Shown: piece after piece, positions 1 to 64,000 of the stretch | Numbering within the stretch: the stretch's first letter is position 1 | How the letters are laid out: the number at the start of each line of letters is the position of its first letter | Source: Candidatus Danuiimicrobium aquiferis | GTDB lineage: Bacteria > Omnitrophota > Omnitrophia > Omnitrophales > Danuiimicrobiaceae | DNA: 64,000 bases | Reading direction: 5' to 3' | Assembly (NCBI GenBank): GCA_001804285.1 | Contig: MHFR01000042.1 | Location: 14,725-78,724 of the forward strand | Made by a program: the position numbers and the translations under genes | Notes under the pieces: model-generated | Database searches by the model: none | Seen by the model: only the letters and a program-made list of their open reading frames with translations | What the model was told of the DNA's origin: nothing

Positions 1-85
1 AGTTTATAAAAATAGGCCGGATGAACTACGGAAAAATACACAAGATGCAAACCGCGTCAGATGGTATTTTGAGCAAATTGCAAGA

Positions 86-3000
86 TTGATTGATCAGGCA
101 GATTCTGAATTTTCAACGATGGACAGGGATCAAATTTCGCAACAGGGAATTCTAAGCACACATGAGCAATTTAAGCGGCATTTTCTCGCTTTACTCAAAC
201 GGCACGTGCAAGAATTTCAAGTTCCGATTTCTGAATATGAACTCCGGACATTCGTTTTAAAATGTCTAAAAGCTCCGGACTCACTTGATAAAGCGCTTCG
301 GGTAGAATTCAATTCCTTGTTGGATGAATTGGGAGCACTCAATTATCTCAAGATGGGCGAGTTGGCAGAAAGTTTTCAAACGTTAGCCGGCCGTTATGAA
401 GAATTAATAAAAGCCGCGGACAAAAAATGGATTCTTTCGGAGACGCGCGACCGAGTACAAATAGCGCAAAAAATTGCCGAAGACTTCGCCGGATTTGCGA
501 TAGATCCCAAGGATGAAGCGCGTAAGGTTTATGGACAAATGAGACGGAGCTCTATCCAGCGAAAAATTTTAAATCGGTTATCGCCGGTTCTTGCGGCTCA
601 TCAAGAGTTGCTTCAATCCGGATTGGAAGAGATTTACTTAAAAATTGATCTGGAAGAGAAAAATCGATTACGCAATCAATTCCATGCAAGCGATGTTCAT
701 GCCGCGGTGTTGGCTTATCTTCCGGAAGCGTTAAGGCCTTTATTTAATCTTGTGATTCAAACGATTGTTAAAAGACAGCCCGAAGATATTTTTGTTCATC
801 AGGCCGGTTTTCGGCTTGAATATTTTTTCGGACAGATCAATTTAAATGCGCGGAGCGCGGATCTTCTAAAAGATTTGAATCTTGTCGCGTATGCGGCGTG
901 GGAAATATTCCAAGCCTTGCCGCAAGTGGTGGCGGGGGCACGTTCCGAAGCGCGCAAAATTAGTGATAAGGCATCAGTCGTAAGGCATAAGAATTTAACT
1001 TATGCCTTAAGCCTTAAGCCTGAATTTTCGAGAGCCGAAGCGCGCAATACCCCGATGCGGCTTGACGTGACATTTCAAGGGACACCGTACAGATTTGAAA
1101 TGGATTCATGGAGTGTTGGCCAGAATCCCTCTCAATATCGGTTTCGATTATCGCAGGGCGTGCAGCACCGGGGCTATCTGATTGTTGATTACGATCAGCA
1201 AACAATCGGTTGGGAAGGGAAAGAACAGTTCCCGCGCGGTACGTTAATGGATCCGTTTTTAAAAGTGGCTTATGAGGCGTTGAAGGTAGATGAGAACAAA
1301 CGATCGGAAGTGCGGATGAAAGATAGTTCCGAGTTCCGGGGTAAAACAAAGAGATCAACTCGGAACTTTAAACTCGAAACTCAACCCCGTGCCCAAGTTC
1401 GTAACAATAAAGATAGTTCCAAGCAATTACCAATCGAAACGGACGAGAGTCCTCGCGAGACACAAGAGGCTCAAGCGAGGGCCGAAGCGCGGGGAATCGA
1501 ACAACAACTGGTCGGCACCTTTTTGCAAATGGCTTTATTTCATATACAGGACAACGCATCGCTTGCAGTTATTATAGAAGGTCCCGCGCCCAGAACTTTC
1601 TTTGAGGATCAAGACCAGCCGGAAGCAGTAGTTAATCGAGCGATAGGGCTTTTACAATCAATTTATGATCAAGTCAGAAGGGAGTCTCCTGACGGCAGCG
1701 GCGCTCCGTTTATTGTGAGAATGATGGAGATTTTGGGACGACCGACAGAACTGTTGCCAATGGACTTAGCTGCTGCGAAAAAATATTTTGCTTCTTCTGG
1801 TGAAGTGGCGGAAATAAAAAGCGAAAAGAAATTTGATCAATTTGAAGCACTTATGCCGGGCTGGCTTGCAAAACATCCGCCTTTTCTTTCGCAGTTAATT
1901 TCGGAACTTCCACCAATGGACGAAATCCAAAGGAAACATGGTGCCGCTCAAATACATACTGAAAATAGATATGCTGCCGGACCAATGAAACTTTTGGAAT
2001 GGAGTGTTCTGTTTGCAGGAAGTCCTCTGCGGCCCATTTATTATTATTTTGATTCAGATCCGGAATCGGGCGACATTGATAGCGTTACGGAAGTGGTTTT
2101 CGATTTAGCAGCTTATTTGAAAAGAGGGAAGTCCGGCGCGCATACGCTGATTTCGAGCGAAGAAATTGGGAGTCTATTCAAACAATTGGGACGATCTGAA
2201 GGAGCGACTCGATGGGTTATGACGGCTTCTTCTCCCGGTAGTTGGCAGAGCCGGATTAGCGTTACGCCAAGCGCTCAAGGGATGATGATTAAGATTGATG
2301 ACAATCATTTGGAATTTGATCCAAACACTCCTGACGATGAAGACGGCAACAAATTAATTAATTTTCTGAGGCAATATGGAATTGAGGAGCCGTTTTTTGG
2401 ATTGCCATTTCCGAAGCATGATGCTGCGACCACTGAGATAGCGCAATTTCTCGCCGATGTTTTTAAAGCCCGCGATGCGTTGCTTCGGAAATGGCGTATC
2501 CGGGCGAGTTTTGATCAGAGTTCCGGCCGAGTGACTTATGAAGCTGAAGGTGAAACCGTTTCTACGGATTTTGGTTACCAGGTTCCAATTCTTTCGGACA
2601 ACGGGGTTGTAACAGGGACGACGAAGGGGCCGGTTGAAGCAGAAATTAAAGACTTTCTTATGAAATTGGGAATTGATTTTAAGCCTTATGCGCAAGGGTT
2701 AACGATTCAAATGACTATCGGAAATGAGAATTATGATTTGGATGTGATCCATCATTTGCCTATCACGCTTGTAAAACTTGCTGAAGCTTTAGAAGCAAAA
2801 TCCAAAATGCCTTTCAGCGGTCACGGCCGGACAGTACCTGCGCTGGGAGTGTTAAATCAAGCAGGAGCTGTGCAATTGGTGACAGGCAGCTTAGACAAAA
2901 CCGTTCGTTTGTGGGACCTATCCACGGGTAAAGAAAGTAAGAAATTTGAAGGTTTCGCGGACGAAGTGACTGATGTTACCGTATCGCGTGACGGGCAGAA

Positions 3001-6000
3001 GGTGGCGGCGGCAAGCAAAGACGGCACGGTGAGGATTTGGAATGTCCAGTCAGATTCCGAACCAATCGTCATCGATACGCTTTCCGGGCCCCTTACTTCC
3101 ATTGATTTTTCTTTTGACGGCCAAAGGATTCTTACCGGCAGTAAACGCGGTGCGCTGCAACTTTGGGATGTGTTAATCGGTCGCTTTGTGGATGATTTGC
3201 CGATAAAGGCAAGAACAATTTTTGATGCCCAATTTTCTCCGGACGGACAAAGGATGGCTTCCTTATCCCATTCTATGGAAGATGGATTAAAGCTTTCCAT
3301 ATGGGACGTGCCTCAAAAGAAAATCATACGAACATTAGATCATGAGGCCTATCTGCAGACGTTTGCTTTTCATCCGAATGGCAAATGGTTGGTGACGGGA
3401 GATCAGGACTATCAAGTTTGTTTGTGGGACATTGAAACAGGCAGTAAACTCAGAACTTACCAGTCGGCCGTGAAACCCTTTGCTGTTGTTAATATACAAC
3501 CGCGCATTTTATCACTTGCCTTTTCTCCGGATGGGAAACTGGTTGCGGCCGGGAAACTGGATGGCAGTATTGAAGTGTGGGACGTTGAAACCGGCGGATC
3601 TCGTTACCTTTTCCAGAATTTGCCATTTAATGTTCCTACTTTAACATTTGCTCCGGATGGCCAATCTCTTATTTATTCAGGGTACAGACATAATGATACT
3701 TTTTTTGCGCCCATGCCGAGGATTATTGACTTGAGGCGCTATCCACAAACTTTCGTTTCGCATCGATATGGAAGAAGCGTTTCAAATGACGTGAGGCACT
3801 TCGTTTCAGGCGGGCAAGACATTACCCGTTCCGAAGTTCGTGAAGAAGAAGTGGCAGTCGGCAGTCAACAGTCCACAGATGTCATTGCGAGGAGCGGTAG
3901 CGACGAAGCAATCTCAGATTTGGGGATTGCTTCGGCAACACCTGGTTCACGTCTCGCAATGACGGGTAAATCCAGGGCCGAAGCGCGGGAAGGAAGCGCA
4001 CAAGTTCAAAAGAGCACACGTGCACAAGAAAATACGGAAACTTATGCGCCTATACCTGGTGCTCCTGTTCTCTTGCGAAGCAGCAGGTCTGAATCGCGGG
4101 CGGATGTTGATCCTAGGGTTTCTTCAGAACGTCATCGTGGTTCCCGACAACGCGGAGATAAAGGGAGTCGTCCATCCAGTCAAATGACAAACGGTAATGA
4201 ATATCAATTCGCGCTTCCCAAATATTTTTCGTTCCCTGGATTTTCTTTACATGGAGCGATGGATGTCGTGGATTTTCAGCAAGTATTTGGATTTGGCGGT
4301 CAGTTTTCTTTTGGATTGCAGATGGAAGAACTTGATAAAATTTTTGAAAGCTTTCGTAAGCGTATATTTTCACGAGTGGAGAAGTTTCAACAGTTCTTTA
4401 GCCGTGCCATTGCCCAAGATGCGTTTTGCGCGTTTGTTCTGGCTGGCAACGCTTTCTTTGGCTTGCCATTCCTTCGTCCAAAAATAAGCTTGGTCTGGAT
4501 TAATAGCAGAACGGCTTTTCAAGAAGATCGCAAACCTCAACACCTCTTGAGCTTCCGCCTCGGACAGCTGCTTAAAAATGATCGGCAGAATTTTATGAGT
4601 TTTCTTCGTTTCCATGTGCAAAATCTTAACACAGCACTCCATTTTATTCAACAGGAACTAACCGCTCGTTTGGAAATCAGCGGGGATATGGTGAATGGTA
4701 CGACTAATTACCACCAACCACTAATCACTAATCACGGACAAGTGAGGGCCGAAGCCCGCAACCTTGCGGCAGAAAATGGGACATTTTCTGCAATACCAAT
4801 CGAGGCGGGCAAGAGTACTTTTGATGTTTTGCCAGAAGCATCAAAACGTGCCGAAGCCCGGAAATCCGTGATATTAAGTTCGGGTAGAAACGGGAATACT
4901 CAAATTGATATGTTGAATATGGGTGAGAGGAATCCGGCGGCTCGCGTCGAGGATCTCCAAACCGAACACGCGCCCGTCTTTTCCGATGTCCATGATAATA
5001 CCGTCCCGGACTTTAATAGATTTTCCGACCTTTCCGGGTTGAAATCGTATGTAGAGCGCATCCGCTTCTTTATCAAATTCTATTTTCATCGGTTAACCCT
5101 TTTCCTCGAGCCAATAAGCCGTTATCAAAACCGTTTGATCCGCTTCCTTTTTGTAGACGACTTCCAGAATGTTATCATAGAAACGCTTTCTCGCCAAATA
5201 TCTTCCTCGATGAGCTTCTTTGGCGTTATCGGGACAGGTTACCGTTTCTTCGATCTGGCGTTGACTCAAATCCCGCTGCAAAATCCGTTTCTTGATATGT
5301 TTCGTGTATCTGAAAGTCATGAGTATCAGCTTCCATTATTAAAGAATAGGCAGCATAATAAGCCAGAAATGACTAATAATCAATATAATTATGCAGCAAA
5401 ATCAACCCGCTCCGAAGCGCGCCACGCTGAGGATAGCACCCAAGAAGTTTTTAATCAAAGCGCGCAAATGTCCTCGATACCGTCAAAATTGTTTACATCG
5501 AGGGCCGAAGCCCGCAACCTTGAAGCGGAAAATGGGACATTTTCTGCAACACCAATCGAAGCGGGCAAGAGTACTTTTGATGTTTCGACAGAAACATCAA
5601 AACGTGCCGAAGCGCGGATGCTTAAAGGTTTTAATACAGAGCAAAAAGCAATTATCGAAAAGACAGCGCATAAGCTGATCATGTTGTTCTTTTCTGACAA
5701 ATCCGTCACGGAACAGAATGCTTTGGAAAAAGATTTGATCAGCCGGATCCATCCCGCGACGTTGAGGCGGGTTATCTTTAGCAAAACAACTCTCATGACA
5801 ATCTCATGGACCCTGTGTATATCGGTCCTGCCGTTTGTTTTTCATCTATATAAATTAGTTGCTGTGTTTGGTTTTTTTGGCCTTTTTGCTCTGGGAAAGA
5901 TATTGGATCAGACCCTCAATGAAGAGACGCTGGGCTTTGTCAGCAAAGCCTATCCCGAAATATTTATCGGAACAGAATTGCCCGGATTTAAATTTGAACG

Positions 6001-9000
6001 CGGGGTCATTCATGAAATGCTGCACGTGTTGGCTAAAATGAAAAAAATTAAATATGATTCCCCATTCGCTTCCGCATTCGGCTTTCTGGCGGAGCATACT
6101 TCCTCGGATCCCGGGAAACCGCAGCTTTCCCCTTATCTGAGGCGTCCTGTTGGCAATTTGGGGGAAGGGATGGCGTTGGTTGAAAAAAATTTATCACCTC
6201 AAGAACGATGGGGGGCCTTGATTGCAAAATCGCTTTTTTCTGACAATTCTGAAAACATAACCAAACAAGATCCACGTGACTTTTTTGTCTCTTTAGCGCA
6301 TTGGTTGGAACCTGAAACGCGGGAATCCCGGGTATTGGGGGAATTATTGTCTGGGATGGCTTATGCCCTATCTCAGAAGAATTGGTTTGGTCTCGAGGAT
6401 GCGTGGGTTTATTTGGCCCGCATGGCAAAAGGAGAGCATCCTTTTGCTGTAGAAGAAGACCTAAACAATAAACAAAAAGAAAGAATATCCCATTCCAAAT
6501 TCCGCTCCGAAGCGCGCCAAGAGAGCGCACAAGAACACAAGCGCACAGGGACACAAGTAGAGATGAAAGCTGACGCGCCTGTGCCTTATGCTCCCATGCT
6601 CTTACGAAGCAGGGCCGAAGCGCGTTACAGCCGCAATAATCCAGAGCAGTCATCAATCGAAACGCGCAAGAGTCCTCGCGAGACACAAGAGGCTCAAGCG
6701 AGGGCCGAAGTGCGCGACGATAAAGACAGTTTAAAGCGTTCATCAATAGGAAGTGCACGAGAGTCCTCGATACGTTCCGAAGGGCTTGTATCGAGGGCCG
6801 AAGCCCGGACAATCTCAGAGCAAAAACGCTTTAGCCTGACACTGGAACACGTGAAGCCGCTTATTGAAAGAATTGCTGACACAGCCTATTTCCGTTGGCT
6901 TGCTAGAGATAAAGACAGCAGAACCGGTAAAAATGAAGGATTCGAAAAAGTGCAATGGCGGCGCTTGATAGATATTTCTGATCGTGCATGGGATCTTGAA
7001 AGTATGAGGCGGGAAGCATTAGGACAACTAGAAAAGTCCAATATGAACCCGGAATATTTAGAAAAAATAAAAAGCGAAACAAAAATAGAAATAATTATTT
7101 TGGAATATTTCGAGGAAGTTTTAGGGAGTTTAATCGGGAAATTAGAGTCTCCATTGAAATTGTCATTGAAAATGTTTTTGTTAAAAGCATACCCGCGTTC
7201 TGGGGAATGGACGGACTCTTTATTGGAAGAGGGAGCTATCGAAGCTGCGCGGAAAGAATATTATGACATCATTAATGAAATACTTAAGTGGCTTGATCCA
7301 ACATCAGTTTTGGAACGAGTTAATTCTCCCGAAGATTATCGAATTGATGTTTTAGGGCGGCCCAAGGATGGAGATATCCCTCGGATGGTTGACTTTCGAG
7401 GCAAACTTATCGCCAGAGAGAAAAAAGCCAAGCACCGAGCACCGTTTGCTTTTCGAAACGAACGGTTTGATACGATGATTCAAATTGGTCCCCAAGGCCT
7501 GGAAGAAGAAGAGATGCGCTTTCTTCAAAGTGCTTTTGATGAAAAGCCTGAAACTGATTCAGCCCCTACATTTTATGCCGTATTTTTTCCTCCATTTAGC
7601 TATTTATTGATCAGGAGATCGGTAATTAAGCAACGCGTAGTTTTCGATGTTGTTCCGGGTCGATGGGAGAAAGCGGTTCCGAATCCTAAAAAAATGCTCC
7701 CCTTTTTTATTAAGCGAGTGATCGATTACTATCAATTATTAGATAATCGCAAACCTCCTCAGATTTTGCTCGAGTTAGCTACGATCCCCATGCATTGGAA
7801 TGAAAGAAAGGTTCTTTTTGAGGAAAGCTATTTTGAGCCAGGTGATCCGGATTTTCGATCTGCGGCAACAACATATCCAGTACATTTTGAAAATGTATTG
7901 CGTAAGATTCGCTCCCGTTCCGAAGCGCGCCACCTTGAGGATAGCAATGATGTCATTCCCGCGAAGGCGGGAATCCAGCTGGATCCCCACTTTCGTGGGG
8001 ATGACACCGATTCCCGTGCCGAAGTACGTTCACAGATAGAAAAGACAAAACCCGAAAGTCCGATGGATTTGGTATTCGAGACTTTAGATCCACAAAAAAT
8101 AGCTGCTCAGATTGCAGCATCTAAGTATATAGAAGGTGAACTTGGAGAATTGAGCGCTCAAGTCACAAAAACAGGGCAAGGCAAACTGGATTCTGCGAAA
8201 GTCGAACTGGGCGCATTTTCGAAAAATTTAATAACAGAAATTAATAAACGTTCTGAAGTAAGACAAATTGCGGATTTTATATTTTCCGACGAAATAGAAC
8301 AGATGGCCAAGGATAGGGTGAATTTGTCATTCCCGCATGCTGTAAGCGGGAATCTATGGATCCCCGCTTTCGCGGGGATGACGGACGTGCTTATTAATCG
8401 TGCGCGTCTGGTTGTTTTCAATTCTGTTATTGGAGAGAATATTGCGATGGCCGATGAAGCATTACCAGCTTTGAGTGAGATCTCAAGCGAAGCGGCATTT
8501 TTACTCGCGCATCCGGATATTTTGAATGAAGCATATCGAATCAAATTTGGAAAAAGAACAGACAATGCAACCATACGCGCCGATCACGAATGGATCATCG
8601 GCATGGAATTTTTACCTCAAGCGTCAGATCCGCGGAGAATGGCGGCTGAACAGTTTTTGCGGAATTTAGTGCAAGCAAAAGACCGGGTGGCATTGACTTA
8701 TCAAAAAAATTCTCCTTACGCCGATATGGCAAGCGAGTTATCACAATCAATTCCGCAATTGTCACTTGTGGGGCACCGGTCAGATCTTGATCAAAAGAGA
8801 TTCGAAAGAGTATTTGGTATTTCGTATCCGTTTGTTATTGTGTCGGATAGCGTACCGTTTAAGACATCAACATGGCGGAAAAACGGAGTTCGCATTAATC
8901 CATATATGGCGCTTCGGTTGAAATTGGAATTTTCACAATTTATACGGCTGACACAATTTGCTGTCGAAGCCGGACTTCTCCGGAAGCAAATAGAAGAAAT

Positions 9001-9112
9001 TTCCGGAGTTTTTCCAGAATTAACACCTGAAATTCTTAATTCGGCTATAGATCTTCTGAATGAGCTTGCTCAGACGGAACTTGTTAGGCAGGCAATTAAT
9101 CGGGCGGCGTAA
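86..9112 (+). CDS. Giant (~3000 aa) multidomain protein with a central 7-blade-type WD40 beta-propeller; interrupted in-frame by repeat modules, MITEs and antisense TA cassettes
   Basis: A single 9027-nt open frame cannot arise by chance at this GC. WD40 repeats (LWD/IWN/VWD motifs with GH..WD spacing) lie around aa 930-1200. Non-repetitive segments look like ordinary globular protein. The start is uncertain: TTG at 86 or ATG at 119. A terminator hairpin plus T-run follows at 9176-9232. Confidence 0.6.
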   Translation: MIDQADSEFSTMDRDQISQQGILSTHEQFKRHFLALLKRHVQEFQVPISEYELRTFVLKCLKAPDSLDKALRVEFNSLLDELGALNYLKMGELAESFQTLAGRYEELIKAADKKWILSETRDRVQIAQKIAEDFAGFAIDPKDEARKVYGQMRRSSIQRKILNRLSPVLAAHQELLQSGLEEIYLKIDLEEKNRLRNQFHASDVHAAVLAYLPEALRPLFNLVIQTIVKRQPEDIFVHQAGFRLEYFFGQINLNARSADLLKDLNLVAYAAWEIFQALPQVVAGARSEARKISDKASVVRHKNLTYALSLKPEFSRAEARNTPMRLDVTFQGTPYRFEMDSWSVGQNPSQYRFRLSQGVQHRGYLIVDYDQQTIGWEGKEQFPRGTLMDPFLKVAYEALKVDENKRSEVRMKDSSEFRGKTKRSTRNFKLETQPRAQVRNNKDSSKQLPIETDESPRETQEAQARAEARGIEQQLVGTFLQMALFHIQDNASLAVIIEGPAPRTFFEDQDQPEAVVNRAIGLLQSIYDQVRRESPDGSGAPFIVRMMEILGRPTELLPMDLAAAKKYFASSGEVAEIKSEKKFDQFEALMPGWLAKHPPFLSQLISELPPMDEIQRKHGAAQIHTENRYAAGPMKLLEWSVLFAGSPLRPIYYYFDSDPESGDIDSVTEVVFDLAAYLKRGKSGAHTLISSEEIGSLFKQLGRSEGATRWVMTASSPGSWQSRISVTPSAQGMMIKIDDNHLEFDPNTPDDEDGNKLINFLRQYGIEEPFFGLPFPKHDAATTEIAQFLADVFKARDALLRKWRIRASFDQSSGRVTYEAEGETVSTDFGYQVPILSDNGVVTGTTKGPVEAEIKDFLMKLGIDFKPYAQGLTIQMTIGNENYDLDVIHHLPITLVKLAEALEAKSKMPFSGHGRTVPALGVLNQAGAVQLVTGSLDKTVRLWDLSTGKESKKFEGFADEVTDVTVSRDGQKVAAASKDGTVRIWNVQSDSEPIVIDTLSGPLTSIDFSFDGQRILTGSKRGALQLWDVLIGRFVDDLPIKARTIFDAQFSPDGQRMASLSHSMEDGLKLSIWDVPQKKIIRTLDHEAYLQTFAFHPNGKWLVTGDQDYQVCLWDIETGSKLRTYQSAVKPFAVVNIQPRILSLAFSPDGKLVAAGKLDGSIEVWDVETGGSRYLFQNLPFNVPTLTFAPDGQSLIYSGYRHNDTFFAPMPRIIDLRRYPQTFVSHRYGRSVSNDVRHFVSGGQDITRSEVREEEVAVGSQQSTDVIARSGSDEAISDLGIASATPGSRLAMTGKSRAEAREGSAQVQKSTRAQENTETYAPIPGAPVLLRSSRSESRADVDPRVSSERHRGSRQRGDKGSRPSSQMTNGNEYQFALPKYFSFPGFSLHGAMDVVDFQQVFGFGGQFSFGLQMEELDKIFESFRKRIFSRVEKFQQFFSRAIAQDAFCAFVLAGNAFFGLPFLRPKISLVWINSRTAFQEDRKPQHLLSFRLGQLLKNDRQNFMSFLRFHVQNLNTALHFIQQELTARLEISGDMVNGTTNYHQPLITNHGQVRAEARNLAAENGTFSAIPIEAGKSTFDVLPEASKRAEARKSVILSSGRNGNTQIDMLNMGERNPAARVEDLQTEHAPVFSDVHDNTVPDFNRFSDLSGLKSYVERIRFFIKFYFHRLTLFLEPISRYQNRLIRFLFVDDFQNVIIETLSRQISSSMSFFGVIGTGYRFFDLALTQIPLQNPFLDMFRVSESHEYQLPLLKNRQHNKPEMTNNQYNYAAKSTRSEARHAEDSTQEVFNQSAQMSSIPSKLFTSRAEARNLEAENGTFSATPIEAGKSTFDVSTETSKRAEARMLKGFNTEQKAIIEKTAHKLIMLFFSDKSVTEQNALEKDLISRIHPATLRRVIFSKTTLMTISWTLCISVLPFVFHLYKLVAVFGFFGLFALGKILDQTLNEETLGFVSKAYPEIFIGTELPGFKFERGVIHEMLHVLAKMKKIKYDSPFASAFGFLAEHTSSDPGKPQLSPYLRRPVGNLGEGMALVEKNLSPQERWGALIAKSLFSDNSENITKQDPRDFFVSLAHWLEPETRESRVLGELLSGMAYALSQKNWFGLEDAWVYLARMAKGEHPFAVEEDLNNKQKERISHSKFRSEARQESAQEHKRTGTQVEMKADAPVPYAPMLLRSRAEARYSRNNPEQSSIETRKSPRETQEAQARAEVRDDKDSLKRSSIGSARESSIRSEGLVSRAEARTISEQKRFSLTLEHVKPLIERIADTAYFRWLARDKDSRTGKNEGFEKVQWRRLIDISDRAWDLESMRREALGQLEKSNMNPEYLEKIKSETKIEIIILEYFEEVLGSLIGKLESPLKLSLKMFLLKAYPRSGEWTDSLLEEGAIEAARKEYYDIINEILKWLDPTSVLERVNSPEDYRIDVLGRPKDGDIPRMVDFRGKLIAREKKAKHRAPFAFRNERFDTMIQIGPQGLEEEEMRFLQSAFDEKPETDSAPTFYAVFFPPFSYLLIRRSVIKQRVVFDVVPGRWEKAVPNPKKMLPFFIKRVIDYYQLLDNRKPPQILLELATIPMHWNERKVLFEESYFEPGDPDFRSAATTYPVHFENVLRKIRSRSEARHLEDSNDVIPAKAGIQLDPHFRGDDTDSRAEVRSQIEKTKPESPMDLVFETLDPQKIAAQIAASKYIEGELGELSAQVTKTGQGKLDSAKVELGAFSKNLITEINKRSEVRQIADFIFSDEIEQMAKDRVNLSFPHAVSGNLWIPAFAGMTDVLINRARLVVFNSVIGENIAMADEALPALSEISSEAAFLLAHPDILNEAYRIKFGKRTDNATIRADHEWIIGMEFLPQASDPRRMAAEQFLRNLVQAKDRVALTYQKNSPYADMASELSQSIPQLSLVGHRSDLDQKRFERVFGISYPFVIVSDSVPFKTSTWRKNGVRINPYMALRLKLEFSQFIRLTQFAVEAGLLRKQIEEISGVFPELTPEILNSAIDLLNELAQTELVRQAINRAA
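937..1047 (+). repeat. Repeat cluster 1 inside giant ORF: 2 copies of degenerate direct repeat (core CCGAAGCGCG) flanking a ~80-nt palindromic module
   Basis: The two repeat copies are 'cgttccgaagcgcgc' and 'gagagccgaagcgcgc'. The spacer holds a perfect 11-bp hairpin, taaggcataag/cttatgcctta. The translation is in frame: ARSEAR...SRAEAR. Confidence 0.6.
1300..1497 (+). repeat. Repeat cluster 2: 3 degenerate repeats and 2 modules (~73 and ~77 nt); second module is a near-identical copy of one at 6655-6715
   Basis: Repeat copies are 'cgatcggaagtgcgg', 'cccaagttcgt' and 'gggccgaagcgcgg'. Module 1 holds a 10-bp hairpin, gttccgagtt/aactcggaac. The module 'caatcgaaacg..agtcctcgcgagacacaagaggctcaagcgagggccgaag' recurs about 95% identical at 6655. 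Confidence 0.6.
3828..4100 (+). repeat. Repeat cluster 3: 3 degenerate repeats (ccgaagttcgtg / gggccgaagcgcgg / tctgaatcgcgg) with ~130 and ~100-nt modules, immediately upstream of antisense TA cassette 1
   Basis: In-frame translations are RSEVR, RAEAR and RSESR. The module peptide 'YAPIPGAPVLLRSSRSESR' resembles 'PVPYAPMLLRSRAEAR' at 6570-6625. Confidence 0.5.
4113..4373 (-). CDS. Type II toxin, RelE/ParE family
   Basis: 86 aa. The C-terminal region reads 'NPRHPSLHVKKIQGTKNIWEARIDIHYRLSFDWMDDSLYLRVVGNHDDV', typical of RelE/ParE. The start overlaps the stop of the upstream antitoxin by ATGA. It lies antisense and fully inside the giant ORF. Confidence 0.7.
   Translation of the reverse strand: MKIYAYESFQKFYQVLPSAIQKKTDRQIQILAENPRHPSLHVKKIQGTKNIWEARIDIHYRLSFDWMDDSLYLRVVGNHDDVLKKP
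4370..4651 (-). CDS. Antitoxin, DUF2281-like, partner of RelE/ParE toxin
   Basis: 93 aa, immediately upstream of and overlapping the toxin gene. The motif 'EAQEVLRFAIFLKSR' resembles DUF2281 antitoxins. Confidence 0.5.
   Translation of the reverse strand: MNKMECCVKILHMETKKTHKILPIIFKQLSEAEAQEVLRFAIFLKSRSAINPDQAYFWTKEWQAKESVASQNKRAKRILGNGTAKELLKLLHS
4740..4866 (+). repeat. Repeat cluster 4 between the two TA cassettes: 'gagggccgaagcccgcaacc' + ~90-nt module + 'cgtgccgaagcccgg'
   Basis: The module 'gaaaatgggacattttctgcaataccaatcgaggcgggcaagagtacttttgatgtttt' recurs about 95% identical at 5533-5590. The motif gggccgaagccc can form a GGGC-CGAA-GCCC hairpin. Confidence 0.6.
4874..5089 (-). CDS. 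DUF2283-family protein (putative antitoxin of DUF4258/DUF2283 pair)
   Basis: 71 aa. 'MKIEFDKEADALYIRF...GKDGRVFGLEILDAS' matches the DUF2283 signature. It follows the DUF4258 gene with a 3-nt gap. Confidence 0.7.
   Translation of the reverse strand: MKIEFDKEADALYIRFQPGKVGKSIKVRDGIIMDIGKDGRVFGLEILDASRRIPLTHIQHINLSIPVSTRT
5093..5320 (-). CDS. DUF4258-family protein (putative toxin of DUF4258/DUF2283 pair)
   Basis: 75 aa. 'MTFRYTKHIKKRILQRDLSQRQIEETV...VLITAYWLEE' matches DUF4258. It lies antisense and fully inside the giant ORF. Confidence 0.7.
   Translation of the reverse strand: MTFRYTKHIKKRILQRDLSQRQIEETVTCPDNAKEAHRGRYLARKRFYDNILEVVYKKEADQTVLITAYWLEEKG
5400..5620 (+). repeat. Repeat cluster 5: 'gctccgaagcgcgcc' / 'gagggccgaagcccgcaacc' / 'cgtgccgaagcgcgg' with ~80 and ~85-nt modules (duplicate of module at 4760-4845)
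   Basis: Directly read from sequence. In-frame translations are RSEAR, RAEAR and RAEAR. Confidence 0.6.
6500..6815 (+). repeat. Repeat cluster 6: 5 degenerate repeats with ~95, ~75, ~60 and ~15-nt modules (includes copy of ESPRETQEAQA module)
   Basis: Repeat copies are 'gctccgaagcgcgcc', 'agggccgaagcgcg', 'gagggccgaagtgcgcg', 'cgttccgaaggg' and 'gagggccgaagcccgg'. Confidence 0.6.
7915..8035 (+). repeat. Repeat cluster 7: 'cgttccgaagcgcgcc' ... 'cgtgccgaagtacgt' flanking an in-frame copy of MITE family A
   Basis: The in-frame translation is 'RSEARHLEDSNDVIPAKAGIQLDPHFRGDDTDSRAEVR'. Confidence 0.6.
7951..8005 (+). repeat. MITE family A copy (double hairpin gtcattcccgc-gaag-gcgggaatcc / ggatcccc-actttc-gtggggatgac) inserted in-frame in giant ORF
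   Basis: The same element occurs in intergenic regions at 11529, 17724, 25221, 31967 and 39010. It has outer gtcat..atgac inverted ends. Confidence 0.8.
8326..8382 (+). repeat. MITE family A copy inserted in-frame in giant ORF (translates SFPHAVSGNLWIPAFAGMTDV)
   Basis: The sequence is 'gtcattcccgcatgctgtaagcgggaatctatggatccccgctttcgcggggatgac', almost identical to the intergenic copy at 31967-32030. Confidence 0.8.
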
Positions 9113-9175
9113 AACATGGAAATTCATAAAAAACAGTAGGCAGTTGCCAGTCGGCAGTAAGCAATTAGCACTAAG

Positions 9176-9232
9176 AAAAAAGGGGACACACAGCTCGACC
9201 AATTCGAACAAGCTGTATGTCCCCTTTTTTTA
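9176..9232 (+). terminator. Rho-independent terminator after giant ORF
   Basis: The stem is ggggacacacagc / gctgtatgtcccc, followed by a run of 7 T. It is nested in a larger imperfect palindrome spanning 9140-9280. Confidence 0.7.
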
Positions 9233-9436
9233 CTTTTTGCTATCCTGTATGTGCAGACTGCTGCCTGCCGACTGCTTACTCTTTTCCCCAACTTACTTAT
9301 TGACTAAATTTATCTGCATATTATAATCATACCACTTTTTAAAGACTTTTTATTCCACTACAAAGTACCAGTTTTTTAATGTTTCAAAAGCTTAAAAAGT
9401 TCTATTTATAAGCTACTTAAAAAGAGAAGGCTTACT

Positions 9437-11413
9437 TTGTTTTTGTTGTTAAGATTCCTCACCCTAACATTGTTCTTTCTCAATGTTTTTGGCTGCCGCG
9501 AGAAATCGTCACCGTCCGTTTTAGACAGCATTCCTCAGGGGAAAAGTTTACTTTCCATGTCGAATTTTGAAGTGATTGATCATTTCAATGTTGAGAATGG
9601 GAAAAATCAATTCAAACAAACCTGGAAAATTAACATTCCAACCGGTGCGGAAATTAAATTAAGCCGGGATCCCGAGGATGCGATTTATCACGGAGGTTCG
9701 CTTGGCGTAGAATATTCTATTCCCCCGAACCAGACTGCGGGCATATCCACGACGTTTAAAACACTTGATTTAAGCCGGGCCGAAACGGTGTTAATGTTAG
9801 TCCGTTCAGAGGACTTGAAAAATTATAGCGGCCGGCTGCAGCTGGTTCTTCGGGATCAGCGGGATAACAGGCAAGAAATCGATATTAAAAAATATGTCGA
9901 AGAAACCCGCGGCAACTGGGAAAAAATATTGATTCCGAAAAAAGATTTTGGGAAAATCAATTTCGACCAAATCGGAGAAGTTCAAATTGAATGGCGCGCC
10001 GGAAGTAAACCCGTAGCAGGCAAGATGGCAATTGATGAGATTGCGTTTGCTGGGCCGAAGGAATTGATTTTTGAATCAATGCTCGACAATTTAAAAGGGT
10101 TCCCGAAAGAAGCCATAGCCGAATCTCGGCGAAAAGAATTGATCGGGACAAAAGATGAAAAAGAGTTCCTCGGAAAAATCGCGGCAGATACATGGAAGTA
10201 TTTTGAAAATGTGGTGGACAAGAAAACAGCGCTCCCCGAGGATCATATTCGTACGGGAAGAACGCTTGCGATCGGAAATTACACGGGACCGACCAATATC
10301 GCTCTTTATTGGCTTTCGTGTGTCGGTGCTTATGATCTTTCTCTGATCTCTGAAAAAGTGGCGATCGAGAAAATTAAAACATCGCTCGATACGCTTGCCG
10401 GCATGGAGCATCCGGAATACGGTTTTTATTATAATTTTTATGAAACACACACGCTTCGCGCGACGAAGCGTTATTTATCGACCATTGACAATGCGTGGCT
10501 TGCGGCGGCTCTTGTAGTTCTTCGGCAGGCGTTTCCGCAGGAATTCAGTGCCCGGGCGAATGAGATTTTCAGCCGGATGAATTTTTCGAAATTTTATGAT
10601 GAAGCAAACGGCCAGTTAAGAATCGGATTTGATGAAGACTTAGGGGAACTATCGCCGTATCATTACGGCCTTCTCGCTTCTGAAGCGAGGCTTGCAAGTT
10701 ATATCGGAATCGGAAAAGGGGATTTAAAACAGGAACATTGGGCGAGGATTTACCGGACGTTGCCGAAAGAATGGAACTGGCAGAAACAGGTTCCGCAGGG
10801 AAGCCCGAAGGTTTTATTGAACGTTCCTATATTTCAGGGGTTTTATACATACCGCGATAAGAAATTTGTACCAAGCTGGGGCGGATCGCTCTTTGAATAT
10901 TTAGCGCCGACACTCGTTGTGGATGAGCAAACATACGGTCGCGAAAATTTGGGCAGGAACAATGAAATTGTGACAGATCTACATATCTTATATGCCATCC
11001 GGGATAAGAAATATCCTGTTTGGGGCATTGCTCCGTGCGCGATTCAATACGGGAGAAATTGGCAATATAAAGAATATGGGATTCCGGAATTAGCCGCAAA
11101 AGGATATCCGGACGAAGGAGTGGTTGCGCCGTATGCGAGTTTTCTTGCGCTCGCGACACGGCCCAAAAATGCGGTCGAAAATTTCCGGAACCTGCTTGCC
11201 GAATACGATGAAATCTACGGCGAATTCGGTTTTTACGATTCGGTGGTTGTCGCGAGCGGAAAAGTGGATCAGCAATATTTATTAATTGATCAAGCGATGA
11301 ATTTTATTGCGATGGTAAATTACCTGAAACAAGGATCGATCACGAAGCGGTTTCATTCGGATCCGGTCGGTAAAAAAGCGGAGGTTTTATTGAAAGAAGA
11401 AAAATTTTTTTGA
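9437..11413 (+). CDS. Secreted lipoprotein, putative (alpha/alpha)6-barrel glycoside hydrolase (GH144/DUF3131-like) with N-terminal CBM-like beta-sandwich
   Basis: TTG start follows an RBS 'agaagg'. A signal peptide and lipobox 'LNVFGC' are present. The N-terminal ~170 aa are similar to the adjacent 203-aa CBM-like protein. The family assignment rests on weak motif memory. Confidence 0.45.
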   Translation: MFLLLRFLTLTLFFLNVFGCREKSSPSVLDSIPQGKSLLSMSNFEVIDHFNVENGKNQFKQTWKINIPTGAEIKLSRDPEDAIYHGGSLGVEYSIPPNQTAGISTTFKTLDLSRAETVLMLVRSEDLKNYSGRLQLVLRDQRDNRQEIDIKKYVEETRGNWEKILIPKKDFGKINFDQIGEVQIEWRAGSKPVAGKMAIDEIAFAGPKELIFESMLDNLKGFPKEAIAESRRKELIGTKDEKEFLGKIAADTWKYFENVVDKKTALPEDHIRTGRTLAIGNYTGPTNIALYWLSCVGAYDLSLISEKVAIEKIKTSLDTLAGMEHPEYGFYYNFYETHTLRATKRYLSTIDNAWLAAALVVLRQAFPQEFSARANEIFSRMNFSKFYDEANGQLRIGFDEDLGELSPYHYGLLASEARLASYIGIGKGDLKQEHWARIYRTLPKEWNWQKQVPQGSPKVLLNVPIFQGFYTYRDKKFVPSWGGSLFEYLAPTLVVDEQTYGRENLGRNNEIVTDLHILYAIRDKKYPVWGIAPCAIQYGRNWQYKEYGIPELAAKGYPDEGVVAPYASFLALATRPKNAVENFRNLLAEYDEIYGEFGFYDSVVVASGKVDQQYLLIDQAMNFIAMVNYLKQGSITKRFHSDPVGKKAEVLLKEEKFF

Positions 11414-11528
11414 TTGAAAAAATGCCCCATGAAATAAAGAATATTTTTTGAGAATAAATTCACAAGTAAACCATTAGTAATTGTTTAGTGTTTCGAAGGG
11501 ATTATCTATAAATGGTATGTTCATTTCT

Positions 11529-11595
11529 GTCATTCCCGCGAAAGCGGGAATCCAGACGAATAGCTGGATGCCCGCTAAAAACATGCGGGCATGAC
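11529..11595 (+). repeat. MITE family A copy (intergenic)
   Basis: 'gtcattcccgcgaaagcgggaatccagacgaatagctggatgcccgctaaaaacatgcgggcatgac'. Confidence 0.8.
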
Positions 11596-11678
11596 AACAA
11601 ATGGAAACTGCCGTTGCTTCAAAACGCTAAATAGATACTTATTAATCAGTAAAGAAACGATTTGAAAGGAGCCGGAAG

Positions 11679-12290
11679 ATGAAAAAGTGGATGGTGGTGT
11701 TATTAGTTCTTTCGTTGTGCGTGTTTGGAACAAGTTTCGCGTTCGCTCAAAATGAAACAGCTTCAGCAGGCGGAGTAGGGACGGAGCTTGTCATTGCTGA
11801 TTTTGATACCGGTGATAAACCAAACAATATCGGTGGCGATTTCGGAGCGTGGGACAAGGATCCAAACGACACGACTCAAGGTTGCAAGATGAGTTTTGAA
11901 GAAAATGATGCGTTGGGTGATTCGTTGGGCTATGCGGTGCGCTTCGATTATGATGTAGACTCTTCGAATCCGGCCTATAACGGTTTTTGGATGAAATTAA
12001 ACGGGTTGGATGCGTCAGCTTACAACACGATTAATCTTTATTTCAAAGGCGAGGGGGAATTTACGAAGCGGGTGAAAATCGAAGTGAAAGATTCAACGAA
12101 CAAGCCTTCTTCATATATTCTTTCGGGGATTACGGATCAATGGCAGAAATTTTCAATTCCTTTTGAAAAATTTTCCCAGATCCAAGATTGGAAAGGGTTA
12201 AGTGAAGTGGTGGTTGTGTTTGATGATATTAATACAAATCCGAAAACCGGGTCGATTCTTTTGGACCAGGTAACGGTATCTGCAGAATAA
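11679..12290 (+). CDS. Secreted carbohydrate-binding-module-like protein
   Basis: An RBS 'aaaggag' and a signal peptide 'MKKWMVVLLVLSLCVFGTSFAFAQ' are present. The beta-sandwich-like sequence is paralogous to the N-terminus of the upstream hydrolase. Confidence 0.5.
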   Translation: MKKWMVVLLVLSLCVFGTSFAFAQNETASAGGVGTELVIADFDTGDKPNNIGGDFGAWDKDPNDTTQGCKMSFEENDALGDSLGYAVRFDYDVDSSNPAYNGFWMKLNGLDASAYNTINLYFKGEGEFTKRVKIEVKDSTNKPSSYILSGITDQWQKFSIPFEKFSQIQDWKGLSEVVVVFDDINTNPKTGSILLDQVTVSAE

Positions 12291-12349
12291 TTTAATTTGG
12301 AGGTAACGATCCTTTTCGGACCGTTGCTGATGAAAAAGGAGGGATTTCC

Positions 12350-13564
12350 GTGATCAAGCAAATGTTAAAAGATAGAATTCTGACTGATAAAGAAAGGAAG
12401 AATTTATCGATTTTGGAAGTCATCCGAAAGAACGGTCCGATTTCTCGAACTGATATTTCCAAAATCACAGAATTAAACATCGTCACTGTTTCCAACTATG
12501 TCAACCATTACATCAAGAAAGGCCTTGTCATTGAAGGCGAGCTTGATGAGTCGACCGGCGGGCGGAAGCCTGTGCTGGTTGAGCTGAATCCGAAGGCCGG
12601 TTATATCGTAGGGGTCGGACTCAATATGCTGAATATGGTGGGCGTTCTTGTCGACCTCGAAATCAATGTGATTACCGAAGTAAAACAGGAACGTATTCCG
12701 GAAAACTCTGAAATGGTGATCAATAAAATGGTTGATATGGCAGCCGAGATCATTGAGAAATCCGGAATTGAGAAAGACAAGCTGGTGGGTGTCGGTGTAG
12801 GCATTCCCGGAATTATCGATGAACGTGGGCGCACGATTCGTTGGCCGCAGAGTCTGGGAGAAAAAGACATTTCCGTATGTCTTTCGATCAAAGATTCATT
12901 TGAAAAGCGGCTCAACATTCCGACGTTTGTCGAAAACGATGCAAATGCCGCTGTGTTGGGCGAAAAATGGCTGGGCCTTGACCGCGATGTCAGGCACATG
13001 ATGTATATGTTTTCCGGTGTTGGTGTGGGCATTATCATCAACGGGGAAATTTATCGCGGGGTATCGGGTGCGGCCGGCGAACTCGGAATTTCAAGCTTTA
13101 AAGCCGATAAGAAGGAAATTTTAGACATGACTTATGGGCTTGGCCGATGGGAGATGGATCTTGGCATGACCCGGGAGGCGCAGGAAAAAGTTGCTGCGGG
13201 TCGGGGATCTATGATGAAAGATTTGGCCGGCGGAAATCCGAAGAATATCGGGTTCAGACATCTTGTGCAGGCGGTGAAAGAGAAAGATCCGCTTGCGATT
13301 GAAATTGTTGAGCAGGGTGGTTATGCGCTCGGGAAGAAAATCGCCTTTATGGTCAATTTCCTGAATCCGGAAATTGTTGTGATTGGCGGCGGAATCGAAG
13401 ACTGTGGTGCAACGCTCCTTGACGGGATCAAAAACGCTGTCAAAGAATGGTCCGTTGAAGAAGCGGCGACGCACGTGAAAATTATTCCGTCTGCGTTTGG
13501 TGAAAATGCCGTTGCATTGGGCGTCGTCGGCCTTGTGGCCCGCGAAGTTTTTGCGCAGGCGTAA
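12350..13564 (+). CDS. ROK-family transcriptional regulator / sugar kinase
   Basis: GTG start follows an RBS 'aaggagg'. An N-terminal HTH 'ISRTDISKITELNIVTVSNYV' is followed by a ROK kinase fold with glycine-rich motifs. Confidence 0.7.
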   Translation: MIKQMLKDRILTDKERKNLSILEVIRKNGPISRTDISKITELNIVTVSNYVNHYIKKGLVIEGELDESTGGRKPVLVELNPKAGYIVGVGLNMLNMVGVLVDLEINVITEVKQERIPENSEMVINKMVDMAAEIIEKSGIEKDKLVGVGVGIPGIIDERGRTIRWPQSLGEKDISVCLSIKDSFEKRLNIPTFVENDANAAVLGEKWLGLDRDVRHMMYMFSGVGVGIIINGEIYRGVSGAAGELGISSFKADKKEILDMTYGLGRWEMDLGMTREAQEKVAAGRGSMMKDLAGGNPKNIGFRHLVQAVKEKDPLAIEIVEQGGYALGKKIAFMVNFLNPEIVVIGGGIEDCGATLLDGIKNAVKEWSVEEAATHVKIIPSAFGENAVALGVVGLVAREVFAQA

Positions 13565-13604
13565 AGAAGTTTTAAGCAGCGAGCGCCTTTCGTAAAACAT
13601 TCTG

Positions 13605-13740
13605 GGACTCCTCCCCCTTAATGGGGGAGGAGTCCTAACAAGCTGGCGGATCCGCCAGCCTGTTGGGCGGAGATAAAGGCGGGGGTTAGAATATTAGATT
13701 ACCCCCCATCCCTACCTTCCCCCACAAGGGGGGAAGGGGG
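13605..13740 (+). repeat. Cluster of GC-rich perfect hairpins (ggactcctccccc-ttaat-gggggaggagtcc; gctggcggatccgccagc; ccttcccccc-acaa-ggggggaagg); probable terminator/REP-like elements
   Basis: The inverted repeats were read directly from the sequence. They lie downstream of the ROK gene. Confidence 0.7.
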
Positions 13741-13992
13741 TGCGTGATTCACATTAACAACCCTCAAAACCGTTGTCTTCTTTTTAAATCAATCGTAAAA
13801 AACAAATCATGACAATTCCTAAACTCTGCGATCTTTATACTCGGATTTATTGATTACGGGAGGAAGTGATTATCACGGGGTTGAGACGTTTATTCCTCTC
13901 GGGTGGATGGGAAAAGGAATTTCACTTTCCTATGACGCGGTTAAGAAAATGAAGGATTCATTAAAAAATAGCGAAGAGGAAGTATTGTAACT

Positions 13993-14991
13993 ATGAAAGA
14001 ATTAATTTTGGAATTAAAAGAGCGTGTGAAAACCGGCGGCGAAATTTCTTATGAAGAAGCGCTTATGCTTGCGGAAGTGACGGAAGAAGTCAACATAGAT
14101 CAATTGCGGGAAGCGGCGCATGAGCTAACGATTCATTTTCATCAGAATAAGCCAAGCCTTTGTTCGCTCGTGAATGCAAAAAGTTATTTGTGTGGCGAAG
14201 ATTGCCGGTTTTGTGCGCAATCCGTTCATTATCAGACGTTGACGGAGCGCTATGGACTGATTGGAATTGATGAGATTGCGGAAGCCGGGAAAAAAGCCGA
14301 AGCTGCCGGAACGCGGCATTTTTGTATTGTAACGAGCGGCGCAGCTTTGGAAGAGGATGAATTTGAAAAAGTGACCGAAGCTGTGAAACGGCTCAGGGCG
14401 GAAACGGCGCTCGAAATCGATGCGTCGATTGGGCATTTAAGCCTTGAACGCGTGAAACGCCTAAAAGAGGCGGGACTGCGGCGGGTCAATAATAATGTGC
14501 AGTGTTCGCATGCGTTTTATCCGAAAATTGTATCGACCCATTCATACGAAGACCGTTTGGAGACGTTGCGGAATTTGCGCGAGGGCGGCCTTGAAATTTG
14601 TGCTGGCGGAATTTTAGGAATGGGAGAAAGCCGGGAAGACAGAATTCAAATGGCGTTTGAGCTCAAAGCCTTTCAGCCCGAATGTTTTCCCGTGAATATT
14701 TTAAACCCACGCCCGGGGACACCGCTTGAACGGATGCCGCGGTTAGATCTTCAGGAAATCATTAAAACCATCGCGATTTATCGTTTTATTCTTCCGAAAT
14801 CCGTTATTAAACTTGCCGGAGGCCGCGAATTTAACTTGGGAAAATTTCAGGAAAAAGTTCTTCGGGGCGGCGCCAATGGCCTTGTGATCGGCGGCTATCT
14901 GACGACGTGCGGGAACCCCGTTTCGGAAGACATGAAGATGCTTGAACGGGCAGGGTATGTGTTGGGAAATGGCACAGCGAAGGCAGAGTAG
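13993..14991 (+). CDS. bioB: Biotin synthase
   Basis: The radical-SAM motif 'CGEDCRFCAQS' is present. The sequence is BioB-like throughout. An RBS 'gaggaag' precedes the start. Confidence 0.9.
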   Translation: MKELILELKERVKTGGEISYEEALMLAEVTEEVNIDQLREAAHELTIHFHQNKPSLCSLVNAKSYLCGEDCRFCAQSVHYQTLTERYGLIGIDEIAEAGKKAEAAGTRHFCIVTSGAALEEDEFEKVTEAVKRLRAETALEIDASIGHLSLERVKRLKEAGLRRVNNNVQCSHAFYPKIVSTHSYEDRLETLRNLREGGLEICAGGILGMGESREDRIQMAFELKAFQPECFPVNILNPRPGTPLERMPRLDLQEIIKTIAIYRFILPKSVIKLAGGREFNLGKFQEKVLRGGANGLVIGGYLTTCGNPVSEDMKMLERAGYVLGNGTAKAE

Positions 14992-15029
14992 GGCATAAGT
15001 AGTTGTGTTTAATAGAAGATAGAAATTTT

Positions 15030-15155
15030 AATGACCAAATCCGCCCTCCAAAAGACATGGCGGGCAGGCAATGACGCAAAGAAATCCCAACAGAATAATT
15101 CCCAATTGGGCCTTGAAATTTTGAAACTTCCTTGGCCATTGCGGATTTGGTCATT
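15030..15155 (+). repeat. MITE family C (terminal inverted repeats aatgaccaaatccgc ... gcggatttggtcatt) followed by T-run; acts as bioB terminator
   Basis: The 14-nt termini are perfect inverted repeats. Related copies lie at 20609-20694 and, partially, at 24522. Confidence 0.7.
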
Positions 15156-15191
15156 GGGATTTTTTTTACTAAAAATTGTGACCTAAAACTT

Positions 15192-15920
15192 ATGAACATT
15201 ACCTTATCCAACAAAACCATCCTCATCACCGGCGGAACGGGTGCGCTTGGGCGGGCTTTTGTGGAAAGTGCCTGCAAGGAAGGTGCTCAAGTTTTTTTTA
15301 CCTATTTTCGCCACTCGGAAGAAGCTAAACGTTTGGAAACCTTGGGCGCAAAAGGATTTCATGTTGATTTGGCTCAACGGTCTGAAATCGATCGTTTGGT
15401 AAGGGATCTCAGCGCTTGTACGATGGAATTAGACGCGGTGATTCACAATGCCGCGATTGTGCGCGACAAGACGCTCGCAAATCTTTCAACGGAAGACTGG
15501 GATGAGGTGTTGGCTGTCAATTTAGATGCCGTATATTATTTGACAAAGCAATTGTTGCCGATAATCACGAGAAAGCCGGGCGCTAAAATTTTGAATATTG
15601 TCAGCCGAGTCGGTTTGCGCGGTAATTTTGGGCAAGTGAATTATGCGGCGGCCAAAGGTGGATTGATTGCATTAACGAAAACGCTTGCGAAAGAGTTAGG
15701 ACGAAAAGGGATTTTGGTGAACGGATTGAATCCCGGTTTTATGAAATCGGAATTGACGAAAGGTCTTCCTGAGGATGTGATTGAGCGGAATGTGAAGGAA
15801 AGTCCGCTTCGGACAATTTCTGATCCCAAAGAAGTCAGCGATTTTTTAATTTATTTGTTATCGGATCATGTTCAACATGTTACCGGCCAGATTTTTCATT
15901 ATGATTCAAGGAGTGTTTGA
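15192..15920 (+). CDS. 3-oxoacyl-ACP reductase-like short-chain dehydrogenase (FabG-like) in bio locus
   Basis: It carries 'TGGTGALG' Rossmann and YxxxK-type SDR motifs. ATG 15192 is preferred because the ORF-track start at 15132 lies inside the MITE. Confidence 0.75.
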   Translation: MNITLSNKTILITGGTGALGRAFVESACKEGAQVFFTYFRHSEEAKRLETLGAKGFHVDLAQRSEIDRLVRDLSACTMELDAVIHNAAIVRDKTLANLSTEDWDEVLAVNLDAVYYLTKQLLPIITRKPGAKILNIVSRVGLRGNFGQVNYAAAKGGLIALTKTLAKELGRKGILVNGLNPGFMKSELTKGLPEDVIERNVKESPLRTISDPKEVSDFLIYLLSDHVQHVTGQIFHYDSRSV

Positions 15921-15946
15921 AAAAAACAAGAGGGAGAAAGTAAAAA

Positions 15947-16297
15947 ATGGGAACAAAGAGAAACAAACAGTGTTTAAAGATGATGGTTGCATTGATCATA
16001 TTTTTTGTGTTGCATCAGGGCTGGACATGCGCAGCGGCCGGTGAAAAAGATAATGATTTAAGTAAAAAGGTTGATCAGCAAGTGTTCAATATGGCGTGTC
16101 CGATTATAAAAGGAATTACTCTGAACGATGTAGATCGCATTATTCAAGAGTTTCGGCAATCGAAAATATATATATGGGTAAAAGAAAAATATTCCGGTAT
16201 CGATCAAAAAATCGACGAGTATAAGAAAGGTATCATTGAGTTGAAGGCGAAGTGCGAACAAAAAACCGGAAGCGAGAAGAACACTAACTCTGGGTAA
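15947..16297 (+). CDS. Small secreted hypothetical protein
   Basis: 116 aa with an N-terminal signal peptide. It is not an ACP, since it lacks the DSL motif. Confidence 0.35.
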   Translation: MGTKRNKQCLKMMVALIIFFVLHQGWTCAAAGEKDNDLSKKVDQQVFNMACPIIKGITLNDVDRIIQEFRQSKIYIWVKEKYSGIDQKIDEYKKGIIELKAKCEQKTGSEKNTNSG

Positions 16298-16328
16298 TTA
16301 TTTAGAGATTTGAAGTTATTAATAAATT

Positions 16329-16376
16329 CCCTCACCCTAACCCTCTCCCTCGGGGAGAGGGCAGGGGTGAGGGGTG
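16329..16376 (+). repeat. GC-rich nested palindrome family B (ccctcaccc..ccctctccc-tcgg-ggagaggg..gggtgaggg)
   Basis: The same architecture occurs at 26835-26881. An expanded copy sits in-frame in the GH1 gene at 22981-23140. Confidence 0.8.
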
Positions 16377-16406
16377 ATCCGGGCGAATAAATCAAAAAGG
16401 GAATCC

Positions 16407-17618
16407 ATGAATAAAGTTGTTATTACCGGCATTGGAGTGGTTTCGCCGATCGGGAACAATGCGGATGAATTTACAAGATCCCTGAAACAGGGAATCGTGG
16501 GCCGCCGGAGCCTTCATGAAGCCAATCCGGAGCGGTTCAAAGAGTTTGATGCGGATGAAATAGCGTTTCCTCTCTCCGGTTTTAAGCCGCCTCCTTACGC
16601 GAAAATTCTCGATCCGAATATTCAATATTCCATGGCTGCAACGGAAGAAGCGCTTTCAGATAGCCGGCTTGATTTATCATGGGTGGATCATGAACGGATC
16701 GGAATTGCGGTCAGCTCAAGCAAGGGCGGGATGTACACGTTTGAACATTATAATGAACGGATGCAGAATAGGCCGAGCGCTTTGGTGGCGGCACGCGTTT
16801 ATGCAAATTTACTTCCGAATATTGCGACGCAATGGATTGCGCGGCATTGGGAACTCCGCGGACCGGCAAAAGTGGCGGTGGCGGCTTGCGCAACGGGTTT
16901 ATTTGCAATCATCGAAGGAATTCGGATGATTGAACAGGGAGAGGCCGATTGCTGTATTGCGGGTGCGGGAGATGCCTCGCTAACGAGACTGATGCTTGCC
17001 GGTTACCGGCAAATGGGAGTTTTGTCAAAAAATAAAATGATCCGGCCGTATGATCTGCGGCGTGACGGGTTTCTGATCGGAGAAGGGGCGGGCATTTTAA
17101 TTCTGGAAAGCGAGGTGTATGCGAAAGCACGGAAAGCCAATTGTTATGGGAAAGTGCGCGCGCATGTTTATGGGTTTGAACCGTCTCATCCGATTTCATT
17201 TGATGAGCGGAGTAACGGCCTTGAACGATGTTTGCAGGAACTTTTGAAGCGGGGAGGGATTAAGCCGCGCGAAATTGATTATTTAAATTTACATGGTACC
17301 GGGACGCAAAGCGGCGACCGTTACGAAACGGCGCAAATCAAAAAAGCCTTTGGACAGGATGCGTATCAGATTCCGGCAAGCTCAACAAAATCGATGACGG
17401 GACACATGGTCGGCGCTTCGGGCGCCGTGGAAGTGATTACTTCTTTGATTGCGATGCGGGACGGGTTTATTCCGCCGACAGCAAATTTGGAAATACCGGA
17501 TCCGGTTTGCGATCTTGATTGCACGCCGCTTCGTTCCAAGGATAAGAAAATCAATTTGGCATGCTCGATTTCACTCGGTTTCGGCGGTCAACTGGCGGCA
17601 ATATTGCTTGAGAAGTAA
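16407..17618 (+). CDS. Beta-ketoacyl-ACP synthase I/II-type condensing enzyme (FabF/FabB-like) in bio locus
   Basis: It has the Cys-His-His triad: 'AACATG', 'HGTGTQSGD' and 'GHMVGASGAVE'. The start is ATG 16407, 'MNKVVITGIGVVSPIG'. Confidence 0.8.
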   Translation: MNKVVITGIGVVSPIGNNADEFTRSLKQGIVGRRSLHEANPERFKEFDADEIAFPLSGFKPPPYAKILDPNIQYSMAATEEALSDSRLDLSWVDHERIGIAVSSSKGGMYTFEHYNERMQNRPSALVAARVYANLLPNIATQWIARHWELRGPAKVAVAACATGLFAIIEGIRMIEQGEADCCIAGAGDASLTRLMLAGYRQMGVLSKNKMIRPYDLRRDGFLIGEGAGILILESEVYAKARKANCYGKVRAHVYGFEPSHPISFDERSNGLERCLQELLKRGGIKPREIDYLNLHGTGTQSGDRYETAQIKKAFGQDAYQIPASSTKSMTGHMVGASGAVEVITSLIAMRDGFIPPTANLEIPDPVCDLDCTPLRSKDKKINLACSISLGFGGQLAAILLEK

Positions 17619-17623
17619 ACGCT

Positions 17624-17880
17624 TGTCTCATTAACTCCTCGGCGCTCGGACAACGTCCGCCAAGGGCGGCCGAACTCGCGGCGAGGAGTTAATGAGACAA
17701 CTGGTTTACATCTACTCATAATTGTCATTCCCGCGGAAGCGGGAATCCAGACGCCGCTTTGGGCTCCCCGGACTTGTCCGGGGGGGAATGGCGCCCGAAG
17801 GGCGAGCCGAGCAGGGAACGAAAAAATTCCCAGCGAGGCCAGATGTTGGAAGGTGCCCCGGGCTTGCCCGGGGGGAAACC
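17624..17880 (+). repeat. Repeat-packed intergenic region: 19-bp-stem palindrome (ttgtctcattaactcctcg...cgaggagttaatgagacaa), half copy of MITE family A (17724-17750), and two ccccgg..ccgggg hairpins
   Basis: The inverted repeats were read directly from the sequence. The 'ccgaactcgcgg' core recurs at 22054-22080 and 22165-22176. Confidence 0.7.
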
Positions 17881-17903
17881 ACATTTATAGTTAAGGAGCG
17901 ATT

Positions 17904-19043
17904 GTGAAATTTGATTGGATTCGTAAAGAGCTTGAAAGCCTTTCGGACAAGAGCCTCTACCGCAAACCGCGGCTTCATGAAAACATTCAGGGAACACACG
18001 CCACCGTTGACGGGCGCGAGGTGATTTTATTTTCCGGAAATAATTATTTAAATTTGAGTCAGCATCCGAAAGTCATAGAAGCGGCGAAGTGCGTGCTTGA
18101 GACGCACGGTGTCGGTGCCCGGAGCGCCCGGCTTATTTCGGGAACAACGGATTGGCATGTTCGTCTCGAAGAGCGGATGGCGAAATTTCTAGGCAAAGAA
18201 CGTGCGCTCGTATTTTCCGCGGGCTATCTGACCAATGTCGGAACGATTCCCGCGCTTGCGGGCGAAGAAGACCTCATTATTATGGACAAGCTGAATCACG
18301 CGTCTCTTATTGATGCCGCAAAATTAAGCAGCGCGGCGATTCGAGTGTATCCGCATTTGAATATGGATTATTTGGAAAAACTTTTGAAAGGCGCCAAGGC
18401 CCGACGGATTTGGATTGTGACTGATTCCGTATTTAGCATGGACGGAGACCTTGCACTTCTTCCCGAACTTATCCGCCTGAAAAATCAATATGGCGCATAC
18501 TTGGTTGTCGACGAGGCGCATGGCGTTGGCGTGTTCGGGAAAAACGGTTGCGGTGTCTGTGAGTATTTCGGTATTTCGGATGAGGTGGATGTTTTAATGG
18601 GAACACTTTCCAAGGCGATCGGCGGACTCGGAGGATTTGTCGCGGGGAAAACGGAATTGATTGAATATTTAATCAATCATGCGCGGACTTTTCTTTTTGC
18701 GACGGCTTTGCCGCCTTCGATTTGCGCGGCTTGCGTTCAAGCGATCGATTTGATTGAAAGCGAACCTGTTCTTCGTCAAACATTATGGCGAAACGTTGAT
18801 TTGCTGATGAGCGGCTTAAAGAAAGCGCATGCCCCGATTTTAGAAACCCGGTCTCCGATCATTCCTGTTATTTTTGGTGACGAGAAAAAAACGCTCGATG
18901 CCAGCAAATATCTTTTTGACCACGGATTTTTTGTGCCTGCCATCCGTTACCCGACGGTTGCCAAAGGCAAAGCCCGGCTCCGCATTACCCTTTCAAGTGC
19001 GCATACCGAAGTCGAAATACAGGCGCTGGTTGCTTCGTTCTAA
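17904..19043 (+). CDS. bioF: 8-amino-7-oxononanoate synthase
   Basis: GTG start follows an RBS 'aaggag'. The sequence is a class-II aminotransferase-like AONS carrying the PLP-Lys region 'TLSKAIGGLGG'. Confidence 0.85.
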   Translation: MKFDWIRKELESLSDKSLYRKPRLHENIQGTHATVDGREVILFSGNNYLNLSQHPKVIEAAKCVLETHGVGARSARLISGTTDWHVRLEERMAKFLGKERALVFSAGYLTNVGTIPALAGEEDLIIMDKLNHASLIDAAKLSSAAIRVYPHLNMDYLEKLLKGAKARRIWIVTDSVFSMDGDLALLPELIRLKNQYGAYLVVDEAHGVGVFGKNGCGVCEYFGISDEVDVLMGTLSKAIGGLGGFVAGKTELIEYLINHARTFLFATALPPSICAACVQAIDLIESEPVLRQTLWRNVDLLMSGLKKAHAPILETRSPIIPVIFGDEKKTLDASKYLFDHGFFVPAIRYPTVAKGKARLRITLSSAHTEVEIQALVASF

Positions 19044-19133
19044 TTTTTTTAAGCGGAAGGGGGGTGAGAATTTTTGCCTGTCCCTTTTTATTTTTGCTAA
19101 AATCGAGTCCATGAAAGTAAAGGCGTTCAACCG

Positions 19134-20597
19134 ATGACACAAAATCATTCTTCATTTAGAGATCTTGTTAATTTCGTCGTCCGGAATGGCGAAATGAGAA
19201 ATCGATTATTATTCACGGCGGGCATCCTCATCCTTTTTAAGCTGGCGTCTTTCATTCCGCTTCCGGGCATTGATATTGTTAGCGCTCGGGAATTTGCGGA
19301 AAGTTCGTTTATGCAATTGTCCAAGTTTGAATATTTATCTAAAGTATCCGTGTTGATGTTGGGAACGGCTCCGTTTCTTTCCGCGTGTTTATTAATCCAA
19401 TTTGCGACGGCCGTCATTCGTCCATTAAGAGCCGCGTCTTTTGGCGGTGAGGTGGGAAGAGAATTGATCACGCGATTGACGATTTTGATTGCCTTAATCT
19501 TGAGTTTGATTCAGGGCTTATTGATCGGTCAATTGCTCGAACAGCCCAATTCCTTCGGCGGCGGTGTTTTAGTTCCGAGTCCCGGTTGGGGATTCCGGCT
19601 GATGTGTATGCTCACTATGACGGCTGCAACGGTGTTGATTTATTTCGCTGCGCAAGCAATTCATCGGTATGGAATCGGAAACGGATTTGCGCTGATGACC
19701 GTTTTGTATGTTCCGTTCGAATTTATTTTTGCCGTTCGAAAAACAATCGCTGAAATTCAAATAAAAATGGTTTCAATCGAAGGGTTTATTATTTCCGGTA
19801 TCTTGGGGATTCTTTTTTTTGTGGCGCTTCTTTTAATGTCAAAGGTAAAAGAAAGGATTCCGTTAGTCAAGAACGGAAGCGACGCCGGAGAAATCGGCGT
19901 AAGGCTGACGATGGCCGGCAAGATGCCTTTTGTTTTGGCTGGAGTGATGATGATGCTTCCGAGCGTTTTGAGTATTTATAGAAATATTCCAATGTTAGAT
20001 CAGGCCTACAGTGTCATCACGAAAAATGGTTATGCCGAGAAAGGACTGTACGTCCTCTTTATATTTATTTTTACGCGCTTTTATTTCCTTCTTGTCTTTG
20101 ATACAAAATATGTTTGTTCGCTGATCCATCGGTATGGTTATCAAATCAAAACTGCAGGGGGCCATGAATCCGAGACGAAATTTTTATCCGTACGGTTAAA
20201 GAAAATGCAAACCGGAGCGGGGCTGTTTTTAACATTCGTTTTTCTTTTTCCGGTTTTTGCGATCTCTCTTGCGAAGCCTGAAAATTCTCTCATTTTATTT
20301 ATCCGCGATATTGGTCTTCTTTTACTGATCGGTGTTGCGCTTGATTTTCTGGCGCAGATTAAATTTTTAAAATTGAAATACGATTCCGGAGTCGGGAAAT
20401 GGGCCGTTGCCTATACGGCTTTCGACGAAATCGAAGCGGATGTGAAGCGTATATTTTTGAACGGGAATGAAATTCCGGCACTTATCGAACCGCTTCGATT
20501 TTCCTGGGGGCTTCCCATCCGGACGATGGTGGACGAGTACCGGTTGTATGTGCCGGGGGAGAAGGTTGAGGAGGCGCGGAGAGTGCTTGAAAGATAA
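19134..20597 (+). CDS. Divergent SecY-like protein with C-terminal DUF2007-like domain
   Basis: SecY transmembrane signatures are conserved: 'RLLFTAGILILFKLASFIPLPGID', 'LGTAPFLSACLLIQ', 'RYGIGNGFALM' and 'LLLIGVALDFLAQI'. The extra ~75 aa 'WAVAYTAFDEIEADVKRIFLNGNEIPALIEPL...EYRLYVPGEKVEEARRVL' resemble DUF2007. It does not lie in a ribosomal spc operon. Confidence 0.65.
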   Translation: MTQNHSSFRDLVNFVVRNGEMRNRLLFTAGILILFKLASFIPLPGIDIVSAREFAESSFMQLSKFEYLSKVSVLMLGTAPFLSACLLIQFATAVIRPLRAASFGGEVGRELITRLTILIALILSLIQGLLIGQLLEQPNSFGGGVLVPSPGWGFRLMCMLTMTAATVLIYFAAQAIHRYGIGNGFALMTVLYVPFEFIFAVRKTIAEIQIKMVSIEGFIISGILGILFFVALLLMSKVKERIPLVKNGSDAGEIGVRLTMAGKMPFVLAGVMMMLPSVLSIYRNIPMLDQAYSVITKNGYAEKGLYVLFIFIFTRFYFLLVFDTKYVCSLIHRYGYQIKTAGGHESETKFLSVRLKKMQTGAGLFLTFVFLFPVFAISLAKPENSLILFIRDIGLLLLIGVALDFLAQIKFLKLKYDSGVGKWAVAYTAFDEIEADVKRIFLNGNEIPALIEPLRFSWGLPIRTMVDEYRLYVPGEKVEEARRVLER

Positions 20598-20608
20598 GAA
20601 AAAAATTC

Positions 20609-20694
20609 AATGACCAAGCACGCAATAACCAAAGAAATTTCAAAATTTCAAATCCCAATTGGGTATTATTCGTTTGGGATTTTATTGGTCATTG
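20609..20694 (+). repeat. MITE family C copy (aatgaccaa...ttggtcatt)
   Basis: It shares termini and internal 'aaagaaat..tcccaattggg' blocks with the copy at 15030-15155. Confidence 0.65.
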
Positions 20695-20743
20695 GAGTTT
20701 TATATATAATATAATTTCGACGACTAATAAAATACCAAACCCT

Positions 20744-21979
20744 ATGAACAAAATACTCATTATCGGCGGCGGACCGGCAGGGATGATGGCGGCGATTCGT
20801 GCCGCGGAATTGAAACAAGATGTGACGATCGTCGAAAAAAATAATTCGCTTGGCCGCAAATTGTTACTCACCGGAAACGGCAGATGCAATCTCACCAACG
20901 CTTGCGATCTCAATTCCTTTCTTGAATCCTGCTCAAACAACGATTTTTTGAGAGGCGCGTTTAAACATTTTTTCAACCGGGAATTGATGGCGTTTTTCGA
21001 ATCACGCGGGCTTAAATTAAAAATGGAAGAAAATAACCGGGTTTTTCCCGTGACAGATCGCGCACAAAGCGTTCTTGAGATATTACAGAAAGAAACAGCA
21101 AAATATAAAATCAACGTGCTGTACGGGCTTAATATTAAAGAGCTATTGGTTAAAAATGAGAAAGTTTCCGATGTTTTTCTTTCGGACGGAAAAACATTAT
21201 TGGCAGATAAAATTATTTTAGCAACCGGCGGAGCGAGCTATCCGTCAACGGGTTCTAACGGAGAAGGGATCCGAATAGTGGGCCGTTTGGGGCATGAGAT
21301 TATTCCGCTCCGGGCCGGCCTCGCTTCTATGGAAATAAAAGAAGCGTATCCTAAAGCATTGGAAGGGCTTACTTTACAGAAAATCCGGCTCCGGTTTCAT
21401 AGTGATAAAAACGAGATATATTCACCCGTTGGAGATATTTTATTTACAAAAAATGGAATTTCAGGGCCGCTTGTTTTATCGTTAAGTGGGAAAGTTGGAG
21501 GATGGTTTGGCGGATCTCAAAAGGTTTTTATCGACATTGATTTAAAGCCGGAATCCGATCAAGCAAAAATTGATTCGGAATTTCTCGCACTTCTTCAGGC
21601 AAATCCGAAGAAGCAGATAAAGAATGTTCTTCAATTGTTGATGCCGGACCGGTTTGCGGCCGTTTTGATTGACGCTGCGAAAATTCCGGGAAATAAACTT
21701 GCCAGCCAGATCAGCCGAAAAGAACGGACAGAACTCGTTTCTTTAATCAAAGGGTTCCGGATGGAAATTTTGAAAACAGCGCCGATAGATAAAGCCATGA
21801 TTACCTGCGGCGGAGTTTCGACGAGAGAGATTAATCCGTTGACGATGGAATCGAAAATAGTTCGCGGGCTTTATTTCGCGGGAGAAATGATTGATGTGGA
21901 TGGCGACTCGGGCGGTTTTAATTTGCAGATCGCATTTTCAACCGGTTATTTAGCCGGGCAATCTGCGGCCAGCGAATGA
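20744..21979 (+). CDS. HI0933-family (BaiN-like) NAD(P)/FAD-dependent flavoprotein
   Basis: 'ILIIGGGPAGMMAAIRAAE' and 'TGNGRCNLTN' are diagnostic of the HI0933 family. Confidence 0.8.
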   Translation: MNKILIIGGGPAGMMAAIRAAELKQDVTIVEKNNSLGRKLLLTGNGRCNLTNACDLNSFLESCSNNDFLRGAFKHFFNRELMAFFESRGLKLKMEENNRVFPVTDRAQSVLEILQKETAKYKINVLYGLNIKELLVKNEKVSDVFLSDGKTLLADKIILATGGASYPSTGSNGEGIRIVGRLGHEIIPLRAGLASMEIKEAYPKALEGLTLQKIRLRFHSDKNEIYSPVGDILFTKNGISGPLVLSLSGKVGGWFGGSQKVFIDIDLKPESDQAKIDSEFLALLQANPKKQIKNVLQLLMPDRFAAVLIDAAKIPGNKLASQISRKERTELVSLIKGFRMEILKTAPIDKAMITCGGVSTREINPLTMESKIVRGLYFAGEMIDVDGDSGGFNLQIAFSTGYLAGQSAASE

Positions 21980-21990
21980 AATCAGCAGTT

Positions 21991-22080
21991 CAAGGCGGTG
22001 TTTGCCCGCTCGGACAGCGTAAAAAGCTAAGCGGGGAGACTATGCCGCTTTTTCCGAACTCGCGGAGAAACACCGCCTTG
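21991..22080 (+). repeat. Large imperfect palindrome (caaggcggtgtttgcccgctcgg ... ccgaactcgcggagaaacaccgccttg)
   Basis: It lies downstream of the flavoprotein gene and shares the ccgaactcgcgg core with 17665 and, in reverse complement, with 22165. Confidence 0.6.
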
Positions 22081-22364
22081 AGCTGCCGCTTATTATCCAA
22101 GCTACGGAAAATTTTGTTCGAGAAAAATAACAATGAAAGAAAAAAGGCGTAACATGGTGGTTATCCGCGAGTTCGGGAAAAGCGATTGACTTTCACTAAT
22201 TAGCTTTTTCCGCTGTCCGTCCTTGAGCCTCATTAAATTTTATTTATTGGGGAAGCTCAAGAACGGTACTGACTACCGAATTAATACTATCTTTGCGTTT
22301 CTTAAATGAAAGTCAGTGCCGAGCGGGAACCACCATGTTGCGCCGGTGGGTTAAGGTGTCTATG

Positions 22365-23789
22365 AAAAAGGAAAAATTTTCCTTTCCACCCAACTTCCTT
22401 TGGGGCGCAGCCACGTCCTCGCATCAAGTCGAGGGGGACAACCGGAATAATGACTGGTGGGAGTGGGAAGAAGCGGACCGGGTGAAGGAAAAATCCGGAA
22501 AAGCCTGTGACCATTGGAACCGGTTTCGTGCGGATTTTGCGCTTGCGAAATCGCTCGGCCACAACGCGCACCGGTTTTCCATTGAATGGAGCCGGATCGA
22601 GCCGGAAGAAGGCATATTCAGCGAAGAAGCGCTTTATCATTACGGTGAAATGATTAAGACGCTCCGGATATTCGGAATCGAGCCGATGGTGACATTCTAT
22701 CACTTCACGATTCCGCTTTGGTTTGCGAAAAAAGGAGGGTGGCTTCTCGATGAATCTCCCGAAATTTTTGCGCGCTATGTGAGAAAGGTGGTTGAAACAA
22801 TCGACACGCCGGTCCGTTACTGGATTACGATGAATGAAATGATGGTGTATGTCTACAAAGGATTTATTGCCGGAGAATGGCCGCCGGGTGAGAAGTCATA
22901 CGAAAAAGCATTTCGCGTGTTGGGGAATTTGTTAAGAGGGCATGTGCTTGCCTACCAAGTCATTAAAGAGATAACCGCCACTCACCCCCTCCACACTAAT
23001 GGCGGGCAAGCTAACCCTCTCCCTCAGGGAGAGGGCAGTCCAAACTCCCACAGGCAGTCCTTGCAGCGAAGCGGAGAGGGCAGTCCAAACTCCCACAGGC
23101 AGTCCTTGCAGCGAAGCGGAGAGGGCAGGGGTGAGGGGTTGGTTGGTGTTGCGCAGTTTTCGGCCGTTTATGCGCCTTGTTCAAAATGGTCGTGGCGGCA
23201 TCGCTTATCGACATGGTTCCGGGCAAAAATGACAAATCATCTTGCAACCGAAGCGATGGTTTACGGAAAAGTGAATTATCCGGGTTTGTTTCAAATTAAA
23301 CTGCCGCGTGCCAGGACGCTTGATTTTATCGGGATTAATTATTATACGCGCTATTTCATTCACAATCGCGGATTTAACGCAGCAGGCCTTTTGGGTGATG
23401 ATTGCACGCTCGAACATCATCGCGATGTGGGCAAGCGAACCATGATGGACTGGGAAATTTATCCTCGCGGACTTTCTCAGCTGGTGAAAGAATTTTCAAA
23501 ATATAAATTGCCGATTTTGATTTCCGAAAACGGAATAGCAACCGCTGATGACAATGAACGCGCGGAATTTATTCAGAATCATTTGGGCGAACTCGCTCGC
23601 GCGATGTCCGAAGGTGCAAACGTCATCGGTTACCTTTATTGGTCCCTTCTCGACAATTTCGAGTGGGCCGACGGTTTTTTCAAACGTTTTGGCCTCATTG
23701 AAATCGATTACACCAACCAGCACCGCCGCGTCCGAAAGTCCGCGGAAAAATTTGCAGAGATTTGTGCTCACGGAGAAATTTTGATATAA
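22365..23789 (+). CDS. GH1 beta-glucosidase carrying an in-frame ~55-aa insertion derived from a palindromic repeat
   Basis: GH1 motifs are intact: 'FLWGAATSSHQVEG', 'HRFSIEWSRIEP', 'TMNEM', nucleophile 'ISENG' and 'WSLLDNFEW'. ATG 22365 with RBS 'aaggtg' is the likely start. Confidence 0.8.
   Translation, partial: KKEKFSFPPNFLWGAATSSHQVEGDNRNNDWWEWEEADRVKEKSGKACDHWNRFRADFALAKSLGHNAHRFSIEWSRIEPEEGIFSEEALYHYGEMIKTLRIFGIEPMVTFYHFTIPLWFAKKGGWLLDESPEIFARYVRKVVETIDTPVRYWITMNEMMVYVYKGFIAGEWPPGEKSYEKAFRVLGNLLRGHVLAYQVIKEITATHPLHTNGGQANPLPQGEGSPNSHRQSLQRSGEGSPNSHRQSLQRSGEGRGEGLVGVAQFSAVYAPCSKWSWRHRLSTWFRAKMTNHLATEAMVYGKVNYPGLFQIKLPRARTLDFIGINYYTRYFIHNRGFNAAGLLGDDCTLEHHRDVGKRTMMDWEIYPRGLSQLVKEFSKYKLPILISENGIATADDNERAEFIQNHLGELARAMSEGANVIGYLYWSLLDNFEWADGFFKRFGLIEIDYTNQHRRVRKSAEKFAEICAHGEILI
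22981..23140 (+). repeat. Family-B GC-rich palindrome plus 48-nt perfect tandem duplication, inserted in-frame in GH1 gene
   Basis: The element runs 'ccctctccctcagggagaggg' ... 'gggcaggggtgaggggt'. The unit 'gagggcagtccaaactcccacaggcagtccttgcagcgaagcgga' occurs twice, encoding GEGSPNSHRQSLQRSG twice. Confidence 0.8.
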
Positions 23790-23890
23790 AAATAAGTTAA
23801 ATTAGAGCTGCAAATTGAGCATGAATCTCCTCTAAACATAGTGTACAATGGCGCCTCTAAAATCAGACTGAACTCGGGAGGTATTTATTT

Positions 23891-24514
23891 ATGGCATTAG
23901 CGGTGGCAAAAGAAACAGAAAAAGATCAGCTTCGGCAGAAAACGCTGGATGTGGCGAAGCGGCATAAAGCATCATGGATTGAACTTGGCCAATATCTTTA
24001 CAGCATTCATAAGGATAAACTTTTCAAAGGGTGGGGCTATTTAACATTTGAAGGGTATTGCAAAACAGAGCTCGGAATTAAAGAAACGACCGCCGCGAAG
24101 CTTCTGAAATCATATTATTTTCTTGAAAAAGAAGAACCGCAGATTGCAAAGGGAGATTTCACCGAAGAAGACACGGCGAAAACAATTCCGAATTATGAAT
24201 CAGTCAATATTTTGAGGCTTGCCAAAGAAAATAAAAATATTGCACCGGCGGATTTTGCAGATTTGCGTTCGGCCGTTATTGATTCCGCGAAAGAACCGAA
24301 GGAAGTAAAAGCGCAATACCGGAAGTTACTTTCGGACCGGGAAGTGAAGGATCCCGTTGAAGTCCGGAAAACGCGCCGGAATGCCGCGATTAAACGGCTC
24401 ATTACGATTCTTGACAATACCAAGCATGAACTTGGCAATGAACATCTTCTCCCGGATTATTTGCTCAAGCAGATCGATGATTTGAAGAAGAAGCTGCAGG
24501 ACCAATTAGAATAA
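23891..24514 (+). CDS. Hypothetical charged/coiled protein
   Basis: An RBS 'gggagg' precedes it. I recognise no family. Confidence 0.4.
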   Translation: MALAVAKETEKDQLRQKTLDVAKRHKASWIELGQYLYSIHKDKLFKGWGYLTFEGYCKTELGIKETTAAKLLKSYYFLEKEEPQIAKGDFTEEDTAKTIPNYESVNILRLAKENKNIAPADFADLRSAVIDSAKEPKEVKAQYRKLLSDREVKDPVEVRKTRRNAAIKRLITILDNTKHELGNEHLLPDYLLKQIDDLKKKLQDQLE

Positions 24515-24643
24515 AAAGGCTAATGACCAAATCTGCCCGCTAAACAACATGAGGCCTGTCTGTATGGCACCGGAAACGTTTTGCTTCAAGCAATCATAGA
24601 GACAGACGTTTCCTTTTACCTTCAACTTATCGGGTGCGCTTGA

Positions 24644-25081
24644 ATGGATAGATTAAAAAGATTATTTTTATTAGGATTGCTTTTTTTTATTCTGACTGGC
24701 GCCGATTATACTGATTATGAAGAATTCAAAGTGAAGTGGATCCACAGTGTGGCACAGGAAGTGACGCTGAAAGGGGAGTCCGGCATTTATCCCGTCAAAC
24801 CGTGGACTAAGGAATGGGACACAAATGGGGACTTGAAAATTGATTCCCGCGAAATAGTTCCGATGCTGAAATTTGTCGAAGATTGGCGAGTCCACCGGTT
24901 GTGGCAGGTGGTCCACAAGATTGATGCCGAAGGGGCTGATAAAGTCCATATTACTCGGAAACGTTTTCTAAGTAAGTGGGACACAAACGGCGATTGGTAC
25001 ATTGACTCCACGGAAGTTGCTCCCGTAAGGGAAGAGTTAAACAGGGTGAACGATCAGCGTCTTCAGGACGGACACTATTAG
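24644..25081 (+). CDS. Secreted EF-hand-like calcium-binding protein
   Basis: It has a signal peptide and two DxNxDxxIDSxE loops: 'DTNGDLKIDSREI' and 'DTNGDWYIDSTEV'. Confidence 0.5.
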   Translation: MDRLKRLFLLGLLFFILTGADYTDYEEFKVKWIHSVAQEVTLKGESGIYPVKPWTKEWDTNGDLKIDSREIVPMLKFVEDWRVHRLWQVVHKIDAEGADKVHITRKRFLSKWDTNGDWYIDSTEVAPVREELNRVNDQRLQDGHY

Positions 25082-25220
25082 CATAATACTCGTAATAATT
25101 AAATATAAGTCATAAAAAATTCCGGAATATTTTCTCGCGATAACGCACCGGCGGGCAGACAAACGTTTATTCCGTGGCCATGTAAAAAGAAATCATACAA
25201 GTAAAATTGTGGCCTTTCGT

Positions 25221-25322
25221 GTCATTCCCGCGAAAGCGGAAATCCATAGTTCGATGGATCTCCGCTTAAAGCACGGCGGAGCAGTGCTGCTTCGCTGCAT
25301 GAGGGGATGACATAAAGTACGG
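25221..25322 (+). repeat. MITE family A variant with expanded second hairpin
   Basis: 'gtcattcccgcgaaagcggaaatcc...ggatctccgc...gaggggatgac'. Confidence 0.7.
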
Positions 25323-25436
25323 CGCCAAAGGACACAATTTTAATTGCATGCTCTAAAAAGACATCCCCAACCAATTCACTTTCCATATCTCTTAATCATT
25401 GCTATAATTATTCCTTTCGGAGGAAAGCGAGAAAGT

Positions 25437-26831
25437 ATGCCTGTTGCCAGCCAAAAGAGACAATCCGCCAAGCGGGAAAAGTTTGACCAGAAGCTTCTTA
25501 CCAATTGGGATAAACAGTTTATCTGGCATCCGTTTACGCAGATGAGCGATTGGGAAAAAGAGGATATTCTCGTTATCGAGTCGGGAAAAGGATCTTATCT
25601 GAAAGATGTGAACGGGAAACGTTATTTAGACGGCGTTTCTTCGCTTTGGTGCAATGTTCATGGTCACCGCATAAAAGATTTGGATCAAGCGGTGAAAAGC
25701 CAGCTTACCCGGGTTGCTCATTCCACTTTTTTGGGGCTATCGAACGTCCCCGCCATTTTGCTCTCAAAGAAATTGATCGAAATTATGCCGGAAGAACTCA
25801 CACGCGTTTTTTATTCAGATTCTGGTTCGGAAGCCGTTGAAATTTCGCTCAAAATCGCATATCAATATTGGCAGCACAAAGGGGAGAAAACGCGGAAAAA
25901 ATTTTTAAGATTGACAAACGCTTATCACGGAGACACGATCGGATCGGTCAGTGTCGGCGGAATGGATTTATTCCACGAAATTTATAAACCCCTTCTTTTT
26001 GATTCTGTCGAGGTGAAAGCACCGTACCGTTATCGCGACGCATTCATCGGGGGTGAGGAAGAATATACAAATGATTGCATTGAGCGGCTTGAAAATGTCC
26101 TTAATCAACACAAGAATGAAATCTGCGCATTCATCATGGAACCTCTTGTGCAGGGCGCGGCAGGCATGATTCTTCAACCGCCGGGGTATCTTGCGGCCGT
26201 CCGTCAAATAACGAAGAAATACGATATTCTTCTCATCCTTGACGAAGTAGCAACGGGGTTTGGCCGGACGGGAAAAATGTTTGCGTGCGAACATGAATCG
26301 GTTTCGCCGGATATCATGTGCGTTGCCAAAGGGTTGACCGGCGGATACCTTCCGCTGGCCGCGACATTTGCAACGGAAGAAATTTACCGGGCATTTCTTG
26401 GAAAATATGAAGATGCAAAAACGTTTTTTCACGGACATACTTATACGGCCAATCCGCTTGCGTGCGCGGTTGCGCTTGCGAATATCGAATATTTTGAAAA
26501 AGAAAATGTTCTTCAAAATTTACAACCCAAGATCAAAATCTTATGCGAAGGCCTGGAAAATTTCAGGGAGCTGAAACATGTCGGTGACATCAGGCAGTGC
26601 GGTTTCATGGTGGGCATTGAACTTGTCAAAGGCAAAAAAGATAAAACCCCATACGAAATGAAAGAAAAAATAGGAATCCGCGTCATTCAGAAAGCGCGTT
26701 CTCTCGGTGTGATTTTGCGGCCGCTCGGGAATGTCATTATTTTAATGCCACCGCTTGGGATCACCGTTGTGGAGCTCAGGAAATTATTGCGCGTGACGTA
26801 TCAATCGATCCGGTTTGTGACTGAAGGATAA
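25437..26831 (+). CDS. bioA: Adenosylmethionine-8-amino-7-oxononanoate aminotransferase
   Basis: It is a class-III aminotransferase with 'ILDEVATGFGRTGKMFA'. ATG 25437 follows an RBS 'ggagg'. Confidence 0.85.
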   Translation: MPVASQKRQSAKREKFDQKLLTNWDKQFIWHPFTQMSDWEKEDILVIESGKGSYLKDVNGKRYLDGVSSLWCNVHGHRIKDLDQAVKSQLTRVAHSTFLGLSNVPAILLSKKLIEIMPEELTRVFYSDSGSEAVEISLKIAYQYWQHKGEKTRKKFLRLTNAYHGDTIGSVSVGGMDLFHEIYKPLLFDSVEVKAPYRYRDAFIGGEEEYTNDCIERLENVLNQHKNEICAFIMEPLVQGAAGMILQPPGYLAAVRQITKKYDILLILDEVATGFGRTGKMFACEHESVSPDIMCVAKGLTGGYLPLAATFATEEIYRAFLGKYEDAKTFFHGHTYTANPLACAVALANIEYFEKENVLQNLQPKIKILCEGLENFRELKHVGDIRQCGFMVGIELVKGKKDKTPYEMKEKIGIRVIQKARSLGVILRPLGNVIILMPPLGITVVELRKLLRVTYQSIRFVTEG

Positions 26832-26834
26832 AAG

Positions 26835-27624
<790 letters not shown>

Positions 27625-27642
27625 GGAACGGTTTCCATTCTC

Positions 27643-29553
27643 ATGCCTAAAAAAATCTTAGTCGCAATGTCCGGCGGTGTCGATAGTTCTGTCGCAGCCG
27701 TTCTGCTGAAAGAAAAAGGCTTTGAAGTTGGCGGTGCAACCATCCGGATTTGGCCGGAAGGGCATTGTGAAGAAAAAAATGAAAATTCGTGCTGTGGCCT
27801 CCGCGGCGTGCGTGACGCACAGAGCGTGGCGTTAAAACTCGATATTCCCCATCACGTTTTCAATTTTTCCGCACCCTTTCAAACGGGTGTGATTGATTAT
27901 TTTGCAAATGAGTACAAGTCCGGGAAAACACCGAATCCGTGCATCGCTTGCAATCAATACATCAAATTTACGCTTCTTCTTGAGCGGGCCCGGCTTCTTG
28001 GGTACGATTCGATCGCAACCGGCCATTATGCGCGTGTTTGCTTTGATCAGAGAAGTGGACGTTATTATATTTCAGAAAGCAAAGATTTCTCAAAAGACCA
28101 ATCGTATGTGCTGTTTGGACTTCCTCAGGATGTGCTCGCGAACCTTTCGCTCCCGCTCGGGGATTATACAAAAAAAGAAGTAAGGGAAATTGCAAAAAAA
28201 ACAAAATTGAAAGTGGCTGACAAACCTGATTCACAGGACATTTGTTTTATTCCGGATCATGATTACGGAAAATTTCTGGAGCGGGAACGGGGAATGAAAC
28301 CGATAACGGGTCCGATTGTGGATTTGAAGGGGAAAAAACTGGGAGAACACGAAGGATACTATCATTATACGATCGGGCAGCGAAAAGGACTTCGAGTCCC
28401 GTTTCAGTTTGCGCTTTATGTTGTGGCGATTGATCCTGAAACGAATACGGTTGTGGTGGGCCCGAAGGCTGCGGTGAAAAAGAAAGAGTGTTTGGTTGGA
28501 AACGTGCAATGGTTTTTACCTCCGGATAGCAAAATCCAAAAACCGATTGAAGCAAAAATCCGAGCGCGGCACAATAAAGCACCCGCGAAAATTGAGATCG
28601 TTTCCAATGACGAAGTGAAAGTTGTCTTTGATGAGCCGCAGGACGCGATTACGCCGGGGCAGGCGTGTGTATTTTATGATGGGACGCAAGTACTGGGCGG
28701 CGGCTGGATTGAAAAATTTCCATGGCCACATCCTTTTGCGGCCGGTTCTGCCGGTTACCAAAAATTGAAGCAAATTATTTCCGGATATCAAAGTGTGGTC
28801 GTCGCATTTTCCGGAGGGGTTGATTCGGCCCTTCTGCTTAGAGTTGCTTATGATGTATTAGGCCGGGATTCGGTTTTAGCCGTGACTGCGGCCAGTGAAT
28901 CGATCGCTTCGCGTGAACTCGAGGAAGCCAAGCGGATTGGGAAGGAAATCGGCGTCAACCACCGGATTGTTTCAACGATGGAAATCAAAAATCCAAATTA
29001 TATATCAAACTCCAACCGGCGCTGTTATCACTGCAAAGGGGAATTATATAAACAGTTGAAGGATTTATTGAAAGAAACCGGATTCAGAGAAATCATTTGC
29101 GGGACAAATATGGACGACCTTTCTGATTTTCGTCCCGGGCACGATGCCGCAAGCGAATATGGCGTCAAAAATCCGCTTGTTGAGGCGGGGCTTCATAAAC
29201 ATGATGTCCGGGCCCTAAGCCGAGAGCTGGGCTTGCCGGTTTGGGATAAACCGGCCTCGCCATGCCTTGCCAGCCGCATTCCTTATGGAAGCGAGATTAA
29301 ACCGGAAAAATTACGTCAAATCGAGAATGGGGAGAACTTTCTGAAAGATCTTAGTTTTCGGGAGGTCCGGCTAAGGCATTTTGGCCAAAATGCAAAAATT
29401 GAGCTTGGCGAAGAAGAGTTAAATCGATTGAAAGATCACGAATTGCGTGAGAAAATCATTCAGTTTATTCGCTCTCTTGGCTTTGAAACCGTGGTTTTTG
29501 AACCGTTTCGAAGCGGCAATTTGAATGACAAGCGAACGGAAAATAACCAATGA
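27643..29553 (+). CDS. mnmA: tRNA 2-thiouridylase MnmA fused to a C-terminal LarE/TIGR00268-type PP-loop domain
   Basis: The N-terminal ~360 aa carry 'VAMSGGVDSSV' and MnmA Cys motifs. The C-terminal ~270 aa carry a second PP-loop 'AFSGGVDSAL', 'CYHCK' and 'PCLASRIPYG'. Confidence 0.75.
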   Translation: MPKKILVAMSGGVDSSVAAVLLKEKGFEVGGATIRIWPEGHCEEKNENSCCGLRGVRDAQSVALKLDIPHHVFNFSAPFQTGVIDYFANEYKSGKTPNPCIACNQYIKFTLLLERARLLGYDSIATGHYARVCFDQRSGRYYISESKDFSKDQSYVLFGLPQDVLANLSLPLGDYTKKEVREIAKKTKLKVADKPDSQDICFIPDHDYGKFLERERGMKPITGPIVDLKGKKLGEHEGYYHYTIGQRKGLRVPFQFALYVVAIDPETNTVVVGPKAAVKKKECLVGNVQWFLPPDSKIQKPIEAKIRARHNKAPAKIEIVSNDEVKVVFDEPQDAITPGQACVFYDGTQVLGGGWIEKFPWPHPFAAGSAGYQKLKQIISGYQSVVVAFSGGVDSALLLRVAYDVLGRDSVLAVTAASESIASRELEEAKRIGKEIGVNHRIVSTMEIKNPNYISNSNRRCYHCKGELYKQLKDLLKETGFREIICGTNMDDLSDFRPGHDAASEYGVKNPLVEAGLHKHDVRALSRELGLPVWDKPASPCLASRIPYGSEIKPEKLRQIENGENFLKDLSFREVRLRHFGQNAKIELGEEELNRLKDHELREKIIQFIRSLGFETVVFEPFRSGNLNDKRTENNQ

Positions 29554-29695
29554 TCATTTCTTGGGCATAGTCCGCCACTAAAGCGTTTGCGCCAAAAGGC
29601 TCGGCGCATCCGCCGCGTCGTGTGGTGGAGGCGGATCCGACCACTTTTTTTGGCGGAGGATTTGGGCATTGGAATTTTTAAGCAAGAGGTTCAGG

Positions 29696-31033
29696 ATGAA
29701 GTATTTAAAGCGAGGGGTTCATTTACCCGAGAAAAAAGAGCGAAGCCTTTTGACGACCAATATTGTCCGCTCCTCAACGCCGCGCTTCATCGCTATTTCG
29801 CTTTTAGAAAAAGGGAACATTTCTGCGGTTTCATGTGTTTTCGAAGGGGATCGTGTGCTGGTCGGAACAAAAATTGCCGATGGCGTTGATTTTAAAGCGG
29901 TTCCCATTCATTCCAGTGTCAGCGGATTCATTTCTAAAGTAATGCCGGAACAAATTCAAATTGAGTCAGATGAACGGGACTCTTTGGACCCTGTCATTCA
30001 GCCGCAATTGTTTGTTTCTGAAAATCCGGACGAACTGATTGAAATTGTAAGACAAGCCGGGTTGGTTGATATGGGAAGCTGCTCGATTCCGCTTCATATG
30101 AAATTAGAAGAAGCGAAGATGGCCCATATTCATACGCTTGTCATTAACGGATGCGAGTCGGAGCCCTATTTAACGGCGGATCATGTTTTAATGCTGAATC
30201 ATGGGCTCGAAATTTTAAAAGGGACGGAATCACTTCGCATCGCATGCGGCGCCAGACAGGCGGTGATCGCGATTGAAAGAAATAAATTGGAAGCGGTCGA
30301 AATTCTCAAAACTAAAAATTATAGCCTTCGCTTGAATCAAATTGAAATCTGTTCGTTTCCTGTCAAATATCCGCAAGGGACAGAACGGGCGCTTTGCGAA
30401 ACCCTTCTTGAGCGGCCGTTTCGGAAAGGCGAATCTGCGTTGAAAGCGGGAATTCTTGTATTGAATGTCGCTACTGCTTTTGCGGCTTATGAAGCGATAT
30501 ATGTCGGGAAGCCTTTGATTGAAAGGGTGGTGACCGTGACCGGCGAATGCATTGCCGAAGCAAAAAATATATGGGCAAGAATCGGGACGCCGCTTTCCTA
30601 TCTCATCCATCAATGCAGAGGGCTTCTTCGCGATTCGGTCCGTCTTGTGTTGGGCGGTCCCATGACGGGGGAGGCGATCAACTCTCTGGATTTTCCTGTG
30701 ACAAAAAATACGACGGGGATTGTCGCGCTTCCGGTCGAATCAAACGATGTCGAAAAAGAAGCCCCTTGCATTCGTTGCGGTTTATGTGTGGATCGATGTG
30801 TCGCATCGCTTCAACCCGAAATTTTGGTCAAAGCCATCAGAAAAGAAAATTTTAATTTAGCGAAAGAATATAAACTGGAGGAATGCATTGAATGCGGAGT
30901 GTGTGCGTATATTTGTCCTTCTAAAATTCCTCTTTTGGAAATGATTCAAAACGGGAAACGGGCATTTTTAAAGAAAACCGAACCCGCACCAATACCTGAA
31001 TACCATGATGTCGAGCTCGCCACTCATTCCTAA
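29696..31033 (+). CDS. rnfC: RnfC/NqrA-like electron-transport subunit
   Basis: The N-terminus 'RGVHLPE' is RnfC-like. Two C-terminal 4Fe-4S motifs are 'CIRCGLCVDRC' and 'CIECGVCAYICP'. The start is ATG 29696 with RBS 'gagg'. Confidence 0.65.
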   Translation: MKYLKRGVHLPEKKERSLLTTNIVRSSTPRFIAISLLEKGNISAVSCVFEGDRVLVGTKIADGVDFKAVPIHSSVSGFISKVMPEQIQIESDERDSLDPVIQPQLFVSENPDELIEIVRQAGLVDMGSCSIPLHMKLEEAKMAHIHTLVINGCESEPYLTADHVLMLNHGLEILKGTESLRIACGARQAVIAIERNKLEAVEILKTKNYSLRLNQIEICSFPVKYPQGTERALCETLLERPFRKGESALKAGILVLNVATAFAAYEAIYVGKPLIERVVTVTGECIAEAKNIWARIGTPLSYLIHQCRGLLRDSVRLVLGGPMTGEAINSLDFPVTKNTTGIVALPVESNDVEKEAPCIRCGLCVDRCVASLQPEILVKAIRKENFNLAKEYKLEECIECGVCAYICPSKIPLLEMIQNGKRAFLKKTEPAPIPEYHDVELATHS

Positions 31034-31940
31034 GCTTGAAAAGATTTTTTCAATCGGGCCCAATCCGCATATTTTGTCACAAAATTCCGTCAATAAACGA
31101 ATCGGTTGGAACCTGGCCGCATTGCTTCCGGTGTGGCTTTCCGGTTTCCGTGTTTTTGCCTGGGATGCGGTCTCTATCCCGCTGATGGTGATTGTTTTCA
31201 GCGTTGGTTTCGAATGGTTATTTTCAAAATGGATTCATAAAAAATATATGTTCCAAAATGGATACACTGTTTTCCTTGCAATTCTTTTTGCGCTTTTACT
31301 TCCGCCCGAGATTCCGTGGTGGGCAATTCTCGTGGGCGTCTTTTTTATGACGATTATCGCAAAGGAGATGTTCGGCGGCTTGGGCGGAAATATTTTCAAT
31401 CCTGCGCTGATCGGATTAGCTATGATCATGCTTTTATTTCCTTCGTATTTTTTAAGTGAATCGGGATTTCAAAGAACCATTCAAATTTTTTCCGAAAGAT
31501 TTTTACAAGCGCCATTTCGAGAGCTCATGTTTAATGGCCGCGCGGAATTGCTTGGGGAAGCAAGTGCGATTGCGGTGATCATTGGCGGAATCATCATGAT
31601 TCTCTCTCGGACGATTAGATGGGAAACGCCTTTGATTTATTTGTTATCTGCCGGAGCAGGTTTTTTTCTTGCGGGAGAGGAATTTATGTTTCGGACATTC
31701 CAAACCGGCATTTTATTCAGCGCTTTTTTCCTTGTGACTGATTCCGTGACGACACCGATTACTTCTTCTGCCCGGGTGCCTTTTTTAATCCTTTGCGGGT
31801 TATTACTGGTTATTTTTATACAAAATGGTTTGAGCGAGGTCGAGAGTGTCGTTTACTCGATTCTGATTGGAAATGTGTTAACGCCGCTGCTGGATGCGGT
31901 GACTTATAAGAATGACGCTATTTCAGGCGTGGTCGGATAG
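31005..31940 (+). CDS. rnfD: RnfD/NqrB-like polytopic membrane subunit
   Basis: 'SIGPNPHILSQNSVNKRIGWNLAALLP' is RnfD-like. A 'DSVTTP' motif lies near the C-terminus. It overlaps the end of rnfC. Confidence 0.55.
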   Translation: MMSSSPLIPKLEKIFSIGPNPHILSQNSVNKRIGWNLAALLPVWLSGFRVFAWDAVSIPLMVIVFSVGFEWLFSKWIHKKYMFQNGYTVFLAILFALLLPPEIPWWAILVGVFFMTIIAKEMFGGLGGNIFNPALIGLAMIMLLFPSYFLSESGFQRTIQIFSERFLQAPFRELMFNGRAELLGEASAIAVIIGGIIMILSRTIRWETPLIYLLSAGAGFFLAGEEFMFRTFQTGILFSAFFLVTDSVTTPITSSARVPFLILCGLLLVIFIQNGLSEVESVVYSILIGNVLTPLLDAVTYKNDAISGVVG

Positions 31941-31966
31941 AAGCGGTTTCGTAAGTTCGCACAAGT

Positions 31967-32030
31967 GTCATTCCCGCATGCTCTTAGCGGGAATCCACAG
32001 ATAATGGATCCCCGCTTTCGCGGGGATGAC
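31967..32030 (+). repeat. MITE family A copy (intergenic, immediately after rnfD)
   Basis: 'gtcattcccgcatgctcttagcgggaatccacagataatggatccccgctttcgcggggatgac'. Confidence 0.8.
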
Positions 32031-32071
32031 AGATCTTATGAAACCGCTTCGAATAAGTTTTTGGAGAAAAT

Positions 32072-32584
32072 ATGGAATATGCTTTATTTCTTTTTACCGG
32101 TGTCGTAACGGCGAAAGTCCTTCTTTATCAAGCCCGATTAAAAAATATTCAAACCCAGTTTTTTTATCTTTTCTTCTATTACCTTTTGATATTTTCCGTG
32201 ACACGTTATCTTCATCAATGGAGCCTTCGTTATCACTTTGTGCTTTATGAGCCACTTCCCGTAATGCTTATCGTTTTTGTTTCTTCGTGGTTAGTCCCAA
32301 AACGATTTCGCATAGAAAAGACCGGAGCTCGCGTGCTGAATTTTTATATGGTTGGCGGGCTTTGTGCCGGGTTGAGTTGGCTCGTTTTTTTATCCGGGCA
32401 AATGGTATTTCTTGACGCCGCTTGGGCGTTTGCAATTCCGCTGTTATATATGATGCTGACGGCTATTTGGGAACGGCTTGCTATAACCGTTGTGCCCGGA
32501 AAATTTTCCGGGATTCCAATTTTTTTAATTTCTGTCGCGTTGCTTCTTTTGAGCTTGAACGGACTTTGTTCAATATTTAAATAA
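32072..32584 (+). CDS. Hypothetical polytopic membrane protein
   Basis: 170 aa with 4-5 hydrophobic helices. I recognise no family. Confidence 0.35.
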   Translation: MEYALFLFTGVVTAKVLLYQARLKNIQTQFFYLFFYYLLIFSVTRYLHQWSLRYHFVLYEPLPVMLIVFVSSWLVPKRFRIEKTGARVLNFYMVGGLCAGLSWLVFLSGQMVFLDAAWAFAIPLLYMMLTAIWERLAITVVPGKFSGIPIFLISVALLLLSLNGLCSIFK

Positions 32585-32697
32585 GTCCGAAAAATTTCGC
32601 AGAAAATAGCCTTGAAATTGGTAATTTACAAATGCGGTGTTATACTTATTCAAGGAAGACGTAGAAACAGAATATTAACCCGCAACCCGGATTGCAA

Positions 32698-33801
32698 ATG
32701 GATATTATTGAAATTTTGAAGGAAGCGCTGACGCGAGGCGCTTCGGATGTGCACCTCTCAGTTGGCCGCCCTCCGACCTTCCGAATCGATGGAAAAATGG
32801 TTTCGATCGGAGATCAAATTTTAAACGTCAAAAATACAGAAAATTTTATACAATCTATAACCTCCGAACATCACCGTTCGCAAATCGACCGAGTCGGCGG
32901 CGTGGATTTCGGATTTAATTTTGAACGGGGAGTCCGTTTTCGCGCATCCGCTTTTAAACAACGGGGATCTTACGGTCTTGTCCTGAGATTGTTGCCGAGT
33001 AAATTTTATACGTTTGAGCAAATCGGCCTTTCTCCGAAGATTGTTGAATTATGCAACCGTCCGCGCGGCCTTATTTTGGTGACAGGGCCGACGGGTTCGG
33101 GAAAAACGACCACGCTTGCGAGCATGCTGAATTTTATTAATGAAAACCGGGAATGTCATATTATTACGATTGAAGATCCGATCGAATATTATCACGATCA
33201 TAAAAAAGCGGTAACGACTCAGCGTGAAGTCGGGACGGATGTCCCGTCGTTCTCGGAAGCCGTGGTAAAAGCATTGCGGCAAGATCCGGACGTGATTTTG
33301 ATCGGGGAAATGCGCGATTTGGCAACGATGGAAGCGGCGATTACTGCGGCAGAAACCGGACATTTGGTTTTTGCAACCTTGCATACAACGGGCGCTGCGC
33401 GAACAGTCGATCGTATTATTGACGTTTTTCCGGCGCATCAACAGCCTCAAATCCGGGCGCAATTAGCATCAACGATGATAGCGGTGATTTCTCAAGTATT
33501 GTTGGCGACTGCCACTGAAGCCGGTCGTGTGGCAGCTTTTGAAATTATGATTTCGACACCGGCTATTTCCAATTTGATTCGCGAAGGCAAAACATATCAA
33601 ATCTTTTCCGAACTTCAAACCGGCGCAAAATACGGTTCATGCACGTTAGACAGCCAATTATTGGAGCTTTACCGGCGGGGAACTGTTTCTTACGATGAAG
33701 CGATTGCCAAATCTTACGATCCTGCTTTATTTGCTCAAGCGGCCGTTCAGTTTATGGACAAGAATGCCGCCAAAAAGATGGGTGTTTTTTCCAAAAGATA
33801 A
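32698..33801 (+). CDS. pilT: Type IV pilus retraction ATPase PilT
   Basis: The Walker A 'GPTGSGKTTT' and a PilT-type N-terminus are present. ATG 32698 is preferred over the track's TTG 32692. Confidence 0.85.
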   Translation: MDIIEILKEALTRGASDVHLSVGRPPTFRIDGKMVSIGDQILNVKNTENFIQSITSEHHRSQIDRVGGVDFGFNFERGVRFRASAFKQRGSYGLVLRLLPSKFYTFEQIGLSPKIVELCNRPRGLILVTGPTGSGKTTTLASMLNFINENRECHIITIEDPIEYYHDHKKAVTTQREVGTDVPSFSEAVVKALRQDPDVILIGEMRDLATMEAAITAAETGHLVFATLHTTGAARTVDRIIDVFPAHQQPQIRAQLASTMIAVISQVLLATATEAGRVAAFEIMISTPAISNLIREGKTYQIFSELQTGAKYGSCTLDSQLLELYRRGTVSYDEAIAKSYDPALFAQAAVQFMDKNAAKKMGVFSKR

Positions 33802-34272
33802 TTCTTGGCCGTGCAAGCGAAGACGAAATTTTAGAGTCTTGGAATCGTATCCTTTTGGCACATAAAAAGTTATTATCGGATAAAAAAGCACTTGATTTTT
33901 TAAGAAGCATTCAGTATCCTGTTTCCTGGAGTTGATGGTTAATCCTTTCGTAATGTGACCTCTCTCAAAATTTAATCCGTATGATTTCAGGAAAATTAGG
34001 TGGATTATAAAATCAAGTAGGTTTAGTTGGTGCTAACCCGACCTTCTCATCGATTTGGCAAATCGACGAAAAGGTTGCTTTTGGCGCAATAAGGTGCGCC
34101 CAAAGTTTTGCGCCCTGTTTTAACAAGGGCGCAAAAGATAAGCCCTGCGTCGCAAAGATGCAAACCATCTTTACACCGCAGCTCTTACGAGCGGAATTTC
34201 TCATCAGCGATAAGAAATCCGGGCTAACGTGCCTGCCGAAAAAAATCCGTTTAAGGTGATGGATTCAATTTT

Positions 34273-36945
34273 ATGAAAGGTCGCTTAATTCTCATTGACG
34301 GACAATCTTTCTGCTATCGGGCTTTTTATGCGATTCGGAACCTCACAAACTCAAAGGGGGAACCGACTAATGCCATTTATGGTTTTATTACCATGCTTCA
34401 GAAAATAATCCGCCAGGAGAGCCCGGATTATATTGCGGTCTGTTTTGACAGGAAAGAACCGACATTCCGGAAGGAACGGTTTCAAGCCTATAAAGAACAC
34501 CGGAAGCCGATGCCGGACGAATTAATTTCGCAAATGCCGCATATCAAGGAATTTATTCAAGCATATCAAATTCCCGTTTTTGAATTGGCCGGTTATGAGG
34601 CAGACGATTTGATCGGAACGATTGCCCAAAAAGCGGAAGAAGCAGGGTTAGAAGTGGTCATTGTGACTGGGGATAAGGACATGATGCAGTTAGTGAACGA
34701 TAAAATTAAAATATTTCATACCTATAAAGAAGAACTCGTGGGCGCTCCTGGGGTTGCCGAACGGTTTGGCGGACTTGCGCCCTCTCAAGTGATTGATGTT
34801 CTCGGGCTTGCGGGTGATGCATCTGATAATATTCCGGGCGTTCCCGGTATCGGCGAAAAAACAGCGATAAAATTAATTCATGAATTTGGATCTCTTGAGA
34901 AAATTTATCAAAATCTCGAACACATTAAATCGGAATCATGCCGGAAAAAACTTGAAGAAAATAAAGATCAAGCGCAACTTTCGAAAGAGTTAGCGGTGAT
35001 TCATTGCGAAGTTCCGATCGAAATTAACTTTGAAGAGATGAAATCGGGTCCGCCCGACGAAAAAAAGCTTGTTGAGCTTGTCAAACGATTTGAATTCCGA
35101 AGCCTTCTCAAAGAATTAACCCCGACACAAGCCGGAGAAAATGAAAAGCGAAATTATCAAACAATCAATACGAAGGAAGAACTTGAAACGCTTGTGAGAA
35201 AACTGGGAAGGGCGAAATATTTTTCGGTTGATACGGAAACCACTTCAGAGAATTCATTTGAAGCGCATTTGGTCGGGATGAGTTTTTCGATGAAAGAAAA
35301 GGAAGCATATTATATTCCGGTTTCGTCACGGTTTCATCAGGGGCCGGGGATCCCGTGGGAAGAAGTCCGCAAGCTTGTGCAACCGGTTTTGGAAGATGAA
35401 AAAGTAAAAAAATGCGGGCAGAATATAAAATATGAAATCATTGTTTTGAAACGGCACGGAATTGAACTTAAGGGCATCTGTTTTGATACGATGCTTGCCT
35501 CCTACTTGATCAATCCCGCGAAATTCAATCACAATTTGGATGATATTTCTTTTGAGTATTTAGGGGTTAAGAAAATTAGTTTCAAGGATCTTGTAGGGAC
35601 GGGACGGAAACAAATTACAATGGATCAAGTGCCGCTCGAAAAAATTTCGGATTATGCGGCGGAAGATGCGGATTGCACGTATCGTTTGCTGGAGCCGCTC
35701 GAGACATTGCTTGGGGAACGGGAAGCGATGAAGTTATTTAAGGATGTCGAGCTTCCTTTAATTGATGTACTTGCCGAGATGGAAATGAACGGGGTTGCGA
35801 TTGACGCAAAATTTCTTGAGGGAATTTCGAAATCGCTTGAAAAAGACCTCAGCGCTTTGACCGTAGATATTTATCACGAAGCCGGAGAAGAATTTAATAT
35901 TAATTCAACGAAACAGTTGGCGGATATTTTATTTAACAAGCTGAAACTACCGGTTATTAAACGGACGAAAACAGGATATTCAACCGATGTGAGCGTTCTC
36001 GAGCGTTTGGCGCAAACGTATGGGCTTCCGAAGCTTTTGCTGGAATACCGTGAAAAAACGAAATTAAAATCGACGTATGTAGATGCGCTGCCTGCGTTGA
36101 CGAATCCGGAAACAGGAATGATTCATACGTCATTCAACCAAACGGTGACGTCAACCGGAAGGCTTTCAAGCTCGGAGCCAAATTTACAAAATATTCCGAT
36201 TAAAACAGATCTTGGGCGGCAAATCAGGCGTGCCTTCATTCCGCGGGCAAAAGGGCGGAAAATTTTATCTGCCGATTATTCGCAGGTTGAATTGCGGATT
36301 TTGGCGCATTTTTCGAAAGATCCGAATTTGATGAAAGCATTTCAAAATGATTTGGATGTCCATCAATTTACTGCGACACTGCTTTACGGGGTAAAGCCGG
36401 AAAATGTGTCACGCGAAATGCGAAATGTGGCCAAAACGATTAATTTCAGCATTGTCTACGGAGTGAGCGCTTTTGGCCTTGCCCAGAGTCTTGAAATATC
36501 GATGACTGAGGCGCAATCATTTATTGATTCCTATTTTATGCGGTATGTGAAGGTGAAAGAATTTATGGAAGCCGAAAAAACGAAGGCGCACAAGCAGGAA
36601 TTTTTAGAGACTATTCTCGGCCGGCGGTCCTATTTTCCCGACATCAATTCAAGCAATCCCAATGTCCGGCAATTTGCGGAGCGTGCTGCGATCAATGCGC
36701 CGATCCAGGGTTCCGCAGCCGATATTATTAAACTCGCCATGATCCGGATTCAAAAAGAACTTGCGGTGAAGCGCTTGAAATCGCTCATGATTCTTCAGGT
36801 TCATGATGAACTTGTATTTGATGTTTTGGATTCCGAATCGGATGAAATGACGCGTATGGTTCGCGAACATATGGAAAACGCATACCAGCTTGACGTTCCG
36901 CTTAAAGTGGATATTCGTTTGGCGGAAAGCTGGTACGACGAATAA
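34273..36945 (+). CDS. polA: DNA polymerase I
   Basis: All three regions are present: 5'-3' exonuclease, 3'-5' exonuclease and polymerase (motif 'QVHDELVFDV'). Confidence 0.95.
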   Translation: MKGRLILIDGQSFCYRAFYAIRNLTNSKGEPTNAIYGFITMLQKIIRQESPDYIAVCFDRKEPTFRKERFQAYKEHRKPMPDELISQMPHIKEFIQAYQIPVFELAGYEADDLIGTIAQKAEEAGLEVVIVTGDKDMMQLVNDKIKIFHTYKEELVGAPGVAERFGGLAPSQVIDVLGLAGDASDNIPGVPGIGEKTAIKLIHEFGSLEKIYQNLEHIKSESCRKKLEENKDQAQLSKELAVIHCEVPIEINFEEMKSGPPDEKKLVELVKRFEFRSLLKELTPTQAGENEKRNYQTINTKEELETLVRKLGRAKYFSVDTETTSENSFEAHLVGMSFSMKEKEAYYIPVSSRFHQGPGIPWEEVRKLVQPVLEDEKVKKCGQNIKYEIIVLKRHGIELKGICFDTMLASYLINPAKFNHNLDDISFEYLGVKKISFKDLVGTGRKQITMDQVPLEKISDYAAEDADCTYRLLEPLETLLGEREAMKLFKDVELPLIDVLAEMEMNGVAIDAKFLEGISKSLEKDLSALTVDIYHEAGEEFNINSTKQLADILFNKLKLPVIKRTKTGYSTDVSVLERLAQTYGLPKLLLEYREKTKLKSTYVDALPALTNPETGMIHTSFNQTVTSTGRLSSSEPNLQNIPIKTDLGRQIRRAFIPRAKGRKILSADYSQVELRILAHFSKDPNLMKAFQNDLDVHQFTATLLYGVKPENVSREMRNVAKTINFSIVYGVSAFGLAQSLEISMTEAQSFIDSYFMRYVKVKEFMEAEKTKAHKQEFLETILGRRSYFPDINSSNPNVRQFAERAAINAPIQGSAADIIKLAMIRIQKELAVKRLKSLMILQVHDELVFDVLDSESDEMTRMVREHMENAYQLDVPLKVDIRLAESWYDE

Positions 36946-36956
36946 GAAGAGTTGAA

Positions 36957-37586
36957 GTGAAAAAAAACAGTCGAGTTCGAACGAAAAAATTAGTGATAGG
37001 GTTGACGGGGACATTCGGAAGCGGAAAAAGCACGGTCGGCCGCATGCTCGGGAAAGCAAGCGTTTCCAAAGTGATCGATTGCGATGAATGGGTCCGGGAA
37101 ATTTTTAGCACAGAGAACCCAATTCAAAAGAAAATCAAGCGGCTGTTTGACATCCAAGGGGCAACTGACCGGAAAAAAATTGCTTCCATTGTTTTTTCAG
37201 ATCAAAACATGCGCCGGAGACTTGAGGCGCTGATTCATCCGTATGTGTTTCGGCGGATGAAAGAGGAAATCAAAGCGGGAGAAAAGGGAACTATCGTTTT
37301 TGAAATTCCTCTTTTATTTGAAACGGGCGCGGAACGTTTTTGTGATGCGACAATTGCGGTTTATGCGAATTTAAAAAGCATCATGAGGAGGCTTCGCAAA
37401 AAAGGTTTTAGCGTCCAGGAAATCAAGGCAAGACAGCAAGCACAGTTTTCGCAGCAGGAGAAAAAAAGGAAAGCGGACTTCATTATAAATAATTCTTGGG
37501 AAAAGGAAAAACTTGAGAAGCGTGTCAAAAGGGTTTGGACGAAATTGATTTCACGTGACGCGTTTAAATCTAAAAGAGGAGTGTAA
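36957..37586 (+). CDS. coaE: Dephospho-CoA kinase
   Basis: '[14 protein letters not shown]' is present. The true start may be the internal GTG at 36993. Confidence 0.85.
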
Positions 37587-37590
37587 ATTT

Positions 37591-38970
37591 ATGGCAAAAG
37601 AACAACACACAAAACCAGCAAGAAAACATCAACAGGCGGAAGAACCGGTTTCGAACAATCAGGAGCCGGTCGTCAGTACCGCAACAACCGAAACGAAAAG
37701 TCCCGGGGAACTTTTGGATGTTGCGGCGCTTAAGAAAATGAAGAATACCGAACTTTACGAAATTTCCAAAAAGTTCAACATTCCCGGGACGAGCGGAATG
37801 AACAAGCAAGATCTGATTTTCAAGATTTTGCAGGGACAGGCAGAGCACTCCGGGCTCATGTTTGGAGAAGGCGTTCTTGAAATTTTACAGGACGGATTCG
37901 GATTTTTGCGTTCTCCAAATTATAATTATCTTCCGTCACCGGACGATATTTACGTATCGCCCTCGCAAATTCGAAAATTTAATTTAAGGACCGGTGATAC
38001 GGTGAGCGGGCAAATCCGTCCGCCGAAGGAAGGGGAGCGCTATTTTGCGTTGCTGAAAGTGGAAGCGGTCAATTTTGAATCGCCGGAATCGGTCCGAAGC
38101 AAAATTCCGTTTGATAATTTAACACCGCTTTATCCGGACGAACGGTTGTTGCTTGAATCCAATCCGGACGAACTATCGACGCGCGTCATGGATCTTCTGA
38201 CTCCGATCGGAAAAGGCCAGCGCGGATTGATTGTGGCGCCACCCTATAGCGGTAAAACAATTCTTTTGCAGAAAATCGCAAATAGTATTGTTAAAAATCA
38301 TCCGGAAGTTTACATGATTGTTCTTCTGATTGACGAACGCCCGGAAGAAGTGACCGATATGCAACGATCCGTTAAAGGCGAAGTTATTTCTTCCACGTTT
38401 GATGAGCCGGCGGAACGGCATGTTCAAGTAGCGGAAATGGTTATTGAAAAAGCCAAACGCCTTGTCGAATGCAAGCGGGACGTCGTGATATTGCTCGATA
38501 GTATTACGCGTCTTGCGCGGGCGCATAACACGGTTGTGCCGCATTCGGGAAAAATTCTTTCAGGCGGTGTTGATTCAAATGCGCTTCACAAACCGAAACG
38601 GTTTTTCGGCGCAGCGCGAAACGTTGAGGAAGGCGGGAGCTTAACGATTATTGCGACGGCGCTTGTCGATACCGGTTCGCGAATGGACGAAGTGATTTTC
38701 GAAGAGTTCAAAGGAACGGGCAATATGGAACTGCAGCTCGATCGAAATCTCTTCCAAAAGCGGATTTATCCGGCGATCGATGTGAAAAAGTCGAATACGC
38801 GCAAAGAAGAATTATTAATGCATCCGGACGAACTCCAGCGGGCGTGGATTTTGAGGAAAGTATTAAATGAGCTCAACTCGTCGGAAGCGATGGAGCTTTT
38901 GCTGGAGCGTTTGAAGAAGACGAAATCGAACGCAGAATTTTTAATGAGTTTAAATAAAGGAGATAAGTAA
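37591..38970 (+). CDS. rho: Transcription termination factor Rho (with ~60-aa N-terminal low-complexity extension)
   Basis: An RBS 'aagaggag' precedes the start. '[14 protein letters not shown]' and the P-loop 'APPYSGKT' are present. Confidence 0.95.
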
Positions 38971-39009
38971 AATGAACACGCAATCTTGCGGTTCGCAAGT
39001 TGCAGTGTG

Positions 39010-39165
39010 AATTTTATCCCCGCAATGTTTTAAGCGGGGATCTCTAATGCATGGATTCCCGCTTCCCCGGAAATACAGGGCCAGCCCTCGCTTTACCGAG
39101 GGAAAGCATGCTCGCCTCTGCGAAGCTAAAGCTTCGCTACGGCGGAGCAGGGCGGGAATGACAAA
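39010..39165 (+). repeat. MITE family A variant (ttatccccgc..gcggggat ; ggattcccgc ... gcgggaatgac with ~100-nt internal expansion)
   Basis: It lies between rho and rpmE. Confidence 0.6.
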
Positions 39166-39195
39166 CAGTAAGAAATAAAGAGAGGAAATAAGTTT

Positions 39196-39423
39196 ATGAA
39201 GAAGGATATTCATCCTAAGTACGGTCCAGCGATCGTGCGGTGCGTTTGCGGAAACGTAATTGAAACAAGAAGCGTAAAACCTGAAATCAGTGTGGATATT
39301 TGTTCGGCATGTCACCCGCTTTTTACCGGGAAACAAAAATTGGTGGATACTGCCGGACGTATTGATAAATTTAAAAAGAAATTCGGCGGCCGCGTTTCCC
39401 ACAAATCAACAGATCAAGCGTAA
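39196..39423 (+). CDS. rpmE: 50S ribosomal protein L31
   Basis: 'MKKDIHPKY' and the CxxC...C motif are present. Confidence 0.9.
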
Positions 39424-39429
39424 GCCTAA

Positions 39430-40548
39430 GTGATCGAAATTTCGATGATATTGCAGGAACCTTTTCGGCAAGTCAAAGCACGGGTCCAGGAACTCGAGAC
39501 CCAGCTCGCTAATCCGGGAGATCTTCTGAAAGATCAAAAGGCTTATCAGGGGCGGACGAGAGAATTGGCCCGCTTGAGGCCGATTGTGAATGATATTGAT
39601 ACCTACGAACGGCTCGGACATGAACTTGAAGGTGTTCGCGCGCTTCTTGCGGGTAAAGTCGAAGATGAAGAGCATCGGACGCTTTACAAGCAAGAGGAAT
39701 CTGATCTTGATCAGAAAATGAAGGAACTGGAATTTGTGGTCGAAGAAAAAATCTTAGCAGGTTCCGATAAAGATGCAGATCGCGACAGTATTATTGAGAT
39801 TCGAGCCGGAACCGGAGGGGAAGAAGCGTCTCTTTTTGCACGGGATCTTTTCCGGATGTACAGCCGTTTTTGTGCGGAGCATGATCTGAAAGTGGAAGTG
39901 ATGGATTCGAGCATTGCCGGAAAAGGCGGATTTAAAGAAATTATTTTTGGTGTGAGCGGTCCGGGGGCTTATGCGAAATTCAAATTTGAAAGCGGAACGC
40001 ATCGTGTTCAGCGTGTTCCCGAAACGGAAGCCAGCGGCCGGATTCATACGTCGGCGGCGACCGTTGCCGTTATGGCGGAGCCTGACGAGGTTGAAATTGA
40101 AGTGAAACCCGATGATCTTCGTATTGATGTTTGCAGGGCCGGCGGGCCCGGGGGGCAGGGCGTCAACACGACGGATTCTGCGGTTCAGATTCTTCACATT
40201 CCGACAGGCGTGATGGTTCGCTGTCAGGATGAGCGGTCACAGCATAAAAATAAGGCGAAAGCCATGCGTGTGTTGCGCGCCCGGCTTTACGAATTTGAGC
40301 AGGAAAGAACAATGAAGGCATACTCGGAAACAAGAAAAAAACAAGTCGGAAGCGGAGACCGGAGCGAAAAAATCAGGACCTATAATTTCCCGGACCGCCG
40401 CGTGACGGATCACCGGATTGGCTTAACGATTCATGCGCTTGATCAGTTAATGGATGGGAAGATGGAAGAATTGATTGAGGCGTTGCAGAAAGCAGAGCGT
40501 CAAAAAAAACTGGAAAACTTGGGCGATGAAACAAAAAACAATTCTTGA
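39430..40548 (+). CDS. prfA: Peptide chain release factor 1
   Basis: The GGQ motif 'GGPGGQGVNTTDSAVQI' is present. The PxT-type RF1 domain is recognisable. Confidence 0.9.
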   Translation: MIEISMILQEPFRQVKARVQELETQLANPGDLLKDQKAYQGRTRELARLRPIVNDIDTYERLGHELEGVRALLAGKVEDEEHRTLYKQEESDLDQKMKELEFVVEEKILAGSDKDADRDSIIEIRAGTGGEEASLFARDLFRMYSRFCAEHDLKVEVMDSSIAGKGGFKEIIFGVSGPGAYAKFKFESGTHRVQRVPETEASGRIHTSAATVAVMAEPDEVEIEVKPDDLRIDVCRAGGPGGQGVNTTDSAVQILHIPTGVMVRCQDERSQHKNKAKAMRVLRARLYEFEQERTMKAYSETRKKQVGSGDRSEKIRTYNFPDRRVTDHRIGLTIHALDQLMDGKMEELIEALQKAERQKKLENLGDETKNNS

Positions 40549-41380
40549 TTATGTGAGATGCGGGACGGACTATTTAGAGTCTCATTCGGTTCCCGAGGCA
40601 CGGCAGTCGGCGGAGGCCTTATTAAGTTATGTGCTTGAGAAGCCGCGGTGGGAAATTTATTTGAACGGAGCATGTGAAATCAATTCGGACGCAAGCGAAC
40701 AATTTGAGGCGCTTTTAAAAAAACGGGCGGGGCGGTATCCGCTGCAATATTTATTGAAAACAGTTCCTTTCCGTGAGGTCATGATTGAGGTCGGCGAAGG
40801 GTGCTTGATTCCTCGCCCGGAAACCGAAATTTTAGTCGGGAAAGCCTGTGAAAAATTGAAAAAAATGCCGGGCAAAACGGCAGTGCTTGATGTTGGAACG
40901 GGATCCGGGAATATTGCGATTAGTTTGGCAAAAGAATGTTCAAATGTTTCCGTGATTGCGACCGATATTTCAATGGAAGCGCTCCGGTATGCAAAGGAGA
41001 ATGCATTGATTAACGGGGTTCGTGATCGCATTCAATTCATACAAACGGATCTTTGGCAGGGGATCGAAGGCATTCGGTTTGACATGATTGTGGCGAATCC
41101 TCCGTATTTAGGCCGGGCGGAATTGAATGAACTTCAGCCGGAGCTTGTATTTGAACCGGTAATCGCTTTGGATGGCGGTTACGACGGGATTGATTATTTT
41201 CAAAGAATCGTGTATGGTGCTACAGGTTTTTTAAAGGTTGGCGGGTGTGTTTTGTTTGAAGTTGGAGCCGGCCAGGCAGATCGAGTCGCCATCGAATTAA
41301 AACAGAATGGTTTCCAGGGTGTTGAAATTGATGTGGATGATACCGGGATTAAGAGAATTGTTTCGGGGGTTTTAAGTTAA
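40526..41380 (+). CDS. prmC: Release-factor glutamine N5-methyltransferase
   Basis: 'VANPPY' and the SAM motif 'LDVGTGSG' are present. It overlaps the end of prfA. Confidence 0.85.
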   Translation: MKQKTILDYVRCGTDYLESHSVPEARQSAEALLSYVLEKPRWEIYLNGACEINSDASEQFEALLKKRAGRYPLQYLLKTVPFREVMIEVGEGCLIPRPETEILVGKACEKLKKMPGKTAVLDVGTGSGNIAISLAKECSNVSVIATDISMEALRYAKENALINGVRDRIQFIQTDLWQGIEGIRFDMIVANPPYLGRAELNELQPELVFEPVIALDGGYDGIDYFQRIVYGATGFLKVGGCVLFEVGAGQADRVAIELKQNGFQGVEIDVDDTGIKRIVSGVLS

Positions 41381-41381
41381 G

Positions 41382-42683
41382 ATGGATAAGATTGTTATTC
41401 ACGGCGGGAAAAAGTTAGTTGGCGAGGTGATGAATTCAGGATCGAAAAACGCTTCTCTTCCAATTATGGCTGCGGCGCTTTTGTCCGCTGAGCCGTCAAG
41501 AATTGAAAACGTTCCTGATTTGCGCGATGTCCATACAATGGTCAAGCTCCTTCGCGTCTTGGGTGCACAAGTGGATTACACGAACGGGGTTGTTGAAGTG
41601 TATCCGGGGAATGCGATTAAGTCGAATGCGCCGTATGACATTGTCAGTACGATGCGCGCATCTGTTTGTGTCTTGGGGCCGCTTTTGACCCGTTTAAAAG
41701 AAGCTGACGTTTCTATCCCCGGCGGTTGTGTGATTGGCGCGCGGCCGATAGACTTGCACATTAAAGGGCTCGAAATGTTGGGCGCGGATATTTTGATCGA
41801 TCATGGATTTGTAAAAGCAAAAGCGCCTAAAGGGTTAAGAGGTGCGGATGTGTATTTAGGCGGCAATTTTGGTTCGTCGGTTCTTGCCACGGCCAATGTA
41901 CTGATGGCCGCAACGCTTGCGAAAGGAACAACTTATATTGAAGGCGCGGCGTGTGAACCTGAGCTTGTGGATCTTGCCGAATTTTTAATTAAAATGGGCG
42001 CTAAAATTAAAGGGCATGGTTCGCATTTGATCGAAATTCAAGGAGTTAAGAAACTCCATGGCGCAAATCACCGCGTCATTCCGGACCGGATAGAAGCAGG
42101 AACTTTTATGGTGGCCGGTGCGATGATGAACGGAAATGATATTTTAGTCCGGAATTGCATTATCGATCACAATCACGCGTTGATTGATAAACTGAAACAA
42201 TCCGGGGCTTTGGTGCTGAAATCAAAATCATCGATTCGCCTCAAGCGTCGCGGCCGGCTTCGTCCCGTGGATGTGACGACACTTCCTTATCCCGGCTTTC
42301 CGACGGACTTACAGGCGCAAATGATGGCTTTAATGACGCTGACGCCCGGCATCAGCGTGATTACGGAGAAAATTTATCCGGACCGGTTTATTCATATTAG
42401 CGAACTCACGCGTATGGGGGCGAAAATTTTCCTTGAAGGATCCACGGCGATTGTCAGCGGTGTCGGACATTTGAGCGGCGCGCCTGTGATGGCTTCAGAC
42501 CTGCGAGCGAGCGCGGCACTTTTACTGGCCGGTCTTGCGGCGGAAGGTGAAACCGAAGTGAACCGTATTTATCACCTCGATCGCGGATATGAAAAGATTG
42601 AAGAAAAACTTTCGGCTTTAGGCGCGGAAATTTTCAGAAAAAAAGAAGAATCGCAGAAAGAATTAGCAGCGGTAGCGCTTTAG
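41382..42683 (+). CDS. murA: UDP-N-acetylglucosamine 1-carboxyvinyltransferase
   Basis: It is MurA-like throughout, with the catalytic-Cys region 'IPGGCVIGARPIDLH'. Confidence 0.9.
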   Translation: MDKIVIHGGKKLVGEVMNSGSKNASLPIMAAALLSAEPSRIENVPDLRDVHTMVKLLRVLGAQVDYTNGVVEVYPGNAIKSNAPYDIVSTMRASVCVLGPLLTRLKEADVSIPGGCVIGARPIDLHIKGLEMLGADILIDHGFVKAKAPKGLRGADVYLGGNFGSSVLATANVLMAATLAKGTTYIEGAACEPELVDLAEFLIKMGAKIKGHGSHLIEIQGVKKLHGANHRVIPDRIEAGTFMVAGAMMNGNDILVRNCIIDHNHALIDKLKQSGALVLKSKSSIRLKRRGRLRPVDVTTLPYPGFPTDLQAQMMALMTLTPGISVITEKIYPDRFIHISELTRMGAKIFLEGSTAIVSGVGHLSGAPVMASDLRASAALLLAGLAAEGETEVNRIYHLDRGYEKIEEKLSALGAEIFRKKEESQKELAAVAL

Positions 42684-42746
42684 GGAACCATTAATTTTTA
42701 AAAAAGAGAACAAAATCATAGTTAGTCAGAATAGGAGGGAATTAAA

Positions 42747-42986
42747 TTGGCAGTAAAAATTCGTTTAAAAAGAGTTGGAACGACTAAAAAAGCTTTGTGG
42801 CGTGTGGTGGTTGCGGATAGTAGGATGCCTCGCGACGGGCGCTTCATTGAAGAAGTCGGGACCTATGATCCGATGAAGGATCCGGCGGTTGTTTCTTTGA
42901 ATGCCGATCGGGTTCGGTATTGGGTTTCCAAAGGCGCAAAGCCATCGGAAACGGTTCAGAACCTGATGAAGACAAAGGGCCTTTGA
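42747..42986 (+). CDS. rpsP: 30S ribosomal protein S16
   Basis: TTG start follows an RBS 'ggaggg'. The N-terminus reads '[10 protein letters not shown]'. Confidence 0.9.
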
Positions 42987-42994
42987 GCTTGTGA

Positions 42995-43702
42995 ATGAAA
43001 CGACCGCATCTTGTTATTGATGTGATAACGCTATTCCCCAAGCTGCTTGAGGCGCCGCTGAATGAATCGATGGCACGGCAAGCGAAACTGCGAGGGGCGG
43101 TGCAAATTCGGATATGGAATCTTAGGGATTATGCGCTTGATAAACGGCGGACGTGTGATGACAAGCCGTTTGGCGGTGGGGCAGGCATGGTGATGATGAT
43201 CCAGCCGATTGACGATTGTCTTAAAGATATCGGAAAAAAGGGTTGGCGTGTCATGGTCTCTCCCAGAGGACAGAAATTTTCTTATGAGATTGCAAAACGT
43301 CTTGCGGAAAAGAAACATTTAATTTTCATGTGCGGGCATTACGAAGGAATCGACGAACGGGTTCATGAACATTTGATAGATGAGGAAATCTCCATCGGAG
43401 ATTTTGTGACTACCGGCGGCGAATTCCCGGCGCTTTGTATGATTGACTCGATTATGCGTCTTGTCCCCGGAGTTTTGGGAAATGAAGCATCTCTTGATGC
43501 GGAATCATTCACGCACGGGATGCTTGATTATCCGCATTATACGAGACCAAGAGAATTTAAAGGCCGACAAGTGCCGGCGGTGCTGCTTTCGGGGCATCAC
43601 GACGCCATTCAGAAATGGCGGGAAACAAAATCTCATGAGCTGACAAAAAAGTTGCGACCAGATTTACTAAAGAAAAAAATTGGGGGTAATCAATATGAAT
43701 AA
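42995..43702 (+). CDS. trmD: tRNA (guanine37-N1)-methyltransferase
   Basis: It is TrmD-like: 'VITLFP...' and 'DERV..H' are present. It follows the conserved rpsP-trmD-rplS order. Confidence 0.9.
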   Translation: MKRPHLVIDVITLFPKLLEAPLNESMARQAKLRGAVQIRIWNLRDYALDKRRTCDDKPFGGGAGMVMMIQPIDDCLKDIGKKGWRVMVSPRGQKFSYEIAKRLAEKKHLIFMCGHYEGIDERVHEHLIDEEISIGDFVTTGGEFPALCMIDSIMRLVPGVLGNEASLDAESFTHGMLDYPHYTRPREFKGRQVPAVLLSGHHDAIQKWRETKSHELTKKLRPDLLKKKIGGNQYE

Positions 43703-44015
43703 AATGGAAATGATTGAAAAAGATTATTTGAAAAAAACCATTCCTGAATTTAAAGTAGGCGATCAGGTGAAAGTCCATCTCAAAGTTCATGAAGGCGAAA
43801 AAACGCGAACGCAGATTTTCGCCGGAACGGTGATTGCAAAACGCGGAACCGGAATCGGTGCAAGTTTTACGGTCTTGAAAGATGCGCGCGGGGAATTGGT
43901 AAAGAAGGCGTTTCCCGTTCATTCTCCGGTTGTTGAGAAAGTTGAAGTGACGTTTCCCGGAAAAGTGAGACGTGCCAAGCTTTATCATTTAGCAAAAAAG
44001 AAAAATAAAATTTAA
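43695..44015 (+). CDS. rplS: 50S ribosomal protein L19
   Basis: 'MNKMEMIEKDY...FKVGD.V.V' is L19-like. Confidence 0.9.
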   Translation: MNKMEMIEKDYLKKTIPEFKVGDQVKVHLKVHEGEKTRTQIFAGTVIAKRGTGIGASFTVLKDARGELVKKAFPVHSPVVEKVEVTFPGKVRRAKLYHLAKKKNKI

Positions 44016-44039
44016 GCAACAAGTCAATTAAAAGACATT

Positions 44040-44675
44040 GTGACCGACGCACATATTCCGCTTGAGTCTGAATATTGGCAAAAAGGGTTCCGATGGATTG
44101 CGGGGGTGGATGAGGCCGGCCGCGGTCCTTTGGCGGGGCCGGTAGTAGCGGCAGCGTGCTTAATTCCATACGGTGTTGAGCTGAAGGGAATCCGTGATTC
44201 AAAAACCCTTTCCAAATCCCGCCGAGAAAAACTCTATTGGGATATTGTAACGCAAACCCTTGTGGGGGTCGGCGTTGTTGACGAAAAAGAAATCGATCGC
44301 ATCAATATTTTTCAAGCCTCATTGCTTGCAATGCGAAAGGCGGTCCTTGCCCTTCCCAAAACTCCGGATATGATTTTTGTCGACGGTAAGTTTCCATTCG
44401 ATATTCCTATCCCGCAAATTCCGGTTATCAAAGGCGATCAAAAATTAGTTTCTGTCGGCGCCGCTTCCATTATTGCAAAAGTAACCCGTGATGCGATGAT
44501 GGAAAAACTCGACTTGGAATATCCCCAGTACGGATTTAAACAGCACAAAGGTTATCCGACGCCTGAACATATAACCGCGCTTTCGGTATACGGACCAAGT
44601 CCGATTCACCGGATGAGCTTTCGTCCGGTTGAGGAAGCGGCAAACAATCTGGCTGCGGCGCTAATGGAAGTTTGA
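44040..44675 (+). CDS. rnhB: Ribonuclease HII
   Basis: The motifs 'GVDEAGRGPLAGPVV' and 'DSK' are present. Confidence 0.9.
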   Translation: MTDAHIPLESEYWQKGFRWIAGVDEAGRGPLAGPVVAAACLIPYGVELKGIRDSKTLSKSRREKLYWDIVTQTLVGVGVVDEKEIDRINIFQASLLAMRKAVLALPKTPDMIFVDGKFPFDIPIPQIPVIKGDQKLVSVGAASIIAKVTRDAMMEKLDLEYPQYGFKQHKGYPTPEHITALSVYGPSPIHRMSFRPVEEAANNLAAALMEV

Positions 44676-44682
44676 CACGTTT

Positions 44683-45066
44683 ATGGATAAACGCCAAAAA
44701 ATAAAGCATGATCTAAAAGAAACAGGAAATTTAGGCGAAGATATTGCGACAGAATATTTGAAAAGGCGCGGGTATAAGATTATTCAAAGAAATTGTCGCT
44801 CGCCTTTCGGGGAAATTGATTTGGTTGCACAAGACGGAAATACATTAGTTTTTGTCGAAGTTAAAACCCGCCATGGATGTGAGTTTGGATTTCCGGAAGA
44901 AGCCGTTCATCAAAAAAAGCGGGAACAGCTGATTCGTTTGGCGACCTGGTATTTAATGAAACACACGAAAAAAGAAATGCCTGTCCGATTCGATATTTTG
45001 GCAGTCGAGCTTAAAACAGGGGAACCGGAAATCCGGCTGATTCAGAATGCCATCGAAGTTGAATAA
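44683..45066 (+). CDS. yraN: YraN/UPF0102-family endonuclease
   Basis: 'GEIDLVA..G..LVFVEVKTR' matches the family. It lies in the typical position after rnhB. Confidence 0.8.
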   Translation: MDKRQKIKHDLKETGNLGEDIATEYLKRRGYKIIQRNCRSPFGEIDLVAQDGNTLVFVEVKTRHGCEFGFPEEAVHQKKREQLIRLATWYLMKHTKKEMPVRFDILAVELKTGEPEIRLIQNAIEVE

Positions 45067-45087
45067 AATTTAATAAAAAATATTTTT

Positions 45088-45795
45088 ATGCCGATAAATA
45101 AACTTAAGAAAGAGCCTTCTGTTATGGATGAAAAACAGATAGGCGTCCGGTTGATTGATTGGAAAATACCGGTTTTCACTGTTTTGATTTTAATGACAGG
45201 AAGTTGTTTGTTTGCTTTTTCTCGAGCCCAGAAAGCAATCGAAGAAGTCAAAAAAGCTGTTCCACGTTTTGCGGAAGTTGTTCCGGGCATTTATCGATGC
45301 GGGCTTTTGCAGGAGGATGTTGCGCCGTATTTAAAAGAAATGGGTGTCAAAACAGTTCTCAGCTTCCACGATGACCGAACCATCGCAAAAGACGAAGAAA
45401 GTTTCCTCAAAGATTCCGGCATCAATATGGTTTGGCTTCCCTTGCAAGGTTTTGACCGGCCGAGTGATGATTTGACAGAAAAAGCGCTGAAATTGATGTC
45501 TACTTCCGAATTACAGCCGGTTTTGGTTCATTGCAAGCGCGGTGCGGAACGGACAGGGCTAATCGTTGGACTATATCGGATCAAATATCAAAAATGGACC
45601 GCCGAGCAGGCGCGTCAGGAGATGAAAACTTTCGGGTTTCGTGAATTTTGGTATGGACATTTGAAGCAGTATTTGTATGATTATGCAAAGAAGCAAGCAA
45701 GTCAAAATGTTCAGCCAATCGGTTTTTGGGAAGAATTGAAAATTAATACGTTGTATTATTTGTATAAAGTTAAAAAGCTCAATCCTTTTGATTAA
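45088..45795 (+). CDS. Membrane-anchored protein-tyrosine/dual-specificity phosphatase-like protein
   Basis: An N-terminal TM helix is present. The CX5R P-loop 'VHCKRGAERTG' is present. Confidence 0.65.
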   Translation: MPINKLKKEPSVMDEKQIGVRLIDWKIPVFTVLILMTGSCLFAFSRAQKAIEEVKKAVPRFAEVVPGIYRCGLLQEDVAPYLKEMGVKTVLSFHDDRTIAKDEESFLKDSGINMVWLPLQGFDRPSDDLTEKALKLMSTSELQPVLVHCKRGAERTGLIVGLYRIKYQKWTAEQARQEMKTFGFREFWYGHLKQYLYDYAKKQASQNVQPIGFWEELKINTLYYLYKVKKLNPFD

Positions 45796-45821
45796 TAGAA
45801 GTTTTAATAAAGGAGCTTATC

Positions 45822-47177
45822 TTGGGGCGTTTGCGCAGGTTTTTGCGGATATGCGTTACAATGGGTGTTATTGCGCTTATCGTTTTTCCCGCCATTTCTT
45901 TTGCCGAAGTTTCCTACGATAAATATACTCCGACTTGGAAATATCCAAAGGCCTTTCAACCGGGTGAGGCCAACAGACAAAACCGTCAGCAATTTATGCT
46001 GAGGATTTTGGAACAGCCGATTCGCCCTTTTGGTTACGGGATTGGGGAAACTGCTGAGTGGGTTGAGCGACATCATATTGATAAAAAAACAATTTGGTTC
46101 TTCGATGAATTATCTGAGCGCGGAATTCATCCGAAAATGAGAATTTCCCAGAGCAAAGGGACTGGTCCGGCTCTCGAACTTGAATTGGATAAACTCTTCA
46201 AATTCACCAACGAATATTTTTCATTAAAAACATTTGAGGGCGCCGGAGTTATTCCGAATGATTCCGGTCTCAGCTATGATTTTGGCGGAAGTTATCGATT
46301 AAATCTCCCGCCGGAAATTCCGACTTATCAGGAAACCGTTATTTATTATGATAGAAAAACCAGCCAGAACTTTTTCGGAATCGGACAAAATACAAGTTTA
46401 GGCGATTGGTCAACCTATGCGCCTGAAGAGCTGAAATTAAACACATTGATGGGGGTGAAGCCGACGGAACAAATTGAAGGAAAAATGGGTTTTGTATTTC
46501 AACACATGAATATTGGAAATGGCCGGCGCGAACGGGTCGGTAAAATAAAAGAGCATTTTATGAATGCCGATATTCCGGGGATTAGCGGCGGAGATCTGAT
46601 AGGCCTTGAAACGTCAGTTGCGCATGACACGAGGGATCATCAAGATGACCCGAAAAAAGGCGGAATCCAGAAATTGCAATTCGGCTACTTTCATGATGTG
46701 GACAGCAACGACTTTCAATACCTGCAGTTTCAAGGATCTCTCGCTCACTTTTTCTCGCTTGGTTCTGACCGTCGCGTGCTTGCCTTGAGGTTTCATTTAG
46801 AAAAAGATCAAGATGTCGGGAACGGAAATATTCCTTTTTATAACTTACCCCGTCTCGGCGGTGTTACTTCCGGCCAAGAAAGTGAGCTTCTAAGATCTTA
46901 CCGGCATAACCGGTTTATCGAAAAAGGCTTAATGCTTGCCGACCTCGAGTATCGTTATAGTATTTGGGAATATGGAGATTGCGGAGCGGATGCCTTTCTA
47001 TTGACGGATGTCGGAGAAGTATTTAAAGAATTTAGCGGTTTTGGTTTTGAGGAGCTCAAAGGATCTTATGGCGGCGGAATGAATATAAAATTCAGACGGA
47101 AAACGGTCCTTACAATTGTTTGGGCAGCAGGGAATGAAGGATCGAGATTGTCGATGCAGACAAAGGCGTCATTTTAG
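45822..47177 (+). CDS. Putative outer-membrane beta-barrel protein
   Basis: TTG start follows an RBS 'aaaggag'. A signal peptide ends at 'AISFA'. C-terminal beta-strands alternate aromatic residues and end in Phe. Confidence 0.45.
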   Translation: MGRLRRFLRICVTMGVIALIVFPAISFAEVSYDKYTPTWKYPKAFQPGEANRQNRQQFMLRILEQPIRPFGYGIGETAEWVERHHIDKKTIWFFDELSERGIHPKMRISQSKGTGPALELELDKLFKFTNEYFSLKTFEGAGVIPNDSGLSYDFGGSYRLNLPPEIPTYQETVIYYDRKTSQNFFGIGQNTSLGDWSTYAPEELKLNTLMGVKPTEQIEGKMGFVFQHMNIGNGRRERVGKIKEHFMNADIPGISGGDLIGLETSVAHDTRDHQDDPKKGGIQKLQFGYFHDVDSNDFQYLQFQGSLAHFFSLGSDRRVLALRFHLEKDQDVGNGNIPFYNLPRLGGVTSGQESELLRSYRHNRFIEKGLMLADLEYRYSIWEYGDCGADAFLLTDVGEVFKEFSGFGFEELKGSYGGGMNIKFRRKTVLTIVWAAGNEGSRLSMQTKASF

Positions 47178-47195
47178 TTAAATGGATGGAATAAA

Positions 47196-48914
47196 ATGAA
47201 ACGATTAATAAATTTGGAAAAGAAAGAACGAGTTCGTTTATGGCAGCGTGCGGTGACAATGTCTTTAATTTTCACCTTTTCTGCTTGGGGTTTGGTTCCT
47301 GTCAACGCGGTTACCGTTCAGGAACTTGATCAAACGATTAAGGGGCAGGAGATTTCTTTTTATCGGGAGTTTTTTGAGAAGGTTCTTTATAAGCCGGTTT
47401 CACAATTCTTGCGATTAGATTGGATCATCGATAAGGCGACGATGCGGAAGCATTCTGCCCTTGATGTAAACATTTATGATGAAGTTCCGGATTCCGGATT
47501 TTTTACAAACCGTCACGGGAAGAAACGTTTATCTAAAGAAGAGCTTCAGAGGGGAGCGAATCAAGGATCGGGGCCAAAACCGGAAGGTCCGTGGGCAGTT
47601 CTCAAAGGAAAAGCGAGCGGGGTAACCCCCGGACTTGTTATTCAGGATTTGGCCGGGGATCGTTATCTTCTTAAATTTGATCCGCAAGAAAATCCGGAAA
47701 TGACGACCTCCTCCGAAATTATTTCTCAGAAATTCCTTCATGCGATTGGTTATCATGTGGCCGAGTATTATCTGGTTCAATTTTTGCCAGATATTTTGAA
47801 AGTTAATCCGCAAACAACTTATTACAATAAGGACGGATTTAAAAAGCCACTCACAAAAGAAGCGTTAACAGATTTACTTTCGGATGTTCCCAAATATAAA
47901 GGTGGTAAGGTTCGTGCTTCTGCGAGCAAAATGCTTCCGAAGCCGAATAAAGGGAATTCCGATTTGGAAGGGAGAAACAAGAAAGATCCGGACGATTTAA
48001 TTCCGCACGAAAACCGCCGGTCGCTCCGGGCGTTGCGCGTTTTCGGTTCGTGGCTTAATCATTATGATTTGAGGGAAGGAAACACGTTGGATGTTATTGC
48101 CGAAGAGAACGGAAAAGCCTATATAAAGCACTATCTTATTGATTTTGGGTCGACGCTTGGGAGTTCGGCGTACCGGTCGAAAGTCCCTGCGGCAACGCAT
48201 GAGAATGTGGTAGACTGGTTTGAAACGGGAAAAGCAATGGGTGAGTTTAAGATTGTTCAGAAACCCTGGGAAAAAAGATGGGATAAAAACGATCGCTTGA
48301 TTGCCGACAATTCAATCGGGTATTTTGATAATTTATATTTCAATCCGGGGCGTTGGAAAACGCAACTCCCGCATGAGGTTTTTGAACGGCTGACTGTCAG
48401 TGACGCGTTTTGGGCGGTGAAAATTATGATCGCATTTTCAAACGAGGATATTCAAGCGATGGTGGATACTGCGGAATATTCAAAGCCGGAAACAGCGAAA
48501 CTCTTGACGGACATTTTGATTGCGCGACGGGACTTGATTGCGAAAGATTGGTTTGACCGGATGACGCCGCTCGATGACATCCAATTAAGTATCGGTCAAA
48601 AAGTGACGGGGGAAGTTCAGTTTACGGATCTTGCTGTAAAAGCAGGATTTGTTAAGGCGGAAGAAACAAGTTATCGGTATCGATTAACCAGCGGATCTTG
48701 TCATGCGAAAAAAGGTATTATGTATCAAGAGTTTAAGTCTCCGTCTTTTTCTTTTCAAATGCCTGATCCCGGCAAGAAAAACTGCTCCGTATTGGAAATT
48801 CAAGTCAAACGCGTAGGGCAGTCTAAATGGAGCTGCCCGCCGGCAAAAATTTTGTTGAGCTCACCATCGGGCGAAGCCAAAAATATAATTTCTGACATTG
48901 ACCACGGGCTTTAA
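47196..48914 (+). CDS. Secreted/periplasmic protein with protein-kinase-like catalytic motifs
   Basis: An N-terminal signal/anchor is present. 'HYDLREGNTLD' fits an HxDxxxxN catalytic loop. 'LIDFGSTLGS' fits a DFG motif. Confidence 0.35.
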   Translation: MKRLINLEKKERVRLWQRAVTMSLIFTFSAWGLVPVNAVTVQELDQTIKGQEISFYREFFEKVLYKPVSQFLRLDWIIDKATMRKHSALDVNIYDEVPDSGFFTNRHGKKRLSKEELQRGANQGSGPKPEGPWAVLKGKASGVTPGLVIQDLAGDRYLLKFDPQENPEMTTSSEIISQKFLHAIGYHVAEYYLVQFLPDILKVNPQTTYYNKDGFKKPLTKEALTDLLSDVPKYKGGKVRASASKMLPKPNKGNSDLEGRNKKDPDDLIPHENRRSLRALRVFGSWLNHYDLREGNTLDVIAEENGKAYIKHYLIDFGSTLGSSAYRSKVPAATHENVVDWFETGKAMGEFKIVQKPWEKRWDKNDRLIADNSIGYFDNLYFNPGRWKTQLPHEVFERLTVSDAFWAVKIMIAFSNEDIQAMVDTAEYSKPETAKLLTDILIARRDLIAKDWFDRMTPLDDIQLSIGQKVTGEVQFTDLAVKAGFVKAEETSYRYRLTSGSCHAKKGIMYQEFKSPSFSFQMPDPGKKNCSVLEIQVKRVGQSKWSCPPAKILLSSPSGEAKNIISDIDHGL

Positions 48915-48967
48915 TCTGACTGAAATAGTTTCAATTCAGATCACATGGTTTTCTAATCGTAAACTTC

Positions 48968-51439
48968 ATGATAGATTGGATCACTCGAGTTATTCAGCCG
49001 ATAGTTCCGATTAAACGTGAAGAATGGACAAAATCCATTCTCATGTTTTTTTATTTCTTTTTTACGATCACGACTCTCTATATTTTAAAACCCATCCGGA
49101 ATTCTATTTTTCTTGAAGAACACGGCGCGAGCAGCCTTCGCTACGCGTACATGGGAGAGGTGGTATTCCTATCGGTGATCGCTTTTTTCTATGCCAAAAT
49201 TGCGAATTGTTTTAAACGGAAAAATATTCTGGTTTCCATCACCATTTCTTTTTTTCTGGTAAACAGCCTGATATTCTGGGTTATTTTTAAACTCGGCTGG
49301 GCAAAATGGGTCGCATTTTTCTTTTATATTTGGGTTGCGTCGTATTCGATTACGGTTGTGACGCAATTTTGGACGGTTGCGAACGATCTTTTTAACGTAG
49401 ATGAGGCAAAACGCCTGTTCGGTTTTATTTCAAGCGGCGGCGGATTGGGCGGAATGTTTGGAGGTTGGATAACGGACAAAACAGCGCTTGTGCTCGGATC
49501 GGAAAATTTATTATTTATTGTTGCCGGATGCCTGCTGATTTCAATTGTTTTTGTAAACAGTATTTGGAAAAAGGAAGAACCCGCTTTTAATCATCAGTTG
49601 GATCAGGAGCGCTTGACAGCTCAGCGCCAGCCAGACCAGGGTTCCCACGTAAAAGATTACACAAAAAAAGCGTGGAAAGTCATTTTTGATACAAGATATA
49701 TTTTGTTGATTACCGCGCTTGTCGTGATTACGAAAGTCGCTTCCACGCTCATCGATAATCAATTTAATGCCGTTGTGGAACTAAATATTGCCGGCAAAGA
49801 TCTGAAAACAAAATTTTTCGGCAATTTTTTTTATTATTTGAATTTTATTACATTTATTTTACAGCTTCTGATTGCCAGCCGTGTTCTTCGCTACTTCGGA
49901 ATCGGAATTCCGCTTGTCATGCTTCCGGTGGGATTGCTTTTCGGTGCGGGATTGACGTCTTTTATTCCAATTCTTTTTTTTGCCCAATTTACGAAAATCT
50001 TCGACGGCAGTATGAATTATTCTATCAGCCATTTAAGCAAAGAGATCCTGTATCTTCCGATCCCGTTGAATGTGAGATATCGAGTCAAGCCGATTATTGA
50101 TATGCTGGCGTATCGGGCATCAAAAATGATCGCCGGATTGCTTATTATTATTGTTTCTTTTATATTTCCTATAACAGATGAGAAATTGGGCTATGTGGTT
50201 TTGTTTTTAGTTCCCGTTTGGCTTGCCATTATTTGGGCGACGCGCCGTGAATATTTATTAACGATTAAGAAGTTGATTTCGAAAGTGCGCAAACAGAAAA
50301 AAGTTTCATCTGCCGTTCAAAATCGGGCGATCGAGGCATTGACCACACTGGAAGGCGAGAGATCGTATAAAAATTTGAGAAAACTTCTTGTGCATCGTTC
50401 GTCTGCGGCTGAAAAAATTTCAAGTACGGCATGTTTAGCGCTTTATAGCGGAGCGAGTAATATTGACCGCGTGCGTCAGCTTGCCCATGAAATGATTCGT
50501 TATGAGGCGCTTGAGCTTAAAGAAATTAATATGGAGGAATTAGATCAAATGCTATGCCGGACGGATTTTGAAAAACCGACGGTTTTGGATGATTGTCTCG
50601 CGAAACTTCTTGAGCAAGACGAGCGGTACCAAGGCGATTTAAAGGTTTTATTTCAAGAGCATGAGTCAAGACTCCTGTTACAAATTATTAATTTCCTGAG
50701 AAACCCGAAAGAAGAAATTGCGAATAAACATAAGGCCGTTCTGATTTTAACGCTTTTAAGAACGCAAGGTGCAGTAGATGTGTTATTGGAGAATCTGAAA
50801 TTTTCGGAAGATCATTCTTATCGATTTATTTTAATTCAAGGGCTTAATCGGATTTGGGCAAAAGAAAAAGGAGTTCTGATCAGTCCCACGATTGTGAAAA
50901 AAGAAATGATAAAAGAAATTCATGAATATAAAGCCATTGATTCTGTGTATTGGGAATATAAAGACAGAAAAAATGTGATACGGACAGAAGAAGATTATTT
51001 GATGGCGACACTTCATGTGATTCGCGAGGAAGCCGTGGAGCGAATTTCCAGATTGCTTGCACTCCTTTATGAAAGCGATCTTATCCGTTTGATCTATGAT
51101 CGCTTTTCTGACGGGGATGCCGAGAAACATATACGGGCGAATGCGCTTGAACTTTTGAGACATGTCGCAGAACCAGGAATCCTCCGGATGCTTAAACCCG
51201 TGATTGATCCAAAACATAAGAAAATTTCAGATAAAACGCTTGAAGAGATACTTAAACGATTTGTGGGGGGGCGTGATAACTGGCTTGTTATTTGCGGGCT
51301 TTTCCTGATCCTTGAGCTGCATTTAAAGCATTTATATCCTTCCATTCAGGAGAAAACCGCGTCAGAATCGCCTCTGATACGCGAAACGGCGGAAATTATT
51401 CTTGCCAAGTCTGCCGGTGACGATAAAAATCTCCGGTAA
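48968..51439 (+). CDS. TLC-family (ATP/ADP-antiporter-like) transporter fused to C-terminal HEAT-repeat domain
   Basis: The N-terminal ~440 aa are polytopic. 'WTVANDLFNVDEAKRLFGFISSGGGLGGMFGG' matches the TLC signature FANE..EAKRFY. The C-terminal ~380 aa are helical HEAT-like repeats. Confidence 0.6.
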   Translation: MIDWITRVIQPIVPIKREEWTKSILMFFYFFFTITTLYILKPIRNSIFLEEHGASSLRYAYMGEVVFLSVIAFFYAKIANCFKRKNILVSITISFFLVNSLIFWVIFKLGWAKWVAFFFYIWVASYSITVVTQFWTVANDLFNVDEAKRLFGFISSGGGLGGMFGGWITDKTALVLGSENLLFIVAGCLLISIVFVNSIWKKEEPAFNHQLDQERLTAQRQPDQGSHVKDYTKKAWKVIFDTRYILLITALVVITKVASTLIDNQFNAVVELNIAGKDLKTKFFGNFFYYLNFITFILQLLIASRVLRYFGIGIPLVMLPVGLLFGAGLTSFIPILFFAQFTKIFDGSMNYSISHLSKEILYLPIPLNVRYRVKPIIDMLAYRASKMIAGLLIIIVSFIFPITDEKLGYVVLFLVPVWLAIIWATRREYLLTIKKLISKVRKQKKVSSAVQNRAIEALTTLEGERSYKNLRKLLVHRSSAAEKISSTACLALYSGASNIDRVRQLAHEMIRYEALELKEINMEELDQMLCRTDFEKPTVLDDCLAKLLEQDERYQGDLKVLFQEHESRLLLQIINFLRNPKEEIANKHKAVLILTLLRTQGAVDVLLENLKFSEDHSYRFILIQGLNRIWAKEKGVLISPTIVKKEMIKEIHEYKAIDSVYWEYKDRKNVIRTEEDYLMATLHVIREEAVERISRLLALLYESDLIRLIYDRFSDGDAEKHIRANALELLRHVAEPGILRMLKPVIDPKHKKISDKTLEEILKRFVGGRDNWLVICGLFLILELHLKHLYPSIQEKTASESPLIRETAEIILAKSAGDDKNLR

Positions 51440-51511
51440 TTTGGTAACCGTTGATTTTTACTGCAAACCAATATTATAATAGATACTTATTAATTAATAA
51501 GGGAACCTGTT

Positions 51512-52153
51512 GTGTACGAACTATTTTTGATTCTGAATTTGATTATGTTTTTTACGACCGGCTGCGTGGTTCAGCACGCTGTTCCTGTTCTGCCTGCCAT
51601 CTCAACGGAAGGAATTCGGTTGTATTTAAGCGAAGAAGCCTCTTTGGCGCGCGCGATTGAGCAATATTACCAAGTTCGGGATCTTTCCTCCGAGGAAGGT
51701 AAAATCGATTATTTAATTAGCCGGGCGCAAAGCTCAGCTTATATTTTTGTAAGAAATGGCGTGGAATATAGCGGCCGTTTTTCCGCGGAATTTATACGAT
51801 GGAAATTGGGCCGGGTTCGTGAGCAAAAAATTAGTTCGGTTGACACAGCAGAAGTTTTTATTGAAAAAGTAGCTTCTAAATCAAAAATGAGTGGCAAACC
51901 TTATCTCATCAGGGTAGGGAATCAATATTATTATTTTGAGGAAATTCTTAAAAACGAGTTATATTATTTGAATGAATTTTTAAAACGAACAGAAACATTG
52001 GAACAAGAAACTAAAGAGTCAGGCAATCCGGACCCGGTTTTAGCGTCAGCGGCGGAACCAGTTTTTGCGGATTCGAAAATAGAAAACTCTGCTTCGCAGG
52101 CATCAGAGGCTATTCTGTCCGAAAATTCTTTAAGCCAAGAAACCAATTCCTGA
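51512..52153 (+). CDS. Hypothetical lipoprotein
   Basis: GTG start. A signal peptide with lipobox 'FTTGC' is present. Confidence 0.4.
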   Translation: MYELFLILNLIMFFTTGCVVQHAVPVLPAISTEGIRLYLSEEASLARAIEQYYQVRDLSSEEGKIDYLISRAQSSAYIFVRNGVEYSGRFSAEFIRWKLGRVREQKISSVDTAEVFIEKVASKSKMSGKPYLIRVGNQYYYFEEILKNELYYLNEFLKRTETLEQETKESGNPDPVLASAAEPVFADSKIENSASQASEAILSENSLSQETNS

Positions 52154-52233
52154 GGAAAAAAATAAATATCGTTTTTACCGAAATTGAAATTGATTATTTG
52201 AGCTATCGGGAAGTTTTTATAATCTGTTCCGAT

Positions 52234-52274
52234 GGCTCATCCCAGCGCACTTTTTTGTGCGCATGGGATGAGCC
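52234..52274. terminator. Bidirectional terminator hairpin between convergent genes
   Basis: The stem is 'ggctcatcccagcgcac-ttttttgt-gcgcatgggatgagcc', 16-17 bp. Confidence 0.65.
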
Positions 52275-52297
52275 TTAGGCCCCCCCCGACCCCTCGA

Positions 52298-53209
52298 TTA
52301 TTTGCGGGCTGTCATCGACTTTTTGTGTTCTTTTTGTCCCGTGGTTAAAGAAGCGTAAATTGCTTTGATGATTTGTTCTTCCGACTGTTCGGGATCGGCA
52401 ATAGGATAAGAACCGATAATTGTTTTGAGAATAACGGAACCTGTGGGAAAGCAAACAGGTTGATTTTTAAATGCTGTTTGTAATCTTTTTGTGATTTTTA
52501 TGTGAGGGTCTGGTTTTGTGTGAGGAAGCAGAATCATAAATTCGCGATCACTCAAACGTGCAATATAATCGGTTGTCCGAAGAGAGTTTTGAAGGGTTTT
52601 ACTTGCATGTTTTAAGATTAACTCTTTTGACGTTTGGTCTGTTGTTGAAATGTCGTCTATTTGTATGATAAACGCACTCAAGGGCGTCTTATATCGTCGG
52701 CTCCATGCAAGTTCGCGAGTCAGAATTGTTTCAAAACCACGGCGATTTAAAAGTTCCGTTAAAGAATCAAGCAGTACCAATCGATTCAAATCATCTGATT
52801 TGCCTTGTAATTCTTTTACCAATTGATTGCGTTCCACAGCGTAGCGAATCATTCGGACGAGAGAGGATTGTCCCAGCTCACTTTTTAGCAAGTAAGCTTC
52901 TATTCCGCTACGGATAAATTCGATTTCCAAATTTTCGTCATCTATACCCGTTAATACCAGAATCGGAATATGAGGGGCTTTGTCTTTTAGCTTTGAAATT
53001 GTATTTTTTGCTTCGCTGTCAGGTAAAATTAAATCTGTAAGGATCACGTCAATATTGCCGCGCGAAATTCTTTCAATCGCATTTTCAAGACGGGTGGTAT
53101 GTTCTAAGGTGTGATTAAAATTAGGAGCTCGTTCAAGGCGTAATTTCATGATGTTGGCGTCTTGGGCATCATCTTCAATGAGCAATATTTTGATAAGCGA
53201 TTTCATCAT
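52298..53209 (-). CDS. Response regulator: REC receiver domain + degenerate GGDEF domain (SDREF in place of GGDEF)
   Basis: The REC domain 'KILLIEDD...DVILTDLILPD' is present. The GGDEF fold shows 'LDSLTELLNRRGFE' and 'RLSDREFMILLP'. The start is probably Met26/27, not the track start at 53284. Confidence 0.65.
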   Translation of the reverse strand: MMKSLIKILLIEDDAQDANIMKLRLERAPNFNHTLEHTTRLENAIERISRGNIDVILTDLILPDSEAKNTISKLKDKAPHIPILVLTGIDDENLEIEFIRSGIEAYLLKSELGQSSLVRMIRYAVERNQLVKELQGKSDDLNRLVLLDSLTELLNRRGFETILTRELAWSRRYKTPLSAFIIQIDDISTTDQTSKELILKHASKTLQNSLRTTDYIARLSDREFMILLPHTKPDPHIKITKRLQTAFKNQPVCFPTGSVILKTIIGSYPIADPEQSEEQIIKAIYASLTTGQKEHKKSMTARK

Positions 53210-53471
53210 CCGGTTCGCCGTAGGTTTTCCCGTTGGAAGGGTTTTTATTTTTTTATAATGTAGAGATTGTAAACCTGTGGACATGGTTAAGTCAAGAATC
53301 TCGGGACGTAGGGGACTTATTTTTCAAAAGAGCGTGGGTGGAAGTGTACGCGTATCCTGATAAGTTAACCGAAATCCGGAGCTAAACGGAATAAACTTAT
53401 CTCGTTTATTTGCCGTTACTTATGGAGAGATTTTTTGGCTTATTGGCCTTTTTTGGGAGCAGAAAGGAATA

Positions 53472-55034
53472 ATGATGTCAGAAGAAAGTCATCTATGCAC
53501 AGATAGCGAAAAGTTGAAAGAATCAATTTCCAAAGTGATTCAGCCTGATAAAGAATTAAAAACGCTTCCCCCGCTTTTCGGCCAGCCCAAGAGGATTTTG
53601 TTAATTGTCCCGCCCGGGACGCCGGAAGAGTCGTACGGACGACTTTCTGCTGCGGCCGGAGAACTTCCAATGCTGGGCCTTGCTTATATTGCGGCGTCTT
53701 TACGGGAGCAGGGGAACTTGGTTAAAGTGATTGATTGCGAAATTCATGGTTGGCCGATCAGCAAGATTTCAGAAGATATTCGATCATTCAGTCCTGACAT
53801 TATCGGCATGACGGCATATATTACCAATATGAAGCGCTGTGCTGCCGTTGCGCGGGTAGCAAAGGAAATTAATCCGAGAATCACAGTTATTTTAGGAGGG
53901 CCTCAGGTTTCGACGGCACCCGAAGAAGGATTTCACTCGCCCGATGTTGATATCATCGTGATTTCTGAAGGAGAAATTGTTATCCGAAACGTCATCAATG
54001 CGCTTGGTGATGATCATCAATTAAAGCAGGTTAAAGGAATTTGGTTCCGCGATAGAAGCGGTCATGTTATCCAAAATGAACAGGAAGGATTAGTGGCCGA
54101 TATCGATTTATTTCCGCCACCGGCGCTCGATCTTTATGAAATGGATCTATATTTCCCACCGGTTCATATACGCGGCGAGAAGGTAGCGCATCTGATGACG
54201 TCTCGAGGATGCCCCTTCCAATGTACTTTTTGCGAGACCAAGTTGACTTTTGGGAGAAGTATTCGTTATCATTCAATTGAGCGGGTGTTACGGGATTTGG
54301 TGGGATTAATTCGACAAGGATATAAAAGTTTTCAATTTTACGATGATATTTTTACGCTCAATCCAAAGCGGACGGAAGAACTGTGCTGTCGCATCATTGA
54401 AAAAGGATGGAAAATTGAGTGGATTTGTTTTACACGAACGAATTGTGTGAATGATGATTTACTTTCTGTGATGAAAAGGGCGGGTTGTTATTTGATCGTT
54501 TATGGCTGCGAGTCGGGTGATAATGAGTTGCTGAAGCTGATTAAGAAAGGATTGACGATCGAGCAGAATTTAGAAGCGCTCTGGCTCGCAAAAAAACACG
54601 GTATTTTAACGCTTGCCAGTTTTATGCTTGGACTTCCGACAGAGACGTATGATCAATCCCTTAAGACCATTCAGTTTGCTCTGAACCCTTGCCTCGATTA
54701 TGCAGCATTTCCAATTTGTGAACCGTATCCCGGAACGGAATTATGGATAGATGCGGTTAAATATGGAACATTTGATACATCGGGGCGGTATCGAAATAAT
54801 CTTCTCTCGGAAAATGCCGCGGTATGGATTCCTCATGGCCGAACACGAAAAGAATTGGAGCAACTGTCAATTTACGCAATGAAAAGATTCTATTTCCGGC
54901 CGCGGATAATTTGGCAGGGTTTTAAGAATTTTTTTCATCTTCCTATTAAACGGGCAACAAATTATTTCATTGCCGGTTTCAAATATTTCTTTTTTAGCGA
55001 GTCAGATTCTTCTGTCCCCGGAACCCGCTTTTAA
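53472..55034 (+). CDS. B12-binding-domain radical SAM protein
   Basis: An N-terminal B12-binding-like region is present. The motif 'CPFQCTFCE' is CxxxCxxC. Confidence 0.7.
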   Translation: MMSEESHLCTDSEKLKESISKVIQPDKELKTLPPLFGQPKRILLIVPPGTPEESYGRLSAAAGELPMLGLAYIAASLREQGNLVKVIDCEIHGWPISKISEDIRSFSPDIIGMTAYITNMKRCAAVARVAKEINPRITVILGGPQVSTAPEEGFHSPDVDIIVISEGEIVIRNVINALGDDHQLKQVKGIWFRDRSGHVIQNEQEGLVADIDLFPPPALDLYEMDLYFPPVHIRGEKVAHLMTSRGCPFQCTFCETKLTFGRSIRYHSIERVLRDLVGLIRQGYKSFQFYDDIFTLNPKRTEELCCRIIEKGWKIEWICFTRTNCVNDDLLSVMKRAGCYLIVYGCESGDNELLKLIKKGLTIEQNLEALWLAKKHGILTLASFMLGLPTETYDQSLKTIQFALNPCLDYAAFPICEPYPGTELWIDAVKYGTFDTSGRYRNNLLSENAAVWIPHGRTRKELEQLSIYAMKRFYFRPRIIWQGFKNFFHLPIKRATNYFIAGFKYFFFSESDSSVPGTRF

Positions 55035-55081
55035 TAGGAGCTGGTGATTTACATTCTCTCAAGTTGTTGCTCTGTAATTAC

Positions 55082-57046
55082 TTACATCAAATCATAGATT
55101 TTATAAGTTTTGCTCTGAAATACTGCGGGAAGATCGAGATCTCTTTCATCTACCAGATAGCGCGCATTGGCGAGATGTCCGAATTTTCTCAGAACATCAG
55201 GCGTTTTGAACTTTTTCCAATAATTCATCCGGACAGCCATATACCATTGTTTTTGGTTATGGGTTGTGAATTCTTTTTTTAAATTAAGAAGACCGATGAC
55301 TTGGTCATCAAACGCTTTGAGCCGTGCGTCGGGAAAATAAAAGTAATAACGATCAGGAAAAATTCTGTAGAGGGACCGCTCGCTAAAAGAACGCCACGAT
55401 CCCACATAAGAGATAAAACGGTCAAGCGGCTTCGTATTGTTTTTCGCCCATATTTGGGCATGATAGAAATCTCGATTTCCCTCACTAGAAAAATCGTAGA
55501 AATTATTTATACTGAAATAACACAAAGAAATCATGATCAAAAAAATGACCAAATGAATTGATTTGATCTGAAGCGCCGGGAGCTTTCTCAACAAAACCCA
55601 TCGATTTAAAAAAGGGAACAAGGCCGCACAAATAGAACCGAAAGAGATCAGAAGTTTATGAGGGGTAAATAAAAATATTTTCAGGTCCACTAAAAAGTCA
55701 TACCGGAAATAATCGTATAGACTCCAACTCTTTCCGATATTTTCCGCGGTGAAAGGATCCGGTTTGGGGGATTGGTAAAAGATCCAAACGGCGGTCCAAG
55801 CAATGCCAATGACGACCATGGTTTTCTTCAAAAATAATTTCAAGCGTGTATTTAGCGGAGAATTTTCAAGAATCAAATAAAAACCCAAAAAAAGAATCGG
55901 CGCTTTATCAAGGCCCGTGGGACGGCCAACGATCATGAATAAAATAATAAAGGCTGTGGTTGCGCGAACGAACCATGAAGAATGGAGTAGATGATCTCTG
56001 AAAAATAAAACCATAACGGGAAGCATGACGACTGCCAGAAGTGTCGGAGATCGAAGGCCCATTAATTGAACAAGTTTCGGGAATTGAATCCAGTGACCCA
56101 GAAGTTGGGAAAAGCATAAACAAACGGTTGCGATGATGGAGCTAATAATTAAACGGCGATAAGAGTTTCCCATTTGGCCCCATGCAGGGTAAGTCAAAAA
56201 TACTAAAAGCGTAAAAGCAACCGCATTGGGGAAATTAACCCACCATGTATATGATTCCCACGGGGTTGCATGCATATTGAGGCGCAGTACATTTAAAATA
56301 TCGTCCATTGAAACGCGTGGATAATTGCTGTTAATCAGAAATAACGTCGGAGCTAATGCGCAGACCAACGGAATCAGCAAAAGGAAGAGTTTGTAAATTC
56401 GGGGTGTAGCACTTTTGAAACAGGTGAAAATGAAAACGGTTAAAATAGCGTACAGTGTAAAGGATGGATGGATTAACCCCGCAACTGCCAGCAAAAAATA
56501 ACCGGTAATTTTTTCTTCTGAAATAAAACACAACCCCAACCATAGAAATGGTAGAACCAAAATGCCCGCGTAAGGGACACTGATTTCGGTAAAATTCCCA
56601 AAATTCCAACAGGAATAGCCTGATAGAAGCATGAAAATCAAGCCAAACAGGAGTTCTGTCCGGCTCAGCTTTATATTTTTATGTTTTGTTAAAACGAAGA
56701 GAATCGATAAGGGTAAAGCAAATAATTGAAAAAAAGTCAGGAAGTGATGAATCCACAGAATGGAAATATGAAGATAATTGGCAAGAAACAGCGAACCGTA
56801 ATTTAAAATCGATCCCAAAACATTTTTTCCTAACTGATAGCCTAAGATATCGTTATGAAAACGCTCAAAATATCTTGAAATAATGTAATACGTATAGATG
56901 TCGTCGTCTGAGTTTGCTAAGGCGATCAGATACTTATAATTGGCAAAATATGGGAAAGCGTGAATTCCGATTAAGCAGCTCAAAATAAAATAAAACAAAA
57001 TTTGAGGGGTTTGAAAGAAAGGAATTTTTTTTTTTGGAAAATTCAT
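55082..57046 (-). CDS. Large polytopic membrane protein, putative GT-C-type glycosyltransferase/polymerase (paralog of 58246..60237)
   Basis: About 12 TM helices are followed by a C-terminal soluble domain. It is clearly paralogous to the 663-aa protein, with shared ends 'KTYKIYDL' and 'KTFKIYDL'. The start is taken at Met27 to avoid overlap with degT. Confidence 0.45.
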   Translation of the reverse strand: MNFPKKKIPFFQTPQILFYFILSCLIGIHAFPYFANYKYLIALANSDDDIYTYYIISRYFERFHNDILGYQLGKNVLGSILNYGSLFLANYLHISILWIHHFLTFFQLFALPLSILFVLTKHKNIKLSRTELLFGLIFMLLSGYSCWNFGNFTEISVPYAGILVLPFLWLGLCFISEEKITGYFLLAVAGLIHPSFTLYAILTVFIFTCFKSATPRIYKLFLLLIPLVCALAPTLFLINSNYPRVSMDDILNVLRLNMHATPWESYTWWVNFPNAVAFTLLVFLTYPAWGQMGNSYRRLIISSIIATVCLCFSQLLGHWIQFPKLVQLMGLRSPTLLAVVMLPVMVLFFRDHLLHSSWFVRATTAFIILFMIVGRPTGLDKAPILFLGFYLILENSPLNTRLKLFLKKTMVVIGIAWTAVWIFYQSPKPDPFTAENIGKSWSLYDYFRYDFLVDLKIFLFTPHKLLISFGSICAALFPFLNRWVLLRKLPALQIKSIHLVIFLIMISLCYFSINNFYDFSSEGNRDFYHAQIWAKNNTKPLDRFISYVGSWRSFSERSLYRIFPDRYYFYFPDARLKAFDDQVIGLLNLKKEFTTHNQKQWYMAVRMNYWKKFKTPDVLRKFGHLANARYLVDERDLDLPAVFQSKTYKIYDLM

Positions 57047-57065
57047 AGGATTTAACGGATCAACT

Positions 57066-58184
57066 TTATATGCCGTAAAATGTTTTAAAACTATTAACCA
57101 CGTACTCCATCTGTGGTTTTTCAAGTTCCGGGTAGATAGGGATAGCGATGGTTTCTTTAGCCGCTTTTTCGCTTTCAGGAAAATCTCCTTCGCGGTAGCC
57201 TAAGTACCGGAAGCATTCCTGTACGTGAAGCGGGAGCGGATAATAAATTTCACAGCCAATAGTTTTTTCTTTTAAGAACGTGATTAATTCATCCCGTTTC
57301 GGAACCCGGATAATAAATTGATTGAAAATATGACGATTTGTTTTAGTTTCTGGTAAAGAAAGCGGTACTTTCTTTACCATGCCTGATTCTATAAACAAGC
57401 GCTCATAATATTGGGCGTTTTCTTGGCGTTTGTTTGACCAGCCATCCAGGTATTTGATTTTTACGGTGATAACCGCTGCTTGAATACTGTCCAATCTGAA
57501 ATTCCCGCCGATAAGCGGATGATAATATTTTGGGCTCGAACCGTGGGCGCGAAGCATTTTAAGTTTCTTTGCCCTGTCTTCATCGTTTGTTACGACAATT
57601 CCTCCGTCACCGAAGCAACCCAAATTTTTCGACGGAAAAAAAGAAAAGCAACCGTAATCACCGATGGAGCCGGCGCGTTTTCCTTTATATTCTGCCCCGA
57701 TGGCTTGACAGGCGTCCTCAATTACCGTTAATTGATGTTTTTTTGCGATTGAGACAATGGGATCCATATCGGCTACCTGGCCGTATAAATGGACGGGCAT
57801 GATTGCTTTGGTTTTGGCAGTTATTTTCTTTTGGATTTGATCCGGCGCAAGGTTGTAGGTATCCGGGTCGATATCGACGAAAACCGGTGTTGCACCGACA
57901 CGGGCGATTGATCCGGCCGTTGCAAAAAAGGTATATGGAGAAGTAATCACTTCATGCCCGGTGCCTATATTTTCGCACATCAACGCGATGATCAAGGCGT
58001 CTGTCCCGGAGGAAATACCGCAAGCGAAGCGCGTCTTGCAATACTGAGCAACGGCCGTTTCGCAGGATTCAACGTCAGGGCCTAAAATAAACTTTTGAGA
58101 TTCTATGACTCGATGAACCGCTTGATCCAATTCCTGTTTGATAGAGTCATATTGTGCTTTTAAATCTAAAAGAGGTATATGCAT
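57066..58184 (-). CDS. DegT/DnrJ/EryC1/StrS-family PLP-dependent sugar aminotransferase
   Basis: 'MHIPLLDLKAQY' and 'GTDALIIAL' are present. The Lys region is 'FSFFPSKNLGCFGDGG'. Confidence 0.85.
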   Translation of the reverse strand: MHIPLLDLKAQYDSIKQELDQAVHRVIESQKFILGPDVESCETAVAQYCKTRFACGISSGTDALIIALMCENIGTGHEVITSPYTFFATAGSIARVGATPVFVDIDPDTYNLAPDQIQKKITAKTKAIMPVHLYGQVADMDPIVSIAKKHQLTVIEDACQAIGAEYKGKRAGSIGDYGCFSFFPSKNLGCFGDGGIVVTNDEDRAKKLKMLRAHGSSPKYYHPLIGGNFRLDSIQAAVITVKIKYLDGWSNKRQENAQYYERLFIESGMVKKVPLSLPETKTNRHIFNQFIIRVPKRDELITFLKEKTIGCEIYYPLPLHVQECFRYLGYREGDFPESEKAAKETIAIPIYPELEKPQMEYVVNSFKTFYGI

Positions 58185-58245
58185 AGTTAATCCTTTGTCT
58201 GAAAACTTTAATTCCGAATATTGTATGTAAAACTTGCGGTGTTGG

Positions 58246-60237
58246 TCAAGTCTGTAAAACCGAAATATTTTGAGACAAATCGTAAATTTTAAATGTCTTA
58301 TTACCGTAAACCTGCGGAAGTTTTAAATCTCTTTCTTCAACTAAATATTTACAGCCCGTAATTTCGCCAAGGCGTCTAAGCTTTTCGGGAGAGGTAACTC
58401 TTGCATAGTAATTCATTTTTGCCGCAAAATACCATTGTTTGAGATTGTATGTTTTGAATTCTTCCCGGAGGCCCAGCAAATAGATGATCAGATCGTCTAT
58501 TTGTTTAATTCTGCGGTCGGGATAATAAAAATACCGACGCTGAGGAATGACCTGGAAAGCGGCGCGTTCGCTGATGCTGCGCCAGGCCCCGGCAGTTGTG
58601 AGAAATCGATCGTAAGGATCGGTATTGTTTTTTGCCCACAATTGGGCATTGTATAAATCGCGCCTGTATTGACTGCTGAATGATTTGAAACGATGAACAG
58701 AAATAGTGCAAGTCATGAACAGACAAAGGCAGAGAATGAATGTAATTGATTTAGCGATTGAGAGTTTTTGGATTTTCAGGGATCTAATGTTCGACACAAA
58801 AGGGACGAGAGATGTGAATAATGCGCACGCAAAGACGAGAAGTCTTTTAGGCAGATGGATGCCGGGTTTATAGTCGAAAATACCACTATACTTAAAATAG
58901 TCCCACACGTTCCAAAACCTATCAAGATTTTGACTTGAAAAGGGATTGGGTCTGCGGCCCTCATGCAGAACCCGAAAAATACTCCATACTAAAACTAACG
59001 CCAGGAGAATTCTTTCCAAATAAAGCGAATTTATTCTTGTCCGTAATCTTGCTTGCTTCAGAAGGAAAAGCAACCCCAGCAACATGATAGGGGTTTTGTC
59101 AAGACCGTATGGGTGAAGGATCAAGATAGAACTTACAATCCAGGCGCTTGTGAAGCGGATGGAGAATGATTCGTGAGATAAACATTCCATAAAAAAAAGA
59201 ATAAGAATGGGCAATATCACAATAGCCATTAAGGTTGGAGAACGAAGCCCAAGGATTTGCACCAGCCTATAAAGTCCAAAATGATAACCGATTAGATGGC
59301 TTATACAAAGGAATACAGTTGCAATCAAGGTGCTGACGAGCAGCGTTCGATAGGATTTCCCAAGCTTGTTCCATCGGGGGATGGTTATGATAATGAGGAA
59401 CATGAAAGCGATGGTATTGGGAAACCCTTCATACCAATTGGTAAATGGAGAAGCCCAGGGGGTGGCATGCATATTCAGACGCATGACCATTTCCAATCCT
59501 TCCGCATTGACGCGCGGGAAATTGCCGCTTAAAGCGATCATCGGAGGAACAATCGCGCAGGCGAAGGGAATGGCAAGCAGAAAAGCTTTTTTTATTTGAA
59601 ATGATCGGTCGTAGAACATATTGAAAACAAACACAGCCAGAATCGCATATAAGCCGATTGACGCGTGAATGAGACAAGTTAAAGAGAGTAAAAAATATCC
59701 TTTTTTCTTTTCCTGCGAAAGCCAGTACAAACTGAGCCACGCAAACGGGTGAACAAAATTTCCGGGGTAGGGAACGTCAGGCATGCCGTAATTTGCAAAA
59801 TTCCAATATGCATAGCCCGAAATAAGGGTGAAATAAAAAGAAAAAAGCATTTCGGTCTTGGTAAGATTGAAGCGTCGTTTCAGAAATAATACGAGTAATA
59901 TGGGAAATGAGAATAATTGTAAACACATCAGGCACTGATAAATCCAAAGAATCGGAATCCGGAAAATGTTGGCCAGGAATAAACTCCCATAGTTAACTAT
60001 GGATCCTCCGACATTGCCTTTTATCAAATAGCCGACGACGTCATTTTGGAACCGGTCCAGATATTTTGTGATGACGTAATAAGTATAAATGCTGTCATCA
60101 TCCACAGCTTCGGCAATTAAATATTTGCAGTGCACCAAATAGGGCAGGAAATAAAGAAGTACCGAAGAAAATAAAATAAATGCGAATAAAAGTCGTGAAA
60201 AATCAAAAGAATTAAACGGACGTTCTCTATTTTCCAT
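58246..60237 (-). CDS. Large polytopic membrane protein, putative GT-C-type glycosyltransferase/polymerase (paralog)
   Basis: The evidence is the same as for its paralog at 55082..57046. Confidence 0.45.
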   Translation of the reverse strand: MENRERPFNSFDFSRLLFAFILFSSVLLYFLPYLVHCKYLIAEAVDDDSIYTYYVITKYLDRFQNDVVGYLIKGNVGGSIVNYGSLFLANIFRIPILWIYQCLMCLQLFSFPILLVLFLKRRFNLTKTEMLFSFYFTLISGYAYWNFANYGMPDVPYPGNFVHPFAWLSLYWLSQEKKKGYFLLSLTCLIHASIGLYAILAVFVFNMFYDRSFQIKKAFLLAIPFACAIVPPMIALSGNFPRVNAEGLEMVMRLNMHATPWASPFTNWYEGFPNTIAFMFLIIITIPRWNKLGKSYRTLLVSTLIATVFLCISHLIGYHFGLYRLVQILGLRSPTLMAIVILPILILFFMECLSHESFSIRFTSAWIVSSILILHPYGLDKTPIMLLGLLFLLKQARLRTRINSLYLERILLALVLVWSIFRVLHEGRRPNPFSSQNLDRFWNVWDYFKYSGIFDYKPGIHLPKRLLVFACALFTSLVPFVSNIRSLKIQKLSIAKSITFILCLCLFMTCTISVHRFKSFSSQYRRDLYNAQLWAKNNTDPYDRFLTTAGAWRSISERAAFQVIPQRRYFYYPDRRIKQIDDLIIYLLGLREEFKTYNLKQWYFAAKMNYYARVTSPEKLRRLGEITGCKYLVEERDLKLPQVYGNKTFKIYDLSQNISVLQT

Positions 60238-60242
60238 AAGAT

Positions 60243-61859
60243 TTAAATTGATGAACGTTCATAGAAATATTTTGAAGAAGCCATGTGCATCATGGAATAT
60301 TTTTTTCCGGTGAGCAGGGAAATTGCCGGATTTCCGGGGATTAGTTTGTCTGTTAGGAGCGGTTCGCCGTTCGATTGGAAAATAATTTCACGTTCAATCG
60401 AGTAATTTAATCGCGTGCATTGTCTCATAAGAAACCGGACCAATGCTTTTTTCCCCAACTCCCTCAACCATTTCAATTTCCAGAATGTAAGATTTAAAAA
60501 ACGAAGAATTAAAAATGAAAACGGGTCTGGCAACGGGCGTTTGATAGCAAAAACGGGAGACTTAATTTTAATCCGGTCCGATTTCCGTTCTACAATATTC
60601 AAATCCGACAGCATTTGCGTCGTTCCGAACATTCGCCCTTTTTTTTCAAGCAGGATTCCGCAGTCGTCCAACCGTACCCGGTTCGTTGATTTATTGAAAG
60701 ATTTTATAACACCGCCTTTTTTCCAGCTGATGACGGTGTAAAATTCTGTTGAGTTGCGGATGTCAATCCCGGCTTCCTCAAAAGTTCTTTCGAAATCCAA
60801 ATTTTCATACGGAAGTTTTTGTTCCGGAATTTTCAAGATGTCGTTTTGTTTAAGAATAAATTCCGCAAAAAGGACATTTGAGAAGAGAGGAGTCAAGTTT
60901 TGCATGTCAACGCTTAACGGTGTGACAGTCCTGTTCCCTTGATATGCCGAGATGCACCAACCTAAAAGAGGAGCGGCGCACGGAATGTATTTGGCAAGAA
61001 GCGCAATTCCGCCGGGATAAATGATTTCACAATTTCTTGAACCATACTCTCCCCCGAAGGAGCCGTCCGGATGCGCGAAATAAGAAACAAAATCGGTTGC
61101 TTTCCGAAGGCTTTCCCATAGCGTCTCATTCTTTGTCATTTCGTAAAGTTGAGCTAAATAATAAACACAAAGTGTTTGATAGCTTGGATCCGCGCCGTTA
61201 TATTCAAGATACCAGCCTTCTTCGGATTGACGGGACAAAACCCGGTTTTCGTAATAGTTTGACCGGTTTTTATATTTTTCATCATGCGTTAAAATAAACA
61301 ATTTATAAAGTCCGGTTGCTGCCCCTGCGAGATGATTGCTGATAAAGCCGTGTTCTTCGTCATGTTGAATAAGATAATTTCCCGCATGGATTAACATCTC
61401 CTGATATTCGACGAAGAGCTGATGGTCGCCGAGGCAGATTTCGGTAAAATCACATAATAAAAAAGCGGAGAGCGCGTGAGAATGTTCATTGGGAAAAGCC
61501 TGATCAAAAGAGCCGTCACGGTGTTGAATTTTTGAAGCGAAGCGAAACACGGCATTAATTTCAGATGTGTATTTTTCATGGTTGATAAGATGGAGAAGCA
61601 AGGCAACTCGCTGCAAAGCCGCATCCGGATAATCAATTAATTTCCAGCCCCAATAAAGACGGTCTGCGCAGCCGAATGAGGGAGAAAACGGATCCCGGTC
61701 GATCGAGGAAAGAATCCTCGGAAGATTTGCAGCCCGGTAATCCGGAAATGTATGGAATGTTTCTTTATGAGTCAAGGAACGTCCTATGCCAAAGTTCGAC
61801 ACAAATGAGTCCCCATACGCCCCGCATGGAAGGAAGGTTCTCATGAAGTGCCTGTTCAA
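60243..61859 (-). CDS. Hypothetical protein, possibly heparinase II/III-like toroid protein of glycan locus
   Basis: 538 aa with no signal peptide. The family call is weak. Its 5' end overlaps the asnB 3' end by about 95 nt, so the start is uncertain. Confidence 0.3.
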   Translation of the reverse strand: MNRHFMRTFLPCGAYGDSFVSNFGIGRSLTHKETFHTFPDYRAANLPRILSSIDRDPFSPSFGCADRLYWGWKLIDYPDAALQRVALLLHLINHEKYTSEINAVFRFASKIQHRDGSFDQAFPNEHSHALSAFLLCDFTEICLGDHQLFVEYQEMLIHAGNYLIQHDEEHGFISNHLAGAATGLYKLFILTHDEKYKNRSNYYENRVLSRQSEEGWYLEYNGADPSYQTLCVYYLAQLYEMTKNETLWESLRKATDFVSYFAHPDGSFGGEYGSRNCEIIYPGGIALLAKYIPCAAPLLGWCISAYQGNRTVTPLSVDMQNLTPLFSNVLFAEFILKQNDILKIPEQKLPYENLDFERTFEEAGIDIRNSTEFYTVISWKKGGVIKSFNKSTNRVRLDDCGILLEKKGRMFGTTQMLSDLNIVERKSDRIKIKSPVFAIKRPLPDPFSFLILRFLNLTFWKLKWLRELGKKALVRFLMRQCTRLNYSIEREIIFQSNGEPLLTDKLIPGNPAISLLTGKKYSMMHMASSKYFYERSSI

Positions 61860-63651
61860 GATTTTGTGTTTGATAAATTCCGCGCTGTTTGAATTTTTGT
61901 GAATGAATCATATCCATAACAAAATGGTGAACGGGATTGTGAGGATCCCGAAGCCATTCGGCGAGCGGAACCGGAAACCCCATCTTGTCTTTCCGGTCAA
62001 TAATTGGTTTCGGGAGGACTCCTCTCATCATTTGAAGAAGAAGGTATTTAAGTTTTCCATTTTTAAATTTAATGGTCGGAGGGATTTTCATTAAGAGTTC
62101 AACGATGCGCCGATCAAGGAACGGGACTCTGGATTCCATGCTGACAGCCATGGAAATGCGGTCTTCTACCTGAAGCAGAGCCGGTAAAAGTGTTTGTTGA
62201 TCGAAATAGGACATGGCATTGAAATAAGAGAAAACGTTTTTTCGTTTAAACAATTGGTCAAAGCGGTTTTGGATTTTTTGCGTATCGATTTCGTCTGTTA
62301 TAAACAGATCACTTATGTTTGAAGCTTTGTTGGTGAGACGGAAATATCTTTGATTCAGCGGACCAAAGAGGCCGTCCTGCCAGAAGTATTGAAGCAGCGG
62401 CTTATATTGTTTAAGGGAGCTTAAACTTTCGAGAATGGATGAAAACGTGACGACGTACGGGCGGTCGTCAATGGTTTCATCAATGGCTGCGCGAATACAT
62501 TCTTCAAGATACCCGATTAGATAACGCGTGTAACCACCAAAAAGTTCATCGCCGCCTTGTCCGCCCAGAACGACCTTCACATGTTGCTTGGCAAGTTTGG
62601 ACACGAAATATTGCGGGAATGAACCGGGGCCTGCAACCGGTTCGTCGAGATGATAAATGATTTTTTGAATCGATTCCGTGAAATCTTTTGGGGTGATGGA
62701 GGTTTCGTAGTATTCTGAATTTGTTTTTTCCGCGACTAATTTTGCGTATTTCGACTCATCGTAATTGACACCTTCCGGGAACTTCCCCGTAAATGTTTTG
62801 ATTCCGCGTTTTAATAGATCTGAGGCAAGAACCGTTACGGAGGACGAATCCAATCCGCCGCTCAAATAAGCGCCAAGCGGGACATCTGATCGTAATTGAA
62901 TGCGAACGGAATCGGTGAGAAGTTCAATGAGTTTGTGCGTGAAGCCTTCTTCTGTGTGGTAAGAGTCGACAGAGAAGTTAGGTTCCCAGTATCGCTGGAT
63001 TTTAATATGTCTCTGGCGGCTGACCATTGCGTAATGAGCCGGCTCGAGCTTGAAAATATCCTTAAAAAATGTTTCGTTTCCCAAGGTGAATTGGAAATGT
63101 AAATAATCATGATAGGCTGTTTGATCAAGGCTTGCTTTATAATCTGGCGCCGCCAGAATGCTTTTAATTTCAGAAGCAAAATAAAAACCATGCGGGCCGT
63201 TCCAGTAATAAAGGGGTTTGATTCCGAAGGGATCGCGCGCGAGAAAGAGTGTTTTTTCTTTATTGTCCCAAATGGCAAAAGCGAACATGCCGATTAATTG
63301 ATTCAGGCATTCCGGTCCGAAAGCGTGATATGCATTTAACACGACTTCGGTATCCGATTGGGTTCGAAACGTATAACCTTTTTGATTCAATTGTTGCCGG
63401 AGTTCAAGGTAGTTATAAACTTCCCCGTTATAAACGATGGTATAGCGGCCATCCGTTGTAGTTTGCGGTTGAGAGCCTGTTTGTAAATCAATGATGCAGA
63501 GCCGCCGGTGGACCATAGACAGGCAATCATTTTCGAAATAATTGAGTTCATCAGGTCCGCGATGAATGATACGTTCGCCCATTTTTTCAACTTGATGGAA
63601 ACGCTCATTTTGCGGGATTTTTAAACTTAAAATTCCTGCGATTCCGCACAT
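61765..63651 (-). CDS. asnB: Asparagine synthase (glutamine-hydrolysing) family amidotransferase
   Basis: 'MCGIAGILS' provides the N-terminal nucleophilic Cys2. The PP-loop 'YLSGGLDSSSV' is present. Confidence 0.85.
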   Translation of the reverse strand: MCGIAGILSLKIPQNERFHQVEKMGERIIHRGPDELNYFENDCLSMVHRRLCIIDLQTGSQPQTTTDGRYTIVYNGEVYNYLELRQQLNQKGYTFRTQSDTEVVLNAYHAFGPECLNQLIGMFAFAIWDNKEKTLFLARDPFGIKPLYYWNGPHGFYFASEIKSILAAPDYKASLDQTAYHDYLHFQFTLGNETFFKDIFKLEPAHYAMVSRQRHIKIQRYWEPNFSVDSYHTEEGFTHKLIELLTDSVRIQLRSDVPLGAYLSGGLDSSSVTVLASDLLKRGIKTFTGKFPEGVNYDESKYAKLVAEKTNSEYYETSITPKDFTESIQKIIYHLDEPVAGPGSFPQYFVSKLAKQHVKVVLGGQGGDELFGGYTRYLIGYLEECIRAAIDETIDDRPYVVTFSSILESLSSLKQYKPLLQYFWQDGLFGPLNQRYFRLTNKASNISDLFITDEIDTQKIQNRFDQLFKRKNVFSYFNAMSYFDQQTLLPALLQVEDRISMAVSMESRVPFLDRRIVELLMKIPPTIKFKNGKLKYLLLQMMRGVLPKPIIDRKDKMGFPVPLAEWLRDPHNPVHHFVMDMIHSQKFKQRGIYQTQNLEQALHENLPSMRGVWGLICVELWHRTFLDS

Positions 63652-63669
63652 AAATTAATTTGGATGGTA

Positions 63670-63966
63670 TTAATTTGAAATAATTTGAAATCGTTTTAAT
63701 CGTTTTTTGACCAAGCGGTCGAATAAAATTCTATCACCGCGGTATGATTTTGATACGCCTTTGTATTGATATTTCCAGCCGCCAAACGGCCAATGATAAA
63801 GAAAAGCCATGGTAAAATAACCGAGCGTTGTAACGCTTGAAATCATTTTGCTGGGGCTCCGTTTGCGGTCGTAGTGCAAATAGTGCCCGATTTCCGAAAA
63901 TTTTGCGCCAAGAAGATTCAGCTTTACCAATTTTTCAAGCGTTCCGGTAAATCCGAGTCCTTTCAA
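63670..63966 (-). CDS. Hypothetical protein (possibly 5'-truncated by window edge)
   Basis: The ORF reaches the window end, so it may extend beyond position 64000. Confidence 0.25.
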   Translation of the reverse strand: MKGLGFTGTLEKLVKLNLLGAKFSEIGHYLHYDRKRSPSKMISSVTTLGYFTMAFLYHWPFGGWKYQYKGVSKSYRGDRILFDRLVKKRLKRFQIISN

Positions 63967-64000
63967 CTGGATGAAGCTGTTGCCGTAAAGTTTAACCGCA

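What the first reader, a model, noticed from the sequence alone, without database searches (positions are those of the whole stretch)
900..8300. Clusters of a degenerate 12-nt direct repeat (CCGAAGCGCG core) bounding short palindromic modules, all in-frame inside a 9-kb gene
The sequence shows at least 22 copies of a degenerate motif such as 'gagggccgaagcgcgg', 'cgttccgaagcgcgc' or 'ccgaagcccg'. They form 7 clusters at 937, 1300, 3828, 4740, 5400, 6500 and 7915. Every copy is read in the same frame as R-[A/S]-E-[A/V]-R.

Within a cluster, consecutive copies lie about 87-104 nt apart, giving a repeat-spacer-repeat layout. The 75-130-nt modules between them contain perfect hairpins. Examples are taaggcataag/cttatgcctta and gttccgagtt/aactcggaac.

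Several modules recur elsewhere in the gene at about 95% nucleotide identity: 1440-1495 matches 6655-6715, and 4775-4845 matches 5533-5600. Identity at synonymous positions means these are recent copies of a mobile unit. Ancient protein repeats would have diverged there.

The architecture resembles in-frame Rickettsia-type palindromic elements, or an array built by repeated insertion at a self-regenerating target motif. Here it is confined to one giant ORF and shares its boundary motif with larger gene cassettes. I know of no described system with this combination. My inference is a site-specific insertion system whose attachment site is the CCGAAGCGCG-like motif. Its landing pad is a tolerant giant gene, and selection keeps only in-frame, stop-free insertions.
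Basis: partly seen in the sequence, partly recalled or inferred. Interest (0 to 1): 0.9.

Follow-up and report, generated by a model that had tools for sequence, protein, structure and literature searches.

The report
Junction motif with in-frame hairpin spacers
The repeated 12-15-nt "motif" encodes a conserved five-residue junction signal (Arg-Ser/Ala-Glu-x-Arg) between the domains of a giant Omnitrophota protein; in this species short translated hairpin-rich DNA modules have multiplied at those junctions, which gives the first candidate processing points for these giant proteins.

Summary
There are 18 strict and 2 degenerate copies of R-[S/A]-E-[A/V]-R, all in frame, at 8 junctions of one giant gene. 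This gene is the 3' 9 kb of an ORF of more than 7,050 aa in the Omnitrophota MAG "Ca. Danuiimicrobium aquiferis".

The motif is not primarily a DNA attachment site. Homologous giant proteins of two other Omnitrophota carry 9 single RSExR motifs each. These sit at domain boundaries, including the same two boundaries of a shared HExxH domain. They use varied synonymous codons and have no modules. The motif is therefore an old peptide-level junction signal, and I infer that it is a polyprotein processing site.

The 75-132-nt modules between motif copies are additions seen in this lineage and not in the two homologues. They are always stop-free and in frame. Their substitutions show no codon-position bias. 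They are hairpin-rich and are shared between junctions at 73-95% identity. Two modules enclose a dispersed palindrome of the GTCAT...ATGAC type; a third copy lies outside any module, in the C-terminal domain. The AKAGIQ-type version of this palindrome also occurs in four intergenic spacers.

The first motif of a junction encodes Ser, as in the relatives. The module-borne copies encode Ala, always as GCC.

How the modules spread is unresolved. It could be motif-targeted insertion or motif-mediated recombination. No recombinase was found, and no close relatives or whole genome were available.

The parts
1..9112 (+). The 3' 9 kb of a giant gene. The ORF is open from the window start and ORF-listing runs it from 86. 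Its product exceeds 7,050 aa and runs off the contig ends in the assemblies that hold it.
941..1045 (+). Junction 1: RSEAR (941-955), module M1 (956-1030, hairpin TAAGGCATAAG/CTTATGCCTTA), RAEAR (1031-1045).
   Evidence: fold z -3.4
1301..1492 (+). Junction 2: RSEVR (1301), module M2a (hairpin GTTCCGAGTT/AACTCGGAAC), degenerate RAQVR (1388), module M2b (family C), RAEAR (1478).
2804..3697 (+). WD40 beta-propeller domain, the only Pfam-recognised cargo domain in this part of the gene.
3827..4099 (+). Junction 3: RSEVR (3827), module M3a enclosing an 83-nt GTCAT...ATGAC palindrome (3881-3963), RAEAR (3974), module M3b (family B), degenerate RSESR (4085).
4745..4861 (+). Junction 4: RAEAR, module M4 (family A, two hairpins), RAEAR. 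It is 92% identical to 5501-5617, flanking motifs included.
   Evidence: (z -5.1)
5408..5617 (+). Junction 5: RSEAR (5408), module M5a, RAEAR (5501), module M5b (family A), RAEAR (5603). The HExxH domain follows directly.
5618..6502 (+). Domain unit 'S5': hydrophobic helices plus an invariant HEMxH. The predicted fold is closest to gluzincin zinc proteases. It is 37-43% identical to P0013, P0014 and P0015, and in the two giant homologues (P0014, P0015) single RSExR motifs flank it.
6503..6808 (+). Junction 6: RSEAR (6503), M6a (family B), RAEAR (6611), M6b (family C), RAEVR (6701), M6c, RAEAR (6794).
7916..8029 (+). Junction 7: RSEAR (7916), module M7 enclosing a 54-nt dispersed palindrome (7952-8005, read as VIPAKAGIQ...FRGDD), RAEVR (8015).
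   Evidence: z -3.9
8249..8263 (+). Junction 8: a single RSEVR (CGT TCT GAA GTA AGA) with no module. It lies directly before the conserved C-terminal domain.
8326..8382 (+). 57-nt in-frame copy of the dispersed palindrome inside the variable start of the C-terminal domain, with no motif on its right. It matches the intergenic copy at 31966-32030 at 93-100% (two segments).
8264..9109 (+). Conserved C-terminal domain of the protein family (ends ...RQAINRAA*).
11529..11595 (+). Intergenic copy of the GTCAT...ATGAC palindrome, not flanked by the motif. Further copies lie at 17724, 25221-25311 and 31967-32030.

Best explanation
**The motif (shown).** The 'degenerate 12-nt repeat' is the coding sequence of a pentapeptide junction motif, R-[S/A]-E-[A/V/M/I/L/T]-R. 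It marks the start of each domain unit in a family of Omnitrophota giant proteins. These proteins have a conserved N-terminal domain, a conserved C-terminal domain, and variable cargo domains in between. In other species the motif occurs once per boundary and is conserved as a peptide.

**What the motif does (inferred).** I infer that it is a proteolytic processing site of a polyprotein. It may be cut by the embedded thermolysin-like HExxH domain. The always hydrophobic or small fourth residue would suit the P1' preference of that protease class.

**The modules (shown).** In Ca. Danuiimicrobium aquiferis, 7 of the 8 junctions in this 9 kb have been extended downstream of the ancestral Ser-type motif. 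Each extension is 1-3 short modules, and each module is followed by a new Ala-type motif copy (GCC GAA GCS CGN).
- The modules are translated: they are stop-free and their lengths are multiples of 3.
- Their peptides are unconstrained.
- They are hairpin-rich.
- They fall into a few families copied between junctions.
- Two of them enclose one of the GTCAT...ATGAC palindromes.

**Why they persist (inferred).** The junctions behave like intergenic spacers inside an ORF. Anything bracketed by two processing motifs would be cut out of the mature proteins, so such insertions would be nearly neutral. This would explain why only motif-bracketed, in-frame modules persist.

**How they spread (inferred, unresolved).** Either recombination or gene conversion through the shared 15-nt motif, or motif-targeted transposition with a duplication of about 10 bp (CCGAAGCGCG).
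For: **Peptide-level motif**
- P0014 and P0015 each have 9 RSExR motifs at 200-900 aa spacing. Paralogous domains start right after the motif.
- Their DNA (L008, L007) uses CGG, CGC, CGT or AGG for the first Arg. Ser is TCC, TCT, TCG or AGT, Glu is GAA or GAG, and the last Arg uses six different codons.
- The motif lies at the same position before and after the S5 domain in the window, P0014 and P0015.
- Other family members have RSEVR, RSEMR, RAELR or RSESR just after the N-terminal domain. Minimal members with only the N- and C-terminal domains have none.

**Modules are additions**
- They are absent from the homologues.
- Junctions of the homologues are less structured than the rest of their genes. 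In the window, all the strongest hairpins of the gene lie in the clusters.
- The first motif of a junction encodes Ser in 7 of 8 cases. Later motifs encode Ala in 11 of 12, Fisher P = 8e-4.
- Ala is GCC in 12 of 12 copies against a background of 0.15.

**Translated but unconstrained**
- There are 0 in-frame stops in 1,032 nt (P about 8e-9), against 9-26 in the other frames.
- Substitutions are even over codon positions.
- Composition is rich in Ser, Thr, Glu and Ala.

**Dispersed palindrome**
- It occurs in the gene and in four intergenic spacers.

**Protease candidate**
- HExxH is invariant.
- S5 is present in all three RSExR-type giants and absent from the two SLG-type giants.

**Literature**
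Against: - There is no experimental or proteomic evidence of cleavage.
- P0022 has the S5 domain but no RSExR motif.
- Synonymous sites of the motif are strikingly uniform in this genome: GCC 12/12 and GAA 19/19. Even the distant relatives prefer CGY-TCC (P about 1e-3 to 3e-3). A nucleotide-level role, as a recombination or insertion site or an RNA signal, is therefore not excluded.
- No relative at intermediate divergence was found, so insertion events could not be seen directly.
- The upstream part of the gene (more than 12 kb) and the rest of the genome were not available. Restriction of modules A-E to giant genes rests on 64 kb plus one foreign fragment (P0012).
Confidence: 0.6

Rival explanations
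1. A dedicated site-specific insertion system uses the CCGAAGCGCG-like DNA motif as a self-regenerating attachment site. Mobile hairpin modules, and perhaps larger cassettes, land there. Selection then keeps the in-frame, stop-free ones.
For: - Module-borne motif copies are uniform at synonymous sites: GCC 12/12 and GAA 19/19.
- The Ser-first, Ala-later pattern fits a duplication starting at CC, with the element ending in ...(A/C)G(G/T)G.
- All copies share one orientation.
- Several modules end in a stem (CCTCG...CGAGG) abutting GCCGAAGC.
- The homologues show single-motif 'empty' junctions.
- The same motif bounds large domain units.
Against: - No integrase or transposase gene was recognised. 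The window's ORFs were only partly screened.
- The motif is conserved as a peptide, with codon variation, in species that have no modules.
- Module families do not share clear common termini.
- The one demonstrably dispersed element, the GTCAT palindrome, inserts without the motif.
- An exact-pattern scan of JGI metagenome contigs found only chance matches in GC-rich DNA.
Confidence: 0.2
2. The modules are selected RNA-level elements. Hairpins placed at domain junctions of a very long mRNA would stabilise segments against exonucleases or pause ribosomes for co-translational folding or cleavage. REP hairpins play this kind of role between cistrons of operons.
For: - Eleven of 13 regions folded (12 modules plus the 8249-8395 stretch) give negative z-scores, and five are below -3.
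- The strongest structures of the gene all lie at junctions. They resemble the hairpins in the true intergenic spacers downstream.
- In the family A pair, all three stem substitutions keep pairing through G-U.
- In the E-type 3' hairpin the stems are conserved while the loops differ.
Against: - The homologues manage without hairpins at their junctions, and those junctions are less structured than average.
- Two modules (M3b, M6a) show no excess structure.
- There are too few copies for a covariation test.
Confidence: 0.12
3. The clusters are relics of former intergenic regions, with their REP or terminator hairpins. They would have become translated when neighbouring genes fused into one ORF.
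For: - Junctions carry the same dispersed palindrome as the intergenic spacers.
- The domain units are gene-sized, at 73-778 aa.
- One unit starts with Met right after the motif (RAEAR|MLKG).
Against: - Minimal family members consist of the N- and C-terminal domains only. Cargo therefore entered the middle of a gene rather than by end-to-end fusion.
- The homologues have bare single motifs at the same boundaries.
- Module families are copied between junctions.
Confidence: 0.05
4. These are ordinary ancient protein repeats or low-complexity linkers, with no DNA-level story.
For: The motif itself is an old peptide motif.
Against: - Module bodies show no third-position excess of substitutions.
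- Nucleotide identity between copies is 92-95%.
- The modules are absent from the homologues.
- They contain nested dispersed palindromes.
Confidence: 0.03

Closest known systems
Rickettsia palindromic elements (RPEs) and other in-frame MITEs
   Same: Both are short palindromic repeats that occur in coding and non-coding DNA and are tolerated in frame inside ORFs as extra peptide segments. Here the GTCAT...ATGAC palindromes at 3881, 7952 and 8326 behave this way, with AKAGIQ-type copies also in intergenic DNA.
   Different: Most modules (families A-E) were seen only at junctions of the giant gene. They are bracketed by a conserved peptide motif that exists independently of them. RPEs have no such regenerated flanking motif and are not confined to inter-domain junctions of one protein family.
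REP/REPIN elements mobilised by RAYT (Y1 HUH) transposases
   Same: The dispersed palindrome is a doublet of two inverted short hairpins inside a longer stem, is mostly extragenic, and has several copies per 64 kb.
   Different: No RAYT gene was identified and the whole genome was not available. Copies also occur in frame inside a gene. Copy number and termini are not characterised.
Polyproteins with recurrent protease cleavage motifs (viral polyproteins, repeated-core RiPP precursors)
   Same: A short recurrent motif lies exactly at unit boundaries. A protease-like domain is embedded in the same polypeptide. Spacer peptides are bracketed by two motif copies.
   Different: Cleavage is only inferred. 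The host is a bacterium and the gene exceeds 21 kb. The spacers are hairpin-rich DNA-level repeats, not evolved linkers.
Junction motifs of polymorphic toxin systems (CdiA VENN, Rhs PxxxxDPxGL)
   Same: From my own knowledge of these systems, a short conserved peptide motif demarcates the exchangeable parts of very large proteins. Its coding sequence can also serve as the homology for cassette replacement, and in Rhs it marks an autoproteolytic site. This is a precedent for one motif acting at both the protein and the DNA level.
   Different: Those systems have one junction per protein and swap a C-terminal toxin. Here there are many junctions per protein, with internal cargo and mini-modules. 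There is no sequence or domain relationship.
Integron attC cassettes, CRISPR arrays and translational bypass elements (T4 gene 60, Magnusiomyces byps)
   Same: They share a repeat-module-repeat layout in one orientation. For the bypass elements, hairpin inserts between matching codons are a further resemblance.
   Different: - No integrase or cas genes were found.
- The repeat is 15 nt, non-palindromic and coding.
- The modules are stop-free with lengths that are multiples of 3, so they need no bypass or excision.

Membership tests
In-frame palindromic MITE (RPE-like) | A dispersed repeat family present in both coding and non-coding DNA | tested here: met
   AKAGIQ-type GTCAT palindrome: 2 copies in the giant gene and 4 intergenic; a related GTCAT...ATGAC palindrome of another sequence type at 3881 was found only in the gene. 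Modules A-E: found only in the giant gene within 64 kb, plus one foreign protein fragment, P0012.
In-frame palindromic MITE (RPE-like) | Palindromic, hairpin-forming sequence | tested here: met
   Eleven of 13 regions folded give negative fold z-scores, five below -3. Inverted repeats I1, I3, I4 and I6.
In-frame palindromic MITE (RPE-like) | Inserted in frame without interrupting the ORF | tested here: met
   All 12 modules have lengths that are multiples of 3 and contain 0 stops. Two of the three intragenic palindromes are 54 and 57 nt (3881 is 83 nt), against 64-91 nt for the three measured intergenic copies.
In-frame palindromic MITE (RPE-like) | Presence/absence polymorphism between orthologues | tested here: inconclusive
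   The modules are absent from homologues at 37-43% protein identity. They are identical in all six near-clonal assemblies. No relatives of intermediate divergence were found.
REP/REPIN-RAYT | An associated Y1 (HUH) transposase gene flanked by REPs | not tested
   Only the giant gene, its four downstream neighbours and a few genes with precomputed Pfam hits were screened, and none is a transposase. The whole genome was not available.
REP/REPIN-RAYT | An inverted doublet of short imperfect palindromes, mostly extragenic | tested here: met
   The structure GTCATTCCCGC-loop-GCGGGAATCCA...TGGATCCCCGC-loop-GCGGGGATGAC. Four of 6 AKAGIQ-type copies are intergenic.
Polyprotein with cleavage-site motif | A recurrent short motif at the boundaries of independently folding units, conserved as a peptide | tested here: met
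   Domains start directly after the motif, and its codons vary between species.
Polyprotein with cleavage-site motif | A cognate protease | tested here: inconclusive
   The embedded S5 domain has an invariant HExxH and a gluzincin-like predicted fold. It co-occurs with RSExR in 3 of 3 giants and is absent from 2 SLG-type giants, but P0022 has S5 without the motif.
Polyprotein with cleavage-site motif | Demonstrated cleavage at the motif | not testable with these tools
   This needs proteomics or biochemistry.
Site-specific insertion or cassette system (integron-like) | A site-specific recombinase associated with the array | tested here: inconclusive
   None was seen next to the gene's 3' end. 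The 5' end of the gene and the rest of the genome were not available.
Site-specific insertion or cassette system (integron-like) | A recombination site conserved at the DNA level | tested here: inconclusive
   Within this genome the answer is yes, with GCC 12/12 and GAA 19/19. In related species the site varies at synonymous positions, with only a codon preference for CGY-TCC.
CRISPR array | Repeats of 23-50 nt with unique spacers, non-coding, with cas genes nearby | tested here: not met
   The repeat is 15 nt, is translated in frame, and its 'spacers' recur elsewhere. There was no Rfam hit and no cas gene among the screened neighbours.

The most novel reading that the evidence does not exclude
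The R-S-E-x-R coding motif could be both the processing site and the recombination or insertion site of an in-frame cassette-accretion mechanism that builds Omnitrophota giant genes. On this reading, domain-sized cargo (0.2-2.3 kb) and mini-modules are all inserted at a self-regenerating junction between a conserved N-terminal and C-terminal scaffold, which exists on its own as proteins of about 750-960 aa. Different lineages would use different junction motifs (RSExR or xSLG).
Probability: 0.15. Interest if true: 0.9.

Novelty: new variant of a known kind. Interest (0 to 1): 0.66.

Why it matters
Omnitrophota carry some of the longest genes known. Whether their products act as one chain or are cut into many proteins is an open question. 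West-Roberts et al. state that the lack of known cleavage points blocked further analysis (10.1101/2023.11.21.568195).

A short, conserved, lineage-specific junction motif that brackets every domain unit gives concrete candidate cut sites. It also sits in the same polypeptide as a thermolysin-like domain. These sites can be tested by proteomics or in vitro, and they can be used to split giant proteins for structure prediction.

The motif-bracketed hairpin modules add a second point. They suggest that inter-domain junctions of such genes behave like intergenic DNA for selfish or regulatory repeats. They may also hint at how cargo is added in frame.

Tried and rejected
- **Word-indexed protein search, 1,799 aa of the giant protein.** It returned only a fragment of the protein itself.
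- **Word-indexed search with concatenated linkers.** It returned only P0012. P0012 and P0001 could not be traced to contigs.
- **First genome-contig scan, N-proximal part of the gene.** Nothing was found, so the source species' gene is not in that collection.
- **C-terminal-domain alignments A1 and A2.** They were too divergent for pattern scanning.
- **Metagenome scan with TCCGAAGCGCGCN{68,98}GNGCCGAAGYNCG.** It gave 42 loci, all unrelated chance matches in DNA of 55-73% GC. The scan is uninformative, except that it shows this DNA layout is not widespread there.
- **Rfam.** There were no relevant families.
- **TRF.** It found only trivial micro-repeats, so the arrays are not tandem repeats in the TRF sense.
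- **Pfam on the inter-junction units.** Nothing was found beyond WD40.
- **Loci of P0033 and P0035.** No DNA was held for them.
- **Literature searches.** Searches for 'Omnitrophota polyprotein' and for the palindrome-derived peptides gave no papers.
- **Ideas rejected.**
  - CRISPR-like array.
  - Translational bypass or RNA excision: the modules are stop-free and in frame.
  - Assembly artefact: six assemblies agree.
  - The + frame RSEAR at 62816 as a further copy: one search lists only - strand ORFs of 120 aa or more there.
- **Claim toned down.** SLG and RSExR are not exactly co-positional at the first junction. The alignment puts them only within a few tens of residues of each other.

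Full report
**Source and context**

The window comes from the Omnitrophota MAG species "Candidatus Danuiimicrobium aquiferis". Exact matches of SecY, PolA and an ADP/ATP carrier carry the names Omnitrophica bacterium RIFCSPLOWO2_12_FULL_44_17 and Ca. Danuiimicrobium aquiferis.

ORF 86..9112 is only the 3' end of a giant gene. In two longer assemblies the called product is 7,008 and 7,050 aa and still runs off the contig end. The frame stays open upstream of the window and contains a further RSEAR.

Six independent assemblies are identical over the gene apart from one SNP. The sequence is therefore not an assembly artefact. No strain polymorphism is available either.

**Checking the observation**

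- A six-frame scan finds 18 strict R[AS]E[AV]R copies. All are in the reading frame of the giant gene. Two degenerate copies are RAQVR at 1388 and RSESR at 4085.
- About 0.03 copies would be expected from amino-acid composition.
- The only other strict hit in 64 kb is at 62816, in the + frame where one search lists only - strand ORFs of 120 aa or more.
- The exact core CCGAAGCGCG occurs 9 times, always on the + strand and always in the gene.
- With one mismatch there are 22 hits against 6.2 expected, and 14 of them are the in-gene copies.
- The copies form seven clusters at the stated places, plus a single copy at 8249. Spacing is 87-147 nt.
- The quoted hairpins exist.
- The quoted recurrences are real. 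1431-1487 matches 6654-6710 at 94.7%. 4744-4862 matches 5500-5618 at 92.4%. A third family matches at 73%.

**What the motif is**

A HMMER search of 1.84 billion representatives with the last 1,156 aa found 13 hits. Among them are two giant proteins of other Omnitrophota, P0014 (4,071 aa) and P0015 (3,425 aa).

- Each carries nine RSE[V/M/A/T/I/L]R motifs, spaced 200-900 aa apart and in single copy, apart from one pair 9 residues apart in P0015. Recognisable paralogous domains begin directly after the motif.
- The domain between window clusters 5 and 6 ("S5") is 37-38% identical to a domain in both proteins. In all three the motif sits at the same place before and after the domain.
- Their genes were recovered from GTDB genomes as L008 and L007, both Omnitrophota MAGs.
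- In those genes the motif is written with many codons. The first Arg is CGG, CGC, CGT or AGG. Ser is TCC, TCT, TCG or AGT. Glu is GAA or GAG. The last Arg uses six codons.
- Those junctions have no modules and are less structured than the rest of the gene.

The motif is therefore an old signal selected at the peptide level, at domain junctions.

A search with the N-terminal domain found 23 family members, and every one that carries a name is from Omnitrophota.

- Some are proteins of about 750-960 aa that consist of the N- and C-terminal domains only and lack the motif. One, P0029, is a stand-alone gene on a 145-kb contig.
- Others show RSEVR, RSEMR, RAELR or RSESR just after the N-terminal domain.
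- Two giants that share both terminal domains (P0017, P0018) lack RSExR. They show a different recurrent short motif, [x]SLG. It lies near the first junction, though not exactly at the same position.

**What the motif may do (inference)**

- Its HExxH is invariant.
- S5 is present in all three RSExR-type giants and absent from the two SLG-type giants. P0022 has S5 without the motif.
- From established knowledge, thermolysin-like enzymes prefer hydrophobic P1' residues. This would fit the always hydrophobic or small fourth residue of the motif.
- A processing role for RSExR is therefore plausible and testable, but it is not shown.

**What the modules are**

- Twelve modules, 1,032 nt in all, lie between motif copies.
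- Every one has a length that is a multiple of 3. None has an in-frame stop, while the other frames have 9-26 stops (P about 8e-9). They are therefore translated.
- Differences between copies of a family are spread evenly over codon positions, at 34, 23 and 32. Their composition is rich in Ser, Thr, Glu and Ala. The peptides are therefore unconstrained.
- Eleven of 13 regions folded (the 12 modules plus 8249-8395) fold better than shuffles, five with z below -3. All the strongest structures in the gene lie in the clusters, and they resemble the hairpins of the true intergenic spacers downstream.
- Module M7 (palindrome at 7952) and a stretch inside the C-terminal domain (8326) contain a 54-57-nt doublet palindrome, GTCATTCCCGC...GCGGGGATGAC. 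The same palindrome lies in four intergenic spacers (11529, 17724, 25221, 31967), without any flanking motif. A related GTCAT...ATGAC palindrome sits in module M3a (3881).
- These palindromes are absent from the four other Omnitrophota loci examined.

**Polarity of the arrays**

- The first motif of a junction encodes Ser, as in all 18 copies of the relatives, in 7 of 8 junctions.
- Later copies encode Ala in 11 of 12 cases (Fisher P = 8e-4). Ala is always GCC, against a background of 0.15. Glu is always GAA.
- The arrays therefore read as an ancestral junction motif followed by units of module plus new motif.
- The duplicated unit of family A includes both flanking motifs.
- Many modules begin with a similar x-x-[K/E]-D-S. 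Several end in a stem, CCTCG...CGAGG, that abuts GCCGAAGC.

**Mechanism of spread**

This is not resolved. The Ser/Ala polarity and the uniform synonymous sites fit either of two routes:

- Insertion at the motif, with a duplication starting at CC.
- Copying between junctions by recombination through the 15-nt motif.

No recombinase was seen, although only part of the window was screened. The upstream 12 kb or more and the rest of the genome could not be reached. No relatives of intermediate divergence exist in the searched collections. A pattern scan of JGI metagenome contigs returned only chance matches. One foreign fragment, P0012, carries related modules of families B and A in a different order. 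The modules therefore exist in at least one other sequence context.

**Verdict**

The claim of a DNA attachment site and a dedicated insertion system is not.

The motif is a conserved, lineage-specific peptide junction signal of a family of Omnitrophota giant proteins. I infer that it marks processing sites, and that the modules are translated, motif-bracketed spacers that have proliferated at these junctions in one lineage.

Noticed in passing
window 11529-11595, 17724-17750, 25221-25311, 31967-32030: A dispersed REPIN-like doublet palindrome, GTCATTCCCGC..GCGGGAATCCA...TGGATCCCCGC..GCGGGGATGAC, lies in four intergenic spacers. The copy at 31967 is nested in a longer inverted repeat (GAAGCGGTTTCGTAAG / CTTATGAAACCGCTTC). 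The three complete intergenic copies measured are 64-91 nt, not multiples of 3. The two intragenic copies of the same type are 54 and 57 nt.
   Followed up: partly
P0017 and P0018 (homologues found): These giant proteins share the same N- and C-terminal domains but lack RSExR. They carry a different recurrent short motif, [G/A/N][R/K/A/S/N]SLG, 4 times in P0017; P0018 has 9 SLG tripeptides, about 7 in that context. They have no HExxH domain. This suggests lineage-specific junction motifs.
   Followed up: partly
P0029 (locus L051 10001-12895), P0041, P0044: Some family members of about 750-960 aa consist only of the conserved N- and C-terminal domains, with no cargo and no junction motif. P0029 is a stand-alone gene among housekeeping genes. 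The giant versions look like this scaffold with cargo added in the middle.
   Followed up: partly
window 9113-9436: The spacer after the giant gene holds a strong terminator-like hairpin (9176-9230, 95% complementary). Around it is an outer inverted repeat (9148-9171 / 9251-9274) whose arm resembles 3852-3880 inside module M3a.
   Followed up: no
window 13546-13700, 16286-16400, 17606-17720: These intergenic stretches contain very stable hairpins. Their GC-corrected MFE residuals are -17 to -25 kcal/mol per 100 nt, stronger than anything inside the giant gene.
   Followed up: no
window 48968-51436: This gene encodes an 823-aa protein that UniRef names 'ADP,ATP carrier protein'. That would fit a host-dependent, energy-parasitic lifestyle, as proposed for Omnitrophota.
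   Followed up: no
P0001 (fragment of the same protein from another data set): It ends in ...AKAGIQLDQIGRASCRERG, which looks like read-through into an Illumina adapter (AGATCGGAAGAGC). It otherwise differs from the window protein at four residues and has the same module complement.
   Followed up: no
L007 8093-8149 (P0015 aa 3106-3124): Two junction motifs lie only 9 residues apart (RSEMR-ASTVASEAG-RSEVR). In P0014 a 70-aa Lys-rich spacer sits between RSEVR (695) and RSEMR (770). Motif-spacer-motif layouts without hairpins therefore exist in relatives.
   Followed up: no
window 6048-6812 (- strand): A 254-aa antisense ORF overlaps junction 6 and the end of the S5 domain. It is probably spurious.
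   Followed up: no

Follow-up and report, generated by a model that had tools for sequence, protein, structure and literature searches.

A probably maintained giant gene in Candidatus Danuiimicrobium aquiferis, with modules joined by a recurring junction peptide

Is a 9-kb open frame laden with repeats, MITE copies and antisense cassettes the remnant of a decaying gene, or part of one that is still maintained and translated? The question was raised by an earlier reading of the DNA alone (the sequence-only reading) for one end of the window, by which we mean the whole 64,000-nucleotide stretch that was analyzed. The frame had been judged too long to arise by chance, and this held up: the ORF at 86..9112 (+) comprises 3,008 codons with no internal stops, whereas the remaining plus-strand frames contain 155 and 217, and in 58 of 59 sliding windows the giant frame scored highest for coding. 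Position 86, however, is merely the first TTG past the window edge. ORF analysis of the window found the frame open from base 2 to the stop codon at 9110-9112, a total of 3,036 codons without a stop. On contigs L036 and L037 it runs on, stop-free, through 564 nt or more of the sequence preceding the window, and products of 7,008 and 7,050 aa, both cut by contig ends, were called on public contigs of the same organism. Thus, the protein is not the ~3000-aa one first proposed. Its presumed N-terminal 280 aa are internal, so that the earlier remark on a missing signal peptide does not bear on the true N-terminus, and the window holds the 3' end of a longer gene:

2..9112, plus strand: 3' 9.1 kb of the giant gene (whole gene >21 kb, at least 7,050 codons), from ORF continuity and public contigs

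BioB, SecY, PolA and an HI0933-like protein, as encoded in the window, match exactly those of Omnitrophica bacterium RIFCSPLOWO2_12_FULL_44_17 / Ca. Danuiimicrobium aquiferis. The locus is found on a 181-kb contig of the RIFCSPLOWO2_12_FULL_44_17 or RIFCSPHIGHO2_02_FULL_45_28 MAGs. The source habitat is Rifle aquifer groundwater. Identical sequence was present in at least nine independent assemblies, with contigs that are collinear and ~100% identical. Assemblies break within the giant gene, and contig breaks are also found at MITE copies. Among these same-organism contigs, there was no presence/absence polymorphism of the inserts; dN/dS and insertion dating would call for orthologs, and all contigs found were ~100% identical. 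A scan with BioB returned relatives that were only 35-47% identical and was, therefore, uninformative on synteny.

The window portion of the gene consists of seven modules, which include unknown folds, a WD40 propeller, a two-helix plus HExxH module and an alpha/beta tail:

2..940, plus strand: Module A, the final 313 aa of a module of ~500 aa, no known family
1046..1300, plus strand: Module B, 85 aa, no family assigned
1493..3826, plus strand: Module C, 778 aa, WD40 beta-propeller at nt ~2804-3697 preceded by ~440 aa of unknown fold
5618..6502, plus strand: Module D, 295 aa, with HExxH (HEMLH, 6011-6025) downstream of two hydrophobic helices, from homology and an AF2 model
6809..7915, plus strand: Module E, 369 aa, no family assigned
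8030..8248, plus strand: Module F, 73 aa, no family assigned
8264..9109, plus strand: conserved tail module, 282 aa, ending in ..QAINRAA, from homology to the C-termini of other giants

Module A begins just past an RSEAR motif found ~540 nt upstream of the window. The module map closely matches the segments that had been described as globular. The WD40 propeller, placed earlier at aa ~930-1200, was recovered at aa ~907-1204 with both PF00400 (E 1.9e-33, 113.9 bits, five stretches) and PF25173 (204 bits vs a cutoff of 154). In the tail module, the first ~65 aa are of low confidence and contain the second MITE copy, and the remainder is an alpha/beta domain. Module regions carry a coding signal of 0.15-0.37 bits per codon, comparable to that of ordinary genes.

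Word-indexed protein searches with the tail, an alignment of it or the first 953 aa of the window frame missed even the giant protein itself and found no homologs of these 953 aa. No relatives of the first 283 aa were detected in a scan of GTDB genomes and JGI metagenomes, and a scan with the tail alignment returned none. NCBIfam produced no match, PDB sequence and profile searches produced none, and neither did Rfam within window positions 1-12000. Unlike in published Omnitrophota giants, neither C39 nor S8 peptidase domains, nor dockerin or SecA, were found in the available part of the gene, which leaves out the N-terminal 4,000 or more aa.

The modules alternate with copies of a short peptide, R-[S/A]-E-x-R. 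The window frame contains 20 copies, in the form R-[S/A]-E-[A/V]-R and 19 of them strict, as opposed to none in 18,631 aa of other frames, and RAEAR and RSEAR are its top 5-mers. The copies are distributed as follows:

941..1045, plus strand: junction cluster C1, RSEAR, 25-aa spacer (hairpin 969-1021, z -3.1), RAEAR
1301..1492, plus strand: junction cluster C2, RSEVR, spacer, RAQVR, spacer, RAEAR (second spacer 89% identical to 6640-6714)
3827..4099, plus strand: junction cluster C3, RSEVR, REP-like hairpin (z -3.3), RAEAR, spacer, RSESR; the long hairpin, at ~3880-3964, encodes the peptide VIARSGSDEAIS..LAMT
4745..4861, plus strand: junction cluster C4, RAEAR, 29-aa spacer with two hairpins (z -4.9), RAEAR (92% identical to 5500-5618)
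5408..5617, plus strand: junction cluster C5, RSEAR, spacer, RAEAR, spacer, RAEAR
6503..6808, plus strand: junction cluster C6, RSEAR, RAEAR, RAEVR and RAEAR, plus three spacers (51% identity between the first one and part of protein P0009)
7916..8029, plus strand: junction cluster C7, RSEAR, spacer with a MITE copy at 7951-8006 (hairpin z -4.0), RAEVR
8249..8263, plus strand: single junction motif, RSEVR, directly before the tail module

The sequence-only reading had made no mention of this peptide, either as the site of inserts or as a module border in distant homologs.

Most inserts are bracketed by copies of the motif. The inserts were real, as claimed, but make up a larger share of the gene than the ~20% estimated at first: those associated with junctions total 2,569 nt, or 28% of the 9 kb, and comprise hairpin repeats, a MITE, duplicated spacer cassettes and two antisense toxin-antitoxin (TA) operons, one of them putative. 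All of them are multiples of 3, in frame and stop-free, and 12 out of 12 spacer periods are multiples of 3. Hairpins in the junction clusters have z-scores of -3 to -5. Spacer cassettes recur from junction to junction as duplicates with 74-92% identity. The MITE, TGTCATTCCCGC..GCGGGGATGACA, is 56-72 nt long, has terminal inverted repeats and occurs in six copies or half-copies in the 64 kb. Its copy in C7 encodes the peptide VIPAKAGIQ..FRGDD, and the second in-gene copy, at 8325-8385, lies in a stretch of the tail module with a pLDDT of <50. The same element was found in four intergenic gaps of the window, in keeping with its initial description as a MITE, and these intergenic copies lack the junction motif. 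No clear target-site duplication was seen at the flanks of any copy, Pfam scans of the neighboring genes revealed no cognate transposase, and the element had no match in the plasmid collection.

The antisense cassettes, also suspected from the outset, are a DUF4258/DUF2283 TA operon and a putative ParE/RelE-like one. As a result, the statement that the locus has no toxin motifs holds for the plus-strand frame but fails on the minus strand:

4113..4373, minus strand: ParE/RelE-like toxin ORF, 86 aa, antisense in the giant ORF (ParE_like PF24732, E 2.6e-4, 21.4 bits, below the cutoff of 24.4)
4370..4651, minus strand: putative antitoxin ORF, 80-93 aa, codon-aligned antisense (DUF2281, E 2e-3, weak)
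4874..5089, minus strand: DUF2283 antitoxin-type ORF, 71 aa, codon-aligned antisense (E 1.4e-16, 60.8 bits vs a cutoff of 23)
5093..5320, minus strand: DUF4258 toxin-type ORF, 75 aa, codon-aligned antisense (E 3.3e-9, 37.3 bits vs a cutoff of 25)

The putative antitoxin ORF and the start of the ParE-like toxin overlap by 4 nt, and full-length plasmid homologs of the toxin, 35-40% identical, adjoin an AbrB/MazE antitoxin gene. The DUF4258 and DUF2283 ORFs, both above their family thresholds, are minus-strand neighbors with a gap of 3 nt, and a promoter-like site lies at 5383-5355 (-). Across this island, the giant frame has no stops in 597 consecutive codons, as opposed to 23 and 43 in the other plus-strand frames. 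The TA genes do without TTA, CTA and TCA wherever these codons would place a stop in the giant frame, and the joint probability that the four TA ORFs would be open in antisense under random synonymous codons is ~4e-5. The codon signal of the plus-strand frame in the island is no better than that of the minus-strand frame. Giant-protein segments opposite the TA genes, at aa ~1345-1550 and 1600-1760, are rich in F.

These data bear directly on decay. If only the upstream part of the gene mattered, the last 9 kb would be read-through of junk in which stops have yet to arise. The share of insert DNA, the N-terminal 953 aa with no homologs found and the weak coding signal of the cassette regions would be in accord with such a view. 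Set against it are the complete lack of stops in 3,036 codons when the other plus-strand frames have 155 and 217, the avoidance of antisense stops by TA codon choice, the ordinary coding signal of the module regions, and a terminal module that is the conserved tail of a family with its ..RAA end intact. We consider decay highly improbable. Since the inserts are in frame and stop-free, the gene appears to be maintained, and the question of a functional versus a decaying gene leans clearly toward the former, given inserts in multiples of 3, 597 open codons, the ~4e-5 probability and the conserved tail. Having observed ORF continuity, motif-bounded module homology, the identity of the inserts and codon evidence for selection on openness, we infer that the protein is produced; the feature is probably the 3' portion of a giant gene that is maintained and translated and has its modules joined by the junction peptide.

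A split gene would be another outcome of the same insertions. The TA island (3827-5617), with convergent promoters, could terminate or block expression, leaving the downstream modules to an expression of their own, with the ATG at 5618 as one conceivable start. The minus strand has both TA operons, one of them putative, in intact form, a promoter-like site is present, Module D starts with Met immediately after a RAEAR junction, and codon scores in the island are equal on both strands. An untranslated island, however, would give no cause for 597 codons without a stop or for the synonymous-codon bias of the TA genes, and no terminator-like site was found in 3700-5700. Moreover, A, V, I, L or T occupies the fourth position of the motif as frequently as M does, and GTA is a common codon where the residue is Val; therefore, the motif is not a start signal, and a role for the M of RSEMR as an internal start was rejected. 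Altogether, we view a split as quite unlikely.

The junction peptide is not confined to this gene. In distant Omnitrophota giants, RSE[M/V]R stands at both ends of homologous modules, and the motif is the most over-represented 4-mer in both P0002 (MBU9888662.1, an annotated Omnitrophota giant) and P0016. When the proteins are divided at the motif, the resulting segments align from end to end, both inside one protein and from one protein to another; they include the HExxH module, a ~205-aa module found four times and a second module found three times. Module D is 33-35% identical to P0016 and P0002 and aligns end-to-end with their motif-bounded modules. The tail module is 26-31% identical to P0005 and P0006; it is located at the very C-terminus, and its ..RAA end is conserved in the family. 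The difference between P0001 and P0016 is a mere truncation. The homologs have an N-terminal cap with signal/TM and IQDAHA..GGFH, for which a TraB/GumN-like identity had no Pfam support and was dropped.

Is it the peptide or the underlying DNA that matters? In P0002 and P0016, the codons of the motif vary (AGT or TCN for Ser, CGN or AGR for Arg, GAA or GAG for Glu), which argues for selection on the motif peptide. In the window, RAEAR copies are uniform in DNA, with Ala always encoded by GCC and Glu always by GAA, suggesting that the pattern partly reflects recent DNA duplication rather than peptide selection. Folding of the motif into a UUCG or GNRA-type hairpin was considered and rejected, as pairing is possible only in the GCCCG variants.

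A DNA-level site of recombination or insertion, whether through cassettes, long target-site duplication or integron-like shuffling, would turn the peptide into a by-product. All 14 strict DNA cores of the motif are on the plus strand and highly uniform, the Ala and Glu codons are invariant, different junctions share cassettes as 74-92% identical duplicates, modules look shuffled among the homologs, and TA operons are typical integron cargo. However, no DNA site is conserved in P0002, where the motif is written in many synonymous codons (AGT vs TCN for Ser), and the first Arg of the right-hand RAEAR copies is kept through two codon families, AGG and CGT. Furthermore, no integrase was seen in a scan of 20 window ORFs and no attC-like consensus either, and intergenic MITE copies occur without the motif. 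A purely DNA-level site is, in our judgment, unlikely.

The peptide might instead serve as a docking motif, bound for example by the WD40 propeller, and thereby fold or oligomerize the giant chain. The propeller has WDR5-like Pfam matches, and WDR5 binds the A-R-[A/S]-E "Win" motif. Several junction copies read A-R-A-E-V or A-R-S-E-A, which we take to resemble the Win motifs of MLL/SET1. Yet, no WD40 match was found in P0002 or P0016, both of which carry the motif, and the location of the motif exactly at module borders and its duplication around junk inserts better fit a boundary or processing role. Docking, thus, seems very unlikely.

The HExxH module was considered as a candidate zincin-type metallopeptidase. 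Its residues H132, E133 and H136 are invariant in seven homologs. In the AF2 model (pLDDT 82.6), HExxH lies on a helix (123-140) that follows strands 106-108 and 115-117. A Foldseek comparison with the PDB returned no match, and no known peptidase family was recognized by fold or profile, apart from a weak hint of M78. This type of module is also found in P0011, P0012 and P0014, giants that have no R-S-E-x-R motif. A role as the dedicated junction protease was rejected, since the presence of the module does not track the motif.

In the reading that we favor, of a maintained gene, the product would be a chain of independent modules linked by R-[S/A]-E-[A/V/M]-R, and the peptide would be selected and mark module borders across the protein family. 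We read R-[S/A]-E-x-R as such an inter-module junction and most likely a processing site; the cleavage that we infer would occur after the second Arg, and otherwise the junction would be at least a defined linker. Sequence between two junction copies would be unconstrained, and for this reason junctions would accumulate REP-like hairpins, the MITE, spacer cassettes and TA operons. Inserts would survive only if they are in frame and stop-free, which would let translation reach the downstream modules and the tail.

A bolder version, which we find conceivable but doubtful, has R-[S/A]-E-x-R as the cleavage site of a bacterial polyprotein, with the giants being strings of proteolytically released proteins and other lineages using equivalent sites such as [small]-S-L-G and perhaps LGGID. 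If so, any stretch enclosed by a pair of sites would be lost as a discarded peptide, and junctions would be cost-free safe harbors for MITEs and antisense TA operons; in effect, selfish DNA would be excised at the protein level.

Polyproteins offer a natural comparison. As in those of viruses and in multi-core RiPP precursors with conserved flanking recognition sequences, a short peptide recurs here exactly at unit borders, and spacer peptides are flanked by two copies of the motif. Unlike them, the present case is a cellular chromosomal gene with membrane segments, and both its cleavage and a dedicated protease are postulated.

The giant genes of Omnitrophota were discovered only recently and still lack an explanation. 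Their post-translational cleavage has been proposed without cleavage points, and whether their products act as one chain or get cut is a stated unknown (West-Roberts et al. 2023, doi 10.1101/2023.11.21.568195). They have been divided into "multi-enzyme" and "tandem-repeat scaffold" classes with a 10-kAA cutoff (Nielsen & Lui 2026, doi 10.64898/2026.06.07.730766). The gene described here belongs to the same phylum and is likewise a very long multi-module ORF, mostly Pfam-dark, with WD repeats and membrane helices; its modules have homologs in MBU9888662.1, assemblies break inside it, and cleavage is hypothesized. Its observed length of at least 7,050 aa, a lower bound set by contig ends, is below the 10,000-aa cutoff of Nielsen & Lui 2026. 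West-Roberts 2023 and Nielsen & Lui 2026 report neither a junction or cleavage motif nor in-frame mobile DNA or antisense genes within the ORFs. Located at the borders of homologous modules in several giants, the junction peptide provides concrete candidate cut points, as well as a means to split giants for structure prediction and proteomic searches.

The inserts have their own parallels. Rickettsia palindromic elements were reportedly described by Ogata et al. in 2000 as selfish palindromic repeats in frame within protein-coding genes. Here too, hairpin repeats of ~60-150 nt lie in an ORF, in frame and stop-free, and encode peptides of 20-50 aa in insertion-tolerant regions. The sequence families and the phylum differ, however, and here the inserts cluster at a specific junction peptide, are mostly bracketed by its copies and include whole antisense operons. 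Chromosomal integron cassette arrays carry TA cassettes and are similar in that short repeated boundaries set off the cassettes, among them TA operons equipped with promoters. In contrast to integrons, the whole array is one ORF and its boundaries are conserved as peptides in homologs. The scan for an integrase covered 20 ORFs of the window, with another 23 of 150 aa or more lying outside it, and found none, and the 15-nt in-frame boundary motif displays no attC features in structure or consensus. Two intact TA operons, one of them putative, and a MITE in frame within a maintained ORF are an unusual coexistence of selfish DNA and coding sequence, and the gene offers a natural test of the junk load that a protein linker tolerates.

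The gene is followed, just 3' of its stop codon, by one further element:

9130..9285, no strand assigned: large palindrome with a terminator-like hairpin at 9176-9230

Read from the sequence alone, the open frame at 86..9112 (+), 3008 codons long, had been described as encoding a giant protein of ~3000 aa. The start at 86 is an artifact, being only the first TTG; the frame is stop-free back to base 2 of the window. Public contigs of the locus were found by exact-sequence lookup of the neighboring BioB and glucoamylase-like proteins, and in two of them the gene reaches the contig end, its product being called at 7,008 aa (ena:ERZ27254836:k141_2188823) and 7,050 aa (ANAN16-1_SAMN03842439 scaffold_207). 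Since contigs L036 and L037, readable for 564 nt upstream of the window, also show the frame to be stop-free, the window ORF is the terminal 9 kb of a gene exceeding 21 kb. Thus, the open frame is real but the gene is much larger than claimed, and both calls of its length are cut by contig ends. Over 2..9112, the giant frame has no internal stops, as opposed to 155 and 217 in the other forward frames, and it was the top coding frame in 58 of 59 sliding windows under a codon model trained on other genes. At least nine independent assemblies are collinear and ~100% identical at the locus; therefore, the ORF is no assembly artifact, but the identity also leaves no strain variation for comparison.

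Among the 5-mers of the window protein, RAEAR and RSEAR are the most frequent. R-[S/A]-E-[A/V]-R occurs 20 times in it; under the strict motif, the giant ORF has 19 copies and the 18,631 aa of the window's other open frames have none. A further RSEAR lies ~180 codons upstream of the window. The DNA core CCGAAGYSCG is present in 14 copies (0.65 expected), all on the + strand, in frame, and within the giant ORF. The motifs form eight clusters, which divide the window protein into the following modules (aa counted from position 86).

Module A: ends at aa 285
Module B: aa 321-405
Module C: aa 470-1247, WD40 propeller included
Module D: aa 1845-2139
Module E: aa 2242-2610
Module F: aa 2649-2721
Tail module: aa 2727-3008

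The segments earlier judged globular correspond to these modules. The proposed WD40 propeller was confirmed by Pfam at aa ~907-1204 and was its only hit on the window protein. With a propeller in the same chain, the motif might serve for docking to WD40 repeats, a reading we hold to be very unlikely.

When aa 1845-3008 were used as the query, a full HMMER scan retrieved other giant proteins.

P0001/P0016: 3,661 aa
P0002 (MBU9888662.1, Candidatus Omnitrophota): 4,071 aa
P0005: 2,607 aa
P0006: 3,306 aa

The top over-represented 4-mers in P0002 and P0016 were RSEV, SEVR, RSEM, and SEMR, and each protein contains nine copies of RSE[M/V/A/I/L/T]R. When the window protein, P0002, and P0016 were cut at the motif, the pieces aligned end to end, every alignment beginning within the first 10 residues of a piece and stopping no more than a few residues from its end. 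Residues 2-293 of the 295 in module D align with P0016 2348-2684 and P0002 3224-3539; a ~205-aa module was found four times among the pieces, and a second module three times. As evolutionary units, the modules are independent, and the junction that bounds them exists at the peptide level. In the P0002 gene (contig L032), serine of the motif is encoded by AGT or TCN, arginine by CGN or AGR, and glutamate by GAA or GAG; judged by these varied synonymous codons, the junction is conserved as a peptide and not as a DNA site. In the window, right-hand motif copies retain R-x-E-x-R, with AGG as the first arginine codon in some and CGT in others. The RAEAR copies are uniform at the DNA level, and recent cassette duplication contributes to the pattern. 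A DNA-level cassette system as the explanation is unlikely, and since such duplication does contribute, the DNA-level and peptide-level readings are not mutually exclusive.

RSExR is absent from P0005, P0006, and the neighboring large genes of their genomes, where "[small]-S-L-G" in linker-like contexts is tentatively its equivalent. These two giants share the same downstream genes (P0006, L033 15969-18069; P0005, L035 14042-16164), namely, CN_hydrolase, PAD_porph (agmatine deiminase-type), and a CARDB-hit gene; this synteny is absent from the window. The module D homologs P0003, P0011, and P0014 have neither RSExR nor SLG; "LGGI[D/G]" adjoins their module borders, for instance in P0014 immediately before the HExxH module, and may represent a third type of junction motif specific to a lineage.

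Module D contains an invariant HExxH downstream of two hydrophobic helices and is a candidate protease. Structure and profile comparisons matched it to none of the known peptidases, and its presence across the homologous giants does not track the junction motif; for these reasons, the role of junction protease was not assigned to it. The tail is the most widely conserved module. Eight homologous tails, most of them located at the C-terminus of a giant protein, share the ending ..A(R/H/V)AA. AlphaFold predicted a confident alpha/beta core, with pLDDT <50 for 65 residues including a MITE-encoded peptide, and matches of the fold to GT-B Rossmann halves were weak (E ~1e-3). The extreme end (9041-9109; homologs P0004-P0008 and P0015) is near-invariant, ..LAQTE.ARQA.ARAA-COOH, and bears a superficial resemblance to ssrA-like ..LAA tags for degradation or recognition.

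The largest unplaced repeat-poor "modules" (aa ~1339-1553 and 1593-1774) turned out not to be domains. Their minus strand carries two intact two-gene operons.

5093..5320, minus strand: DUF4258 toxin, above the Pfam threshold
4874..5089, minus strand: DUF2283 antitoxin of the same operon, above the Pfam threshold
4370..4651, minus strand: putative antitoxin, partner of the ParE-like toxin
4113..4373, minus strand: candidate ParE-like toxin, below the Pfam threshold, overlapping the putative antitoxin by 4 nt

The ParE-like ORF has full-length plasmid homologs, 35-40% identical, adjoining an AbrB/MazE gene. Each operon lies 13-14 nt past one motif copy, with its start ~90-130 nt before the next. 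Immediately upstream of the P0006 gene, which belongs to another Omnitrophota genome, lie a DUF2283 gene, an ORF of 103 aa, and an HTH gene arranged head-to-head (L033 4937-5721, minus strand); toxin-antitoxin (TA)-like modules thus also adjoin giant genes in which they are not embedded. The longest antisense ORF (6048-6812, minus strand; 254 aa), overlapping module D and cluster C6, has no family match and is rich in "ALRPS," the peptide that results when the junction motif is read in reverse complement. This ORF is probably a shadow ORF.

Spacers between motif copies measure 87-147 nt, all multiples of three, and 4 of 11 form hairpins, their z-scores ranging from -3.1 to -4.9. Some spacers duplicate others: 4744-4862 and 5500-5618 (92% identical), 1418-1491 and 6640-6714 (89%), and 3978-4083 and 6507-6612 (75%). 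One spacer is 51% identical to a stretch of the protein P0009. The C7 spacer contains a 56-nt MITE (TGTCATTCCCGC..GCGGGGATGACA). Two complete and two partial copies of this element, whose layout is TGTCATTCCCGC..GCGGGAATCCA..TGGATCCCCGC..GCGGGGATGACA, are intergenic (11526-11597, 17723-17750, 25220-25249, and 31966-32033); an outer inverted repeat, GAAGCGGTTTC..GAAACCGCTTC, encloses the one at 31966. The MITE had no match in the plasmid collection. Public contig breaks fall exactly on these repeats (4006, 6628, 6683, 8326, 8356, and 11544). Junk DNA gathers at junctions, between motif copies, the exception being a second MITE copy within the giant ORF, in the tail (8325-8385).

Junction clusters, TA operons, and the tail MITE together occupy 2,569 nt (28% of the ORF), and such a load might mark a decaying gene. 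Across the TA island and its flanking clusters (3827-5617), the giant frame has 0 stops in 597 codons, as opposed to 23 and 43 in the other forward frames. Of the four TA genes, three lie antisense to it with their codons aligned and contain no TTA, CTA, or TCA codons. When synonymous codons were redrawn from the genome's usage for each TA gene, the giant frame stayed open in 4.6%, 3.9%, 13%, and 17% of trials, a joint probability of ~4e-5. The stop-free island and this codon choice, together with the conserved tail and the placement of its MITE in a low-pLDDT stretch, point to selection favoring translation as far as the gene end. Decay is highly improbable. A functionally split gene is quite unlikely beside this evidence.

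We infer that the junction is a processing site. The stretch between two junction copies would be freed as a peptide that does no harm, and the gene's remarkable tolerance of inserts would thereby be explained. In a weaker version, the junction would be a defined flexible linker, accounting for the tolerance but not for the bracketing.

The gene belongs to a known class, the giant genes of Omnitrophota, whose cleavage points were stated to be unknown (West-Roberts et al. 2023, doi 10.1101/2023.11.21.568195). A junction motif is not mentioned in two papers on these genes (doi 10.1101/2023.11.21.568195; doi 10.64898/2026.06.07.730766), and a full-text literature search for the junction peptide strings returned nothing relevant. 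Compared with the class as described, the conserved inter-module junction peptide is new, as is the in-frame colonization of junctions, here by a MITE, hairpin repeats, and two antisense operons, the DUF4258/DUF2283 TA pair and the putative ParE-like one.

The window's BioB, SecY, PolA, and HI0933-like proteins exactly match those of Omnitrophica bacterium RIFCSPLOWO2_12_FULL_44_17/RIFCSPHIGHO2_02_FULL_45_28, that is, "Candidatus Danuiimicrobium aquiferis," phylum Omnitrophota. No close relatives were found among GTDB representatives (top BioB identity, 47%). The neighborhood is ordinary chromosome (glucoamylase-like, ROK, bioB, fabG, fabF, secY, bioA, mnmA, polA, and rho). Directly 3' of the giant gene's stop codon lies a 156-nt palindrome (9130-9285), which holds a bidirectional terminator-like hairpin (AAAAAAGGGGACACACAGCT..AGCTGTATGTCCCCTTTTTT, 9176-9230) and whose outer arms are similar to 3852-3880 within junction cluster C3. 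In the SAMN03842439 assembly, bioB (L037 14557-15402) is called at 281 aa as opposed to 332 aa, and the sequence departs from the window past ~14,837. The GH1 gene (22293..23789) shows strain polymorphism, differing from contigs L002-L004 by an indel at ~23,080, which gives 469 aa there instead of 484 aa; in L003 it is split into ORFs of 232 and 186 aa. A single 636-aa ORF (27643-29553) fuses MnmA (tRNA 2-thiouridine synthase, aa 3-356) to LarE (sacrificial sulfur transferase, aa 372-628). An 823-aa protein (48968-51439) weakly matches the NTP/NDP exchange (ATP/ADP translocase) superfamily (E 3.5e-13); such a putative exchange protein would suit the host-dependent lifestyle proposed for Omnitrophota.

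Follow-up and report, generated by a model that had tools for sequence, protein, structure and literature searches.

Two predicted toxin-antitoxin operons nested antisense within the open frame of a giant modular gene of Omnitrophota

Two operons of the toxin-antitoxin (TA) type were confirmed on the minus strand, both lying wholly within one open reading frame (ORF) of the plus strand; the toxin and antitoxin activities of their products are predicted from sequence. The enclosing frame belongs to a giant modular gene of Candidatus Danuiimicrobium aquiferis, the C-terminal part of which is located at 2..9112 (+) of the window, the 64,000-nucleotide stretch of DNA analysed here. Its modules meet at copies of a short peptide motif, R-[S/A]-E-x-R, which is probably a proteolytic processing site. 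It was considered moderately probable that the TA operons were inserted later, in a lineage-specific manner, into a translated giant gene and were kept as stop-free sequences between probable processing sites.

Within the window, the giant ORF comprised 3,036 codons plus the stop and crossed the left window edge. The complete ORF measured 22.8 kb and encoded 7,594 aa, annotated as GenBank OGW97378.1 / OGW80563.1 in an Omnitrophica genome from the Rifle aquifer metagenome. The preliminary description had placed the TA genes inside a 9-kb plus-strand ORF; their location was upheld, but the size was too small, as the frame runs past the left end of the window. Over the 9.1 kb of the giant gene in the window, no stop was present in frame, compared with 155 and 217 in the other plus frames. 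In the linkers, which look non-coding, the count was likewise 0 in frame, compared with 9 in one of the other plus frames and 29 in the other. The DNA of the giant gene was identical among three assemblies, and read-level assemblies were 99.5–99.9% alike at the amino acid level. The giant ORF represents a genuine gene: an assembly chimera was rejected as its source because independent assemblies agree, and the assembly error considered in the preliminary description was thereby ruled out. An alternative genetic code was also rejected, since all three standard stops (TAA, TAG and TGA) are missing from the frame and reassignment is unneeded. Rfam returned no ribozyme or other RNA family in positions 1–9500, which leaves an explanation by self-cleaving RNA unsupported. 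A PilZ/HTH gene was located within 1 kb upstream of the giant gene.

The encoded protein begins with a hydrophobic, signal-like segment, recognised by inspection. Its domains include HEAT, cytidylyltransferase-like, HATPase_c, methyltransferase and WD40, together with zincin-like and HAD-like folds. A WD40 beta-propeller at 1496..3826 (+), with Pfam WD40 matches to E 1.9e-60 and a codon log-likelihood of +0.12 per codon, is followed by no other real sense module ahead of the TA region. Beyond that region, module 16 at 5621..6505 (+) comprised two predicted helices and, behind them, a zincin-like domain whose HExxH is invariant. The conserved C-terminal module of HAD-like fold was located at 8267..9109 (+) and ended in ...RQAINRAA.

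All four minus-strand ORFs of the preliminary description were recovered with their boundaries unchanged. The first pair occupies 4113–4651. Its toxin gene at 4113..4373 (−), with a GTG start and 86 aa, matched the PHROG RelE-like toxin over its full length (8.5e-9), which bears out the proposed RelE/ParE toxin and places it in that superfamily; the Pfam matches to ParE_like (2.7e-4) and Gp49 (9.4e-4) were both under the cutoff. Full-length plasmid homologues showed 35–40% identity. One of them, on a Clostridium plasmid, overlaps and lies directly behind an AbrB/MazE/SpoVT antitoxin gene, and homologues of the toxin thus occur in TA pairs elsewhere. A PDB sequence search with the toxin gave no match, and PADLOC and NCBIfam returned nothing useful for the TA proteins. 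The putative antitoxin gene at 4370..4651 (−) overlaps the toxin start by GTGA, an overlap and a position that type II antitoxins typically show. The overlap is not ATGA as had been described, and the assignment to DUF2281 is weak (E 0.003, below cutoff). The putative antitoxin had no plasmid match and no PHROG match, and its translation probably begins at an ATG further in, at either 4642 or 4615.

The second pair consists of a DUF4258 gene at 5093..5320 (−) as the upstream partner and a DUF2283 gene at 4874..5089 (−) as the downstream partner, adjacent and co-oriented with a 3-nt gap. The DUF4258 product (75 aa) matched Pfam PF14076 with E 3.5e-9 and 37.3 bits against a cutoff of 25, and its nearest database homologue was 53% identical. 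The DUF2283 product (71 aa) matched PF10049 with E 1.5e-16 and 60.7 bits against a cutoff of 23. Both exceeded the curated Pfam thresholds, in agreement with the pair as first described, so that two of the four small proteins scored above the gathering score. Upstream of the DUF4258 gene, a sigma-70-like promoter match, TTGATT-17-TATTAT, was present at 5355..5383 (−); as a lone match to the consensus, it does not reach statistical significance. The TA operons, in opposite orientation to the giant gene, would probably be driven by their own promoters. None of the hairpins in 3800–5700 qualified as a terminator-like site. Antisense transcriptional interference on the TA genes, raised by their position in the giant gene, is possible.

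The four TA proteins are absent from the records for this genome, where gene callers annotated the giant ORF alone. This absence, and the fact that real genes frequently have a long open stretch in their codon-aligned antisense frame, would fit relics or chance antisense ORFs over a functional sense protein, or a giant ORF that is itself a decaying or mis-annotated gene fusion. Such an origin is highly improbable. Two of the four products matched in full length above curated cutoffs and a third was a strong RelE-like match; the genes show operon-like spacing, with the GTGA overlap in one pair and the 3-nt gap in the other. A decaying fusion agrees poorly with 22.8 kb of stop-free sequence and a conserved family architecture. 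Furthermore, exactly the two TA modules were without sense codon signal or sense homologue. The sense-strand codon log-likelihood was +0.02 and +0.01 in the TA modules versus +0.09 to +0.19 in the other long modules, making them the only 2 of 19 long modules to lack the signal. Their sense translations had no match in Pfam. Together with the antisense TA matches, these results mark the TA modules as foreign elements in the sense frame. The arrangement is a rare case of well-known gene families situated wholly antisense within another gene, of a kind that standard gene callers overlook.

The plus frame was open across both cassettes, as had been claimed, and remained so from the left window edge to 9112. 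Over 4088–5425, the other two plus frames held 22 and 35 stops. Measured from motif to motif, the cassettes comprised 215 codons (TA1) and 182 codons (TA2), which replaces the earlier estimate of about 180 codons each. The probability of such an open frame was calculated by redrawing synonymous codons according to local codon usage throughout the four TA genes, the minus-strand protein sequences being kept. The resulting value, 0.116 x 0.022 x 0.132 x 0.170 = 5.7e-5, is far beyond chance. In the three codon-aligned TA genes, TTA and CTA were used in 0 of 22 Leu codons (genome share 21%) and TCA in 0 of 11 Ser codons (genome share 14.5%). Selection holds the sense frame open. The operons would have been kept only through the absence of TTA, CTA and TCA codons or their equivalent, that is, of any sense-frame stop, so that ribosomes could still reach the four downstream modules. 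The nested TA operons thereby provide an unusually clean natural experiment: the frame is open even over sense-strand sequence without meaningful coding content, and this is evidence for obligatory read-through by ribosomes.

In translation, the CCGAAGCGCG repeat reads as the peptide motif R-[S/A]-E-x-R, of which the 7,594-aa protein contained 36 copies, compared with 0.4 expected; all 36 module junctions carried one. All copies were in frame and on the plus strand; the other 55 kb of the window contained none. In the region of interest, RSEVR at 3827..3841 (+) ends the WD40 module and RAEAR lies at 3974..3988 (+). The preliminary description had each cassette flanked by repeat copies, and this was borne out. 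TA cassette 1 is bounded by a degenerate RSESR (AGG TCT GAA TCG CGG) at 4085..4099 (+) on its left edge and by RAEAR at 4745..4759 (+) on its right edge. TA cassette 2 is bounded by RAEAR at 4847..4861 (+) and RSEAR at 5408..5422 (+). At each cassette, the two flanking motifs share one orientation, as direct and not inverted repeats.

Short linker units accompany the motifs. A 44-aa unit with a REP-like hairpin (inverted repeat I4), reading 'SDEAIS..RLAMT', was located at 3842..3973 (+), and the 32-aa unit D (repeat D3) at 3989..4084 (+), with a 73% identical copy at 6497–6612. Unit C (repeat D2), with two strong hairpins (z −4.4), lies between two RAEAR motifs at 4744..4862 (+). Its second copy at 5500..5618 (+), 92% identical, ends in RAEAR before the next sense module. 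The two copies sit on both sides of TA2 and unit E, a duplication that could reflect recombination. A further linker array at 6503..6808 (+) consists of junction motifs at 6503, 6611, 6701 and 6794 and three short units. Many Ala-type motif copies stood immediately 3' of a strong DNA hairpin, and Ala-type copies accompany short repeated units that are confined to the giant genes of this genome; some junctions were bare 15-nt sequences without a hairpin. The association of Ala-type copies with hairpins and genome-specific units points tentatively to an additional process at the level of DNA or RNA.

These features bear on the idea of a DNA cassette system, in which CCGAAGCGCG and its hairpin neighbours would be attC-like recombination sites that insert and shuffle modules, TA operons included, with the peptide as a by-product. 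A motif bounds every module including both TA cassettes, strong hairpins directly precede many Ala-type copies, unit C recurs at 92% identity around TA2 and unit E, and homologous modules have varying neighbours across proteins. Nevertheless, such a system is unlikely. The motif codons varied within the giant gene and in other species while the amino acids were constant, and the motif DNA was largely not conserved beyond what the peptide requires. Other giant proteins of Omnitrophota carried the motif with different codons, for example CGG AGT GAA GTA CGA or AGG TCT GAA GTG CGT, and in L241 and L242 it was kept despite switched Ser (AGT/TCN) and Arg (AGR/CGN) codons. Because homologous giant proteins keep the motif with different codons, it is conserved as protein and not as an integron-like DNA site. 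The motif DNA was not seen in intergenic DNA, some junctions are bare and have no hairpin, and the need for an open frame would be left unexplained.

In integrons, TA cassettes carry their own promoter, are often inverted relative to the array and lie between repeated boundary sequences. Here, the whole array is one ORF and its boundaries are translated peptides. Inspection identified direct CCGAAGCSCG copies in one orientation, and no inverted attC-type cores (RYYYAAC ... GTTRRRY). No integrase or transposase was found 1 kb upstream or among the scanned window genes (all except 61765–63651 and a few others, with hits of 43–61 aa set aside), and this same search revealed no IntI beside the array. 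The view of the repeat as the site of an integron or other site-specific mobile unit, as first proposed, was consequently not supported: the peptide motif occurs at all 36 junctions, its codons vary, its copies are direct and no integrase was found in the genes scanned.

The giant protein is one member of a family of homologous giant modular proteins in Omnitrophota; a genome of Chlamydiota encodes a more distant relative. The family was recovered solely by index-free HMMER search. A word-indexed protein search with 5606–9109 returned the same species only, and one with the concatenated linker units gave no match. The N-terminal module of about 700 aa, following the signal peptide, was similar in blastp to P0008, P0009, P0012 and P0013 (E 1e-92 to 1e-126), P0027 (6e-27) and P0018 (2e-13). 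The C-terminal module and module 16 were also conserved in the family. Its architecture comprised a signal peptide, the conserved N-terminal module, variable enzyme or regulatory modules and the conserved C-terminal module. P0002, P0008, P0009 and P0027 carried 36, 9, 9 and 7 motif copies, respectively, and in P0012 and P0013 the junction motif was xSLG in place of R-S-E-x-R. Module 16 and the C-terminal module were motif-flanked in P0002, P0008/P0023 and P0009 despite different neighbours.

P0008 and P0009 hold the module 16 homologue directly after a single junction, without TA genes, and a 5,508-aa paralogue in the same genome had no antisense cassette. Giant genes without the cassettes, which the preliminary description had named as the comparison of interest, were thus present as these two distant homologues, but no close relative without cassettes was found, and the term insertion therefore rests on distant homologues. 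A related-locus search of metagenomes with module 16 gave no match. A pattern scan of genome contigs for two motif copies 77–100 nt apart yielded, among the matches listed, chance matches in high-GC genomes. Metagenome contigs with three motif copies were rejected as relatives, as they contained TPR repeats ('PDYAEAR', 34-aa period) and other tandem repeats.

The helices of module 16 look membrane-spanning by inspection and its fold was closest to thermolysin-like zincins. The module looks like a zinc metalloprotease and is a candidate processing protease. P0012 and P0013, of the xSLG lineage, were without the HExxH module. The pairing of protease and site is only a correlation in three proteins, because P0018, P0019 and P0021 carry the HExxH module without RSExR motifs. 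According to the favoured reading, the two TA operons would have inserted secondarily into the junction region between the WD40 and zincin-like modules. The junction motif would act as a proteolytic site, for which the embedded HExxH module is a possible protease. Cleavage there would release the nonsense peptides of about 215 aa and 182 aa antisense to the TA genes as waste, and the junctions would thereby become tolerant slots for foreign DNA. Such slots might admit two complete, reversed TA operons and MITE-like hairpin units, provided these are stop-free. More generally, giant ORFs of Omnitrophota may be made as one chain and cut into many separate enzymes, perhaps by the membrane zincin module. 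Tentatively, R-[S/A]-E-x-R, or xSLG in the sister lineage, might be a dedicated processing site of bacterial polyproteins and the junctions neutral landing slots.

The open frame could alternatively serve transcription-translation coupling rather than polyprotein production. In that case it would hold ribosomes on the 23-kb mRNA and prevent Rho-dependent termination or polarity, the motif being, for example, a flexible linker or docking site. With Rho encoded in the genome (37555–38970), and linkers and TA antisense stretches that are stop-free yet look non-functional as protein, this would be conceivable; it is rather unlikely, as it explains neither the lineage-specific change to xSLG nor why every junction has a 5-residue motif that species share, and ordinary operons escape polarity without gene fusion.

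The polyprotein reading has parallels in known systems. Viral polyproteins combine one ORF, many units, a short conserved cleavage motif that differs between lineages and an embedded protease. The layout here is similar, with a junction motif as putative cleavage site and an embedded candidate protease, but in a gene of a cellular chromosome. MARTX toxins of Vibrio are very large secreted proteins with glycine-rich repeats and an effector array that varies between strains, in which an internal cysteine protease cuts the linkers after Leu. The Omnitrophota protein resembles them as a giant modular protein with an internal protease candidate, although its processing is putative; it differs in its 5-residue R-[S/A]-E-x-R motif and zincin-like module and has no sequence relationship to them.

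Giant genes are a hallmark of Omnitrophota, and their products may work as single giant chains or as polyproteins. Their multi-enzyme giant proteins have been described as class 1 of Nielsen & Lui (bioRxiv 10.64898/2026.06.07.730766) and by West-Roberts et al. (bioRxiv 10.1101/2023.11.21.568195). The protein studied here is from the same phylum and likewise has unrelated domains tiling one polypeptide with a signal peptide or membrane helices. Shared domain kinds are methyltransferase, HATPase, HEAT, WD40, HD and cNMP-binding, and NUDIX in relatives. Its 7,594 aa fall below the 10,000-aa catalogue cutoff, which is a study threshold and not a biological criterion. Cleavage of these giant proteins has been suspected, with 'information about cleavage points' lacking (10.1101/2023.11.21.568195). 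No junction motif, cleavage points or nested antisense genes are described in either study (10.64898/2026.06.07.730766; 10.1101/2023.11.21.568195). The short, lineage-differing and protein-conserved junction motif is a concrete, testable candidate for such points and offers a rule for dividing giant proteins into units for structure prediction.

In the embedded antisense overlapping genes of E. coli and Pseudomonas, a novel ORF of recent origin has arisen by overprinting of an older gene (PMC8850804, PMC9927249, PMC7457138). The present case is alike in having two long opposite-strand ORFs in a mostly codon-aligned antisense frame. It differs in that the embedded genes belong to old, known families, whereas the enclosing frame looks like a meaningless spacer.

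Rickettsia palindromic elements and other intragenic MITEs are palindromic DNA situated in frame in genes and read as an extra peptide (PMC10969869). The TA insertions differ from these, as they are operons of about 0.6 kb with opposite-strand genes and not 100–150-bp elements encoding their own peptide. Two MITE/REP copies in the window are alike to the Rickettsia elements. One, at 7951..8006 (+), is an in-frame copy of a genome-wide palindrome whose family is also intergenic; the second, at 8325..8382 (+), lies in frame in the C-terminal module without flanking motifs. Sibling copies were located at 11530, 17723, 25220 and 31966. Copies of this family contained stops when intergenic and were open, and read through, when within the giant ORF.

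Four small minus-strand ORFs were contained in a single plus-strand ORF, the C-terminal end of the giant gene. The first pair comprised a RelE-like toxin ORF (4113-4373), matching the PHROG 'RelE-like toxin' over its full length (8.5e-9), and its upstream partner (4370-4651), a putative antitoxin with a weak DUF2281 match (E 0.003). Pfam matches of the toxin to ParE_like and Gp49 were below threshold only. Full-length homologues, 35-40% identical, were found on Clostridium and Alicyclobacillus plasmids, one of them directly behind and overlapping an AbrB/MazE/SpoVT antitoxin gene. The 4370-4651 ORF likewise overlapped the toxin start in classic toxin-antitoxin (TA) fashion and was accepted as the antitoxin by position; the overlap sequence was GTGA, not ATGA as initially described. 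The second pair comprised DUF2283 (4874-5089; 1.5e-16) and DUF4258 (5093-5320; 3.5e-9) ORFs, both above the curated Pfam thresholds, with a sigma-70-like promoter match on the same strand (5383-5355) directly upstream of the DUF4258 gene. Both pairs were accepted as TA-type operons, with activity predicted; the assignment was firm for pair two and for the toxin of pair one. The antisense position of both pairs wholly within the giant ORF, reported in the preliminary description, was confirmed by the coordinates.

No stop interrupted the plus frame between the window's left end and 9112. These last 3,036 codons belong to an ORF annotated as one hypothetical protein of 7,594 aa in Omnitrophica bacterium RIFCSPLOWO2_12_FULL_44_17 / RIFCSPHIGHO2_02_FULL_45_28 ('Candidatus Danuiimicrobium aquiferis'). 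As annotated, its start overlapped an upstream PilZ/HTH gene (459-1130 of the start-region locus L245), and the first ~60 codons ran through REP-like sequence. All 22,785 bases were identical in two further assemblies and read-level assemblies gave the same protein at 99.5-99.9%, TA region included, which excluded assembly error as the cause of the giant ORF. Because homologues begin at a hydrophobic signal-like segment, translation probably starts close to Met62 instead.

Three of the four TA genes were in the codon-aligned antisense frame, with the RelE-like gene offset by one base. The chance of an open sense frame was calculated by resampling synonymous codons according to local usage, with the four protein sequences fixed. 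It was 0.116, 0.022, 0.132 and 0.170 for the individual genes and 5.7e-5 jointly. The other two plus frames held 22 and 35 stops between 4088 and 5425. In the three codon-aligned genes, TTA/CTA were used at 0 of 22 Leu codons (genome share 21%) and TCA at 0 of 11 Ser codons (genome share 14.5%). Linkers that looked non-coding had no in-frame stops, against 9 and 29 for the two remaining plus frames, and the whole window part of the giant ORF had none versus 155 and 217. The open sense frame over the TA genes is real and beyond chance, and it is held open by selection. No Rfam match was present in 1-9500, which leaves an RNA-level explanation unsupported.

The CCGAAGCGCG-type repeat flanking the TA cassettes always occurred in the strand and frame of the giant ORF and was not found in the window's other 55 kb, outside the giant ORF. 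Translated, it read R-[S/A]-E-[A/V/I..]-R. The full protein held 36 copies versus 0.4 expected, and these delimit 19 long modules and ~18 short units (16-49 aa). Residues were constant across the gene's copies and codons varied (CGT TCC GAA GCG CGC; AGG GCC GAA GCC CGG; CGA TCG GAA GTG CGG; CGT TCT GAA GTA AGA). Copies of the Ala type, RAEAR, were usually located 3' of a strong hairpin ending ...GAGG|GCCGAAG (936-1048, 4740-4870, 5403-5626, 6606-6812). The hairpin sequences differed between unit families, and giant genes of this genome were the only place where such units were observed.

An index-free HMMER search recovered the giant homologues P0008/P0023, P0009, P0012, P0013 and P0018, plus P0027 of the same genome. 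A signal-peptide-like start and an N-terminal module of ~700 aa were common to the family (1e-92 to 1e-126 for P0008/P0023, P0009, P0012 and P0013; 6e-27 for P0027; 2e-13 for a Chlamydiota protein). Some members also shared the C-terminal module, for which a HAD-like fold was predicted. P0008 and P0009, from genomes of 52% G+C, had nine R-S-E-x-R junctions each, using different codons, e.g. AGT for Ser and AGG for Arg. P0012 and P0013 (L243, 3001-12921), a sister lineage within the family, had xSLG (e.g. GRSLG, ANSLG) at corresponding junctions, including directly after the N-terminal module; P0013 held nine SLG in 3,306 aa. The motif is therefore conserved as protein and lineage-specific, which suggests a processing site rather than a DNA-recombination site. 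The flanking repeat is the family's inter-module peptide motif, most likely a processing site. An integron-like mobile unit with the repeat as its site was not supported: no integrase or transposase was detected in those window genes that were scanned or immediately upstream of the giant gene, cassette boundaries were direct and synonymously variable, and such a system leaves the open frame unexplained. Coupling could also explain the open frame, with ribosomes retained on the mRNA as a guard against Rho, whose gene is present in the genome, but this model leaves the conserved motif unexplained.

Module 16 (5621-6505), zincin-like, carried an HExxH invariant in seven homologues. The HExxH module was present in all three RSExR-type proteins and in neither of the two xSLG-type proteins; three more distant proteins had it without RSExR. 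The module is a lead as candidate junction-cutting protease. Together with the C-terminal module, it was motif-flanked in all three RSExR-type proteins despite differing neighbours.

Codon log-likelihoods trained on the remainder of the window gave sense-frame scores per codon of +0.09 to +0.19 for the 17 other long modules and +0.02 and +0.01 for the two TA modules, whose sense translations had no Pfam match. The module-16 homologue in P0008 and P0009 directly followed a single junction, and this genome's own paralogue of 5,508 aa had no antisense cassette. Derived insertion into the junction region is therefore the best reading of the TA operons. This region also contained short hairpin-containing units, some duplicated: unit C (4744-4862 and 5500-5618, 92% identical) and unit D (3968-4083 and 6497-6612). 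Recombination of linker units could have helped to bring the cassettes in. On another contig of the genome (L244, 2001-18527 and 1-1780), at least two more family giant ORFs were present; the 5,508-aa ORF (OGW98046.1), with seven junction motifs, was directly preceded by one of 3,695 aa. A minus-strand DUF2283, DUF4258-like and HTH trio (1937-2721 of L243) was located directly upstream of that locus's family giant gene and was distant from the window pair (26-28% identity).

The MITE/REP palindrome (TGTCATTCCCGC..GCGGGAATCCA..TGGATCCCCGC..GCGGGGATGACA) was present in four intergenic copies (11530-11600, 17723-17760, 25220-25312, 31966-32031) and two within the giant ORF (7951-8006, 8325-8382). 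The latter were read through in frame as 'VIPAKAGIQ' and 'IPAFAGMT', resembling in-frame Rickettsia palindromic elements (PMC10969869). They are a second, independent sign that insertions survive in the giant ORF only if the frame stays open. In the known cases of antisense genes embedded in genes of E. coli and Pseudomonas, a young ORF has been overprinted on an older gene, whereas here the embedded TA genes are the old ones. Among the giant proteins of Omnitrophota, one 'multi-enzyme' class shares its types of domain with the protein described here (10.64898/2026.06.07.730766), and their proteolytic processing was suspected, with cleavage points stated as unknown (10.1101/2023.11.21.568195). 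Neither preprint mentions the junction motif or nested antisense genes.

Elsewhere in the window, a SecY-family ORF (19134-20597, plus strand; Pfam 3.3e-34) lay among biotin and fatty-acid genes with no adjoining ribosomal-protein cluster and may be a second SecY paralogue. For an 823-aa protein (48968-51439, plus strand), similarity to NTP/NDP exchange transporters was weak and below cutoff (TIGR00769, 3.5e-13); if true, it would suit a host-dependent lifestyle.
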